Source: Lepidodermella squamata
Taxonomy: Eukaryota > Animalia > Gastrotricha
Reading direction: 5' to 3'
Length of the DNA stretch: 64,000 nucleotides
Assembly: GCA_047495785.1 (NCBI GenBank)
Contig: JBLDXI010000017.1
Location: forward strand, 930,001 to 994,000
The stretch's first letter is position 1; every line of letters begins with the position of its first letter. The position numbers were made by a program, and so were the translations under genes. The notes below the pieces were generated by a model. That model was not told the DNA's origin and did not search any database. It saw only the letters and a program-made list of their open reading frames with translations. This document shows, one piece after another, positions 1 to 64,000 of this stretch.

Positions 1-945
1 CATCACAGTTCTGAAAAATGGCACACAGAATTCTTTATATGCCCATGCTTTCAACAGGTTATGAAGCGCGAAAAATGCTCCGTCGAGAACGCCAGGAATA
101 AGAAAGTCTTCGGATATATCAATCGGAACTGCTTCGTTGAGGATTGAAAGGGCAAAATCTGGATCAACGATTGCGATATAGAGCCAATAGTCTGCAATCG
201 ATTTACAGTCCCAATGTGGATTATCTATCGGATCGTCTTCATACCAAACGTTGTAGATTTGCGGCGGCATGATGTAGTAGACTTGGTTTTTCGAAGCTTC
301 CAAGATTTTCTGCATCGTTTTGCGGCATTTAGCAATCTCTTCGCTATCGATACTTTCAAGGTCTCGAGACATGTCAAGAAGGTCTGAGAAATTAGCCGCG
401 GCTTTCACAGGCGGGACCCACTCGCCCTCGTAGATCAGTGGTACATCAGCTGATGCGCCATTTTCCAGCAGTAAATCGATAAAATCGTCGTTATTGATAG
501 TTATAGCAATTGTCAAAAGTGCTTGCTTGTAACAAATTGGCAATGCGCAGTATTTCATAGCCGCAGCAAAGTGATGTCGCAGGTTAGCATCCAAAAGAAG
601 ACTGATGTAGATCATATTCGCCGGTTTGACAGTTTTGTTAGACAGCAAATCACTGGCATTAGCGTGAATGTATGGGATGAAGTGTTTACAAACCATACCA
701 AAATTGACATTGCCATCGGCTGAAGCAACAAATACGCACGGGCCATCGCTTTCCATCGGCCATTGAATCAGTGACACACCTCCATAATCGGTTTCATCGG
801 TAGTAATGATGCAGGGTGAAGGAAAATCGGCAGCGGCTAAAATCGATTTAGCGACTTCAATCAGTGAAGTGGTGAACGCTTCGTCGAAAGGGCAATCTTT
901 CCCCTCGCAGACGTATTTCGAATCATGAAACATCTCTATAGCCAT
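1..945 (-). CDS. Partial (3' end runs off window) intronless ORF >=315 aa with one ankyrin-like repeat; unknown function
   Basis: Hand translation: ATG at 945 (in-frame stops just upstream), open to base 1: MAIEMFHDSKYVCEGKDCPF...LLTIAITINNDDFIDLLLENGASADV...; absent from ORF track because it has no stop within the window. Confidence 0.7.
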   Translation of the reverse strand, partial: MAIEMFHDSKYVCEGKDCPFDEAFTTSLIEVAKSILAAADFPSPCIITTDETDYGGVSLIQWPMESDGPCVFVASADGNVNFGMVCKHFIPYIHANASDLLSNKTVKPANMIYISLLLDANLRHHFAAAMKYCALPICYKQALLTIAITINNDDFIDLLLENGASADVPLIYEGEWVPPVKAAANFSDLLDMSRDLESIDSEEIAKCRKTMQKILEASKNQVYYIMPPQIYNVWYEDDPIDNPHWDCKSIADYWLYIAIVDPDFALSILNEAVPIDISEDFLIPGVLDGAFFALHNLLKAWAYKEFCVPFFRTVM

Positions 946-2271
946 AAGAACAGTCAAAATAAATCAAGTGGTGAACAATCAAAAATTAGAAATGAAGAAG
1001 TAAAAATAAAGTGACAGGAGAAATTAAGGAGGATGTTTCATTTGTACGATTTCGAATTTCGCTCTTTTTTGAAGATTACCTCGATCTGAAACTTCTACTA
1101 CAATAGAATTTTTAGGTCAGATCATTTGGCATTTCGGCCAAATTTCACGCTTCAATAGGACAATCTGGCTAAGCTGAAGAGACTGAAAAATGTCATGTTA
1201 AAAATTGAAAGTTTTGTCGTTTCGTCAATCATTACCGAATTTCCAAAGTCTAGCCGACAAATTCTCACATTGACTTTGACGAATTCCAGATGAATTTCTC
1301 AACTTCAAAATCATAAGAAACAATCAATCGCTTTTCCTCACTTCGACATAATTTATTTAGGTACATCGTTTTTATCAAATTTGGATCATAAATAATCAGC
1401 ATTTAGTCGCACACACGAGCATGACTTCACGGACTCATGATGAGGTATTGGTAGCGTTAATTGCAGTAGAATGAAAGAAAACCCTGCTTTCACGCTGACT
1501 ATTCGATTCCAGTTCAGCGGATTTTCCACGAATTTCCATGATTTCTCATCGCAGTGGATTTCATGAAACTTTTCGCTTCGATTTTGGTGAATTTGTTCTG
1601 AATTCCTGAACGAATACATCGGATTCGGTAGAATAATTCTTACTACAGCAGATAAATCCAAGATAGGTCCTGTGAGATTCGAGTCACAGTAACGCATCGA
1701 GTCCTCCTCTGATTTGATTCTATCTTCAGTGATCTGATCTATATATTGGAAATATATTGGAAAGGCATCAGCTGCGCTCTCTAAAAATCAACTGCTTAAA
1801 AATTGAGCTTAGATAATTCCCATCAGATTCCTTTTGGCAATTCTTTTTCGCCCTCAACTGGAAACACGCTAAATGAGGTCCGGTATCTGCGGCTCTCCGT
1901 CCTAAAATCAACAAGAAATGTCATAAAGAGAACCATTTTCGCGATGATTTTGCAACGGCGGGATCCGATTTACTTCATTTTCTTACCTATATCGGAAAAT
2001 TTCATCATGAAACGTAACCTATTAAAAATTTGCACAAAAAATCATTAATTTGTAAAATGTTTTATTTTAACGCAATGATTTACACAAAACATAACGATAA
2101 CAATTACAAATAAATATATTTTCACCAAGTATAGCGCTCAGGTGATAAAGCGAGATATACAGCTACAAAATCAAAAATTTTATTGCGTCAGAACGCGATG
2201 ATAAAAAATGATAATTCAGCGGTCAACAACGCAATAAAATTTCCTTGAAGATTGTTCAACACGGCATCTTT

Positions 2272-3859
2272 TTACAAATCCTCGGCTCGATCAGCCATCG
2301 ATCCAGGCTCGTACGTGAAAATGAACGATTGCGGAACTATTTGAACTTGATTATTCGCCGCTGTTGTTTGGACAGCATCAGCAGCCGCCGCAACGAGGGA
2401 CGACGAGAGCGACGCCGAATTGAACGAAGCTGAAATCGGGCTATTAACGAGGCCGTCTTGAAACGCGGCAGGCAGCGATAACAGGCCATTTTGCGGCGCA
2501 ACGACTAGACATAGCGCGAATAGCATGACGAAAACGCACGTCGATTTCTGCGTCGGCTGGTGGTCGCGATTCGACTTGCCCTTCATGCCACTGATCAACT
2601 TCTGCACGAAGCCTTGCATGTACTGAAGGCGAGCTGATAACGCTTCGTTTTCCTGCTCGAGCTCATGAACTCGCGATTTTAACTTCGAATTATGGCCTGA
2701 TTCAACTTTAACTCGCTTTTCCAACGTTTCGATGTAATTCGCCTTTCGCTTCCGGCTTTCTTTTGCTGATTCCTTGTTTCGCATTTTCCGACGGATGCTT
2801 TTCAGGACCCGCTCAGCATCAGCGGTTAACATTACTGGCTCGTCAGGGTTCTCAGGGACAGGTAAAATCACGCCTTCACGAGCCATTAAAGCCCGCTCTT
2901 CGTCAGTTACAACGTCAACCTCGTTTGAGGATAATGATTTCGACCCAGAATTGCGATGATTTCGCGACGAGCTGCCTTGAAATGACGATGAATCATCGCT
3001 CGATTCGTCATTGTAATGCATAGGCAGTATGTTCTTGCTTTCAGTCGACTTCGCGACCGGGAAATGGGCAGTTGTCGATGCGAAAAAATCGAACAGCGTC
3101 GATACGAGCGATGCTGCTTGCGGTTCTTCGTAAGACACGGCCATATTGTCAGCTTGAGATGACGAATTCAGCGGCATGTCAACGAGGCAGAGGGCTTCTT
3201 TCAACGTTTCAGCATCGACCAAGGCGAAAAGATCTGGCAATTCATTCATCGGGTTATTGTTGTTGCTTGCCACTGGGATTGAGACGGTGCTGTCCATTGA
3301 GGCGGATGAAACGCTGTTGCTGATTGAGGAATGTTGTGGGTAGGTAATCGGAATTAAATCGTCGACAAAGGCCAAATCGTCGGTCATCATAGGTTGAATA
3401 GCAACTGGTGTGGCCAGCAAATCGTGAGCGTTTTCAAAAAAGCAGTTAGCCCCGGCTGTTGATTCGAGCGATGCAGCAGAAGAGTTTGTGGCAGAACTGA
3501 ATCCTTCAGAAAAAAAAAGAAAAAATTAGTGCTCATATAAAAAAACCTCGAAAAAATTCTCAAAATCAAATTTTAAAGGAAATTTTAATTCATTTTTATT
3601 TAAAGAAAAAATCAAGAAAAAAATAAAATTTTAAGGAGGATTTTTTTATTTTTCATCCGAATTTATCATGATTCCAACGGAAACAAAATATTATAATATT
3701 ATAGATTGTTGTCAACTTACGATCTGCTGCAGCATAAGTATGGTCTGATCGATTAGTTTCGCCGATAAAAAAATCGTTATTAACGCCATAATCGTCATCA
3801 TTGCCAAACAATGAGTCGTTATCGCAGTTGTAGAAAGTCGCCATAGTTGCAGCCGCCAT
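2272..3859 (-). CDS. CREB3: CREB3/OASIS/Luman-family membrane-tethered bZIP transcription factor (2 exons: 3859-3721, 3503-2272)
   Basis: LTADAERVLKSIRRKMRNKESAKESRKRKANYIETLEKRV basic region and zipper typical of CREB3 family; downstream TM STCVFVMLFALCLVVAP; N-terminal SDHTY motif; phase-1 intron GAT C|gtaagt...gaag|GA restores frame. Family-level call only. Confidence 0.88.
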
Positions 3860-4171
3860 CACTTTATCTCTCAATAAGAGCTCTAAAATAAATAGGAAGC
3901 AATTAGAGAAATTGATCGATTGTCAAATAGCATTATTTCACGAATCAATCGCGTTATAAGATAACAAATTTGACAATAAAAAATGGTATACATTACTTAC
4001 TGCGAAAGAATAGATGACATGTGATTATTTTAATAGCTTCTCAAAGTTCTAGATCATCTCACTTCTTCATCACAAAAAAAACAATAAACAAAGGCAAAAT
4101 GATATCATAGCATCCATCGATTTTTTTTCACCAGGTGTGATGAGGAGAAGATGAAGTGTTTGAATATCAAA

Positions 4172-7044
4172 CTATTGGCCGAGGTGTGCATCAGGTGTTG
4201 GCAGTTTAGGAGGGTAAAGATTAATAGCGGCTGGGTACCGAGTTCCAGCCACCTCAACTTCATATTGGCCACTCGTCAAATAATCGACACTGACTGGCTC
4301 GCTGCGATTTGCATTACTGACTAAAGCTAGGCAAATCATTCGCTCGAGCGAATAACCCCAGCCGCATGAAGTCGTATAGCCGACGTGTTCGCCATTTCGG
4401 AAAACTGGTTCGTTAGACCAGGGCCACGCGTCGACCCAATGCGGGTTGAATCGATCAGGGTGCAGCAGTAATTGCACAACACGGCGATAAACGCCCCGCT
4501 GCTTTTCTTCCAACAACGCGCGTTTGCCTAAGAAATAAGGCTTCGAGAAATCAATTCGAGCCTCTCGATCGCATTGAAGTGGCGTCACATTTGCATTCAA
4601 ATCAGATCCCTTTAAATTCGAAATAATTTAATCAATAAAAATCCATGGTTCTAAATATAGGACTTACCCAATATAGGAAAAAACGCTCGATCCGCAGTGA
4701 TCTCAAGGCATGGTAACCAGCTAATTGTACGCCGAAATCGCGTTCGTTGCAAAGCTGTGAATAGACATGGAGTGCGTACTCTGAAATAATGGAAAATTCA
4801 TGTATAAATTGATTGACACAACGTCGATCGATCACATTCATAATTATTTTATCGATTTTTTTAGCACTAAAAGGGCAGTCAGTCTCACCTGATGGTACGT
4901 AAAGCATGAAGCCGTCTTCGCCTGCATGCGTGAGCCGCATGACTAGGACGTCAACAGCTTGGCCGATGTTGAGAATTTTGCATGTCATAGCCGGAAAATC
5001 GGCTTTACTGACACGGGTTGACGATAACTTGTAAAGCAACTCCTCCGCATCTGGGCCAATCACATTCAGCGCAGTATACATCGAAGTTACATCGCGAAGT
5101 TGGACAGAGTTATTTGACGGTAGAAATTTGCTCAAGTAATGATAAACTTTGACGTGTTGAGACGGTACGCAAATAATGAAGTACCAATTTTCGTCCAATC
5201 TCAAAACGGTGCAGTCGTTTTCAAACCCGCCTCGTTCGTTCAACATTCCAGTATGAATAACGGTGCCTGGCGGGCGGTCCATGTTGTTAGCACACAGTTT
5301 CTGAAGCATGTCGACAACTTCGCGACCTGATGATCTCAGTTCAACCTTTGTAAAGGCACTCATGTCGATAATAGCGACATCTCGCCTACACGCCCAGTAT
5401 TCACGTTCGACGATTTCAAACCACGCCGGGCGGCGGTAAGACGGCTTATTATGCTCGTGAACAGTTATAGTCGGGTCGAAAAACTGAGGCCTTTCAAATG
5501 AATTTTGAGCAAAGAAGAAAGCGCCTTGTTGCAGCTGATAAGCGTATAAAGGCGTTGTTCGCATTGGCCGGAGTTTCGAAGGGGCATCTGAGTATATGTA
5601 AGGCCAACTCTGCAATGACACCGCCTCCTTCATTCTTTCACGCAAATAATGCGAGTTTGAATGGAAAGGCAAAAATCTTTGCAGATCGATCGACCAAACG
5701 TCGTAATCAACCGGTGGAAAATCGTCAACAATCCAGGAGGCGAGAGCGAATCCCATGCCGAAAGATGCTGAAAAACCCGACGAGTTACCGGCATTGCATA
5801 CCCAATAGTTGTCCAATTTAGGAGATTTGCCAAGAATCCAAGCACCGTCTGGCGTGTATGATTCACCAACAGTGGATAATTGACCGACAGAAGACTGCGA
5901 GATGATGGGAAGACGCTTCAAGATTGATCCAAGGAAAGGCGTTAATCTATCCCATGAAGATGCACTTTGAGATTGAGGAACTATCATTCCTCGATTAAGC
6001 GCTTGTGTCTTCAAAACTTTCTTTGCATCTGGGACAAATTTTGTTCGGCAAATAGGATTACCCTCGGCTTCAAATCCAGTTAATACTACTGCTGAGTCGC
6101 CAGGTCGAATATAGAAGTACATTGAACTGTCGTAATCGCGAACAACCGGCAACAAGTTAGGAGTTTGCTTCACTTCCTTCAGAGGCTGTGATGTGTAAAT
6201 CAATTGCGTACACGATTGCTGGGCCACTCGAACTAGCGGAATAGACATTGAACCAACCTAACTCGATATAAATAGATATCACGTTAAGTGTTATAAATCA
6301 GGTTCATACCTCTGATCCCCAAGAACCAGCAGCATTGACAAAATTGTTACATTGAACGCGGCCCATAGTTGTCTGAACTCCAATGACTCGCCTGTCCTTT
6401 GTTTCAATTTTGCTAACGGTGCAATTTTCAATCATTGTAACACCTTGCTTTCGTAGTTCAGTAACCAAAGCGTCAACAAGTAGAGCCGGATTGACCACGG
6501 CGTCACCAGGAGCATGTAACGCGCCGGAAAGATCAGATCTTTCAATATACGGATGGATGCGCTCAAGATCAGATCTACTGATAATATCAGTTTGAAAAAG
6601 CCGACCATACAGCGAGTTGAAGCGTTTTAGCTGAAGAAGACGATTAGGCGTCTGAGCCAGATACAATGACCCGGTTATATTATATCCAATGTCATATTGC
6701 TGCGCTAAATCATTAAGCGTTTTCAAAGTGATAGCAGCCAATCTTCCTTCAACGGGAATAGTACGAATACCGGAAATGAAACCGAGACCACGATTGGTCG
6801 CCCCTGAACCAAATGTTTTCTGGTCAACCACAACAATGTCGGAGAGCCGGCCCAGCTGAACTAACTGGTAAGCAACCGACAACCCAGCAATGCCACCACC
6901 ACAGACAAGAACGTTGCATGATGGTGGTAAATTAACTTGCTCCGATGAAGGTCGAGAAATAGTCGGTAAAGTTTCAGTGGCGAATGCTGACCACAACTTC
7001 GAGGTACACAATGAGCGCTTGAAAACACAGTTAACAAGCGCCAT
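4172..7044 (-). CDS. PDPR: Pyruvate dehydrogenase phosphatase regulatory subunit (FAD-dependent DAO + GcvT domains), 4 exons
   Basis: N-terminal mitochondrial-presequence-like segment, VLVCGGGIAG FAD motif, ESYTPDG, IIDMSAFTK, GMLNERGGFENDC; C-terminal WPWSNEPVFRNG...YSLERMICL...GQYEVEVAG resembles PDPR rather than DMGDH/SARDH; introns ~6308-6258, 4888-4781, ~4666-4610. Confidence 0.88.
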
Positions 7045-7783
7045 TGGACATCAAGACATTTGCTTCGGCAACAACAGTTAGGATGAAGCCGGCAAATTCC
7101 CACGATATGCTTCGATGTGTGATGTGAGAATAAAGCAGAATGCTGAGTCCTTTTTGACGTGGCGGCGATTCACCTTTGTGACTTGGCGATGAGTCATCGC
7201 ATCTCAGCTGATCGAAAACCAAGGACGCTAATTTAAAAAACTTGCATTCGAAACTGTTGTAATTTTTGAAGGGCAATAACAGAATTTTATATTATCGACC
7301 GTCATACTTTGACGCTCTCAGCTGTTCTTGCCGGTTTTTTCAAAAAATCGTATGTAAAACCCCCCACGTGCCCTTCTTCGTCCGATACTTTCCTGGGCCA
7401 AAACTGGATGTTGTATCTGGCGAAATTCAATTTCCTATCATCATTGCATTTATGGGTTTGATAAAAACTTGATATGCAAGTTAGCTTCTACACTGAAAGT
7501 CATAGGTCACCGCGCTGAATGCCAGCAGTCAAGTTACCATCACATCCACTATTGGCTTGAGTTTCCTCTTTCCTCTCTTACCTCTCACCTACACAATCAT
7601 AACCACTAGGTGAAAGAGCTTGTAAGTACTATAAAATTCGAATTAGGCAGCACCGTCCTAAGTATAAACGAGAATTTCAGCTTTACTCTCTATTGTTTGA
7701 ATTGAACCTTTCGCTGATGAACCTTTCGTTTGAGTTTTGATTATGCAATGGTTGAATTGAGAAATTCATGTCATAGGATTTAA

Positions 7784-8950
7784 ATGGCGTTCATCTTGCG
7801 AAGTCTACGCAAAAATCCTGGATTTTATGTCTCTGTTTCGCTTGGCAGTGCTGTTGGATACTCAGCGGCTTCTAAAAACTTGAGTGATGTCCGTCAAGTT
7901 GTCTCTAAAGATATGCTCGAAGTCTCCGACATTGATGGGACGCCTTACGTTCATGTCGAACGTAAACTCCAGTTTTTGTCTTTACTACCTTTGAGAACGA
8001 TTAGCAGAGCTTTTGGTTTCATTGCGGATACTGAATTTCCGAGTTTCATTTTGAAGCCATTGATCAGTGCGTTTGCTCGAAATTATGGAGTAATTCTCGA
8101 CGAAGCAGTTGACCCGGATCTGTCTCACTACAAAACTCTTGGTGCTTTCTTCAATCGAGAAATCAAGCTTGAGGAATGTCGAAAAATTGATAAAACAGCT
8201 GAGTTGGTTTCGCCGTGTGACGGCCGGATTCTTGCCCTTGGCCGAATTTCAGAAAACGAGGCTCGCCAAGGCCATTTTCGTGTTGAGCAAGTCAAAGGCG
8301 TCACATTCAGTCTCACCAGTTTTCTCGGCGGGCCGTTTAGCTATTTTCCGTCTTCAAACCTCTCGAAGAAAGCTGATAAACGTGATAAAGACTTATTTTT
8401 CTGCACGATTTACTTGGCACCCGGCGACTTCCACGGATTTGTTTCACCTACTGAGTGGCAGGTTTTGGAGAGAAGGCATTTCAGTGGCCGTTTATTTTCA
8501 GTCAAACCGACGTTAGCCGAGGTTGTGAAGCCACTATTCACCTTGAATGAACGTGTTCTTTACACTGGATTATGGCAACACGGATTTTTCAGGTAATATT
8601 GTGTATTCTTAGCTGGATTGACATAACTCTCTTTGAACAGTTTTACAGCGGTTGGTGCTACTAACGTCGGCAACATCGTCATTGATTTCGACGGTGATTT
8701 GAAGACAAATCAGCTCAAATACCAACGGCCTTACCTTGCTAAATTGTTTGATTCTGAAAGCGCGAAGAATGCGCTGACGTCTTTCAAACGTGGCGACATG
8801 TTCGGCCGCTTCAAACTCGGCTCAACTATTGTTTTGATTTTCGAAGCACCCACGTCAACTAATTTCACCGTCGAACCCGGTCAGCGAGTTATTATTGGCC
8901 AATCGCTGACACATTTGGCCCATAAAGACAGTTCAAACACGAAAAAATAA
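7784..8950 (+). CDS. PISD: Mitochondrial-type phosphatidylserine decarboxylase proenzyme, 2 exons (intron ~8593-8640)
   Basis: LVSPCDG, EQVKG, IYLAPGDFHGF, LNERV, VGATNVG and the autocleavage motif FKLGSTIVLIFEAP. Confidence 0.95.
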
Positions 8951-9173
8951 CTTAATCTAGCAATTAGTCGTTGGTGATTATTTTTTGTTAGTTTTAATGT
9001 TGAATGAACATTTCTGTGAATCGATAAAATTTAATTGAATAAAAGAATGATACATTTGCGTATGAGACTAATTATTCACGAGTTGTATGATGATAATTTA
9101 TTTTGACAAGACGTGCGCGTTGTGAACTTACATCGTCGTTTCATTTCATTCGTTTCAAATATAAATTTACGCG

Positions 9174-12100
9174 ATGGCGGATAAAATTTCTCTTCAGCTC
9201 AAGGTGATGCGGAAAATTCGGCAGTTCGATTCGATGATCAACGAAGAGCACAAAGCCATGTTAGTTTATGATTTCTTAAAACTTGGTACCTATTACATTG
9301 GGAGGAGCACTACTTCATCCAACGAAATCCCCAAAATTAATTGATGTGGGAAGGAAGAATAGCTCATTTTTTCATGGTGGAAATCTTAGTAGACTAGAAA
9401 ATCAATGGAAATCAAAATCGGGTTTAAATTGCAGATAATAATGATTTTATTTTTATTTTTGGATAATCAGGCGAAGAACTGCCGAGCTGCTTTCTGCAAT
9501 AGGAACAGCTGCCAGCACTCTCGTTAGCCGTCGATCCGATTTGGACTTCCACCCTGAGTGCCAATTCCTCGGCGCCGTCAATTCAGGCGACAGTGCTATC
9601 ATTTCATCCTACTTGATTGACCCACATTTCAACGTGAATATCGCTGATTCTAACGGCCGATGTCCTCTTCAAGCCGCCGTTGAAGACCACCCTGAACTTG
9701 TCCCGCTTCTTTTACCCCGAGCTAACCTAGCTCAGGTACGGCAAGCGTTATTCAGTGCGATCGGGAAAGACTCGATCCCTTTGACTAATGAACTGCTGCG
9801 ATCGCCGGTTTTCAACAACCAAAACAGCGTTCGAACCATGTCGCACGTTTCAATGTTTGCAGCGCGGCAACTCGAGGCTTTTAAGCTGAATTGCCATTAC
9901 TGCGAGACCCATACTACGAGTAGCTCCTCGAAAAAGCCGCATTTCTACGAACGTTTCGATAGCCCAATGGTGTTGGCTGCAATCAGAGGCAATTTGGACA
10001 TTGTTCGAGCTATGGTCCTCAAAGGCTTCACTATCGCTCGGCCTCATCATTATAACTGCACTTGTGTTGATTGCGTCACGGCGAAATTGGAGGATTTTAT
10101 CCATTTTTCGCGAATGAGGTGAAATATTTCGAAAATTTAATCAAATTGTATTTCAGTTAGATTTTTTTTCAGAAAATTGGTTTATACGGCATTTTGTAGT
10201 GATGTTTTCCTCCTGTTGACAACTAACGATCCAATCGTTGCGAGTTTTGAACTGTCGAAGGAAATGCGATCACTGGCTGAGGATGAGCAAGAACGTTCGG
10301 TTTGTCCAAACGTTTTTAAAATAAATTAATAATTGATAATATATATATTTTCTCCAATATTTCGGCTTTTATTTTTCGAATTATTTTCTCGTTTCCAGGC
10401 TGAATTTAACGATCTGGCTGAGAATGCGGGAAAGCTAGCGGTTAATTTGCTAGAGCAATGCCGAGATAGCAATGAAACGATTACGATTTTATCACGTGGA
10501 ACCGGAACTGCTCGAAATGATACCCTATCACTCGAGGCTTTTGAAGTAATCCGGTTGGCCTTAAAATACCGCCAAAAACAAGTAAAAATTGTAGAAAAAT
10601 TGACCAATATTTTCATTATTTTTTTCAAGTTTATTGCCCATCACTTGTCTCAATATTTTCTGGAGCTGAAATGGAACTACGGCTTGCCTCATATTCGTAT
10701 AAATGGCGATATTTTGAAATGTCTCGGATTACTAGCGATTTTCGTGCTGAGCCCAGTTCGAGCTTTACTCTACATTCTAACCCCTTATTGGCCGTTTTCC
10801 TTGTGGTTTAAATCGGTATGTTATTTTTAAAATCTTTCGAGGTTTTTGTTATGGTCTATAACTTTAGGTAAAATTCGTATTTCGATCGCCTTGCTTAAAA
10901 TTTATCGACCACATCGGATCTCACATGGCCTTTCTGCTGGCTGTATCAGTTCGATCATTCGTCGCGCTACCCGGTGTTTTAGGCTGGGTCTCATTGGTCT
11001 GCCGATCTTTCTCAACAACACCTACTGAAGACCTCCTGCCATTCATTTACGACGTGCTGATCGCGCTTTGGATTTTCGGCTTCATCGCCATGCAAATTCG
11101 CGAAACTGCGGCTATGTCGTGTCGGTATAACCCTACTGGTTCAAAGTGGAACATGATCTACGCTAATCGAAGCACGTGGTCCGTAGTCAGCCTATTGACT
11201 ATGGCTTTTTACATTTTGGCTGGACTGAGCTATCTCAGCCTTGCTATTATCATCGCTTATGATACTGATTATCAGGTCAGTTCCCAGAATTAATTTCAAT
11301 TTTGTTACACAATTTTTCGTTTTTCTAGCGCGTTTATTGCAGTTATTACGATGATGGTAACAATACAGCTAATATCTTAGGAAATTCCACAAATTATTTC
11401 ATCTTAAAACCCGAGTACTCGTTGGCTTGTGGCTTGATGGAAGAAATTACCAACAGTAAAAAATAGCTTTCTTATATGACATGCAATTTTAATTTAATTT
11501 TTACAGAATCAGAGCCCGACATGACGTGGTTAAGCCTCATTAAATGGGACCCGAGTCAAATGGCGAACGCGTTGTTAGGAATTGCGAATTTGCTGTCATT
11601 CGCTTTGCTGATTTCCTACCTACCGATTCTACGCCATATCGGCCCGATTGTTGTCACTTTTCAGCATATGACAGCCGATTTGCTCGCGACTTTCATCGCC
11701 TGTGCTGTTTTGACACTCGCTTTCACCTGTGCTATTACAACGATCTACCGAAATTTCACGTGTTTAGATTCGGATTTTAGCACGTGAGGATTGAAAAATC
11801 TGGATTAATGAATTATAAATTCCCAATTTTCAGGCCATTATTGGTGGTCAAGACGCTTTTCGCCACCCTCTTCGGCATTGATAGCGATGGGAACGCTGAA
11901 ATAAATCACCCGATCGGCGATAAATCTCGATTGGACAATGAAACAATCGCGCTGATAAAATCGTAATTTTTCAATTTTTTCCGGGATTTTTCTTTATTTT
12001 CTCCCTCGAAAGATATGCTGTACCTACCGAATCGATAGGCCATATTTTATTCGCTACTTATATGGTCAGTGTGGTCTTGGTTCTGGTCAATCTACTGAAA

Positions 12101-12925
12101 TTACTCACGCTTCAAACTTTCAAAAGAACATTTGTAAGTCACATTTTTGGATTATTTTCGGCAAAAAAACGCAGAATTTTCGCAGCTTTTTCAACGAGAT
12201 ATCGAGTGGAAATTCGTGCGAACTGAATTGCGGCTGAAATACTACGGCGATTTCAACGCGCTAGCCTCGCCTTTCAATGTACTGGAATACACTCACGATG
12301 GCATTCGGTGGCTATATGAAAGACGGTGGAAGCAGGCTGAAATCCGTCCAATTCGCGTGGTTAGCCTACAAAATCATTTTTTATCTTAGCTATCCTTATT
12401 GTTTCAGGCAACGGTCACCTCGATTGATGTGCCAAACGTTTGGTGGTCATCTGAACTCGGGAAATGGCAGCATTGGCAGTCTTGGATTCCGAAAGGAGCG
12501 GCTGGGAAAGAATATTACGTGAGTTTCATGCTCCAGATTTCAAAATTAATCTTGAAATTATCTGATTTCAGCAAACCTGTCAGCTTTTAGTCGAGCGGTA
12601 TTTGCATCGCAATGAGAAAATAGCTGCAACTACTGGCGAGAGGACAACAGAAATGTTGGAGAAGATTGAGCGAAAGCTGTTTGTCTACCGACGTGAATTA
12701 CGCCGCATCACTACTGTTCTCGCGACTGAATTGGCGAAAAATACGGCGAAAATCAATGCCGAGTGCGATCGCATTGAGCAGAAGGACGAGGAGAAAACCA
12801 GCAATTCGTCGCCGGGTTTGCTCGCCCCGGAATACAACGCTCAGCCGTCAACTAGCCAGGCTACGTCGAACAGCAATGATGATAAAAAGGTTTACACTCT
12901 GCAACTGGAAAATTCTGAGAATTGA
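9174..12925 (+). CDS. Divergent TRPC-family cation channel (ankyrin repeats, TRP_2 Zn-binding segment, 6 TM, TRP box, C-terminal coiled coil), multi-exon
   Basis: SPMVLAAIRGNLDIVRAMVLKGFTIARPHHYNCTCVDC, DPIVASFELSKEM, IRLALKYRQKQFIAH, HIGPI, DIEWKFVRTEL; putative exon 1 9174-9259 (AT|gttagt) joins acceptor at 9470 in frame. Confidence 0.88.
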
Positions 12926-13548
12926 CCGAATTTCATAATTTCTAATAGAAAAACAGTATTGACTAAAATTCCACCGATACCTAATGAAGAAATGTCTGTA
13001 ATATAACATACTGCAATGTGTCTCATAAGTAACGCAACCGATAAGAAATTACCAGCAAAAACTGATCAGAAAGTCTTAAATAAGAGGCGGTCAGTTATTC
13101 TTGAAACCCTAAATTACCATGAATATTGAAAAAAATCGGAAAATGTGGTATCACCAAAAAATACCGAAAATTACCAAACCATTTACCATCGGGTATTTCC
13201 GTTAATTCCATAATTTGGTGGCTCCAAATCGGAGAATTGTCAGTAAAAATTCAAAGAATATAAAAAATAGTTGCGGAACTTGGGTGACACATTGTAACTT
13301 CATATCGTCACCCTTTTGTATTTTTTAATTTTACACCGTATTTTCTTCTGACACAAAGGCCAACAAAATTGTTCAAAAACAACAAGTTTATATAAATAAA
13401 TGATTTTATTCGAAATAAACGTTATTTGGAATTAAATTAAGGGTTTTTTGGTGATTTGGGAAAAATTATTTAGGGGGATTTTTAAATTCAATCATTTAGT
13501 TATTGAAATTAAGCAGGAAACATTGTTATCTTTTATCTTTTTATCTTG

Positions 13549-16500
13549 TTAAACTTCGTAAGCATCTCCATGGGACATGTCATGCATTTCGGGTAGGGCG
13601 ATGAACAGCAAAATGGGTACAATAACATTCCACACGCCATTCACGTACATGATACTTTTATCCAGCGCAACACAGTACATTAACCAGCGGCGCTTCAATT
13701 CGTTTTCGTCCGCCTCGTTGCTGCACGCGTTTGACCCTGAGTGCCAGATAGAATGTCGTTTTCTGCCGTTTTTACCGCGTTTTGACCGCGAATTGTGATC
13801 AAACGGGTTGTCGTAGTGGCCTGTGGTGATTTTGTGGAAAATCGACGATTCATCCTCGTCGTGATTTCGACGGTTGTTGTTGTATTTTCCGCTGAAATAT
13901 GACTTCGTGCTCGAATGCCGCCGGCTTTTGTTATAAGCTCGGCTGATGCGTTTGCTAACTCGGCGCAGCAATCCTTCGTGATGGCTGTTCTCGTCGCTGA
14001 CAGGCGGGTCAGGGCAGAAACCTTTGAAATCAGGTGGAGCTACAGCTCCATAAGCCGACGGCGTTTTGCAAGAGCTGCAATGCCGCAGGGGTGACACGTA
14101 GCTAGGATGTTCAGGCTTGTTCAGATCATGAGTGAAGCTGTAGTATTTATGCTGTAAATATGGGAAATTGAGAAAATGAAAATTTAATTTTTTCATTTCT
14201 TTCATATGTATTTTTGAAAAATTTTAATTTAATTTTTGAAATTTTAATCAATTTTTTAATTTTAATTGAAATATTTTATTATTCATTATTCATAATTTTT
14301 TTGAAATTTGCAGCACTAAAATTAGGTTCAAGAATTCGCTAATCGAGGTTCAAGCACTAAATTCCCGATTTTTGGCGATTTCAAATTTTTCCTTTCTTGA
14401 CTGATATTGATGCACCCCATGACCCTAGGGCTAGTAATTTCAGCTGCCTTGCATCCTTAGGTATAAAGGAAAGGATTAAAAGTTGGTTTTCAATACTGAT
14501 GATATCGAAAAAATCACTGATTTGAAAAATCGATACTTGGAATCGATATTCAAAGGAGAACTAGAAACTCGAGAAACCTGGTGTGAGCCTCACATTAGAC
14601 CTTGAACCCTTAATTTAACCTCCTGAAACCAATTACTTACGCTGCCAATTATCCCGCCATTGCCGTGAACCCTGCCAAAAAACGGATCGACGAGGTCGTC
14701 ATGGTTCGGCGGAGCCGCGTAGTCGAAAAACGTCTCACCGTTGACCTGAATCAGCGGCCGTCCGCAATAATCCGGGTTCGGTTGCCAGACAAGATTCGGC
14801 TCACAGTCACCCTCCTCATCATCACCGCCGTAGTTATTTTGAATAAGACCCTCCGCATCGTTGAGCGCCTCCTCCTCGCTCGACCCTTCGCCGAAATTAT
14901 GCCGCAGAATCATCGAACTAGGATTCTCACTGCTGTTGAGTAACGACGAAGATTCAGACCAGTTGTCATTAGGGTGGTTCGCATAGGGCGATGAGAATTC
15001 GTGTTCCTTAGTCATTCTTATCTTGAACCGCCGTTTCGCCTCAATTCCATCATCATTCGCCGATCTAGTTCGCTCTTTAAGGTAGTAGCCCATGCTCACT
15101 TGACTCAACTCGCTTTTTCTTTTCGATGACCTATGTCTGTCTCCCGATCCTTTGAAATGTGGGTTAATTTCGCCATACATGACTGATTCTACGTCGCCCT
15201 TCGACCCAGGCCAGACTATGTTGAAAAACGCAATGAACATTGAGGCGACTGATGGCTCGCATTTCGGGTAACGCAGTACTGTATACAGCATGACGAAGGT
15301 AATTAGGAGGGCGCCGACCAGGTTCACGCTCATTATTGTCATGTAGATCTGGAGTAGGGACATTGTGTCGCTCGACTTCGGAATGTGCGACGCGATACCG
15401 GCGTGCGTGACTGAAGTACCGATGAATAGGGCGGTTAACATGGCCATTCGACCAGGGTGTTCCACTGGTAAGGTATGGCTCAGGGTCTGTAGGGCCGCTA
15501 AGAGGAGTTGCGGAAATATAAAATACCTAAAAATAAGCAAACAATTTTTTTTCAAATTTCGAATTTTTTTTATGATTTACATAAAGTAGAAAGCTGGTTT
15601 GCGCCGAAGTCGGAAAACAACTGTTAAGCTGGAGAAATTTTTCCCATCGTAATTGACCACGTCAGTTTCGACCCGGTAGCTTTTCAGGGACCATTGGAAG
15701 TTGTCGTAGTACTCTTTTACGTCGATGGCTTCGTCGCCCGGGTACAAATAAACGACCAGGTACTTGGTCGGGTAAATCCACGACTCGAAGCGAACCTCGC
15801 AGTTTTGCCAATCGAACTTGAACAGGGAAAAAAAATCTGAAAAATCGGAAATTTAATCGAAAAAATACCGGAAAATATGTGATGATCAGATTGCACCGGG
15901 TGGCTAATCGGCCTGATGGGAAGAATCCGACCTCGCCTCGGAAGCTGACGCCGATATTTGTCATTTTTCTTGTCAAAGCGTGTGGCTCAGGCGAGTTGAC
16001 AATAGCCTGTAAAAATGGATAAAATTTCGGAAAATTCGGATGATTTTGACGATTTTTACTATGTCTGGTAGCCATATTGATTGGCTACCCAGGGCTAGCC
16101 AAGACAGGTTACCGTATTCTTCCGGATCCCAGCGTAGATACTCATCGACCCAGAACATTTTCACGCAAGCTGACATCACCATAGTTTGGTCACGCTCTAT
16201 TAGGTCTTCAATCATCATGACACACATTCCGACTGAAAATATTTTGAAATTTTCCAAAATTTAAAATATTTTAAAATCTTCAACCTTTTACCACAACTGG
16301 GTCTAAATGATCGCGAACCGGTCGAACGTGTTTCGAGTAGTTGCTTTTGAGGAGTAAATGCGAATAGAGCCGATACTCATCCGATGTGTAAACAGACGGC
16401 CGAAATGGCCTATCATCGCGCTGCTTATCTGCCGCGAAATCTTCGAAATCAGGTGGTAAAGGCTGCCCGGTATAGCCGTCACCCGGGCGCCGGGTGACGC

Positions 16501-16657
16501 TGGCGTCATAGTCTTCGTCGTTCGGAGCCAAATCAACTTCCTGCCAGGGGGTCGTGCTGTAACCGGGTGATCTAGGCGCCTTATTCATGCGTAGTGTCAA
16601 CTCATCAGCGATGGTTAGGGGGTTAATATAGCCAAAAATAACAAGCAAAAATATCAT
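13549..16657 (-). CDS. Cys-loop ligand-gated ion channel subunit 1 (nAChR-like scaffold, non-alpha, predicted anion-type filter), 6 exons
   Basis: Signal peptide MIFLLVIFGYINPLTIA, YSKHVRPV, WLPDI, Cys loop CNLIITYFPFDWQNC, ESWIY, M1-M3, LPVEHPGR, MA/M4 ELKRRWLMYCVALDK; GT-AG junctions restore frame. Confidence 0.92.
14310..14552 (+). repeat. Partial copy of the ~400-bp MITE-like family in the M3-M4 intron of channel 1
   Basis: GCAGCACTAAAATTAGGTTCAAG start and AAAATCACTGATTTGAAAAATCGATACTTGGAATCGATAT core. Confidence 0.65.
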
Positions 16658-18457
16658 TTTTTGGAGATTTTCGAAAATTTGTCTCACTAAAAACGCACTC
16701 GGTGATGACAAAAAACTTGCGTGGCTATGCGAGGTGTTCATTTTTTGCAGCTCATTCGATTACGCATATTTTCATTGTATATATCGCACACCTTTCGCGT
16801 CTACTTTACGGCTACTTTTGATGTAATTTTGCGGCTGGTTTAACTCATCATCCAATATAGTTCGGCCTCGAGAAAATTTGCCGCTGATTTGCACCATACT
16901 GGATGAATCTGGGCTAATTCAGGCAAAAATAGCTAAAATCATTTTTTTTACAGAATTAGCGAGCACTCAATTTGCTCGTTTATTTATTTACTTCAAATTT
17001 TAATTAATTTCATTTGCGTCGAGTACGGGAATCAAACTGGTGGTCGATGGGGAAAAATTGGCCTCGAGAAAAAAAACCAAAAATTCCTGAAAAAAGATGA
17101 AAAAATTCCACTATCGAAACTAAGTGGACTTGAAACTCACAAGTTCAATTTATTGATTAAAATACATGAAAACTTTCTGGCTGAACTATTAAACGCATCT
17201 AGAAATTTGATCGGAATAACTGAAATTTGAGATGATTTTTCACTCCCACTGATTACGTTCGTAGTTTTTATTTTTCAGCGTTTGTATTATATTTCCAGTA
17301 ATTTCCATTGCGAGAATAAACTTTTTTGAAGTCGTTTCCGATTTCAAATGCTCACTTCAATTTTAGAAATATTTTATCGATTTTTCTCTCGAAACGGACG
17401 GTTGCAAATTTTGCTATTATTTCATGTATATATCTCGATTATTAATGAGCATTTTATTTTTGCAACTCTGAAAATATATCAGGCCGTGTCAGGTATCCGG
17501 CACAGTCGCGTCGTCCTTGCCGTCAATAAATGAGAGGTAGGTACTATACAGTGCGAGGCGCGCCGCGTCTTTTCACGAGTCGACGCTATGCAATAATATA
17601 AAAAGCAGGCCGTTATACAATGCACATGGCATAACGTAGGGGCACAGAGTTGTGTCTGCGCACCTTCATGTATAAAGCGAAGCCATTTGGCTATTCATCA
17701 TCGCTAGCGTTTAATGACCCAGCTTAGACAGAAACCGTTGCGAATTTCTAATTGAATTTGTTGTAAATTCTCTGTTATCGATAAGAGCTATGTGAATCAT
17801 GCTCAATTCGATGAATTTTTCATGAGGTAGCGATCTTTCTATTATATATATATAGCGATTTTCTACGATGTTTTTGTGATAGATTAATTGGTTGCACTAG
17901 AGGATTCGAGATTGTCTCTACACTTCTGGTGAATTTTGAAAAAATCCGAGTTTTTATTTAAATTATTCATGAAACTGTATGAGCATTTTTTGTCAAGTAC
18001 CGCAGGACAGATTTTTTATTTCAGGTTAAACCGCGTTGTTTATACGCAGAAGCGTGCGTCAACAAAACGGGATGGCAAGACATCACCGCGCGCGATGATG
18101 AGCAAACAGCTGCAATAATAATGATATGATTAATTTGGCCCACTTTGTGCGCCAAGAAATGAAAGTCGCCGCCGCCTATAATGCGCACTGCTTTTGTTAG
18201 TTTGTAGCTCATTATTATTTATATCGCATGTTGTGACTCATCCCAGCACAACCTGCCCGTCGATCATTGAAGTCACTTTTGACCCGATGAGCAGACAGCA
18301 TCTCTTCACCCGTGTCGGCTGTTTATTTGAGCTACCAGACCATAATAATCCGCCCGTAATAAATTGTATCTTCTATCATTTAGTTGTTTATTTTATGCCA
18401 AGCAAATGCCCCTGGAGAATTGGCGGCGGAATCGGCTAACAATTTTAACATGTTAAA

Positions 18458-20343
18458 ATGCATGGTAATTTCTTCAGACGAATTATTTACGCCTTTTTCT
18501 CTTTGGTATATAATTTCCTGAATTGTCATTTTAATTCATAATTTTTTTGAAAAAATTCCAGGTAGCGATAGGACTTGTATTACACGCAGCAGTCAAGTAT
18601 GACCGCTATCCCTTCGGTATTGGAGGGCGTAATTACCGCCTAGCTAGGTCGAGCAGCCAGTTACCAAACGGTGAAACACCCGATGAAATTGTTGGCGGTC
18701 TCTACGATGCCGGTTCAGAATATTCCGATACTAGGCCATCTCGCGACCGATCGACAGACCAGTTCTGCTTAGACGGCGCGCCCCTGCCACCGCGGCCGAA
18801 ACCGACAACTACCGCCAGGTGGAATGTATCGACGACGACCACGGCGATTTATCGAATTTTAAATGCGAATGATTCGATATTAGGCCCGAATTTAGATTTA
18901 GTTGCGGATGCAATTAAGGCGAAATACAGTGATTTGTTGCAATCGACGTTGAATAATCGATCGCCTGACGGGGAGAATGACTCATGCAAGCCGAAAATCA
19001 TCGAGTATCGCTGCATTGGAAATTACAGATCAACTTGTGGAGGTGAGTTGGAAAAAATTCAATTTTTCATTTTTTTTATAATAAAAATAAAATTAATAAA
19101 AAAAATTGAAAAATTGAAAAATTAATAAAGAAAGGATAATTGCAATTTTCTTTCAAAAATTCAAAAAATTCAAAAATTATTGTGATTCATATTTTGCTTT
19201 TTTCCAATTATTTATTTATTTTTTATTTTTTGTAGGTCTTGGTGATCGATTGCGAGGCTTAGCTGCTACATTTATGATCGCCCTGTTGACAAATTCAGTA
19301 TTTTCCCTGAATTGGGACAACCCGGTCAGTCTCGAGGCTTACTACGAACCGCCTTTTTTATCCCGGAAATTGCTGGTCGAACAATTATTTCCTAAATATC
19401 CGTCCGAAGTCGTCATCAGATCGATAGACGAGGAAGAAGGTGATTAAATTTTAATTGCAAAATTTTTTCAAAATTTTTCAAAATTTTTCTAGATATTGTG
19501 TACCTTCTCAGTGATATTGCCAGAATGCGGAAAATCATGAAAGATTACGACGTGATAGCTTTCGAAATCAACTCATTAGTACCCCTTCAAGTTCTACTAT
19601 CCCATCCTTACTATCGATCGATAGCCGATTACTACGAAATCACAAATTTTTCGTACTCTGAATTATTTTCCATCGTCCTGCGAATTCTACTTCCTCAGTT
19701 CACTAAATTAATGTCAACGGCATTAACGCCTCATTTTTCGAGCCTGAAATCACCGCAATACGACGCTAGGTTCGGCTTGCAAATCCGGCTAGGCTCGCAA
19801 GAATGGGCGGAGTCGAAACGGGTGAAAAATTCGCAGATTCGCTGCTTTGTCGACGAAGTTCGAAACATAACCGAGGCGAATAATTACCAAAGTCTACTCA
19901 TTTTTGTGACTTCTGACTCGGCCGATGCATTGCGGCAGGTTGAAGCCGCAGCTTCGGAATCGTTCCGCGGCCGAAATGTCGCCGTTAAGGTGACTACGGC
20001 CGATGACGTGGCGCAGATAACACACATTGACCGGACGAAATTCGGCGGCGATGATGATGATAATAGCCGGCAAGCTTTGCGGACGTTCGCCGATTGGGCG
20101 ATACTATCCGCGCCGGAGATGGACCATTTGATTATTAGCCGGTCGAGTTTTGGCGAAACTGCCAGCCTGCTGCGGTTGGCCGCGAAATCGACGCGGCGAT
20201 TGGCGCATAATGTGACCGATTCGTGCTTTTTCACCGACTACGTCATGACTTCAGTTTGGATGGAATCGTCCACTGGTTCCTACTTAAAATCAATTCAATT
20301 TGTGCCACTTATGTTGATCGTCACCATTTTTTACTGTTTTTGA
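18458..20343 (+). CDS. Type II membrane GT-B fucosyltransferase-like protein (FUT8/NodZ/GT11-like motifs), 4 exons
   Basis: Spliced N-terminus MHGNFFRRIIYAFFSL|VAIGLVLHAAV; CGGLGDRLRGL, FGLQIRLG (motif I), IFVTSDS (motif II), ADWAILS..DHLIISRSSFGETASL (motif III). Confidence 0.75.
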
Positions 20344-20597
20344 GATCGGTTGTGAGTGAATCGAATAAATCCAAAGAATTTTTCAGTTTTTTCTGTTTTT
20401 TTGTTGTTGGGAAAGCAATTTTATGGATACTCAACCTGATAAGCGCGCGTGAAATAATTTCGATTGGAAATATAGGTCATCCGCGAAGTTGTACAGGTCA
20501 AAGCAAAAAATCGGTTTTTCATTGAAATTTCTGCTAAAATAAATTTGACATCAGCGAAAAATTCGGCCAAGTGTACACCTTAAGTGTAGGGTACAAT

Positions 20598-21013
20598 CAG
20601 AGCTTTGGATTTGATTTGATTTGATTTACGGCTTAAATCACGGACCTCCTTCAATCAATCAAAATCAATCATTGTCCCAATTCTCCAGTACTAAATCAAT
20701 CAAATCAAATCATTGACACCCATAAATCACAATGAATCGCGAAACTTCGGGATTTTCAGGAATCTGGGGGCTTCGAAATTCAAGAAATGAATAAAATAAC
20801 GCGAATTTGGAATCACCTTTCCTTTCTAAAGCAAATTTTCATCAAAAAGGGTGGGAGATCTTATCGCGGTATCAAGTTTTTCGATTGCATCGCCAAGGCT
20901 AAATCAAAATCAATCAAATCAAAATGCTTCCCCGCGTAAATCAACCATTTCAAATCTAAATCAGTGAAAATAGGGTCTAAATCAATTCAAATCAAATCAA
21001 ATCCAAAGCACTG
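20598..21013. mobile_element. hAT-like non-autonomous MITE (416 bp)
   Basis: ~27-bp TIR CAG(A/T)GCTTTGGATTTGATTTGATTTGA, 8-bp TSD GGTACAAT at 20590-20597 and 21014-21021, internal AAATC subterminal repeats. Confidence 0.88.
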
Positions 21014-21937
21014 GGTACAATACTACAATTTCCCAAACTATGGTTTCTTTCGAGTATTTCCTATAGGATCTGAATTGTTTGTATTATTCTGCTTGACCGG
21101 TGGATCTAACTATTAAGCGTATTTTGCGCCATCTGTAGTCAGTTTACCAGCCTTCATAGCTGATATCGATTTCTGGTATCGGCTTTAGAAATCAGTGATT
21201 TTTCCGATATCCGCGATCTTGGATGCCAACATTTTGGAAATGTTTCCAACTACACGCTGACTTCAACATTCGGGGTCACTTTTAAATGGAGCGATTTTGG
21301 CATAGCAAATCTCCAAGTTAGCAAGGCAAAGGTACTTCGAGTGGGATACCATTGAGCTTTCCATTGAGTCATCAAAATTCTGCCGAAAATCGAAATTTTC
21401 CCCAAAAGTTGTCCGGCCTGTAATATCAGGTAATGAAACGGGTCGATAATTTTTATTGTAGGCATCTAGGTTCTCTGCGTCGCAGGTTTTCGAACGGTAA
21501 TACCCCACTCAAGGGGTTTGGTGCCAGGATACAGGTCCAGTAATGGAACTTTAATTTTCCGAATCCACTCGAATCGATTTTTTTCCGGTTCGTTTCCGCC
21601 TCTTACAGGTGATTGGGTCGAAATTAATGATTATTTCACAACATGCAGTTGATAAGCTTCTCAAGTTTATTACGAAATTCAGCAAATTTTTTGCAAAAAA
21701 GGTCAAGGCAATTACAAAGGTAGCTCAAATAAATACAGAAAAAATGGATGAATTAAACCAAAAAAGGATAATGAAATTTATAAGAAATAACAGTCTATCA
21801 TTTATTTTTCTAATAAAATAAAAAATAAATCGGAGTGCTGTAGCATTATATACTCACCGCTAAATCGAGATCTATTTTAGTTATACACAGCTTCTCTATC
21901 ACCGATTTTTTTGTCGTAATAAAATAAAAATAATGTC

Positions 21938-24900
21938 TCAAAACTCAACTCCATCCGTTGCCATTATTTCGTTTAGCATAGGTAGAATAACAAAAAGTGT
22001 TAGCGGTATGATGAGGTTCCACACCCCATTCACGTACATGATGCTTTTGTCCAGCGCAACGCAATAGACCAACCACCGATGTTTGAAGTCCTTATTACCC
22101 TGATCGTCCTCATTCTGATTGTGGCGCTCGGTGTTCCGCCTATTAGTATCCCGGCGTTGATTCCGCGTCGGCGAACCACCACTGTCTTCGCCATTCGTGC
22201 AACACGACGACTCAAGTTTCCGCCAAATTTCCGACCCATCCTTTTGCGAGACCGTGTAGGCCCGCGGCCGCGGCTCCTCGCCGTCACCCGTGCTCAATCG
22301 GGGTGAAGGTCGCGAAATTAACGGCGCTGGGATATTACCAGCCGGCGTGTTCTCCGAATCTTCGCTTTCATCCACCGAAAGGGGCGCGGTATTCCGCTGC
22401 CGGATGCAGTGTTGGATCGACATGTACTGCGTCGACTGGCCGCCGCCGTAGCTGCTAACTTTACGCACCAGTTCGCGAGGTAGCACGAGTTTAGGATCAT
22501 CGAAATGCGGCTTCACATAAACTTCGCGCAGAGTCTTAAATAATTACAAAAAAATAACCATTAATTCACGGAAAGAATCCGATTTTTTTTATACACAAGA
22601 AAGAGCCTTTTGACTATTAAATCTATTGAAAGGACAAGTTTACAGTAATTCAGAAAGCTGAAAAATCACGGTAAAACGAATTCTCACATTCTCATCATCT
22701 CCATCATCATCCTTGAATTATCGAAAATTACCGGAATTTCAGTATTTTTTTAAGAAATTTTAAACGAACCTGAACTTTGACATTCGGCCGGTCGGCGTCA
22801 AAGTCCTTAATCTCAACCTTGGTGTGATTTTTGATATCGCCATTATTGGGACAATGCTTCGAATGACCTGTCCCGTTGATTTGGCCGTTTTTCGTTCGCA
22901 GCATGTTAACCGACGGTGACGGCTTTACTACCTCACCCTTCCCGTCCAAGATCCAAGTCCCGGGCACCGAGTTATTTATATCAGGGCTCGCCAAGCCTCT
23001 GCTGTGGCTAAGCGATGGAGTTAATGTTTTGCCGTTTCCATTTGGCGTCTTATGATGACGGCCAGGTTCGGTGGTTATCAACAATTCACCGCTGTTATGC
23101 GACGAACGGGCGACTGAGGACGAAGTTCCGAGTTGTTCAGCCGTAATAGCTCGCTCGTAGCAGTCTTTCGTGTAATTTCGTAACAGCTGGTCTTTCGCCA
23201 TTCGATCGACCTGGTTACGCGACCGGTTGCGCTTTGAGCTTGGGAAACAACCAGTCCCTTCACGGCCGACTTTATCCGGCCAAACAATGCTGAAGAACGA
23301 TGCAAACATTGCTAAAATCGTTGGCTCCTTATTCGGATACCTATTAATATGCCACGAATTTGACTAAAATATTAGGGTGGCTATTTGTTAATTACCGTAA
23401 TACTGTGTAGAGCATAACAAAGGAGTTAATGAGGGCGAAAACCAGGTTGATGCTGACGATGGCCATGTAAATTTGGAGCAGCGACATTGAGTCGGACGAT
23501 TTTGGTATGTGAGCCGCAATTCCTGAATATTCACAAAAATTAGAATAAATTATGTAAAAAATCTGACTGTGTTTTTTTAATTGGCTCCCATCACGTTAAA
23601 GACCTTATTCCTTATAAGCGACTTCCTAATTGGGATTAGGACAATTGGGAACATTTTCACTACTAAAATTGGTGGTGTCGGAGGCTTCTAGAGAATTTGT
23701 TTTTAATTTGGTTTCCGATCACTGATTTGTAAAATCGATATATTTTTTCTTTCCCAACTGTTTTTATTCCGTTTTCGCTAAACTTCCTGAGATTTTAGCT
23801 GAATAAGTTCATATTCAGGCATTTATAGTAGCAAATGATCTTTTATACAAATTATTTAGATTATTTTACGCCACTCCGCTTTGTCAATTCTATAGTCAAT
23901 CGATTTCTCGTTATGCGATTGCCCTCAAGATTGCCTACAAATAGCTCGGACAGGGCTGATAAGTTCTTCCAGGATTTAATGGATGTAAATGGTGGCAAAA
24001 TTTATGCAAATCCTTCTGCGGACCCAATTCCATCATATAACATAACATCTCCGAGGAATACTGATAAAATCGCGCGATTTCTCATGTTTTCCAGTAAAAT
24101 TGCCTACCTGAGTGAGTTACAGAGGCGCCGATGAAAAGGGCTGTTAACATGGTCATACGGCCAGGGTGTTCAACCGGCAGCGTGTGGCTCAGCGTCTGCA
24201 GCAGGGCTAGCATGAGTTCAGGGAAAATGAAGTACATGAAGTAGAAAGCGCTTTTGCGTCGCAGTGAGAACACGAAAGTGATGCATGAAAAATTTTTGCC
24301 GTCGTAGTCGACCTTTTCGGGCAGCGCCCGGTAGCCGAGAATTGTCCAGTGCAAGTTGACGTAGTACTCTTTAATATCGACCGCTTCTTCGCCTGGGTAC
24401 AAATCAATCTCGAGATACTGAGACGGGTAGATCCACGACTCGAAGCGGACCTCGCAGTTTTGACGATCGAATGGGAAATAGGAGATGATTACATTACAAC
24501 GGGTGACAAGGCGACCCGATGGGAAATATCCAACCCCGCCGTCTGATGTCAGATCAACATTTGTCACTTTCCGAGTTAATGAATGCGGCTCGGGAGAATT
24601 GACTATGGCCTAAAATAAAAATAAGTACATTTTAAAAAATTTTAATTTAATTTTCAAAATTTCAAAAAGACTCACGATATCAGGTAGCCAGATTTTATCG
24701 CTGGAAATGGCCATCCAGGTGATGTTGCCGAAGCGTTGCGGGTCCCAGGCCAAAAATTCATCGACCCAGATCATTTTGACGCATGAGGCCATAATCATAA
24801 CTTGGTCACGCTCGATTAAATCTTCAATCATCATCACACACATTCCAACCTAAAATTAGGAAATTATTCCAAGAAAATTCTAGCCAGCTTCAGCCAACTA

Positions 24901-25273
24901 ACCTTGACCTAAAAAAACAAAAAACATTATTATAAAAATAGGAAAATCGGGTATAGATTTATACCGTAATTGGTTTATGGTGTTGACGAACTGGTCTGAC
25001 GTGTTTTTGGTAGTTTTTCCCCAGCAAATTTTCATAAAGCGCATGTTCGGCTGAAAATTCGCCGTCAGTAGACGCCGACCATGGTACTACCGGGGGCGAC
25101 GCTGGGCGTTTGGTCATAATTGAGGCAGGCGGGGGTACTTTAGGCACTGTGGTCTGGCGGCTGTTTCGCGGCACTACAACCGTTTCCTGGTCGACTACGA
25201 CCAGCTCGCGCTGTTTCGCATCCTGTTTCGCCTCACCGACCGCCAGTAACACGAGGAAAAAAAGCAGTAACAT
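21938..25273 (-). CDS. Cys-loop ligand-gated ion channel subunit 2 (same clade), 7 exons including a 6-nt microexon
   Basis: Signal peptide MLLLFFLVLLAVGEA, YQKHVRPV, CNVIISYFPFDRQNC, ESWIY, LPVEHPGRMTMLTALFIG, DFKHRWLVYCVALDK. Confidence 0.92.
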
Positions 25274-28200
25274 GCGTGACAGACTGGTGGCTTCAAACGA
25301 GTTGCCGAGAGAAAATATTAGACATCCGCTTCTTAAGGAATTCGGCGAATCACAGCAACTGGGGCGCGCATTTTTCTAAAAAATATTGAAAAAAAGTCTA
25401 AAATATATCGGAAATATGAAGCGTCCGCTCTAGAATGAGATTACAAAGGCGTTGAGGTTTGGGAAAAACTAAAAATATCAGCCAAAAGCTAAAAAAAATC
25501 TAACATGGCTGATGTCATAGAACATAGCGCCATAGAACCAGCATGAAATTCTAGTTAAATTGTAAAACTCTGAATCATAAGCGTAAATTATATCGCAAAA
25601 ATGTGATTCTCCTAATTTTTCCAAAAAGAAAATGCCGAACCAGAGTTGTCCACGGGTCGAAAAATTGAGGCCCGGCCCGGCCCGTCATTAAATATCTCCA
25701 AACCCGGCCGAACTATTTTACAATTTTGCAATATTTCAAAGAATCATAACGCAGCCCGCGGGGCAATTATCGATTTCAAGTATTGATTTTAAATTTCATT
25801 GATTTTAAAGACCGAATGCGGCGTGCTTTTTGATCTTAAAATAGCAAATAAAACGTGAAAATAGCCGAAAAATTGGCAAAATATGGCGCGTATTTCCAAG
25901 TTTTATACAAAATATCTGGCGATTTTTAACAAAAAGAGTAATGACATGGACACCGATGTGTAAAATATAACTACGGCCGCTATATAGGCTTTATGTTATT
26001 TACAAAGAAACCCGGAATAAACAGGCGTCTCAAGAGATTAAAGTTGCTGGTCTAAAACAGGTATATAGCCTTTCCGATTATGAAGTATATTATAATATTT
26101 TGAGAGGCAAAAAGGAAGTTGACACTTTTCAACGTACAATATAATAGACTTTATACGCGCGTCATTGACAGAGCAAACATTACATCTAAGGGCGTGGCTA
26201 ATAATAGGCAGTGGTAAAATAAATAATTTAATTGCTTTAAAACGCTCGATTGTACATAAATTGAGTAGAAAATTCGTCGGTTTAATGCTGCCTTAGGCTA
26301 TAAGCTAGCTATATGAACAGGAGAATGGAAAGGCCGCATAAATTATGCACTTTCGCTCTCCCGTTTCAGCCACCCTGGTGCGCCTTCTTCATGACACAGA
26401 CGATGATGTTTTCGCAAAAAATATTTAGGGACGCACAAGTTTCGATGACTTGAGCTGTGGCCTGATCAGCTTTCAGCTTTCAGGGTACAACATATTATTA
26501 TTGCAATAAAATACCAGTGCTAACATCGAGAGTGCTATAACGTTTATATATTAGGAGGCCGGAAAAATTGAACTGATTTCCTTCAAGTGTACTACTGCCC
26601 CGATTGTTTATTGGCTGTGCGTGGAAGGCGTGAGTAGGTTTTAAACGCATCTCTCATCGCGCAATAAACGCGATGATAAAAAATAATAATATATAGCGAA
26701 AATTACTAACAAGCAAGGGCGCGGGCACATCTGCGGTTTTTTCTCATCACTGGAATTCAACCGCAGTATATATTACAATAATTTAGGAGAAAAAAATAGG
26801 GACGTTTAACGTAAAATTACTGCACGCGCTAAATTACATGCGACACTAAGGGGCAGTGAAATGAGGATTAGATGCATAAAAAAAGACGGCCATATTATAC
26901 TTGCCTTGCGGCGGTGGTGGCGATCAGGCTGATGCAGTATAACGGCAGTATCACACTCGATCATCGGCGCGTTGGTTCTGATTAGTCGTCATAACAATGC
27001 ATTATCAAATATAAGAATTAAATATAATAAAATAAAAACATGGTAAAAACTGATATTTCAAGTACTTTTCCGGCGGATTGAGTAGCATCAGATTTTTTGT
27101 ATCAATTTTAAACTATTTTTTTCCGCGCTGCGCGTCAAATTTGTCAAGCGCAACGGGGCGTGAAAAAACTGAATAAACGTGTGACCCCTTTATTCCTCGT
27201 GGGACTGAAGTGTGAATGAAAAAACAACCATTTTTACTTCAAGAATGTGCTCGAAAAAGGGAATAATCGGGGCCAAAAAATTTGAACAAAATAACTCGGT
27301 TCTTCTTTTGGCAGAGCATCTAAAAAATGAGCTATATTCAGACGATCGAAGACAATAAAAAGCTTATAATTGACGATCTGTATTCTGCGGTGAGCCAAAA
27401 GCTCGGAAATCCGGATTTATTAAAATATAAATATACGAAAAACGAGCTTCCTACTAACAAATTTAATCTAATTTTGCGGGCACGGGGAGTTCCGATTATG
27501 AAGTGCACTACCTGAGGCCAATATCTAAAATGCAGCAGGCCGATCGGAAATTTCAACTTTTATAGCTGCTCATCAATGAGTGTAGTCAGCTCAAGTGCCT
27601 TGAATTGTTTTTCGGGTGAAGCATATAATGCTGCGTGACTGAGCACTCGGATTTCACTTACCTTTGTCGTGATATGAATGGCTGTAAGCCGTGACCGATA
27701 ATCGGAAGTTGAAATTCAATGTTGACAACGGTCCGATAAAGCTGGCGCAAACTTTATTTTAGATATCATCTATTATGGACAAAAGTTTCTCGAAGACTGT
27801 TTATTTTTTTTCCCAAAAATAATGAAATATCAGCCGCGTAAACAAAATAGCCGGCGCGGTACCACAATGGGACCGCTGTTTAGCGCGTGATGAGAATGCG
27901 ATATATAATATAGAATTTAAATTCACCATATAATCATTGATAATTAAGTTATATATCGAGGAGAGTGGTAAAATATAAAATCAACAAAAAATTATATGAA
28001 TAAGTTAATTTAAAAGGCTCAACTTGGCAGAAACTGGGGCAATATAAAAAATCCTCCTTAAATAAAAATTGGCATGCAATCTCGCAATTTTTCGATCTTG
28101 AACAGTTCCTCAGAACATCTGAACTAATTTGGATGAAATCCAAAGACACGATAAAGCCCAAGGTGTTTAAAATAACCATTTCCACTAAGCCGACGTAGGT

Positions 28201-29480
28201 GTGACGGTTTTTCCGCGCGGTTTGGTCGACCGTATCGACCGGTAGCACAATTAATATCGCTAAGGACTATTTAATCGCTAAAAGCTGTTAAAGCATGGCA
28301 TTAAAACAATGCTATTTATAATACAATATCGGTAAGAAATCAAGAAAAAATAATCGAGAAATATGATGTAGGGCGCGAACAACGCGCCAACCACCACCCT
28401 CGGAAGTTGTAAGCCGCGCGTTGTCTATAGCTGTCACATTTATACTCGAGCAATGTCAAGTGCACTTATTGCTTTGTTCCTACATTTTATGCAATTTACT
28501 CGATTCTTAACATTGTTGTAATACAAATATATAAAATAGCTAAACAAATCGAATTCGCTATTGACTTTTCGGGATTTTTGGCCTACAAATGCCGCGATAA
28601 TAAGATTTGAATTCCGACAAAATCTTGGCAGGCAAAGTGCGGGAATGGTTAAAACCAGTAGCAAAAAAACTGGGATTCAATTATGTAAACAATCACACTT
28701 TTTAGGCCATTCGCCGATTCCTATATCCCAGGAGTAGCGGCCTGGCTGGGAGTCTGGAAAATCACGGAAGCATGAAGCCAAATGACCCTGATTTTTATAC
28801 CGACGATAAAAACTATATAAGTATATAAGTATAATCAATCAGGGGCACAAATAGCAGCTGTATTGGGCGCGGAAGTGAAAAATGGCTAAAAGCACGTTCA
28901 CCTATATAGATTTCATAAAAAGCGCCATGAAAGCCACAACTTCATGACCCCTATATCCGATAATGATTGCCATCATTTTTACTTTCGAGTTGTCTGGTGC
29001 AATTTGGGTCAAATATTGACGTATTTTCTTTGAATTATCTAGAAACTCAGGTGAATGAAGAAACGAATAAGAAGGTAGATTTTTTATTGGGAAACTATTG
29101 TGATAATAAAATTAAGTGATGGGGAAAATATCAATAAACAAAATGAGGGCTTGTTTAGGGCAAAAAGTGTCGCGCAATGGGAGCGTCTCGTGCTAAATCC
29201 TCTTAGCCGCGCGGCCTCAATCAATTAAATAGCTTCAGGCAATGGTTGTCAGCCCCAATAGGCTATTTTCGCCTCATATTATCGAACCGAAAAAAAAACC
29301 AACGTGGACGCTATAAACAATAGTAAAATAGCACCGGCGTCAATTGATAGAAAAAAGGCAAGGTCAACGCAATGAAGAATTTTGATATTTTATTCGAATT
29401 TCGATCATAAAGCTTTTACACATTTTTAGTTTATACACAACTTCCAGCATTGTTTTATAAAAAAAATAGCCAGATGATTA

Positions 29481-32400
29481 TCATGCCTGGTACGGCTTGT
29501 AATTGCCTTGCGACATGAAAAATAGCTCATTTACGACAGGCACCAGGGTGAACAGAATTACTGGAACAACAATGTTGAGCGTGCCAGCAAAATACCTGAA
29601 TAAAAAATTGGAAAAAATTGAAAAATTAAATTAAAAAAAAAACGAACATAATAATTTTATCAAGCGCGACGCAGTAAATGAGCCATTTTCGCTTCAAATC
29701 TTGCGCCTCGTTCTCAGCCGCCTGCATGCTACGCCGGTGTTCGCTTTTCGCTGTTTTCATTGAACTTTTGTTAGGAAGAAGGGGCTTTTCCGGCGGTGGT
29801 GATGGCGCTGATGCTTGCGGCGCGAAGGCAGACCGGCTGACTGTCGAACTCGTCCGCCGGCGCCGCATCGGATTCGCGTTTTCCGACTGCAAATCCGACG
29901 TCTCTTCACGGTCGTCCGACTCGTTGCCGCTCGACATAATCGCGATTCGGTGATTGCTGTTCGAAGGGCTATGACCGTTTTTCGGCGTTAAACTCGACGC
30001 ACCCCGCGGCGGCAGGGGCGGCGACCCGGGTGCTTGGTGCCGGGAGGGTGATCGCTGCGGTTCGTTGAGGCTGCGCTGTTTTGACATGTAGCCTATAGTT
30101 GATCCGCAGACGTCCCAATTCGCGATGTTCATCCGCGCGGCAGGCCCGCGGTTGCTGAATACCGACGCGTTTGGCGCGAAGGTCGATTGCACATTTATCT
30201 GAAAGAAATCAATCATATATAAGCAATTTATGAGGGACAATTTGGTACTAAATATTGGAACAACAAAATTTGAGGTTCCAGCACTAAATTATAAAATTCT
30301 ACCACAACATGTTTTCGCTCTTTTGCAATTTAGACTTTTTCCTTTTTTGATCGATGACTTGATCGATGATTTTTTAGATAACTGGCACCCCAAGTTGAAG
30401 GGGAAACCCCAATATTGAGTGTCTATACTCTATACAGACATCAGAAAAATCATTGATTTGTAAAATCAATATCGGAAATCGGTTTCAGTTCTGCAAATGG
30501 ATTGTTAATCGTAAACCGACTGCCAATGGCGCAAAATACGCGCAATATTAGAAAATATAGTAAAAAGAGAATTATATGGAACCGTAACAACCATATTTTG
30601 AGGAAATTTCGTGCTGTTACCCTGAACTTCTAGCGTGCGCAATTGAGACAATTATTCTTAATTATTGCTGATTTTTCAGACTTTTCAATATCCACTTCTG
30701 GCAGATCAGCTTTTCCCAAATAAATAAATATTTAAAATGTATTTTACATTACTTTTTCATGCCTCGGGCGCGCCCCGTTCGGCGCAAGGCCATTTAGAGG
30801 CTAAGATGACTGTCCAAAGACCCAAAAAATGAATTTAAGCTTACGATACGAAACGAAACCTTATTCCCATCGCTCATCATCATCCAGCGAATGAACCTAG
30901 TCGACATTAAAGGTTGATGAGCAAGAAATGAGTACAAAGCTTCATTTGCTTACTCAAAAATACTTTGAGCTTCGCACTCACAAGGCGAAGATGGAAAAAT
31001 GCCCTAGAAATTGTACAACAATCGTGTTGACATGTACAAATTGAGAATAAAAAAATGAACACATTAACCAAGAAATCGCACATCACGTTCTTCACCTTCG
31101 AAGAATATGACCAACTTTTTTGAAATTAGACTTAAAATCCAGGTAAGTCGAAATTACAAAAATATTGCTAAATTATAAGAAATTTTAACGCATACGTTTA
31201 TCGTTAGATTTCACCTCGCAGGCGCCAAAACCGCGTAGAGGCCAAGTTAGCTCAAGGTTCAAAATTAAAGGTTTGCGGCGAATGCACATCGCATCGCTGG
31301 ACAAGGGTACTGAAACTCGTTTACGACATTTGCCGCAATTACGAATAAATAAGAAAAATTTACCTGTATCCCACGCGCAATCATCGGGGTCTTAATTTGC
31401 ATATTCTATTTTTAGCCTCTATAACTAAAACAGGTAAAAAGCAGGTGAGATGTTATCTTCTTGAAAAATAATGTCATTAGTAAATGAAAAATATTGAGGC
31501 TAGAAGAAACCTCGGAATAATTGAAATGTTTCAGACACGACAGGATGTCTGGCAACCTTATTTCGCCTGTCAGCAGATAAGGGCGGCAACAATGATTAAG
31601 TAATCAAAATTCACTCGAAAGCTCGACAGCGACAATAATTGTCCGAAATATTTTTTTACATTTAACAGGAATATTTGGACAAATTGAATTTCTCGTTCGT
31701 TAATTGAATATCAAGTTCGAATAATGTTCTATCAATTCCTAATTGTTCAGGCCCGTAAAATTGTTGAGAGATGTCTAAATATTGACCTAGTAATTAAAGC
31801 CTTCAACTAGTGTCTACAAGCTTCAATTAACTTGTCTGTTTTTCGTCCACATTATCCAAACACTTATTGTAGGCGTGCAAGCGATGAGGTATATCAACGA
31901 GAAATCAAGGCGATTTCAGTTCAGTATTCACCTGAATATTACAACATAGCATCAAACAAATTTTTCAAAAAATGACTAGTTCTTGGTTTAAAAAGCTGGC
32001 TGAGTGCCTCATCGAGTTGGAGGTTCGCTACAAAACTCGCCATTCGCCGCCGGTCAAGCGCAGTAGGCGGTGTACCGAGCCTGGAGTTTTCTACTATGGA
32101 TCGAAGCCTAATAGGGGTCCAATCGGTTCTCCGCATATTCGTCGGCGCCACTTGACGGCATAAACCTGCTCTTATAGACATTGGCATTATAAAAATTCGC
32201 TGCAATTATTTTCCATGAAATAAATTATTTGCAAGCCTTGAAAACTTGTTGATTTTCTTTACAAGAAATCGTCGCAACAAACGATGAGATCAGATGCTGA
32301 TCAGCTGATTTTTTTCTTCAAATAAGTTTGAAGTGCCTAGTTTTCAAGGTCCCCTCAAGGTTCCCGAACTCATGATTAATCTCATGATTATCTCTCTCGG

Positions 32401-35400
32401 GTAAGACTGGTTTTAGTCGCTTAAATTTCGAGGAGTTCCATTGGACTCATAAGGCTTCATTTTAATGAAAACTCCCCGCGAGGACTGACGTAATGTAAAA
32501 AATTGAAATCTATGGACGATTGAAGCTGGACAAATGTTCCAGCGGGGTCTATTGCCTTGAAAAAGATCGAGTCATGTCTTAAGCTATGACCTGAATTAAT
32601 TCTCTCTAGATTTCTAGATCTAAAATTTCTAAATTTTCGACGTCTGGGATACTCCAATGCTGTAAACTATTCTTTTTGGATATTATGTAGCAAGATTCCT
32701 CGAAACGGCTAAAAGCGTGGGAAAAATATAATATACCTGAAGTTAAGTGATGAAAAAAAATTAAAATGCACGCACTTCCTGAAGCAAATATTTTTGGCGT
32801 AGTACGCACCCTAAATTCAGGGTTCCAGCTGTAAGACTCCAGCACTAGATTTCCTTAGATATATTTTTTCGAGCTTCATGTCTTCTCTAGAATCTCAATT
32901 TTTATGTTGTCATGCCTAACCTATAGATCTTCATTTTACGCGTATTTTACGCTATCAGTGGTCAGTTTATGAGTTATACTTCAGCCTGCAGAGCCGATAT
33001 CGATTCCAAGTATCGATTTTACAAATCAGTGATTTTTCCGATATCAGCCGTCGTGAAACCTAACATCGATAATTTTTCTACGTAGCTTAGGGCTCCAGGT
33101 AGCTAAAACAAAAAAATCCTAGGTTCAGGGAGGGCATCGCTATCGATGAGAAAATGAAAAAGCCGAAATCGCAAAAAAATATGAAAAATTTAGCGCTGGA
33201 ACCTTGGTTTTAGTGGTGCAAATATTTCTTGATTTCAGATGTTGCCAAAACCCAATTTTCACCTGTTTGCGGTCATTTTCTTCATTATCTGATTCTATTG
33301 TATTAATTTTTACTGGGTCTTACTTTTAGCGGAACACCAAATTTTGCGAATTTTTAATGGGCCCAACACCAATTTTCGGAACTTTCAAGGATGTCATGAT
33401 TGACCAGCATAATTCCCAGTAAATAACCTTCAAATTAAGCGTGAAATTCTGTATAAGACGCATTCTTTACATCAGAATTCATACATTGCCTCAAATTCGT
33501 ATTATTATTCGAGAATCGACCTCAGGTTCAAGTCTCGAATTAGGTTCCGCTAAAATATATTCTGTTTTTCGTTGATGGCTCGTCGCCCATTCTCCAAAAC
33601 CTTCTCGCAATTGAATTTTTCGCAGAAGCAAGTCCCCATTTCCTATAAAAAAAACAAGCTTATCCGTGATTTTTCGGATGAATGCTATTACACGGATAAC
33701 ATCTGAAATTATAACGCGTGTTCGATCAAATCCTTCGAAGCGCAGCATAAATTGATCAGCGAGGAATAGGAGCATTTACTCGCCTGATCAAAGTCGACGC
33801 CCCATCCCGCCAAACCCGCGGAACTAACTGATGTGACCACGATTTACAGACTATAACGTATCCGTGTCCACAATCAAGGGTAGAAACTACTCATAATATC
33901 AAACCGTGTCTCATTTTTTCATGTTCTTGGTCATTTAATTATGAGTCATAAATTGGAACTTTAAACAAAGATGACCGTTTTATAGTATACTGTTTCCCCG
34001 TCAGTTGGTAAGATAAATGGTCAAACATCAGCCGAATTTTGCCGAAAATAGACGTCACAATAGTATTGAGACTAACTGAATTAAAAAAGACATTGCGAGA
34101 TAATTCAAGCTGGCCGTGAGCCCCGGCCTCGGAATTTTCGGGAAAGAAACTTGGTCGAATCTTAATTAAAAGGGTGCGTGGCCTTTCAGTTTTTAATTAA
34201 CGCCAATTTCGTCTTAATTACCCCTTGGACATCCTCCTCATTTATAGCTCTAGTATAAATAGGAGATGCGCATAATTCGATTTCGCATTTGTAAACATAT
34301 CATCGAAAATCATGCCTTATAGACCGTGGTTTCAAAAGCTGGTGGAGTGCCTCATCGAACTCGAGGTGCGATACAAAACGCGAAGCCGTACGAGTCAACT
34401 CTCGAGAATCCCACTTTCTCACCGTAAAACCAATTTGAAACGTCAACATTGTTAATAAAATTTCCATTTTTTTGAATAATTTTGGTTTTTTTCGAAACAT
34501 GTTCACCGCTCAACTTAGGGTTCCAGGCTGGATTTTCTGATTTTTCCGATATATCGATGAGCCCCATTTGCCGTAATTTTTCATTTCGGATATCTGGTGG
34601 AGGGAAATCGTTCTATTTCCTAGGCTGCTGATATCGAAAATCACTGATTTGTAAATTCGATATCGGAAATCGATATCGGCGATATCTGAAATATAGATCC
34701 TAAACAGACCGCAGATATCGCAAACTACGCGTAAACTCCTGTCCCATAAGTAACTAAAAAAAACGAAATACACGGAAATGGGGTCAGAAACTCTAAAACG
34801 TGAGGGGAAGTCATATCTGATGGCGAGAGAAATCTTAGAAAAGTAGAAATGGGTATAAAAAATTCCGTATAAATTTGATCCAACCAGGTAAAAACCGAAA
34901 ATTACCGAAAAAGTTACCATCGGAGTTTTCAGGGATATCTTCATTTCTTTGGTAAAGTTCTGGATAAAGGATGGAAGATTCCCCAAGTGGGTTTGATTTC
35001 AAAACTTAGTTTAAATTATAAAAACTTCGAAATTCTAAAATTACGCTGTAGTGAGATCTATTTGTTATTTGTTAGACCAGATAAAACTTGAAATTTAACG
35101 CTGGAATTCTATTATCGATTTTTCAATGTTAAACTGAATTCTTACCTCGACATCATTCGGGTTTTTTAACCGAACCGTGACCGGATATTGGTCGACAACC
35201 GCTCCGTTGTTTTTCGCCCGTGCCAGCGGGCTGCCGGTCGGTGTGCCGATCAAACTGCGACTCGCTGCTGGGAACCCGTTGAAATTCACCGAATTTACGC
35301 TACTCGGCAAATGGCCGTTCTGCTTCGTATGCTGGTCACACTTGAGAGCATCGACGCTCGATGGGAAGTGCGTAAATTGGCGCAGGTAGTGCGTTAGCGA

Positions 35401-37709
35401 GCCATCGGGCAGTTCACGTATAATAGGCTGGTCGCTGGATGGCGAGTCGTTCTTGTTATTATTCTTCAAATTAGGCCATACAACACTGAAGAAGGCGAGC
35501 ATCATCGTTTTGAACGATGGATCGGAATTAGGGTATCGCAGGACGGTGTACAACATGAGAAATGTGATAAGGAGGCTGAATACCAACTGCACGCTCATTA
35601 TTGTCATGTAGACTTGAAGTAGGGATAGTGTATCTGACGACTAAAATAAAAAGAGAAATATTACAAAATAAATTGGAAAAATTCCAGGTTGCAAACAGAC
35701 CTTGGGAATATGAGCAGCGACGCCTGAAAAAATAGAAAATTGGTAAAATTAGAATAATTACGAGGGGTAAACGTGTTTTTCGAAGATTAAAAATTCTCAA
35801 GAAATTCTGAAATTTAAACCAGAGATGGAACAGGTGATTCTTGATTTTCCTACAAATTTTGGAAATTTTTGCAATTTTTCCTGATTTTTGGCAAATTAAT
35901 TGGCTATAGACAGTTATAAGCTTATTTCAGACCCTCTTTTGCATATGCATATTCAAGATTGACCTTGGCAAATAGGTGCAATTAATTAAGAACACATTTT
36001 TCAACTCTTGGCCTAATAATTATTTTTTTCTCCAGTCCAAAATTAGTCCCTTACACCTGAATCGTCCAAGGCTATTCTGTCAAAAATTTCCTGCGCATTT
36101 CGGTAAACCTAAATATTTCCTAAGAAAAATACCTGCATGAGTGACGGAGGTTCCAATGAAAAGAGCCGTTAACATGGTCATACGGCCAGGGTGTTCAACC
36201 GGCAGCGTGTGGCTCAGCGTTTGCAGGCAGGCGAGTAGCAGCTCGGGGAAAATGAAGTACAAACTGAAGTAGAGGCTTTTCCGCCGAAAAATGAAAGTTA
36301 TCGTTATGCTCGAAAAATTCTGCCCATCGTATCCAACTATTTCGCTTTGAATGCGATGGCCTTTGATATTCCACTGTAAAAATATTGAAAATAATTATTA
36401 AAAAAAATTCATATTTTTATTTCCTTTTGTCATCAACATTTTCGAAAGCCAAAATATATCTTTAGGACAGTTTTTACCCAGGCATTTTTCAATATATACA
36501 TTTCCCCCCAGAATCCAGGATAAGATAAATAATTACCCTAAAATATTTTGCTATTTATTTTGGTTGTTAGAAGCTATAATTAGGTTATTCAAATGGACAA
36601 TTTTTTACCAATTCCTATATTGGAGCTCTTGTTTTCAGAGCAAACATTAGACTAGATTATTATTATTTTTAGACCTAGTATCAAATGTCTTGGCTAAATA
36701 ATTGAGGACGCTATAAAAATAAACTGAGTTAATAAGCAAAAAATTATTTATACCTGGTAATTTGCATAATGCTCCTTAACATCGATAGTATCATCGCCTG
36801 GGTACAAGTCCAATTCCAAGTACTGGGTCGGATAAATCCAGGACTCGAAGCGAACATCGCACTGCTGCCAATCGAAAGGAAAAAATGTGATAACCAAATT
36901 GCACCTGGTAAAGAGGCGGCCGGAGGGAAAATAACCCATCTATTGCATAAAAAAATCAGAAAAAAAATTAGAAAAAAATGCAAAATAAAACTGACCTCTC
37001 CTCTGTAACTCAAGCCAACATTGGTAACTTTTCGAGTTAAAGCAGCTGGATCAGGGCTATTGACAATAACAATATCTGGAAACCAGACTTGCTGGTTTGA
37101 AACTGCAATCCACTAGTAATTGAGGAAAAAATCTTAAATATCATCGAATACTTTTTGCGAAAAAATTACAGTAAGATTGCTGTATTTTTTAGGATCCCAT
37201 TGAAGTCGCGGGTCGTCCCATAGCATTTTCGCGCAAGCGGCCATGATCATCATTTGATCACGCTCGATCAAATCCTCAACCATCATAACGCACATGCCAA
37301 CTGAAAAAATTGCAAAAATTATTAAAAAAATGCATGGTTACTATGGACGCTACTCACCCTTAACAACCACAGGTGAGTTAGGCTCTCGAGCCGGTCGAAC
37401 ATTTTTCATGTAACCGCGGCCGAATAAGTATTTGTAGAGTTTTTCCTCAGGTGAGGGTACAGCTTGGCCGTCAATAATTTCGCCGTCTTTCGGGGGTTTT
37501 TCTTCCCGACTACTCGATGGCAGAAAGTAGTCTTCCTTCGGCAGGCCGTCATCGTCGCCCTCTCCTACTCCGTCAGGAGACCGAAGCATTGACGACCGCC
37601 GATCTTCGCTGCTGATATCGTCATCGTGATCGCTGAGATCGGCTCGTATGGCGATTTTTAAGGTGGATGAAATCAAAATGAGGGTGAAAAATCGCAGCAA
37701 GAGCACCAT
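29481..37709 (-). CDS. Cys-loop ligand-gated ion channel subunit 3 (same clade), 9 exons, ~4.9 kb intron in the M3-M4 loop
   Basis: Signal peptide, YMKNVRPA, CNLVITFFPFDWQQC, ESWIY, LPVEHPGR, DLKRKWLIYCVALDK, last exon YFAGTLNIVVPVILF...YQA* ending 29481. Confidence 0.9.
31972..32163 (+). CDS. Nested antisense micropeptide copy 1 (63 aa, MTSSWFKKLAECLIELEVRYKTR...)
   Basis: Core IELEVRYKTR identical to copies 2/3 although 6 of 10 codons differ synonymously; lies in intron of channel 3. Confidence 0.7.
   Translation: MTSSWFKKLAECLIELEVRYKTRHSPPVKRSRRCTEPGVFYYGSKPNRGPIGSPHIRRRHLTA
32806..33219 (-). mobile_element. Most complete copy of an old ~400-bp dispersed MITE-like family (core AAAATCACTGATTTGTAAAATCGATACTTGGAATCGATATC)
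   Basis: Imperfect TIRs GCACC(A)CTAAA...GGTTCCAGC; degenerate cores also at ~14511, 21165, 23718, 30445, 34630, 41741, 43262, 45212, 47146. Confidence 0.75.
33668..33787 (+). pseudogene. Decayed coding-like segment upstream of micropeptide copy 2
   Basis: DFSDECYYTDNI*...IKSFEAQHKLISEE*EHLLA*, homologous to 42458-42577. Confidence 0.4.
34254..34261 (+). promoter_or_regulatory. TATA box of micropeptide copy 2
   Basis: TATAAATA with an Inr-like GCATT about 30 nt downstream; same spacing to ATG as in copy 3. Confidence 0.6.
34312..34455 (+). CDS. Nested antisense micropeptide copy 2 (47 aa, MPYRPWFQKLVECLIELEVRYKTRSRTSQLSRIPLSHRKTNLKRQHC)
   Basis: TATAAATA 58 nt upstream of ATG, AATAAA overlapping the stop; same length as copy 3. 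Confidence 0.72.
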   Translation: MPYRPWFQKLVECLIELEVRYKTRSRTSQLSRIPLSHRKTNLKRQHC

Positions 37710-39350
37710 TTTTTCCTGAAGTAAAAAAAATGTGAACGAGGAATTTTCGAGAACAATACAAAAATAGCAATTTTTTTAGTAAGAAGCCATAAAAGCAACA
37801 AATTTCCGTCACGAGTCTCCTAAATTCCGCCATGTCGGGTTTTCAAAGGCTACATAAAACTACATCTCGAATTGCAAGTAAGGGACAAACCTGGATATCG
37901 GCAAATCACCGGATTCGCATGATTTTCCAAATGTAAAAATAAATTGCTGAAGCTAAAAACTAGTTGAGAAAAAACCGATATTACGATGCGGATTCAATCT
38001 GTACGGTGTTCTAGATATTGCGGGAAAAATTAATCCTATAAATTAATCTAATATAGGTATGGATTATTCATCGCCATATATATTTATAAAACTCGTCGCT
38101 GTTTATACAAAGTATTTATCATGGGAAAATACCTAAAATCATCATTCATTGGGCTCTTATGCCAAGTATGGCGAAGCAATTGATGGTGAGGTGTCTGTAT
38201 ATTACGGATATAATCCAAGCGGGGGTAATTCGAGTCGTTTATAACAGCGCTATATAAGAGGAGGAATCATGTTGATCATTGTAAATGATGGCGGCTATTT
38301 ATCAACCCGAACCAATATTGCGCGCGCATCCGCGCACTTTTTAGATATGTTTGCGTATCATGTGCACGCCGCCAATTTTGCGCTTTATTGCTCTGCTATA
38401 CTATAATAATGGCCTAAATAGAGACGTGACCCCGAAAAAAGGACCTGAGATATTATAGCTGTTCGGCATGTAAAAAAACCGCGCGCGATTCATGAACGGT
38501 GTTAACAGACACATTTGGTATGTTAAGAAAATCAATCTAACAACGCTACCTTATAATAATAATAACATCGTCAAAACTGGTTATTCGGTATTCTTCATCC
38601 CACCCTGAGAAAAAATTGGGGTTGCTAGGCTTTTATGCTCTTCAAGTGGGTAAATCCTGACCTATAATTTGGCGGCACTTATTGAAAAAACGTCACTGCC
38701 TGTCACTCAAACTTATTGCGTGAAAAGCTTGGTAGACTTTTTTTTCTGTCGCAGAGAGTAAAAAGAAAGATGAACCAGATTCAAGTGCGATTGGGTGTAA
38801 TCGAGTTAGTCTCACGAAACGGAATAATCAGCGAGCGGCAGTTGATTCATTTTTTTACAGGTTTTTACGATGGCTGAAAAACTATATAATATCAGCGCGG
38901 TAAGCTACGGCGGTCACATGAAAAAAACTCGTCGACAGTTATTTATTTAAAATATATTGCGCCTGGACTAAGTGGGGAAATACCGCCGAGTTTGGTGTCC
39001 CCCAATATAACACAAAAATAAGATAATAAACGGCAACACTATAGGAAAGGCGTAATACAATATATAAATTTGCATGAGTGGAAATTGCATTGCGGGCGAA
39101 ATTCAATTCAGCCGAATAAAGTACGTGGAGTTATAGCCGAAATCTGTGTACAAAAACCGCTCAAAGTTAGGCCAATTTTTCGCGGCAGTCATTTTTGGCA
39201 CGTCGGAGGCCTCAAACCACGGGCCAAAATAATTCGGCTCTGATATGAGAGAACAATGGAACATATTTCCCTCTACAAAAATTGGAAAATTTGTGGAATT
39301 TCTATACAGAGACCAGACTATATTAATTGGCACAAAAATGTTATTTTTTC

Positions 39351-39790
39351 ACGTCGTTGAGCTCAACGGACCATTTCTTGGCGGACCACACTTATTACCC
39401 CTTATATCCTAGTCATGGATACCATCGAAGTGTGCCACTTGAGTGCCAAGTGCGGCAAGGTGTGGCGCATCTAATGAGACCAATTATGACCCAAATTAGC
39501 ATTCCATCTTAATAGGGGGCTGCTTTAAACAGAGCGGTCCGCCAAACCAGGGTCCGCTGAGCTCCAAAAACCCCGGCTTTGTTGAACTCGGCGGACCCAA
39601 TTTAGCGGACCAAATCAAGTTGTAGTACTGGGATGTTTGCAACCGCCAGAGTGAGGCTAAATAGCTCAGGTGTGCATAGTAGGTCATTGGATGGCACTTT
39701 TCATGGGGAATCGACTAATCATATGGCACACCTCCGACCTAGTCCGAAACACTGGTCCGCTAAAATTTGGTCCGCTGAACTCAGCGACGT
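39351..39790. mobile_element. MITE with 9-bp TSD (Mutator/MULE-like), 440 bp
   Basis: Imperfect 23-bp TIR ACGTCG(T/C)TGAG(C/T)TCA(A/G)CGGACCA, TSD TATTTTTTC both sides, internal GCGGACC/GGTCCGC repeats. Confidence 0.75.
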
Positions 39791-41321
39791 TATTTTTTCC
39801 TAATTTTTGGGTTTTCTTGGGCATGGTTAATTTTATCGGAAATCTGGATAAATAGCCATAAAACTATGCCCATTTTTTATGTAGAAGGCTTGAAGGTTAG
39901 AAGTAAAAGCTTGACATTTTTCAATGTCGCGAAACACCTCATTAAATTGATGCGCACTCTAATAAATGAACTACGCCCCCTGTGGATTTTTCTGGCCACC
40001 CTGTATTAGTAGAACGCGGAGAACTTGATTAAACAAAATTATTTAAAACGACACTATCTAATATTTCGCGGTTGATGCCAAGTATATAAGGAGACGGAGA
40101 AAACCTGGATAAATCTTAAGGTGGCGTCGTTCTCAATATCTCGAGAGCTGCATCCCGAAAGTGCACTCAAAAATGACAATAGAGAAGTGGTAACCCCATC
40201 AGAAAGGTTGCTTTGAGAGTCTTTCAAAGGCAAAAATAACGCAAAAATAACTACCTAAAAATGCCCTAGTTTTTTAGGATAATCTGGAGAATTTACGGGA
40301 GAAAATAGGCTTTGCAATGCTTATACCTAAAAAAACCATTTGCGGCTTTGAATTAATTGATATTTACCTTAAAAGAGCCGAGTCCAAAAGCGGTCTGTTG
40401 TTTCAGAAAACAAAATAGGTATTGCGCATCGGTCAAACGCAGTTTTTATCAACAATCATCATTCATTTTTCATCGAATCGCATCGCTTGCGAAATGTTAT
40501 ACAGATAGGTACGCCAGGAAATATATGTGGGTCATGATTTATTTTATACAAGAGATTATCATATTAAGCGAAAACATTTTGCGACGTAATAAGCGAAAAA
40601 ATAATAATAAATTATACTATATATAAGAGTGCATCGCGCTTCCTTTCGCTTGCGATCAAGCATTTCGGACACCCGGCCGCGCTTCTCTATATCATCCTAT
40701 CATAATCAATCATTGTTGTTCGATGCTGTTCATATAATACACAGTCGGACATCGTATTGGCTGTTTACTTTTTTGTCGATCGTATATAATTGCAGGAAAC
40801 AGCGTCAGATCGCACAACCGCCACAACTTCCCGGGACGATCCTACTATACTGTACTCTGGCTATTTTTTCTTTCAATGCAAATATTTGAATCAGCTGCAA
40901 TAATATAGCTCTTTGCATGTTAATGGGTCCCATTTTTCAACGCGTTAGGAATCGAGCCAAAAAATAATGCGGCAAATAAATATTTTTAAATATTATTCCT
41001 GGAACAAAGTAGACAAATATTTAAACTTTAGCTTCGAGCCTTTTATTCGAGCCATCAAACAATAAATTTCTTTCCCTCGAACACCACATCAAAAGTTTGA
41101 TAGAGAATGAGCGGAAAAATAAATGAAATTAAATGAGTACAAAAATGATAGAAAAAATATAAATAAACAGAAAAGACACCGCTCGCAGACGGAAAATATT
41201 TTATATATAGGTGACGTGTTATTCTGAATAAATTGAATTGATCGCTTCGCACACCTTTCGACTCGTTGATTCATGGTTGGGTTGAGTTGAGAATAGATTA
41301 TTTTTACAATATTGCATTAGA

Positions 41322-44300
41322 TCACCGCGCCGGGCCCTTGATTGTCGCGATGTCCGGCGATAGCATCAGTTCGTGAAGGTAGGGAACAACGAAGAAAAGC
41401 GCAATCGGAACGGTCACATTCCATATAAAATTTGCATACCTGAAATAAAAATTAAATAAATTATCAAGTTGGAATATATAATGTAAAATCCAGTTTTCCC
41501 GAAAAAATCGACATTTTGAAGAAAAATAACCAAGAATTACAACAAAAATGTGGAATTCTAATGCTATAAATGTTCAAGAAATAAAATTTTTTGAAGGTGT
41601 CTGAAAATTAGCACCAGCCACCAGCAATGAATCTTCCAGTTTTTTTCTATCTTGATCAATAAGTGCTTCAATTTTAATTACCTGACACCTTCAGGTACGT
41701 AAAAATTTCCAAATTTTAGCTTCCTATAGAAGCTTCCTATAAAAATCACAGATTCGTAAAATCGATACTTGGAATCGATATCATCTCTCCAGGTTGAAGT
41801 ATATCTCGAAAACTGACCGCTGATATAGCATAAAATATGCATATCAATGAGATCTATCGGGTCCTCAAAATCTCAGCCCCTGAAATGCTTCAGCTAATAT
41901 TTCGATCCGAAAAACGATATGCCCAGACGGCGAAAATGCAGGTGAACCGCAAGGTAAACGACGCCACTCGAAGCTAATTGCCGAAACCAATATGGCTGTA
42001 ACAAACGGCAACAAAATAACGCGCCCTCTACGTGAACTTGAAATTTAGGGTCCCCTACGAAGTAAAAGGCTTCAAAGAAAGTATGACGCAACAAATGGTG
42101 CGCACTCCAGACAAATGGCTTCAAAGCAATCCCACTAAAAAAGTACAATAAAGTATTTCGCAATGGTCAGCATGTTTTGGAATTAATGTTATTATTTGAC
42201 TCTGAAGCAATTCTTTTATTTTGCTTTGAGGTCATGGTGCTTTGAAGCTTTTGTTTTGAAGCCTTTTACTAAATTTTCCCTACTTTGTAGGGGACCCGAA
42301 ATTTACGTTCATCTGCCTGCTCTACCTGGCCTGGAAATGCCGGATTTGGCGAGGAGATTGCTCTCAAACCTATCAAAAGATTACTTCTCCGGCTAAATTT
42401 CCCACGTCACGCCATTGGGTATTCTGCGATTTCCAAAAAAAAATATCAACATTTTCAGAATTGTTTCCAGATGACTGCTATTGCATGGACGTGGAAAGCT
42501 TTTAATAACGGATGTTCAAATCTCTTCAAGCGCAGAAAAAGACGATCATCGAGGAATTGGAACATGCACGTGACTGACCAGCCTGGCCATCCTGACATCT
42601 CGAAACTATCAAAATTTGCCCACGATTTTCGCAGTCTTGTCCAAATTGAATATTATATATAAACTTTATAACATATTGTCCTCAATTTTCGTCACAAGGC
42701 CATGTGCAGTCCTTGAGATTCACATCTTTGCAATATATTTATCAGAAATTGGAACTCATTTTGTCAATAAGGATAATCTCACGCACGAGCTGGACTCCGA
42801 CAATATTTATGAAATCAGGTCGAATCTTAATTAAGCGGGTGCGACCTCAAGACCTAAATAATTAATGCCACTTTCGTCCTAACTACGTCCCAGTGGACGT
42901 CCTTCATCCTTCTTTATAGCTCAAGTATAAATAGAAGATGCGCATAATTCGATTTCGCAGTTGTAAGAATATCATCGCAAATCATGCCTTACAGACCTTG
43001 GTTTCAAAAGCTGGTGGAATGCTGCATCGAACTCGAGGTGCGATACAAAACGCGAAGCCTTTCAGCTCAACTCGCGAGAATTCGACTTCCAAACCGCAAA
43101 ATCAACCCGACCCATCACATTTGTTAATAAAAATGACACGTTCTTATTTCTGAAGAATTTTGGTTTCCAGAACTATAAAATAGGCCTTTGCATTTTTATT
43201 TTAGCTACCTGTTAGCCCAAGGTATGAAGGCTAATTTTCAATAGTGGCTTATCTGAATGCTGATATCGCAAAAATCACTGATTTGTGAAATCGATATCGG
43301 AAATTGATATCGATCTGGAGTCTGGAGGCTAATAATAGTGAGATCCATCGGTTAGGCACGATAATCAAAATCAAAGAGAGAAATCCATATTTTTGAGACA
43401 TTTGGAGCTAGAACCCTGGACTTGGAGCGTGCACTTGGGGTCTTTTTTTCTCGGAATTGTTCTGATTTTTTAAGGGTTTTTTTATCGTCTTGCAAATCAA
43501 ATTTTCGCCGATAAATAACTACGTTTCTAAATGTATTTTAAATTAGTTTTGTCACGCCTCGTAGCATAATAAATAAATCCATTGATGAGAATAAAAAATG
43601 AGATTTAAAGAGCAACTAGGACCTCGAAAAAACCATGAAATATTTTAGAAAAATTACCGTATTTACTTGAATAAAGGCCGCGGCGATTATTTTCCTAATT
43701 TTTCAGAAAAGGTAAAAAAACGCGGCGATTAATCGAGTGCGGTCTTTATTCGCGTGCGGCCTTTATTTTCCTCTCTTAGCCAAAAAACGATTTTTTTCAA
43801 ATGTAACTTGCCTATTTCGTTATTGTCACTCAATTTCGATTTCATCTTCTTCGTTTGGATCGGTCTCGGCGTCATTTTTCGCATTTTCAAAAAATATTTG
43901 AAAATTGAAAAAAATAATTAAACATTTTCACTTCTCGCGATGATGCTGTGCCGCGCGTGTTAGAGCTGCGCTGATTAATCGCGTGCGGCCTTTATTTCGA
44001 TTGTTTTTTTTTAAATAACACAATTTTGCGGCGATTATTCGCGTGCGGCATTAATTCGGAATGCGGCCTTTATTCAAGTAAATACGGTAAATGCTAGAGA
44101 CCTAAATTTCTAACATGTGTATGTTGAAAACACGAAAAAAAATTGAAATAATATTTGAAAAAATTGAATTTTTCCCTGGAACTTACATAATGCTCTTGTC
44201 CAAAGCAACGCAGTAAATAAGCCATCGGCGTTTCAAATCGTGCTCATCGTTAGAATGATGAAAGCTCATACTGCTACGCCTCGCCAATTCCTTACGCTTG

Positions 44301-47300
44301 TTACTCGGACTCGTATCCCCGCCATCCGTCTTGTTATTGTCATCCGCCACCGCAAGGCCACTCGGCCGCCGGTACCTGATGTGAACACCGGGCACGTCGT
44401 TACAGGTCATCGACTGCTCAACTTCGTCAAGTTGCGGCGGCGCTTTGTGGCCGTTGTGATTGTGATTGTGAGGCACGTGGTTTGATTTTTGAGTCGATTC
44501 GTTGCTGATTCGCGGCGCTCCGTTGCATTGATGGCTGTGTATAGCCGGCGTGGTTTCGTCGACCAGGCAACGCTGCGCTGACATGTACTGGAAGTTGTTA
44601 TCGCCGCAGTTGTTCGATGACGAGCCGCCAGTGCTCGAGCGACGGCTTGAATAGCCGTTAGCGTGATAGTTGGGAAATACTGAGTAGCCATCCTTTAGCA
44701 AAAAAATTAAAAATACAATTAACTCGAGCCATATTTTTCATCATTTTTTCATCAACGAAAATTCAGGTTGACGCATTTCATAGCAAGCAAAAATAACCGG
44801 AAAATGCGGAAAAATTGAAAAATTCCGTCATTTCGAAGAATTTAAAAATTTTGAATTAAATTAACCATTTTTATCGAAATTCGCTAATTTTTTCTAGCTG
44901 TTTAGAATGAGATTGAGCTACTACGCATTGGTACCAATTTTGCAAAGCCATCGATCAGTTAAATTTAGGACTGATAGCAATAGCATTTATTTCAAGAAAA
45001 GGCTCATTTGTCATTTCGAGAACGTGACTTCTGGGTCCGAATATTTGTACCATTTAAATTGAAATTTTTGCACTAAATTTTGCAAATTTTGCGACTTCTG
45101 TACTTGACCGATAACAATCCACCTTGTCACCCTGGGATTTCTTATTCTAGCTACATTGTACCCTCAAGTATGTAGAGAAATATAAATGTTTAGGTTCTAG
45201 GATGGTCAAAATCGGAAAAATCACTGATTTGTAAAATCGATACATGGAATCGATATCTGATCCGTAGGCTGAATTAAAGCTCGTAAACTGACCCCAATAG
45301 AGCGAAATACGCGTAATATCCATCGTTTAGGCCTAGTGATAAAAAACTGAGATCGAAGGGAAACTAGTTTCAAAGCCTCAAACTTAGCGTTGGAACCCTA
45401 TTTTCGGGTTGTCCATTTGCAAAATCCCGCAAATTTTTGAGCAAACATTCGAAAATATCGCAATCTTGCGGGTTCATGCTTTCAATTTTGAGGGCCAAAA
45501 TAAACTCGAGCGAAAAATATAACTGAACCAAATGGTATGAAATTGTTTTTCATGCAAAGAATTCAACCAAATTAATAAAACAGTTTAAATTGGAAAAATG
45601 ACAAAATCTGACGGGGTAATTATTCTTAATAAAACGTCAATTTGAAGACGCTTTTTCAATTTTCCAAAATTTCAAATTTGGCAAATGAATTTTGTTCGCG
45701 AGTTAAAAATTAAAAAACTTATTGGGTTAAAACATTAAAAACAAAAAGTAGGTAGGGAATGGGTAGGTTATTTTTTTAATTTGTACGGTGTTTGTATAGC
45801 TTTGAACGCTGCCAATGTTGTAACAATCGGCTAATTTCGCGGCAAATTCCGTCGAGGCGTTAATATCACCGCACGAGGCCACCGTCTCGAGCGTGGACGG
45901 GTCACTTACAATAGGCGAATTTCGAATCAGCATCTCGTAACACGTGCCGCTAACAGCACTGCCATTGCCAGCCAGCAACGCATGGGCCAGGTGGCTGGAC
46001 GACGACAGCGGGATACCACCATTCGGCACTGAATTTTGATGAATTTTAGAATTGTGATTCTTCGCGTAATTCGCCGGATCTACGGCTGTTGTAGTGCTAA
46101 ATGGACCGTGGCCGTTAGCCATGACTTTTTTAGAGTGGTCACAGTTGCGTTTGTCCTCGCAACACGGGGTGATAGGCATCTCCTCGGATGATGATTCTTG
46201 TTCACTCATCGATTGGTTGCTTCGATTCAGGTACAAATCGGACAGATCCCTCGCAATCGCCCGATGGCCTCCGTTCATTGCATGTGATTCCTGTTTTAAT
46301 TTCTTGATCTTCTTCGAATTTTTGTGGCACTTATCGCCATCGCCTGTTAGCGCGAGCAGGAATTGATGCCGGTCTTTTCGGTAATCTTTGAACTGCTTTT
46401 GCCGCGCGCGGCAACTTTTGCTAGGCTTAGGCGGCCAGACGATGCTGAAGAAGGCGATCATCATCTCGGAGAAACACGGCTCGGCATTTGGGTAGCGAAG
46501 GACGGTGTAGAGCATGACGAAAGTCACGAGCAGAGCGATAACTGTGACGGAAGAAAAACATTTTATTACAGATACTTTGAAAAATTCTCCTAAAAGCTTC
46601 GATTTTTTTTCGTTTTTTCGACAGTAAATTTCAAAATTTTAAACGGGAATTCTGAAGATTCGTTTCTCGAGTTTATTCTTAATTTCGAACAAATTGCAAC
46701 CCCATTAAAATTTGATTTTGAAATTGGTGCTTCATAGATAATATATAAAACAGAAAATATGGGATTAAATAAGACTTTTTCGGAACCAAATTGGAACCAA
46801 GCTTGGCGCCGAGCTAAAAATCCGCGAACCATTTTTTCTGTCATATTTGGAAAATAAGACTAAATCGGCGTATTATGAAATTATGAAAGGCAAGATTATT
46901 GCGCGTAAATCAATTGCATTCTGAATTATTGGAAATTCGAAAAGCTTCACAAAACAATCACCACTAAAAATGTTGTAGCGATTAATTCAGGTGCTACATT
47001 TTACTGTTTTAACTCGATATCAATTTTGTCCTTTCTTGGCTTTGATAATATGATGCACCCAATGATGCTAAGATTTTTTATTTTAGCTACGTAGTTAACC
47101 CCAGCCAAGTAGAAAACAGTTTCTTAGTCAGCTTCCAAGATTTCAGATATCCGAAAATCACTGATTTGTAGAATCGATAACACAAATCGATATCGGCTCA
47201 GCAGGGCTCAAGTATAACTCGATAACTGACCGTTCATAGCGCAAACTACGCGTAATAGAGAGATCTCTCCTTCAGTTATAATTCGAAATTGATGAGATTT

Positions 47301-49192
47301 CAAGTAAGAAATTCAACTCGAAAAACCATATTTTAGGGAAATCTCGCGCTGGAGCTGGTATCTTCATTTGAAAAAGTCAGTTTTGGACTTTCAAGATTTC
47401 CGCCCACCTTTATCGTTTTATGATATTTCAATGTCTTAACAGCTAATTACACTAAACTGCATATAGCAGCAGCCTTCATGTCATTGCACTACTTTCTTTA
47501 TGCAAGCTCAACAAATTTCACAAATTAAATTCAGATTCGCCTGAATTTTTCTATAATCTAGCGAGAGTAGAAAATCTGTATGTGGTACATGGTAAGTATA
47601 GCTCTGGGATAAGGACGAAATTTGAATAAGTAATTCATTTTCCATGCAGGAAGCAGGATGATGACTCACATTGCACCAGGGTGCAAAAGGTGTCAATTTA
47701 CAACACTCTATAAAATTGCTTGCGGTGGTCACCAGAATCTGCCCTGAGTTCACCCGAAAAAATCATTAAAAATCTTACCTAAATTAATGCTCATAATCGA
47801 CATGTAGACTTGAAGCAGCGACATGGTATCACTCGATTTCGGGATATGCGACGCTATGCCGGCATGTGTGACAGTTGTACCGATGAAAAGCGCCGTTAAC
47901 ATGGTCATACGGCCAGGGTGTTCAACCGGCAGCGTATGGCTCAGCGTCTGCAGCAGGGCGAGAAGCAGTTCAGGAAAGATGAAGTACATAAAGTAGAACG
48001 CCGGCTTGCGGCGAAGTGTAAACGTGAATGTGATCGATGAAAAGTTTTTCCCGTCGTAATCAACAACTTCAGGCTTAATTTCATAGCCTTTTATCGTCCA
48101 TTGGAAATTGACGTAGTACTCCTTAAGATCGACAGCTTCATCGCCGGGGTACAGGTGAATTTCTAGGTATTTTGTAGGATAGATCCAAGATTCGAATCTA
48201 ACCTCACAATGTTGCCAATCAAACTGTAGAAAAATTTGTTATAAAAATTCCGCCTTAATAATTTTTGAAAATTACTGGAAAATAGGTGATAACTAAATTG
48301 CATCGGGTTGCTAATCGACCGGATGGGAAATATCCAACTTCGCCTCGATAGTTCAGATCTAAATTGGTCAATTTTCGAGTCAAGGAGTGAGGCTCAGGAG
48401 AATTCACAATAGCCTGAAAAAAATTTGAAAAAATTAAAAAATAATCAATTTATTTTCATTAATTATTACGATATCAGGCAGCCAAATTTTATCGCTAGAA
48501 ATAGCCATCCACTATAGAAAAAATCGATTGATTAATCAATTTTTTTACGCCACTAGTCATTACTTACCGTGACGTTGTCGTAGAGGGTAGGATCCCATTT
48601 TAGGTACTCGTCGACCCACGACATTTTAACGCATGATGCCATTATCATAATTTGATCACGCTCGATTAAGTCTTCGATCATCATTACGCACATGCCAACT
48701 AAAAATAATAAAACATCGAAAAATAGGTCACATTTTGCAATGTAGGTCACCTTTTACTACAATCGGCTGTGAGTGATTTCTGACCGGGCGGACGTGTTTT
48801 AAATATCTCCGGCCTAACAGTCGTTGGTAAAGCGCCTGTTCGGCCGAATTTGCCACCAAATCGTTCTCATCGGCCTCCATCCAATGGCGCGATATGTCGC
48901 TTTTTCGAACGAATTTATTCCCGGCGACGCCAGAAATTGTCCCTGGTACTTGCCTGCGGGCGAGTGCCTCTCGCCTCCGTTGACTTTCGTAGTAATCCAC
49001 GGCCTCCTCGGCAGTGTCGAATGACAAATATTGCGCACTGCCGTAATTATTGGAGTCTCGATTCAACGTTGACGTGAAATCGTCCTCGCTATTTGCGATT
49101 TCGATCAGAAGCGATAAAGCGATGAGAATTTTGAATAAATTAAGGCGGCGCTTCTCTCCGCGATGCCTTTCTTCAAAGTATAACATAGCCAT
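41322..49192 (-). CDS. Cys-loop ligand-gated ion channel subunit 4 (same clade), 8 exons
   Basis: YLKHVRPV, CNLVITYFPFDWQHC, ESWIY, LPVEHPGR, DLKRRWLIYCVALDK, last exon YANFIWNVTVPIALFFVVPYL...PAR* ending 41322. Confidence 0.9.
42458..42577 (+). pseudogene. Decayed coding-like segment upstream of micropeptide copy 3
   Basis: ELFPDDCYCMDVESF**RMFKSLQAQKKTIIEELEHARD*, homologous to 33668-33787. Confidence 0.4.
42926..42933 (+). promoter_or_regulatory. TATA box of micropeptide copy 3
   Basis: TATAAATA with an Inr-like GCAGT about 30 nt downstream; spacing conserved with copy 2. Confidence 0.6.
42984..43127 (+). CDS. Nested antisense micropeptide copy 3 (47 aa, MPYRPWFQKLVECCIELEVRYKTRSLSAQLARIRLPNRKINPTHHIC)
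   Basis: TATAAATA 58 nt upstream, AATAAA overlapping the stop; synonymous differences to copy 2 (TAT/TAC, CCG/CCT, GAG/GAA); lies in last intron of channel 4. Confidence 0.72.
   Translation: MPYRPWFQKLVECCIELEVRYKTRSLSAQLARIRLPNRKINPTHHIC
43657..44087. mobile_element. Tc1/mariner-pogo-type MITE (431 bp)
   Basis: Perfect 25-bp TIR CCGTATTTACTTGAATAAAGGCCGC, TA on both flanks, internal GTGCGGCCTTTATT repeats. Confidence 0.88.
46960..47355 (+). repeat. Degenerate copy of the ~400-bp MITE-like family in an intron of channel 4
   Basis: CACCACTAAAA start, AAAATCACTGATTTGTAGAATCGATA core, AACTGACCG..AGCGCAAACTACGCGTAA, GCTGGAGC end. Confidence 0.6.
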
Positions 49193-51523
49193 TCTACATG
49201 GAAAAATCTGAAAATATCGGCATAAATGGTGGGAAAAAATGCGTGCCGGAAGTTGAAATATTAGAAAAATTTGGGCCAAAACAAATATTTGATATTAAAA
49301 AACATTGCACCGAAATTTCAATTAGTGCCAATAATTTAATGGTTTCTGGCCGTTACAAGGTTAAAATATCTATCAATTAAAAAAGTAACTGGATAAAAAA
49401 AGAGCGAACACCATTTATATAGGAAATTTCGATATTTCCACCTCGAATATGGAGGTGAAATAATGAGGCGATGTCGACAAAATTCGAGTAATTTCAAAGC
49501 GGCTAAAACTTGTTGACTAGGGTTCTTTCACGCTCGCGAGCCGGAAATGCACAACTTCGAGAAATTGACATCAGCGATCGATGCGATTTTTTTCAATTTG
49601 AAACCTCGCCCATGATACTTATTGTGCGTAAAATAGCCACGAATACGCGCAGTCCTGGGAGAGATTGGCGGGTGCGGAAAAAAACTGAGAAGTAAACAAA
49701 CACGCTGCTCATTCAACACAGACAAGCGAGAATCAAAGTGGGTAATATCTTGTTTCAAAATCAAAACAAAAAAACTCGCATCTGTTAGATGTCATTCATG
49801 AACAATAAACAATAGAGTTGGCTAGTTTTTCGCCGCGCTTTTTTCGCGCTTTTAAGACACTGAAAATATTCCTAAAATTTTCACACCTATAATGTACTAC
49901 GTTATAAAAATCGGCTATTCTAGAATTTAAGGCTTATACCAAAAAAATGGCAGCGAATTCCCGGCAGAATTATCGAGAATATAATCTGTCCATTTGACAC
50001 GAACGCGCACTTGAAAATCGCGAGAAATAGCCGGTCCTCGACAATTTTTCCACATGCGTGCGCTAATTAACAGCTCGCGCGAGAAAATCCAACGGGTATG
50101 AGAATTAATAAAAAACCAACTCGCGATTTTTTTTCACTCAGTAAATATCGCTGATTTAAAACGAGCGAAAAAATGATAATTGCGGGGTGGATATGTATGA
50201 AATAAAGGCGTAGCAAAAGTAAATTTGATTGAGTGTGGTATAGGCAAATGTCGCCTAGTCGAAGACAAATAGCGGTAGACAACGCCAACGAGTTGGCTTT
50301 ACGGCTTCGTCGTCGCAAAAAAATCGAGTGATAGAAGCAGTAGAAAAAGTGCGCACGCAAGTGCGAATTCGCATTATGCACTTCATCCCTTAATGCGTTA
50401 AGGTCGCTAAGACTTTATTATTTTGGCCGAAAATGCGGACAAAAATGATAAAATGCGAAAGGCAATGCGGTTTCAAATATGTAAATTTTTAGGCCAAAAA
50501 ATAGCCTTTTCTGTGACCAAAACGAGTAATAAAATAACAGACCAATTATAATTATTACGAGTGGGCATAAGAGGGGGCATATTGCCGTGTATTCGCTGCT
50601 GCAAAAACATGACTTTTATTACTAAACTCTTCAAACCTTGATCGTCAAGTTCCGGTTTACAAGAAAATTCTATTTAAGAATGAGAATTTTTCGCCGATAA
50701 AACGTTGATAAAAGGGGACGCAATCAATAGAGAAATCTAGTTCACAAACACTTGATAAAAAATTATTTTTTTAATAAATAATCCGTAATCCATGTGGAAA
50801 TTTTTCAAAAATCACGACCATGCCGTACCGATTTCCGACAGGTGCAGGCTTTCATCTTAATTAGATTCGCTTCGGTCAAAGACAAGATGAACGTACAGAA
50901 TTAGTCTAATAAATTTTTTGAAGAAAACACATTAATTTTGATTAGTCGGAGATTTTGAAATAATTTCGCACAGTTTTTCAAGATAAGCCATTTCACTCGT
51001 CATGGGTGAAAAACTTGAAAAAAAATTCATACTAAAATAAATTATCGTTTTTTTCAAGAAATCCGCACCCTGTAAAAAGAAGACAATAAAAGCGAGAGGT
51101 GTTGCTAATTAATTCCCAGTCATGCAATGCAGAAATAGAAAGCGCATACTTGACGCACTCGAAACCAGGGCGAAGTAATTCTAAGCCTACAAGTATCGAT
51201 TTTTCGCATATGTTAATGGGAAATACCGAACCCAATATACTATAACGCACGTCTGAAAATAATCACATTTAAATTTCTCCGGGGTTTTCTTCATGTCCCG
51301 AAATTTTCATCAAATCAAGTCAAATAATTAAGCATCTTAAAACTCCTAAAATTGAAAAAAATTATGCAGGTTCAAATTTTCAAAACCCTTTGTGCAATTG
51401 GAATCAAGCATTTTTTATTAAATATGTAACCGAAACATATAAACCGAGGGCATCTAAGCCAGTATTCAGTAATTGATAAGTAATCATTCGAAAATATTTA
51501 ATCAGATAATCAATTTTGTAACT

Positions 51524-53672
51524 TCAATTTTGCCACCAGTTGTGATAATATCCGTCCTGAATATGGCCGAAAAGAGCGGCTAACAGGCGTTCGCAGTGCT
51601 TCGTTTTATCCGGAAGATTCGCCTTGACAGAAATCAGCGAGGTCTCGGGTGTAATTTCGCGTTCCAGATACCCGGAAAGTACTTCAGTAGCACGGCCGAG
51701 ATCGGTCTGGAATGACTCGAACAGGCCTACCGGGTTTGACGGCGTTTGAAAATAGCCGAACATGAACGAATTTTTCAGCGCTTCTCGGGATTTTCTCAAC
51801 ACAACGACAGCTTTGTAAGCAAATGAAATCTGAAAAAATTGAGAATGTTTCATGCAAAAATACGCTAAATTCTATTAAAAAATTACCTCATTTTTTGTAG
51901 CGTTGTTCTCGAGCCAATTTTGAACAGCTGGGCCAATGGCTGTTTCAAGCTTGTTAGAAACACGATGAGCTTCATAACGCTGAATGTAGGTCAATTGGCG
52001 TGAAAGGTCAGCTACAATCTGCGAGTTTTTAGCGGTTAATTGGATAGCGTCGCCAGTGCTGCAGTAGTAGTGATCGGTTTTCAGGCAAATCCAGCAAAAA
52101 TGAGTTTGGCATTTCTAGTAGAAAAAGTAGAAAGAAATTAGAAATGAGAAAAAACTTTATTTTATAGAGTTGATATAATTGATTAACATAGGAATTTTTA
52201 GAGAATTTTAAGAGAATTTTCGAAATTTTACCAATTATTATGTTTGCAAATTTTTGCCTCGAGCTGCCTTTCAGGCGCCAGGCCATTAAGGTAGGGGAGG
52301 GTTGCTCGAGAAGCGCAAAAACTTCGGCTTGGAAAAAGTAAACCAAGCCGAGAATTCAATGCCAATAAAGGCGATTGAAGTTGTTGTTTGAAAGTTGATT
52401 CTTAAATTGACCTTTTCCTCACTGCTTTTGCAACAATTACGCAAAATAGAATGGGGAATCATTAGCATATTCACAAATCGAGTAACAACAATTCTATTGC
52501 GCAGCAAAAAAGCGCATTATCTTAAATCTAAATTGGAGATAAAATACGTTGCCAAAAATGCTTATCTGAGCAAAAAAAATACGAGCAGATAAAATATTTT
52601 TGAGAAAGCCAGGCGAAAAAATTGATTCTGTTTTACCAAAATAAAGAAAGTTCTGCGACAAAACGTGATAGAGAATAACGCATACCTGACAAAACATGTG
52701 ATTACAGCCACCATTCTTCTCGATAGGAACTTGGCATTTAGGGCAAGGTTTCGTGTATTCAACCAGCCACTTCAAGTTACCAATGCGGTCAGGTGATTTC
52801 TGCATAATTTTCGCCCATTTTTCCACCATTTCACACGGAAACGGAAAATGGCCCGGTTTCTGGCAGGCAAAGCAGTATGACGCGCCACACGCTGAGCAAT
52901 TCACGCTTTGAGCAGTGAAATCGGCAACTTTAAGCACTCGATCACAGCCTTCGCCCGGGCACCACGCCATCAACCGGTTTGCCTCGACGAAAGAATTCGC
53001 GATTAAACGAACATAGCGGTGATAAGCTGGCAAAAAGCGATCGGCAGAAGACAGAATGCTCAGAACAATCTCGTCGTCATAGCAACGGGTGCATTTGAAA
53101 CCAGGGCATCGAATAGCAGCACCGACAGCATTTTCCAGGGTTTGAGATTCAAAGTAAGACACGCAGCAATCACGACAAAATGCGTGGCCGCATCTCAACC
53201 GAATCGCCTCGGCGTTTTCAAAATCGCACAAGCAAATTTCGCAGTTGAAATTCGAATAAGGAGGATTTTTTGAGCTCACATCAGCTTTGCGGCGAAATAA
53301 ACCGGGAATCAGGACGGAAACAGGGATGTTCAGTTTGCGTAAAATACCGAGACGTAGCTTGCTATTGAAGTAATCTTCAAATAATTTGGCCTTGTCCCAA
53401 TGAAAATGGCCGAGTAGAAGTCGAGCGTAGACGTGTTCGATGCATAAAACGTCGGCAGTTTCGTCCAAACTGCGGTTCATCAACTCGATAACTTGGCTGC
53501 TGGACAGCGATTCGCATGAGTCGTCGATGGCAGCCGATGAAGAAGATGATGAGTTCGACAACGAGCGAAGAAAAGCTTCATTTTGCGGTGATGGTGACTC
53601 ATCGCTTTGAATCAAATCGAAGTCATCGTCGTCGTACTCATCGTTTAAAAACAGGTCATTGTCAATTTCCAT
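51524..53672 (-). CDS. ARIH1: Ariadne-1-like RBR E3 ubiquitin ligase, 3 exons (53672-52686, 52114-51888, ~51829-51524)
   Basis: Acidic N-terminus, UBA-like RLLLGHFHWDKAKL, RING1, IBR, RING2 TKPCPKCQVPIEKNGGCNHMFCQ|KCQTHFCWIC with catalytic Cys, Ariadne domain ATEVLSGYLERE matching ARIH1; divergent, may be a paralogue. Confidence 0.88.
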
Positions 53673-54328
53673 GGATAATTTTTCAATGAGAAAGCATTAC
53701 TAAAAAACACAGGAAATGTTGAAACACGAGCCTTCATGCAAAACAGCAGGCCTTATCAACATAAAAAAACCAAAAATGATTCATATTAAATTTCTGAATA
53801 ACGTTATGAAAACACAACGACGTTGAGTGATAAGCGGTGAGAGTGGCCATTTTAAACTGCAAATAACCTGGGTAATAATAGCAGCATGCTGCGTAACTTG
53901 TCATTAAATGAGTAAAACTGAATAGGTCACGCCAAACCGCCGATGATTTATTACACTGCCTGTTAGAAAGCCGCCATTCAAAAATAAACGACAACGTGTT
54001 AGCTCTGTCCCGTGTTACGCAATTAAAAAAGCGCTAGTTACACGCAACAATAAAAAAAACTAAAACAAGCTGGTCGCTTTTGCGTAGAATAGAAACAAAT
54101 GGCGAAAAATTAACTTTTTGCAACTCCGCCAAGTCAGTCGCGTGCCATTAGGTGGAACACCAATTTTTCAGCAAATTAAAAAATGCATTAAGCCGCATCG
54201 GTTTCCTTTCTAGGTAACTGCTGTTGTGTCGCTCACCCAAGTCGAATTTTTGTGGCAAAAATGGACAAATTGTTCTATGAACCTCTGAGACCTAGAGTCT
54301 CTGGCCTCATTTTTTTCGTCAATTGATA

Positions 54329-54526
54329 CCGTATTACCGCGCTTTGAGTGTCATGCCACTATAAAGTGAAACATGGTTTTTGACCCTTTTTCAATTTCCT
54401 CGATTATAGTGGCACCTAATGTTTTGCATTGAAATTTAATTTGGCATGCCACTATAAACGGGGCATAGTGACATGCCACTGTAAAACGAGCTATAGTGGC
54501 ATGACACTCAAAGCGCGGTAATACGG
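54329..54526. mobile_element. Tc1/mariner-pogo-type MITE (198 bp)
   Basis: Perfect 35-bp TIR CCGTATTACCGCGCTTTGAGTGTCATGCCACTATA, TA on both flanks. Confidence 0.9.
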
Positions 54527-54644
54527 TACCTTGATCTCGAAACCTCAGCAAGTTGTTATCGTAATACGTTGCTCAAAATCGAACGAAATTTCAGAATTAT
54601 TCCATTTTATTCAGAAAATAAAACATCAGCGATTTCTTTTGTAG

Positions 54645-55212
54645 TTACGCGGTTATAGCCAACCATTTTATCAACCGAGATTTCAGGTTGCGAGCCGCTT
54701 CTTAAACAGAATGAAATGAAAAATTGATGATTCAAAAATATCTGGGTAAAACCTTGCTCAAGTTGCTTGACCAGCGCTTGTTTCCGCAAATCGCGAAGCC
54801 AAACGTAGAATCCGTTACTGCTCGCAATTTGCATGCACATCTGCGGCGTCAGATACTTCGGGCAAAAACTTCGATTTGCCGCCAATTTAGCCGGATCAAT
54901 TTGCCCGACCAGTTTCCTTGCCAGCATGGCGAACAGCGCTTCGTTATTGGATTTCAACGAACTTATTTGCTCTTTGCGTGTTTTTGAAACAATTGTTGGA
55001 GATGAGATTGATGGCGATTTTATAGCAGCAGCAGGTGAGGAATTCGTTCGTGAAACAACCTTCCCGAGGTTGCCGAAATGGTGGCTTCTAGCCGCCGACA
55101 TTGCCATAACGCCGACATTGTTATCATCCGACTGCTGGCATGCGCTGAATTGAATTAAATTCGCGCAAATTACACAACATAGAATATGCAAATGATGAGC
55201 AGGTAAATTCAT
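54645..55212 (-). CDS. Secreted CP-x7-C family protein A (2 exons)
   Basis: Signal peptide; CPKYLTPQMC...FYVWLRDLRKQALVKQLEQ|EAARNLKSRLIKWLAITA*. Confidence 0.8.
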
Positions 55213-55720
55213 TATCGAAAATAAATTAGGCTAGTTCTTTTCCCCCAAATTTTATTACTAGTACGCAGTAATTGCGCGTAATTGATTTTAGTTTGCGTGA
55301 AACATTTTTTCTTATAGACAAAACATGATACAATGCTGACGTAGGCTGTAGGTAATGAACGCTGCTTCCTGTTTTCGATTTTAATTTATAATTCGAGAGT
55401 GAAATAATCTCCTGTGATACGGACTCACTCGCCCACCCAAATCGCTCTCGGCTCTGTTATAATATCAATGCTTTTAACGTGATTTTTACATTGTTTGTCT
55501 ACACTAATTGTCCGTTGTTGAATGAAGTCAAAATTTTGGGAAAAAATGAATTTATTATTCACAATATCATATTAGAAACGTTTTTATCTCCGAAGAGACT
55601 GCGTAGTAAGTAAAAGGAGAAATCGTCATACTTAGAGGTATAACAATCACATCATAGGTGAATTAAGGCATTAAGACGATACAAAAAGGTGTATTACAAC
55701 GGGTTTAGTTTGAAACACTT

Positions 55721-56204
55721 TCAACTTTCAATTAAATTGTCGCCATTAGTCTGCGCAACGTGCCAGTTGATTAGTTTCTTCTCCAAGGCTCGAGCTGTTT
55801 CTGGGGTTAAAAAAGAGAGAATTAGTATTCAAGTTTTTGATCTGGCATAAAGTGGTACCTTCTTCGAGCTGCTTGACAATCGCCTTTTCCCTTAGCTCGC
55901 GAAGCCAAACGTAGAAAGCCGGGTTTTCTTCCATCTTCTGGCACATTTCTTTGGTGAAGCCTTCAGGACAGACCGATTTATTCGCGAAGATTTTCTTCAG
56001 ATCCATCCTCGCGACCATTTTCTTCGAAATCATATCGATCATTTGCCGATTTTTCGCATTCTTGTCGATTTTCAGCAAATAGCCGTCGTCGTTCAACAGT
56101 GGGTCGAAGCCATCAGCAGCTGCTTCCTTAGCTATCGTAGCTAGAGCATGCGAGCTAGCGCAGTAAAAAACCACCATAAGGGCGACTGAAAAAATGACCT
56201 GCAT
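55721..56204 (-). CDS. Secreted CP-x7-C family protein B (2 exons)
   Basis: MQVIFSVALMVVFYCASSHALA signal; CPEGFTKEMC...FYVWLRELREKAIVKQLEE|ETARALEKKL...ES*. Confidence 0.8.
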
Positions 56205-56672
56205 TTTTTTCGTGTAAAAAAGCGAAATTATCAAATGGATGAAATCTGTAAAACTGCCGAAATGCGCAGCGGTCACGCGTAAATTCACGATTTATACACC
56301 CTCGTGTCGCCGGTCCAGAAATGTAAACGCCCACAAAGCGAATTTGAAAAATTTAGCATCCAGCATCAGCATTCTTGATGCGAAAATAATTACACATTAT
56401 TTTATGCGGCGTAGCTATTTTTGTGGGCTCCGAGGGGATTTTTCAAATTAATTCTCACACCTGCGAGATGACGTACTTGAATAGCTACGCAGTTTATTGT
56501 TTCGTGAAAAATTGATAGTGAAAATTAATCAATCAAATAAAATATGGCGTGAGAGTGAAAAATCCCAAAAATACTCCATACAATTTTACGGTTGTTCGAA
56601 CAAAAAAAGTAGTTCGAAAAAAATATGTGAGATTTACTTATTTGACACGCAATCATAATCAATATTGAGAGA

Positions 56673-57187
56673 CTAATTAATCGATTTCAATTTTTCGAAT
56701 TTTGATCTCATGTCTTTTATCATTGTCCTCGCCATTTTCAACTTGATAGCAGTGGCAGCTTCTGCAGAAACAATTTGAAAGGTTAAGAGGTTTATCTTTT
56801 ACAAGTTAACTCACGTTGTTGCATTTGTTCGATCATAGCCCGTTGACGGAGCTGGCGCAGCCAAATGTAAAAAGACGGGTTCGATTTGCCCATCTGGCAC
56901 ATTTGAGGGGTAAGGACTTGAGGGCAAATGTTAAGTTTCAACAGGTGTTTTTGGTCAATTTTCGAGACGTAATCTTTAGCCATGGATTCGACTTGTCGGT
57001 TCAACTCGCCCCGAGCGGCCATATCAGCGTAAAGCTGGTAGTAGATAGATTTCGCATTTTCATACGCTGAAATGGATGAACGAGACGTTTTCCTATCTTG
57101 GGACGGCGACTTCACCATTTGTATTTGTCCCGCAAAGGTAAACGGGCAGAACATTAGTAGACATAGATTTATCTGCAAATACTTCAT
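56673..57187 (-). CDS. Secreted CP-x7-C family protein C (2 exons)
   Basis: MKYLQINLCLLMFCPFTFA signal; CPQVLTPQMC...FYIWLRQLRQRAMIEQMQQ|QAATAIK...IN*. Confidence 0.8.
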
Positions 57188-58014
57188 TGCGAGAAAAAGT
57201 AAGACGATTCAACAGACTGGGAAGCGTACATTTTGCTACTTCAATTTTCAATATGAGTTCGACGAGGAGGTAAAAATTTTCTGATCCTGTCCCCGCAAAC
57301 AAACCTTGCTGCGATGTGAAGGCATGTTGATCACACACTTCTGTCACGCCCAGTTTTATTAATTAGCCTTGGGTGACCCATCACGAACATATCAGTTCTT
57401 ATTCTTAGCCTCGAAATTGCGGGGAGGTGACAGCTAATTTTCACGATTGGTCTACAATCTCAGGGCGAAAAGAACCACGTTAAGTGCAAAAGGCTCGTCT
57501 GTGGAAGCAGACTCATCAATCGATCAGCATAGTTGTCTCATTAGTGTAGAACAGTGTCATTCAGTTGATTTTACTTTAACGGACTACATTCACGTTCCGT
57601 AGGAGTTGTAATATACCTACTCATCTTCTTAATGGAAAAAGTCGAACTGAAACTTTAAAGTTGTCCAAGACCTATTAGGAATAAACGTGCTTTGCTGAAA
57701 CGGTGGACCTTTATTTGAGTTGCAATTGGAGATAATCACGGATTACGGAAATCCATGTTGATACCCGCTACCTGGAATGAGACATGTTTATCCTCGCTGG
57801 CACGTAAAATTTGCCCCCTTGCTATCACCACGTTTTAGGTACTAAATGGAGAAATTGGACACCGACAACATAGGCAACCGACAAATACAAACAAAATTTT
57901 AATTTCTGCGTAAAATTCCGGTGTACAAAAGTTGTTGACAAGATTATCCAGAAACCGAAAGAGCAGTCTCAAACAATATGCCAAAGGGGTTTTCAATTTT
58001 TATCTAAAAATTAA

Positions 58015-58672
58015 TTATCGTATTGGAGCAGTCTTAGCTTTGTTAGTTTTTTGCGAGAGAGATTTGGCCAAGTTAGCGTTGAACGATTCCAGTTGCTTTT
58101 GAACTTTAATAGCCGTTTCTAAAAATATCGGAAAAACGTTAGAATTTTCTTAGTACTTCATCGAGAAAGATCGACTTACCTCTTTCCAATTGCTTGACCA
58201 AGTAACGTTGACGTAGCTCCTTTACCCAGACGAAAAACGCCGAGTTTGAGTCAGCCTGCTGACACATTTCCTTCGTGAAGCCATCAGGGCAGATGTTACT
58301 TGTGAAAAGTCGGGGCAGGTCCATTCGCGAGACAATTTCTTTCGCAATGTCCTCGGCCATTTCCTTGCGATGTTCCTCGGTCTCCATTTGATACCTTGAC
58401 GCTATTTCCAGCCAGTTTTTCTGCTTCTTCGTAAAATTTTGGCCAGCTATCAGTTTAGAGAGTCTGATCGCTATGGGTACTTTGGTTGTGAATAACGCAG
58501 GAATGCGAGTAGGTTTGACGGTAGTCGGGCCATTTTCTGCTTTAGTTCGATTTTTCTGCCTCTGGCTCATCAGTCGTCTGAGCATTGCTTCCGAACTGCT
58601 TGCTTCCACTTTAGTGAACACCATAAAGGTAACCAGGGAGAAGAAGCAGATGAATGTAAGAAACACTTTCAT
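58015..58672 (-). CDS. Secreted CP-x7-C family protein D (2 exons)
   Basis: MKVFLTFICFFSLVTFMVFTKVEA signal; CPDGFTKEMC...FFVWVKELRQRYLVKQLER|ETAIKVQK...IR*. Confidence 0.8.
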
Positions 58673-60479
58673 TTTAAAATGTAAATATTAATCGTGCAGA
58701 TCAACTGCCTAAAAAAAAGGAACGAATGAGAGGTATTGTTGTAAGAACTTAATTCCTTCCGACTCGCAGATATTAGGCTTCAATTTGCAACTTTTTCGCA
58801 CTATGCGCGACGTAATCGGGCAATCGGCAGCACTGAAATCGAGCCCGTAAAAGCCGCCAGCGGGCAACACGCGTAAGCCTACCCCTTCCTGTAGCCTGAC
58901 AGCACGACAACGTGACAACAGCGGCCTGCGTGCTTAGGTGGCGCGATAATTTCCTAATAACGACTACATCCTACATCGTGATTGGCGCATTTCGTGTCTG
59001 CCCATCATATGTTCGCCGGTCAGATGACCTGAAACTATACCGAAAACGTGGGCTCAGATTTGATTGCTTCTGTCATGTATTTTTGGCGTGAACATTTAAA
59101 AATAGCTTTGGCAGTTGGCGCAATCAAAATTGAGTGTCTCATTTCACGCAGACGCTCAGACAATTTCAAGTAATACAAATTAGAAGATCCCGGCGAGCCA
59201 AAAGTCCGGTCAAGTAGGTCATAAGTTTCTCCGATTGGCCAACTCTATACACGTTAATGGACGATGGGCGATCAAGAGATATCGAGCATATTATGTTGAT
59301 ATTATGAATTGAAGCCATTACACCCGCGCAGTGAATAGTGGGAGCTTACATTTTGAAACCCGATGGAAGCTTTCAGCTTCGATAGGAATTAGAACATGAC
59401 CTAGAAGCCGATAAAGCGTCGCATGTAATGCATTTTCTACTCAGCGGGGAAATGATTGTAAAAGCCCGTTGGCAATGGATTAGATTGTGAGCATATTAGA
59501 ACATCATAGCGTAGCATTGATGTTCAACTTGTTTACGGAGTTTCCGCAGTTTCAAAAGTGCAATTCTAGTAAAATAAAAAAGCTACGAATGGGATATGGA
59601 AAATAATACAATAAATCCGCCGGCCGCCTGACGGGATGTGTATTAACTCACGTCAAGCGAACCGATTGTCGGAGGAGGAGGGTTGTCGCGATCGTAAAAT
59701 TTATTCCAAAATAACCCATGGATGAAGTCATAATTGCATCATCACTCGAAATAGCTAAAGAAATTTTGCTGATCTATCCTGGGCTAGGAAGCGTAGGCCC
59801 GCTCTATTTTAAGACAAAAAGTTAACGTTATTGTCCACCTCAAATAATGGACGAAATCGAGGTTTAATTAATGTTTTGGTGGCCGCATCTGGCTATAGCC
59901 GATCTGGGCAATGTTTATATACCATCTGCACTGTCAAGGAGAAGTTGTTTTCGTACATTTTTCCACGCCTCAATTAATTTATTCGCTGCGAAGTTATTCC
60001 CCAAGAGTGAAGCAAAACTCCGCAAATAGGTATTTCGAAAGCAATGTAAGTTGCATGGGCGTTAAATCTATATGCCTAGATTCTTCCGTTATTATTCATG
60101 TCCAGCTTGCGGTTTCATACAGCTTTAAACCCAAAAGTCCGAAAAATGCGTGGGTTTTTACATTTAAAGGCTCCAGTCACCAAAAACTGTCAGGTGATGC
60201 ATATGGCCAGACTATAAAAAAAACACGGTCACGAGATACTTAATTTCCAAGGGAACATCTCCGTCTAAAAAATCCATTTGGTAATGTTTGTTCCGTTTAT
60301 TGTTTATTAATTGAAAAAATCACTCTGCTGTTGGAAATGTATTAGGTAAAAAGATAAGATTTATCTGAGTAATACACGGATTGCACTGATTTGTTAACAT
60401 CAGGACTAGAGGTGATACTAGTTGAATAAAGGGGGGACTATAAGACGAAACCAGTATACGATTGTTCGTTAAAAAACTG

Positions 60480-60982
60480 TTATGGCTTCGCATCCAACTG
60501 TTGAGTTCCGCCGCCAAATTGCATAGTTAGGATCTTCTTTTCCAGATTTCTCGCAGTTTCTAAACATTGAACTTTTGCAGTTGAAAATTCCTTTTTGAGA
60601 AACGAGTGTTACCTTCTTCAAGCTGCTTAACAATAGCCTTCTGCCGGGCCTCCTTCAGCCAAATATTAAAATTGCTATTTGACCTAGCCTGTCGGCACAT
60701 TTCAGGTGTCATGGCATTAGGGCACATGTCAGAATCGAAAATTTTCGCCAAGTCCATACGCGCGACCATTTGCTTCGCAATCAAGTTGACCATAGTTTTA
60801 GCGCGGTTCTCTTGGTTGTCATATGAGCCGATCAGCTGATTTCCGACTTGCCGAACGTTGTTCATTGATACCGGCGGTGCTTTCGTCTTTGTACCATCAC
60901 GCCTGACTTTTATTGACGAAGCTAGAGCAACGCACAGCGATAAGACAAAAACAGCCCAGCTTATAGATTGCGTTACGTTCAT
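60480..60982 (-). CDS. Secreted CP-x7-C family protein E (2 exons)
   Basis: MNVTQSISWAVFVLSLCVALASS signal; CPNAMTPEMC...FNIWLKEARQKAIVKQLEE|ETARNLEKK...KP*. Confidence 0.8.
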
Positions 60983-62208
60983 GACTTTTCGTTTTAATAT
61001 CTAAAGCAAGAATCATTTGTTTTATTATGGCGCAGGTAAAAAGGGAAGGTCATTCATAAGTCCACCCACAGTATTGACTTCGAGACAGACAACGTTGAGG
61101 GGGTTATTAGAGTGGGCGCATAGTGTTAGAGTGGGGCTCATGGCTTCAGAGACAACGGCTATACTGGAATTGAATTCGAAAACACGGGTGAGGAAATTAC
61201 ATGAGACGCGACAAAACTTGTTAAATCATTGATTTTCCAGCTCGGTGAGTTTGAGTCATACACAGAATTATAGCAATTTGTAAGGATATGAACAATTTTG
61301 GAATCAGACATGAGAAACATATCCCGCAATAAAACGTGTGAGCCATCGATTTCCAACATGACAGAGCCGGCATAGATGGCTATCAAGGTGTGGAGGATTC
61401 TGCTCGTATTGCATTCTCCCCATGACCCCATTTTTACGCACAAGAATAGCATGCTTATCGAAAAATGGCCCAAGAAAGGGGGTAGAATATTCGTAAAAAA
61501 AAGAGAGCGAAAAGAGATTACGGGAATATGCCAACGTCCCTTAGCGCTAATGACGCAAAGGCAACAGGGTCAACGCCCATCTCTCGTGATTTATTACTAT
61601 CGATTTCACAAGAGCAAAAAAGACGCACAAATGCGCTGTCGACTAACAATTCTACAGGGATCTCTGCCGAATGTTCAGTCATGTTTCAGACGAAAAATCT
61701 GCTATCTATAATTTGGTGTTGTTGCGAGTTTATTCAAGCGAGCAAGTGAGATAAAATTGGCGATATGTCTGAGTCATCCTTATTATTCATTACCTATATT
61801 GACCTGAGATATTCATGCCGCAAAGTCCACCTCGCTGAAATTTGATCGTCCAGCGTTATTTTTGCATGGTACACGTGGGCAATCTTCTAAATGAGTTTTG
61901 TGGTTGCTGAGCTTGGGACGCACCGGGTGCCAAAGTGACAGAAGTCACGATCGGTTAGTAAGCTTCACGGATTTTAAGTTGTCCGTATTTGATTGTTCAC
62001 TTATAGGGAAGTGGCATCCTATATCCTATCACGCTGAGATACAAAATATTTACGCAAAGCAAAAACCAAAGTTGTATAAAATGATAATCCTAATTAGTGG
62101 AAGGGATGTTTATGGTGAAGTTGATAAATTTGGGACATCAACTCGATTCAGTTCCTACTCTTCAAAATGTCCCTGAGAAGGCTTGTTTGTAAACATAATG
62201 ACCGCAAG

Positions 62209-62829
62209 TTAGTTTTCGATTTCCTTAGTGAATCTGGCTAGTATTTGAGCCACTCTTGCTGGCCGAAAATCTGGCGATGAGAGGAACCTTCGCTCTAGAA
62301 TTTGCGCGGTTTCTTAAGAGAAAAAACAGAAGATTTATCAACCAGGTACTTGAATGTTGTATATACCTTCTTCCAGCTGTTTCACGAAAGCTTGCTTGCG
62401 TAGATTTCGAGTCCAAATGTAGAAAGCAGCGCCTTTTTGAACCTGCCTGCATTGATCTTCGTCGAAATCTATCGGGCAAGCCGCAGATGCGAAAAGGTTC
62501 GGCAGATCCATTTTTGCTACAATAGACTTGGCAATAACTTTTATCAGTTCACGAATCTCGGCCAGCATTTTTTGCCGGTTTGAGTTGTAAGACGAAAACA
62601 CAGCAGGGCGGTTGACCGAGTTTCTGCCTGATGTTTGCGGCGGCAGTGTATGATCCTGTAACTCATCTTCGAGAGCGTCTGGGATTGCTTTCGAAATTGC
62701 AGCGTCGATTTTCGTGCGGAATTGTTTCCCGAATGTCAGTCGTGCTTCAACCGAACTTTCAAGAGCCGGAAATTCGCTGCAGGTCACGCACGCAAATGTC
62801 GTGACTATTGCTATGATTGCTGCGAACAT
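62209..62829 (-). CDS. Secreted CP-x7-C family protein F (>=2 exons; possible extra 5' exon via acceptor near 62858)
   Basis: MFAAIIAIVTTFACVTCS signal; CPIDFDEDQC...FYIWTRNLRKQAFVKQLEE|ETAQILERR...EN*. Confidence 0.78.
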
Positions 62830-64000
62830 TATGAGGGTCAATGTCCCTATTAATCCCTACGAAAAAAAGTTAAATATAAATAATAATAAACTAGACCCAA
62901 TGCGGGTTGATAGGAAATGAGTGGGGCAGTAAATTACAATAAATAATTCAGCTATCATCATTCAGCCGGGAACTCTTGAGGTTATACCCAATTTCCGTCC
63001 CATGTAAGCGACGGGGAACCTAAAAGTCCTGGTGAATGTGTGCCATCTATTCTAAATGTTTTGTTTGCTAACCGCGATTCTTCATCAAGCATTGAAGCTT
63101 TCCACTTCATTTAACTCAGATAATTGGCACAATTTTGTTGCGGAAATCGAATTTTACTTGTTATTAATTTGGATAATTTAGGGTGTGCTGGGTTAGTCTT
63201 TGAAAGTTTCTAAATTATCTATAACACGAAAAGGGTAAATATTTTCTAAAAATTAGATATATCTTATCGTCAGAAATTGTGTTTTTTTCTCAGAAAGGCT
63301 ATTTTTGTCATCGAACAAATTTGTTCAGCGGAAATGCATTTTTTGTCATGTTTTCAGGAAAAAGGTAATCGAATAATCATGCAGCTTCCTCGCAAATTTG
63401 CCGCTAATTTTGATGTGGGCGGGTATAAGATTTACTGAGGACTGCAAGGAAGGTGCTATCTCCAGCTGTTCCTAAGATCTTATAAGACCTATCAACACCT
63501 TTCACGAGTCCATCGAAAAATTTCGCAAGATCACGGACTCAATTGACTTAATTCTTCCGATAAAATGTCCGAAACTAGTTGAGGGAGAAATTTTTCATAA
63601 ATTTCGTCCTTCACATTTTATGAGGCTATTGAGGTTGGCTGATCTTCCTGTTTCCCAAAGTTTCAATAACATCGAAAGCATCTCCCATTTTTAAGAAGGA
63701 TAAACACATGCATAGGCTTAAAACTTGGGAATTTTTTGATATAAGTATAGGAGAAAAGCTGGCCAATAGTCATAAAAAAATGGATACGCCATGTTTCCTC
63801 GGATTTCCTAATCTCGCAAATTTTGAACGATGGCGGGAGCTCTCAATAGCCGTAAAAAAACGCACAAAATTATTGCTAGTAAGAGACAATGTACCTATAT
63901 AAATCTCAAAAACCAACCTGAGCAACAACATTGTCCTTTCGTGGCAGGAAATAGCGTTTGAGGATATTGAATTTTTAGCCGCGACATACCGTTAAAGACG

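Follow-up and report, generated by a model that had tools for sequence, protein, structure and literature searches.

Three small open reading frames in a channel-gene array

The window, a 64-kb stretch of genomic DNA, carries three short ORFs on the plus strand: mp1 at 31972-32163 (63 aa), mp2 at 34312-34455 (47 aa), and mp3 at 42984-43127 (47 aa). They have in common a 19-residue core, WF(K/Q)KL(A/V)EC(L/C)IELEVRYKTR, whose codons are located at 31984-32040, 34327-34383, and 42999-43055, respectively; the coordinates, lengths, and core described for this trio in the initial annotation are all correct. In each copy an in-frame ATG lies four to five codons upstream of the core, the ATG-to-core distances differing among the copies by exactly 3 nt, and all three ORFs, each of fewer than 100 codons, are intact, with an ATG and with neither a premature stop nor a frameshift. 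A search of the 64-kb window for further copies returned none beyond mp1, mp2, and mp3. It is also worth mentioning that chance ORFs are plentiful in this region (113 of at least 30 aa in 11.5 kb). Scored for codon usage, the copies rank between the 69th and 91st percentiles of non-coding ORFs of 40-80 aa that start with ATG. That the ORFs might be first exons of larger, spliced genes was considered and rejected, as a conserved GT donor after the core is absent; copy 3 has no GT donor at all before its stop.

The three ORFs lie in one orientation, antisense to two Cys-loop channel genes (units 3 and 4), and occupy non-homologous positions in these hosts. Both mp1 and mp2 are held by a minus-strand intron of unit 3 at 30199-35145 (GTAAGA...TTTCAG), defined by an RNA contig that joins 35146 to 30198 (loose end at 35142, partner located at 30173-30194). 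The last intron of unit 4, at 41441-44185 on the minus strand, holds mp3; it was deduced from homology to unit 1, with a donor GTAAGT, preceded by AT, at 44185 and an acceptor preceding the M4 exon at 41440-41322. The nested antisense arrangement proposed earlier is thus demonstrated by spliced RNA for copies 1 and 2, and is probable, judging from the M4 exon, for copy 3. No peptide copy was found in units 1 and 2 of the array. The surrounding intron DNA is lineage-specific and crowded with very-high-copy MITEs.

Each copy is accompanied by promoter-like and poly(A) signals. In copies 2 and 3 the element TATAAATA, at 34254-34261 and 42926-42933 on the plus strand, starts exactly 58 nt upstream of the ATG and is followed, at a spacing of ~33 nt, by an initiator-like CA(G/T)T motif (CATT at 34286-34289 in mp2, CAGT at 42958-42961 in mp3), while an AATAAA overlaps the stop codon at 34454-34459 and 43126-43131, respectively. 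The corresponding stretch of mp1, 31890-31925 on the plus strand, read directly from the sequence and a putative promoter, comprises the weaker TATA-like TATATCAA at 31890-31897 and tandem TCAGT initiator-like motifs at 31916-31925, spaced by 28-33 nt; the AATAAA of this copy (32219-32224, plus strand) lies 56 nt downstream of the stop. The signals listed in the initial annotation, namely the 58-nt spacing and the AATAAA on the stop of copies 2 and 3 as well as the weaker element and TCAGT of copy 1, were all found at these positions.

Divergence of the copies and constraint on the core

Copies 2 and 3 are homologous over about 340 nt, the plus-strand segment 34153-34488 with mp2 matching 42818-43166 with mp3 at 78% identity. 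The 141-nt ORF contains no indels, whereas the similarly diverged flanks have 4-11 gap columns per segment, and both copies keep the equal length and the terminal Cys, followed by the stop-AATAAA, that had been attributed to them. Nucleotide divergence of the ORF is about 19% overall and 31% in the tail; identity amounts to 91% (ungapped) from the TATA to the ATG, 93% in the first 24 codons, and 69% in the tail, with conservation peaking in the TATA-to-core block and in the Cys-stop-AATAAA block. Copy 1 can be aligned with copies 2 and 3 only over the 56-63-nt core; its flanks have diverged beyond recognition, as expected if constraint acts on the core only. For the oldest split among the three paralogues dS is above 1.

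Between copies 1 and 2 the 19 core codons show Sd 7 and Nd 3 (omega 0.064, permutation p = 3e-4); when the same number of substitutions was placed randomly, so few replacements occurred in 3 of 10,000 placements. The comparison of copies 1 and 3 gives omega 0.069 and p = 4.5e-4. The IELEVRYKTR segment is the same in copies 1 and 2, with silent changes in six of its ten codons, exactly as quoted in the initial annotation, and the codon-structured substitutions reported there are beyond chance in this core. The remaining five frames of the core are replacement-dominated in copies 1 and 2 (Nd 4-9 vs. Sd 1-5), and frame-specificity retains p of about 2e-3 once all six frames are allowed for, in a signal of 57 nt and 19 codons picked post hoc from a family of three local copies. 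In the tail, the comparison of copies 2 and 3 gives omega 0.74, not distinguishable from neutral, and similarity of the mp1 tail to those of mp2 and mp3 is not significant (p 0.39-0.48). Purifying selection, originally proposed for the peptide, therefore holds for the core, where omega is 0.06-0.07 and the pattern is frame-specific, and fails for the tail of copies 2 and 3. An alternative channel exon on the minus strand was rejected, the open antisense frame having nine replacement changes vs. one silent.

With a baseline of ~90, the depth of DNA reads is ~100 at copy 1 and ~190 at copy 2 (including cross-mapped copy 3), which corresponds to one or two copies per genome at ≥90% identity, while the adjacent MITEs reach a depth of about 10^4; the earlier view that the ORFs are not a dispersed high-copy repeat is in agreement with these values. 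Neither TIRs nor LTRs were found around the unit, merely weak inverted matches of 14-24 nt that never bracket the homologous unit in both copies. An Rfam search of 31000-44000 (E up to 1) gave no matches, and fold stability compared with shuffled sequences gave no signal on either strand (z +0.2 to +1.4). A structured RNA was rejected on these two grounds and does not account for the conservation.

More generally, the conserved 57-63 nt could be a functional but non-coding element of the DNA or RNA, for example a small RNA or a regulatory site within the intron, the codon-like pattern and the ORFs being coincidental. This explanation draws on the untranslated TATA-to-ATG block of copies 2 and 3, which is conserved like the core (91% vs. 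93%), and on the ease with which ORFs of 47-63 codons arise by chance at the local ORF density given above. It is nevertheless improbable: the substitutions are placed in a frame-specific manner (p 3e-4, or about 2e-3 for six frames), Rfam and thermodynamic folding are blank on either strand, and neither the 3-nt offset of the ATG nor an indel-free ORF would be expected of such an element.

Homologue searches, a related species, and expression

No homologue of mp2 was found among 5.8 billion proteins (word-indexed search; proteins of 26-82 aa), and a profile of the three-peptide alignment matched none of 1.84 billion representatives. Pfam-A hmmscan with E up to 10 assigned the peptides to no family, including PKI (PF02827), and PDB sequences, the ESM Atlas, and viral contigs contained no peptide homologue; exact-product look-ups of mp1 and mp2 were blank, and the ESM Atlas 'recognition' value of the peptides is low (1446-1676). 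The peptide, not recognised in the initial annotation, has no transposase or other match in Pfam, PDB, or the 1.84 billion representatives. The best match of the PDPR protein encoded in the window is 75% identical in these protein collections; as its own PDPR was not returned, the collections probably do not include this genome, and the blanks are silent on paralogues elsewhere in this genome. For the neighbouring PDPR gene, the best named matches come from nemerteans, molluscs, and annelids, at about 40% identity. A single metagenome match, a 341-aa enzyme-like ORF of a GC-rich bacterial contig containing PWFQKLVE, was dismissed as chance because the shared PWFQKLVE was itself the search pattern.

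An orthologous, collinear four-gene channel array was recovered from a related species. The peptide is absent from it, tblastn with word size 2 giving no E value below 0.7; a 75-aa ORF in the relative with a weak antisense match (E = 2.8) was rejected, since that ORF is not called in sister contigs. The relative's called ORFs are uninterrupted across the position of the unit-3 host intron (b3), and its called ORF continues for at least eight residues past the position of the unit-4 host intron (a3). In the single RNA run, word depth is 10-40 on the host channel exons, which are spliced correctly, and zero at copies 1 and 2 (31200-32599 and 34000-34599), the run being small and contig-only. Since a 190-nt mRNA could be lost during library preparation, and contigs show presence rather than absence, the zero depth is weak negative evidence.

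These results bear on the significance of the location. The peptides could be functional partners of the host channels, as MA helix binders or a toxin/antidote-like pair, with nesting selected for co-regulation. Co-location is the one point in favour, all three copies being intronic to units 3 and 4 and oriented alike, and the idea is very improbable, as the relative's orthologous array works without the peptides and has called ORFs uninterrupted at the host-intron positions, units 1 and 2 lack copies, positions in the host genes are non-homologous, and RNA co-expression is not seen where the channel is expressed. Equally little weight is given to a new helix-selected micropeptide family amplified in new or expanded introns of the channel array and acting on the host channels or their expression. 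No result ties the peptides functionally to a kinase or to the channel, and their location is most simply explained as incidental, local duplication having taken place into introns that were expanding.

It is also possible, though rather unlikely, that the ORFs are dead relics, now unexpressed and unconstrained, of a once-coding gene or low-copy mobile sequence, preserved either in full or as 5' fragments; the silent-substitution pattern would then be a record of past selection on active source copies. The zero RNA coverage of copies 1 and 2, the near-neutral tail of copies 2 and 3, the position of all copies in lineage-specific, MITE-filled intron DNA, and their absence from the relative's array are consistent with this origin. 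Against it, the three ORFs are intact, and copies 2 and 3 have the same length and are free of indels despite about 19% divergence, their flanks being gapped; conservation is highest in the promoter-like and stop/poly(A) blocks, the depth corresponds to one or two copies only, with no TIR or LTR features, and the databases searched contained no source protein.

A candidate micropeptide family and its known counterparts

The reading preferred here, held at about even confidence, is that the three ORFs form a lineage-restricted family of small-ORF micropeptide genes. They would be tiny intronless genes that duplicated locally within long channel-gene introns rich in repeats, every copy having a TATA-type promoter of its own. 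Excluding poly(A), transcripts of about 190 nt would be expected from mp2 and mp3 and one of about 320 nt from mp1; transcription and translation of all three ORFs are presumed.

The predicted proteins of 47-63 aa are very basic (pI 9.9-10.7) and strongly hydrophilic (GRAVY -0.45 to -0.89), with eight of the 19 core residues charged. AlphaFold2 places a helix at residues 5-28, with a mean pLDDT of 86-95 for residues 1-20 and 65 for residues 21-30. The amphipathic character ascribed to this helix in the initial annotation was not upheld, its hydrophobic moment being no higher than that of shuffled versions (p about 0.25). The N-terminal alpha-helix of ~24 residues would hold the selected 19-residue core, in which W, F, C, and Y are invariant and E/R/K form a pattern, and may serve in docking or self-association; the C-terminal part appears to be a fast-evolving, disordered tail rich in Ser, Thr, Arg, and Lys. 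The cationic tail may bind nucleic acid or an acidic partner by non-specific electrostatic contacts; alternatively, it might present an RxxS/T site of the basophilic-kinase type directly following the helix, where the tails carry RRCT, RSRTS, and RSLS.

The class of protamine-like sperm nuclear basic proteins, in which about half of all residues or more are Arg or Lys, was rejected, as K+R account for 14/63, 11/47, and 9/47 residues in the three peptides (19-23%). PKI (PF02827) is a small peptide of the heat-stable type in which an N-terminal helix precedes a basic, Arg-containing stretch; the likeness, with RRCT, RSRTS, and RSLS after the helix here, is one of design only and implies no membership. 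Sarcolamban, phospholamban, and myoregulin consist of hydrophobic transmembrane helices; the peptides resemble this class in size range and in having a single helix, which is, in contrast, highly charged. Opposite-strand genes nested in introns are common in animal genomes. The three ORFs would match them in antisense, intronic position and in having separate promoter and poly(A) signals, and would be unusual in small size alone.

If expressed, mp1, mp2, and mp3 would be unannotated, taxon-restricted micropeptide genes with one short helix as the sole recognisable conserved part, and an example of genes hidden under ORF cut-offs that can originate and multiply in intron DNA specific to a lineage. 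No general principle would be altered, orphan small ORFs nested in introns being a known category. Like animal smORF micropeptide genes, such as those ribosome-profiled in Drosophila (PMC9622821), they have fewer than 100 codons and a single exon, fall below annotation cut-offs, and are taxon-restricted, and selection is detectable on a short segment alone. They differ from such smORFs in being known from sequence alone, with no sequence relative, and in having no recognised lncRNA carrier, each copy possessing its own TATA-type promoter-like signal. With de novo and orphan genes (reviewed in PMC12051474) they share short, basic, largely disordered products, the lack of a homologue outside the lineage, and a site in sequence absent from the relative's orthologous locus. 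An origin of the three ORFs from non-coding DNA is not demonstrated. Compared with typical very young de novo ORFs, they show more constraint, the core being conserved despite dS above 1.

Three antisense ORFs and their host genes

The plus-strand ORFs mp1 (31972-32163, 63 aa), mp2 (34312-34455, 47 aa) and mp3 (42984-43127, 47 aa) are located, with the lengths reported, where the initial annotation had placed them, and share the core WF(K/Q)KL(A/V)EC(L/C)IELEVRYKTR, with 19 alignment columns invariant. No fourth copy was found in the 64-kb window by tblastn and blastn with permissive settings. The surrounding Cys-loop channel genes form a tandem array on the minus strand: unit 1 (13.5-16.7 kb), unit 2 (21.9-25.1 kb), unit 3 (29.5-37.7 kb) and unit 4 (41.3-49.3 kb). 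In unit 3 the match of an RNA contig stops at 35142 and continues at 30173-30194; together with the splice sites GAG/GTAAGA and TTTCAG/ATAAATG this junction defines a 4,947-nt intron (30199-35145) holding mp1 and mp2. The MA exon of unit 4 ends with AT/GTAAGT at 44186/44185 and its M4 exon (SIMYANFIWNVTVPIALFFVVPYLHEL..., a close match to unit 1) starts at 41440, preceded by TTTCAG, which by homology would place mp3 inside a 2,745-nt last intron. The proposed nested antisense arrangement thus agrees with RNA for mp1 and mp2 and with homology for mp3. Co-location is the sole support for the idea that the ORFs are functionally linked to the channels hosting them, which is considered very improbable. 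The candidate starts of units 3 and 4 (37700-37725 and 49190-49210, minus strand) have acceptor-like TTTCAG/TTCAG motifs directly or within ~25 nt upstream, a pattern compatible with trans-splicing of a spliced leader or with a first exon that is not translated.

Both mp2 and mp3 carry the TATA-type motif TATAAATA at -58 and a stop codon overlapped by AATAAA, as previously described, whereas mp1 has the TATA-like motif TATATCAA (31890-31897), a tandem TCAGT (31916-31925) 28-33 nt after it and an AATAAA at 32219-32224. An initiator-like CA(T/G)T ~33 nt past the first T of TATAAATA in mp2 and mp3 predicts a 25-nt leader and a ~190-nt transcript; the upstream ATG of mp2 at 34266 is ahead of the predicted transcript start. 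Since TATAAA and AATAAA occur in the background 0.7 and 1.4 times per kb per strand, respectively, each motif alone is weak evidence; the stronger point is that mp2 and mp3 have both kept them while the sequence around has diverged.

Constraint on the core and divergence of the tail

Only 56-63 nt can be aligned between mp1 and mp2/mp3, their surroundings being unalignable. Within the 19 core codons, for which the codons quoted in the initial annotation are correct, mp1 and mp2 differ by seven synonymous and three non-synonymous changes (pS 0.58, pN 0.07, omega 0.064), and mp1 and mp3 by eight and five (omega 0.069). Placing an equal number of substitutions at random gives equally few replacement changes in 3/10,000 (mp1-mp2) and 4.5/10,000 (mp1-mp3) cases, and in the remaining five frames, the open antisense frame included, replacement changes dominate. 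With six frames allowed for, the silent-change pattern has p ~2e-3; this signal is real, though it is based on 57 nt found post hoc, and it is unlikely that the element is non-coding and its codon pattern a coincidence.

The mp2 and mp3 units, homologous over ~340 nt (34153-34488 versus 42818-43166, 78% identity), are a younger pair than the mp1 split. Their identity is 71-73% in the gapped upstream flank, 91% from TATA to ATG, 93% in the first 24 and 69% in the last 24 codons, these three segments having no gaps, and 61% in the gapped 3' flank; a 12-nt Cys-stop-AATAAA island is perfectly conserved. These identities and the omega values (0.16 in the N-terminal half, 0.74 in the tail) indicate that the helix region is constrained, while the tail keeps frame and length and changes its residues almost freely. 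The purifying selection claimed earlier therefore stands for the helix region, including the core, and not for the tail. A codon-usage log-odds score, trained on 5,802 window codons, places mp1 at the 91st, mp3 at the 88th and mp2 at the 69th percentile of a set of 100 similarly sized ATG ORFs from non-coding sequence; since all score lower than the median for true coding chunks, this is suggestive only. Among the readings weighed, the most likely, with about an even chance of being correct, is a real lineage-restricted family of small ORFs with a helix under purifying selection and a fast-evolving basic tail.

Expression, product and candidate identities

RNA at the locus comes from one indexed run (118 Mb of contigs, which cannot prove absence). 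Across the channel exons the contigs of this run reach a depth of 10-40 with correct splicing (36191-36373, 36754-36939 and 36996-37112), and depth is zero over 31200-32599 and 34000-34599, the mp1 and mp2 regions, in this small run. An mRNA of ~190 nt may drop out of standard libraries; the zero depth is still evidence against expression. The chief rival to a real small-ORF family, that mp1-mp3 are intact-looking relics of once-coding sequence, is possible, if rather doubtful. Between mp1 and mp2, single-copy intron sequence at 33600-33999 has a low RNA-contig depth of 1.5-5, possibly from pre-mRNA or from a transcript that is not annotated; an ORF of 94 aa is present on the minus strand at 33491-33775. 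The DNA run contains a second haplotype, up to ~15% different over short intronic patches (31809-31897, 32769-32829, 33234-33370); the 90 nt immediately preceding mp1 differ by 13 substitutions and two indels. One shared contig with no haplotype differences spans 350 nt across mp1 (31898-32247), only weak support for constraint since heterozygosity is patchy.

AlphaFold2, run on the three-sequence alignment, predicts a single helix (residues 5-28; mean pLDDT 86-95 for residues 1-20 and 65 for residues 21-30) and a disordered tail. With a pI of 9.9-10.7 the proteins are very basic, and they have neither a signal peptide nor a membrane segment; the hydrophobic moment of the helix is unremarkable, so its supposed amphipathic character is not established. 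The tails open with an RxxS/T-type motif (RRCT, RSRTS, RSLS), a lead only.

A high-copy repeat was ruled out by DNA depth (~100 at mp1, ~190 at mp2, baseline ~90), the surplus contig over mp2 carrying mp3 letters, and the mp units are not flanked by inverted or long terminal repeats. No known protein, including the transposase considered in the initial annotation, was matched in Pfam, PDB, collections of 5.8 billion and 1.84 billion proteins, the ESM Atlas or viral contigs; the single metagenome match is a bacterial enzyme merely containing the search pattern. A structured RNA was rejected (no Rfam match, folding not exceeding that of shuffles on either strand), as was a minus-strand channel exon, the open antisense frame being replacement-dominated. 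A first exon of a larger gene is not obvious because no conserved donor follows the core.

The orthologous array of a relative

Environmental metagenome contigs contain a relative whose protein from the neighbouring PDPR gene is 75% and whose channel exons are 66-95% identical to those of the window. Its four Cys-loop genes, a-d (contig L005, 5869-16686), are orthologous to and collinear with window units 4-1 (13500-49300), and more than three times more compact (~11 kb versus 36 kb). Among its called ORFs, the loop stretch broken by the window unit-3 intron is one uninterrupted ORF (b3), a3 reaches at least eight residues beyond the unit-4 position, and d2 is uninterrupted across the window unit-1 gap. 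Synonymous divergence between this relative and the window species has reached saturation (pS 0.86-0.89), so the mp1/mp2 split (pS ~0.58-0.68) is probably younger than the speciation; values above 0.75 hint at a shift in codon usage. The mp core is not detectable in the relative's array contigs; the family is, judging from these sequences, lineage-specific, and its absence there is uninformative on function.

MITE-like repeats (AAAATCACTGATTTGTAAAATCGATA..., ~110-190 nt), some adjoining the mp ORFs, occur at 14504-14549, 21111-21208, 23718-23743, 30440-30548, 32933-33123, 34637-34734, 41741-41818, 43265-43324, 45131-45319 and 47154-47257, mostly in channel-gene introns, with a DNA depth of 10^3-10^4 against the baseline of ~90. 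With the uninterrupted b3 and d2 of the relative, they raise the possibility that introner-like elements caused a lineage-specific gain or expansion of introns (compare bioRxiv 10.1101/2022.06.06.494994). As to the mp ORFs themselves, small orphan ORFs lying within introns already form a known category.

Follow-up and report, generated by a model that had tools for sequence, protein, structure and literature searches.

Positions 54645–62829 of the window (the whole 64,000-nucleotide stretch of Lepidodermella squamata DNA analysed here) contain six intact, co-oriented open reading frames (ORFs) on the minus strand with a common C-terminal domain, extending from the stop codon of gene 1 (54645) to the ATG of gene 6 (62829). 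Two further genes of the array lie just beyond the window end (C17:994238–994906 and 995688–996169), and the full array comprises eight genes at C17:984645–996169, six of them in the window. The six genes with a conserved C-terminal domain that had been predicted were all found by the within-window family-profile HMM with E-values of 1e-28 to 1e-32, and chance can therefore be excluded. Describing them as a six-gene family proved too narrow, because the eight-gene array is part of a superfamily for which at least 146 matches were found. The predicted precursors of the eight genes are 141–205 amino acids (aa) long, and the family-profile HMM search found no degenerate relic copies between them.

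The models of the six window genes, all on the minus strand, have two exons each. Gene 1 (54645..55212; 171 aa in the spliced model; HMM E-value 8e-29) has exon 1 at 54753–55212, a 52-nt intron at 54701–54752 (GTTTTA..AG) and exon 2 with the stop codon at 54645–54700. In gene 2 (55721..56204; 141 aa; 1e-32), whose ATG at 56204 lies within a longer GTG ORF, a 58-nt intron (55801–55858) separates exon 1 (55859–56204) from exon 2 and the stop codon (55721–55800). Gene 3 (56673..57187; 153 aa; 2.5e-29) is the most divergent copy; its exon 1 (56815–57187) and exon 2 with the stop codon (56673–56761) flank a 53-nt intron (56762–56814, GTGAGT..AG), and the junction reads IEQMQQ/QAA. Gene 4 (58015..58672; 198 aa; 1.6e-32) consists of exon 1 (58180–58672), a 61-nt intron (58119–58179, GTAAGT..AG) and exon 2 with the stop codon (58015–58118). 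Gene 5 (60480..60982; 149 aa) has exon 1 at 60613–60982, a 53-nt intron at 60560–60612 and exon 2 with the stop codon at 60480–60559; it is the sister of the environmental sequence P0002 (L073), with which it has the intron position in common. The corresponding parts of gene 6 (62209..62829; 188 aa; 1e-28) are exon 1 at 62367–62829, a 54-nt intron at 62313–62366 and exon 2 with the stop codon at 62209–62312.

Thus, a phase-1 GT..AG intron of 52–61 nt interrupts all six window genes at the same codon. Its GT donor is found one base past a codon ending VKQLE(E/Q/R) or IEQMQQ, and exon 2 opens with (E/Q)(T/A)A, followed by 18–34 codons to the stop. Given this common exon-2 start, the C-termini of the unspliced ORFs are wrong, just as had been surmised from the shared intron. 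The same phase-1 donor was seen in 13 of 13 close copies, 16 codons after the conserved Trp, with the exception of one copy in which a 3-residue deletion brings it to 13 codons. In the array, all eight copies are intact and have conserved splice sites. Two environmental sequences, P0001 and P0002, keep the donor position, with exon 2 starting ETARKL and ETAKNL, respectively; their introns are longer than the 53 nt of the array gene (63 nt in P0002 and, as read by eye from the sequence, more than 100 nt in P0001). The intronless relatives P0008, P0013 and P0017 continue straight across the junction with a matching helix.

Domain architecture and predicted fold

Each of the eight array proteins starts with a hydrophobic segment of 17–27 residues that ends in a small-residue (-3,-1) pattern. 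Judged by eye and by hydropathy, a heuristic reading, these N-termini look like signal peptides, in agreement with the earlier proposal of one per gene. Once the predicted signal peptide is removed, exactly two Cys residues are left in every protein. The signal peptide is followed by a variable linker; linkers and tails are partly low-complexity or basic, and the expected difference between a drifting linker and a conserved domain is borne out by the substitution data, with linker pN values of 0.43–0.50 in pairs with the environmental relatives P0001 and P0002 (see below). The isoelectric points of the proteins range from 6.7 to 10, with four of the eight at 9.7–10.

The conserved domain is real but longer than the ~70 aa initially assigned to it: it covers ~85 residues, ~11 of which are encoded in exon 2. 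It comprises helix 1, a 10-residue C-P-x7-C ring, a short helix and a long helix of ~40 residues, which starts with F-Y-x-W-L-R-x-L-R and whose coding DNA is interrupted by the phase-1 intron. Helix 1, which precedes the ring, is conserved as much as the rest of the domain. Only the C, P, C, F, W and R residues are invariant in all 13 close copies. Of the ring motif CPxxxTxxMC put forward previously, the C-P-x7-C frame holds in all copies whereas T and M are not universal, since the ring of gene 6 is CPIDFDEDQC. Judging from the Cys count, the ring is probably closed by a disulfide between the sole two cysteines. Hydrophobic positions recur about every four residues along the long helix; the hydrophobic moment is low in the core helix (0.04–0.15) and moderate in the exon-2 part (mostly ~0.35, range 0.16–0.62).

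AlphaFold2 models of the gene 5 domain (pLDDT 72.6) and of a second protein (pLDDT 76.7) have the order helix, loop, short helix and long helix. Their confidence is moderate, and the long helix protrudes; the true unit may be an oligomer or a complex. Foldseek comparison of both models with the PDB gave nothing under an E-value of 2, and the best matches in a wide VIA search (Z-scores of 5.6 and 4.2) were generic helical proteins, under that tool's noise level for helical proteins. In ESM Atlas, the best feature score for gene 5 was 0.75, which was not taken as a match, and P0008 reached 0.85 to arthropod lipid-binding clusters, a match treated as chance because of the low shared-feature count. 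Pfam searches with the six ORFs and 27 family members (E-values up to 1 or 0.1) produced only scattered sub-threshold matches to different families. Searching PDB sequences with profiles A3 and A5 returned noise only; SNF5 (E-values of 0.005 and 0.18), eL29 and a single row for a pheromone-binding protein (1.4) were all dismissed as such. The saposin-like proteins were also rejected, as the array proteins have two Cys and no Pfam SapB match whereas saposins have six Cys, three disulfides and a four- or five-helix bundle; saposin folds were not among the Foldseek or VIA matches listed. The domain was unrecognised when first noticed and stays so with regard to Pfam, PDB sequences and solved folds.

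Relatives and the wider superfamily

The 13 close copies are distributed over three contigs of the L. squamata genome, with the eight tandem genes on C17 and five copies on C12 and C19. An exhaustive search of 1.84 billion protein representatives with the CP-type profile yielded 18 true relatives, all of them on ENA metagenome contigs; P0011, a 1437-aa bacterial repeat protein returned by the same search, was discarded as a low-complexity false positive. Word-indexed searches with profiles A2 and A4 added no sequences to the known environmental matches. In these searches, relatives of the array were found only in L. squamata and these 18 environmental sequences, consistent with the lineage-specific family that had been suggested.

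In the phylogenetic tree, the array, four environmental sequences and one divergent copy from the same genome (C42) form a single clade (support 88/90). P0002 is the sister of gene 5 (97/85), and P0001 is nearest to gene 8 by short branches, in an unresolved fork. The original prediction of an old duplication with intact paralogues is supported by these two environmental sequences, which branch among the array genes.

The array belongs to a much larger set of proteins: of 285 first-look candidates in the L. squamata genome, 150 were scored and at least 146 proved to be matches. The array is tied to the majority type of this superfamily by profile-profile comparison: hhalign of A3 (13 CP-type copies) against A6 (20 majority-type sequences) gave a probability of 96.1% with an E-value of 3.4e-9 over 45 columns. 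The CP-only profile A4 already matched majority-type loci with E-values of 5e-4 to 4e-3, and the two Cys, the Phe and the Trp are invariant in alignments A3, A4, A5 and A6. Array proteins have the superfamily features of a single Cys pair enclosing 8–9 residues, an F-[YF]-x-W motif 3–9 residues further on and, on heuristic reading, a signal-peptide-like N-terminus in a small protein (~100–200 aa). A hydrophobic signal-like start is also present in those majority-type ORFs that have an N-terminal Met.

Both types thus combine a predicted signal peptide, a Cys pair between two helices and F-[YF]-x-W after the second Cys, occur in tandem arrays and have so far been seen only in L. squamata and environmental relatives. 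The majority type (W-A..I-M-x-G, including Q-P-F-Y-L-W-A) carries a conserved RR, 3–4 residues N-terminal to the first Cys, and, past the helix, a conserved Gly. The array is devoid of these flanks and differs in having Pro after the first Cys, W-L-R-E-L-R in place of W-A-x-x-x-A-x-x-I-M-x-G, a longer C-terminal helix and the phase-1 intron 16 codons after the Trp, which is absent in the majority type. The array appears to be an old CP-type branch, maintained by selection, of a superfamily of predicted single-disulfide helical-hairpin proteins that has so far been seen only in L. squamata and environmental relatives.

Few animal phyla have been studied as little as the gastrotrichs. One genome paper makes no mention of gene families or secreted proteins (PMC11660948), and our literature search found no paper describing a C-x8-C / F-Y-x-W helical-hairpin superfamily. 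Taken alone, the array is one more taxon-restricted family of predicted secreted proteins. With at least 146 matches and no Pfam model, solved relative or paper found, the superfamily represents a sizeable piece of unexplained lineage-specific biology, and its domain is a candidate new small disulfide-stapled helical scaffold. The array adds what appears to be its oldest and best-conserved branch, with counterparts in environmental relatives. For work on expression, localisation and structure, this makes it the most tractable starting point.

Possible functions and comparison with known systems

We consider it probable that the array consists of real genes for secreted, old CP-type helical-hairpin proteins that serve as an extracellular binding or ligand module. 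Each protein would enter the secretory pathway and lose its signal peptide, leaving a fast-evolving, probably disordered linker and the conserved helix-ring-helix domain. The domain would be released intact, not cut into peptides, and would function extracellularly as a small module for binding or as a ligand. The core of the hairpin would be built from the conserved hydrophobic positions, and partner or location would differ from paralogue to paralogue by virtue of the variable surface, linker and tail. In the two pairs of array genes and environmental relatives, the domain has pN values of 0.13 and 0.30, with saturated pS values of 0.84 and 0.93, which points to purifying selection on the whole 85-residue domain. 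Constraint this strong is somewhat easier to reconcile with an endogenous role, in signalling, matrix or cuticle association, than with an arms race. It also leaves very little room for the view that these are decaying duplicates or chance ORFs, which is the least probable of all the alternatives: in both pairs the pN of the domain lies well under its pS, none of the eight copies is broken or has lost its splice sites, and no relics were found between them. In favour of that view, exact-product look-ups for transcripts of the array and of an intronless paralogue returned nothing, in libraries that may omit records of this genome.

Among the functional alternatives, structural or matrix components (of cuticle scales, mucus, adhesive or egg envelope) would account for the high copy number, the tandem arrays and a domain that stays conserved while the variable, partly low-complexity or basic flanks drift. 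We regard this as unlikely: the proteins have no repeats or cross-linking motifs and a single, predicted intramolecular disulfide, and the likeness to insect cuticular families is one of genome organisation only. Defence effectors, helical proteins that act on membranes or bind microbes and have multiplied in tandem like other invertebrate immune families, could likewise be small and secreted, show a huge lineage-specific expansion and include the four strongly basic members, but the low moment of the core helix, the merely moderate one of the exon-2 part, the wide pI range and purifying, not diversifying, selection in the two environmental pairs make them rather unlikely too. The third possibility is that of prohormones or neuropeptide precursors from which convertases release a receptor-acting peptide with a disulfide ring and an amphipathic helix. 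The ring-then-helix layout and, in the majority type, the RR before the first Cys and the Gly after the helix would suit such processing. We find it improbable for the CP-type array, where no conserved dibasic sites flank the ring or the helix, an amidation signal of Gly plus a basic residue is absent, helix 1 is conserved like the rest of the domain, all 85 residues are under apparent purifying selection and no Pfam hormone family scores. Of the candidate effector roles first suggested (pheromone, toxin, antimicrobial, adhesive or hormone-like), the computed features lend little support to those that would require an amphipathic peptide acting on membranes or a hormone released by cleavage.

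The genomic context could suggest secreted modulators of Cys-loop receptor channels, since such receptor genes form an upstream cluster in this window. This cluster and the array are separated by a gene for an ARIH1-type RBR ligase, a homeobox gene adjoins the array on its other side, over 130 further matches to the family map to other contigs, and environmental family clusters adjoin TEAD, formin and TAF10 genes. The link to the receptors is therefore positional only, as originally cautioned, and a modulator role is highly improbable. The environmental contig L014 (TEAD, formin) shared no synteny with the array on the visible sides. The upstream motif TTACGCGCAATT, which precedes genes 1 and 7, was not enriched (10 matches against 11.6 expected), and TATA and poly(A) signals are inconsistent across the array genes.

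Three known systems resemble the array in part. The secreted protein 7B2 (secretogranin V) has a PPNPCP..C motif in which Cys-Pro opens a short disulfide loop; this likeness served as a lead only and was abandoned, as Pfam Secretogranin_V scores on none of 27 members (E-values up to 0.1) and the flanks are unrelated. In calcitonin/CGRP-type peptides, as predicted for the array, the secreted precursor contains a disulfide ring and then a helix. Theirs is a 7-residue ring at a processed N-terminus, with an amidated C-terminus, whereas the array has a 10-residue ring between two conserved helices, no conserved cleavage or amidation sites and no Pfam Calc_CGRP_IAPP match. The insect chemosensory proteins (CSP, OS-D) and odorant-binding proteins (OBP) are large, fast-diverging, tandem, lineage-restricted families of small secreted all-helical proteins with short loops closed by neighbouring cysteines; their ligand pocket is compact, and the number of Cys is four in CSPs and usually six in OBPs. 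The array is like them in kind only, being a tandem, lineage-restricted set of predicted small secreted helical proteins with short Cys loops, and differs in its two Cys, its predicted hairpin with a protruding helix and the absence of a Pfam OS-D or PBP_GOBP match. A bolder reading, which we hold to be conceivable though doubtful, is that the superfamily is a private gastrotrich repertoire for extracellular signalling and recognition with hundreds of disulfide-stapled helical ligands, in which the CP-type array would comprise the oldest and most constrained members, endogenous ligands with conserved receptors. If so, this repertoire would play a part like that of the insect binding proteins or the ciliate pheromones.

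Gene models and extent of the array

The six co-oriented genes with a common C-terminal domain that had been read from the sequence at window positions 54645–62829 were recovered exactly: the C-terminal halves of six minus-strand ORFs can be aligned, and the outer limits coincide with the gene 1 stop codon and the gene 6 ATG. Every copy also carries the predicted intron at the same codon. Its GT donor lies one base past the codon ending V-K-Q-L-E-(E/Q/R) (I-E-Q-M-Q-Q in gene 3), its AG acceptor follows 52–61 nt downstream, and the frame then reopens at (E/Q)(T/A)A and continues for 18–34 codons until a stop. Conservation among the copies continues for ~11 residues into exon 2, (T/A)-A-R-x-L-E-K-K-(L/I), so the domain extends across the intron to a length of ~85 residues, not ~70 as originally proposed. 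Each protein begins with a hydrophobic stretch of 17–27 residues with a small-residue (-3,-1) pattern at its end, behind which there are exactly two cysteines, the C-P-x7-C pair. We infer from the sequences that the array proteins are secreted. Length, pI, Cys count and helix periodicity were computed on exons joined in silico.

A search of the same genome assembly (121.2 Mb, 151 contigs) with a profile of the six genes revealed two extra tandem copies beyond the end of the window (C17:930001–994000), at C17:994238–994906 and C17:995688–996169 on the same contig, both with the intron and exon-2 start of the other six, and five more distant copies on contigs C12 and C19. Thus, the predicted six genes are present in the window but the array numbers eight. 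The invariant positions in these 13 close copies, hereafter the CP-type, are C, P, C, F, W and one R. No degenerate copies were found between the array genes. The array is bordered by a minus-strand ORF for an ARIH1-type RBR E3 ligase (UBA_ARI1, RING and IBR; window 52494–53672), which separates it from the Cys-loop receptor cluster. The first recognisable gene past the eighth copy, after a gap of ~5 kb, is a minus-strand homeobox gene (L072:7238–8023, equivalent to C17:1001238–1002023; Pfam Homeodomain, E = 1.6e-23) that looks Msx-like.

The near-palindromic TTACGCGCAATT at window 55270–55283 precedes gene 1 by ~60 nt, and the similar TTACGCGCAATTT is found upstream of gene 7 (in stretch L007); the window shows no enrichment of the motif (10 matches versus 11.6 expected).

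Environmental relatives, splicing and fold

An exhaustive HMMER search of 1.84 billion representatives with the profile of the 13 domains gave 19 matches, of which 18 were unnamed products of ENA metagenome contigs; word-indexed searches added no further relatives to this set. P0011, a bacterial surface-type repeat protein (1437 aa, JGI metagenome), matched the family profile in five short stretches (E = 7e-7) and was judged a false positive driven by its C-Q-T-Q-A-x-V-D-A-A-F-T-A-W-L-A repeats. The metagenome contigs with relatives are eukaryotic and compact, and their family genes are likewise clustered, two in tandem next to TEAD and formin genes (L014:2155–3464) and three to four, differing in orientation, around TAF10 (L015:7458–11146 and L016:3289–8172). 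A PDPR-like gene of several exons in the window (4172–7044, minus strand; DAO, FAO_M and GCV_T) shows 75% identity to an unnamed product of one of the metagenome samples that also yielded relatives, whereas its best named relatives (nemertean, mollusc and annelid) are only ~40% identical, which indicates that the relatives come from the same poorly sampled spiralian lineage.

The tree places the eight array genes in one clade (88/90) with four environmental sequences and one divergent copy from contig C42 of the same genome, so that the duplications are older than the split from those relatives, in line with the old duplication originally suggested. The environmental protein P0002 is sister to gene 5 (97/85), and P0001 falls nearest gene 8 on short branches, in a fork without resolution, and was taken as its counterpart. 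Both have the donor at the same position. Exon 2 opens with E-T-A-R-K-L in P0001, whose intron exceeds 100 nt (judged by eye from the sequence) versus 53 nt in the gastrotrich genome, and with E-T-A-K-N-L in P0002 after an intron of 63 nt. Synonymous sites are saturated in the two pairs (pS 0.84 for P0001 and 0.93 for P0002), domain pN is low (0.13 and 0.30) and linkers evolve faster than the domain (pN 0.50 and 0.43). The intron is absent from three environmental relatives and from one paralogue (C12:527 kb), in which a matching helix is encoded without interruption across the junction. Together, the shared donor positions, the pN and pS values and the intronless read-through lend support to the predicted splice model and to purifying selection.

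AF2 models of the gene 5 domain and of the intronless P0008 (pLDDT 72.6 and 76.7, moderate confidence) both consist of helix 1, a Cys-ring loop, a short helix and a long helix of ~40 residues that crosses the exon junction; P0008 has an additional, variable terminal helix. Foldseek searches with the models, Pfam, PDB sequence-profile searches and the ESM Atlas returned nothing above noise for the domain, the best Z values in a wide VIA search (5.6 and 4.2) were within noise, and the searched literature holds no description of it. Neither Pfam, the PDB nor that literature describes the domain, which had gone unrecognised in the original reading.

In all eight array proteins, hydrophobic residues recur along the long helix with a period of ~4.0, not 3.5–3.6 (positions 1, 4/5, 8, 12–14, 17, 22, 25 and 29).

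Possible functions

Constraint covers the whole domain, extending beyond any single peptide in it, and there are no conserved dibasic or amidation sites in the CP-type array branch; a prohormone role is accordingly improbable. Hydrophobic residues of the core helix lie on more than one of its faces (hydrophobic moment 0.04–0.15), a pattern typical of buried and not of membrane-lytic helices. The exon-2 part shows moderate amphipathicity, and pI ranges from 6.7 to 10 across the array proteins. A role in defence seems unlikely, if less so than a prohormone role, and a structural or matrix role, though the likeliest of these three, is still doubtful. A functional link between the array and the nearby Cys-loop receptor genes is very unlikely indeed. 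Taken together, the whole-domain constraint, the lack of cleavage and amidation sites and the helix and pI data favour the view that the array proteins may act as intact secreted binding or ligand modules, a statement that we regard, as a whole and including its well-supported parts, as fairly probable.

Place in a larger superfamily

A profile limited to the CP-type (A4) matched 30 places in the genome, including weak matches on C15, C29 and C33. Adding those sequences (profile A5) gave 146 matches among 150 scored candidates, drawn from 285 first-look candidates; this number is a lower bound. The matches are grouped into numerous tandem arrays, on contigs such as C3, C33, C54, C15 and C42, and most follow the majority-type consensus R-R-x-x-x-C-x9-C..S-F-Y-x-W-A-x-x-x-A-x-x-I-M-x-G, with members carrying Q-P-F-Y-L-W-A included. 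Profile–profile comparison of the 13 CP-type with 20 majority-type domains gave a probability of 96% (E = 3.4e-9), which places both in the same superfamily. The original interpretation is thus partly supported, in that the domain is undescribed, but the array is not a stand-alone family: judged by sequence, it is a distinct branch of this superfamily of at least 146 matches.

In the majority type (L052–L071, e.g. C3:930–948 kb, C33 and C15), an RR 3–4 residues ahead of the first Cys is conserved, as is a Gly following W-A-x-x-x-A-x-x-I-M. These flanks look like a prohormone layout, which is absent from the array.

No consistent donor was found in the majority type at the position of the CP-type intron, a phase-1 intron 16 codons past the Trp that is common to all intron-bearing CP-type copies. 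The CP-type branch further differs from the majority type in having Pro directly after the first Cys, W-L-R-E-L-R after the Trp and a longer C-terminal helix.
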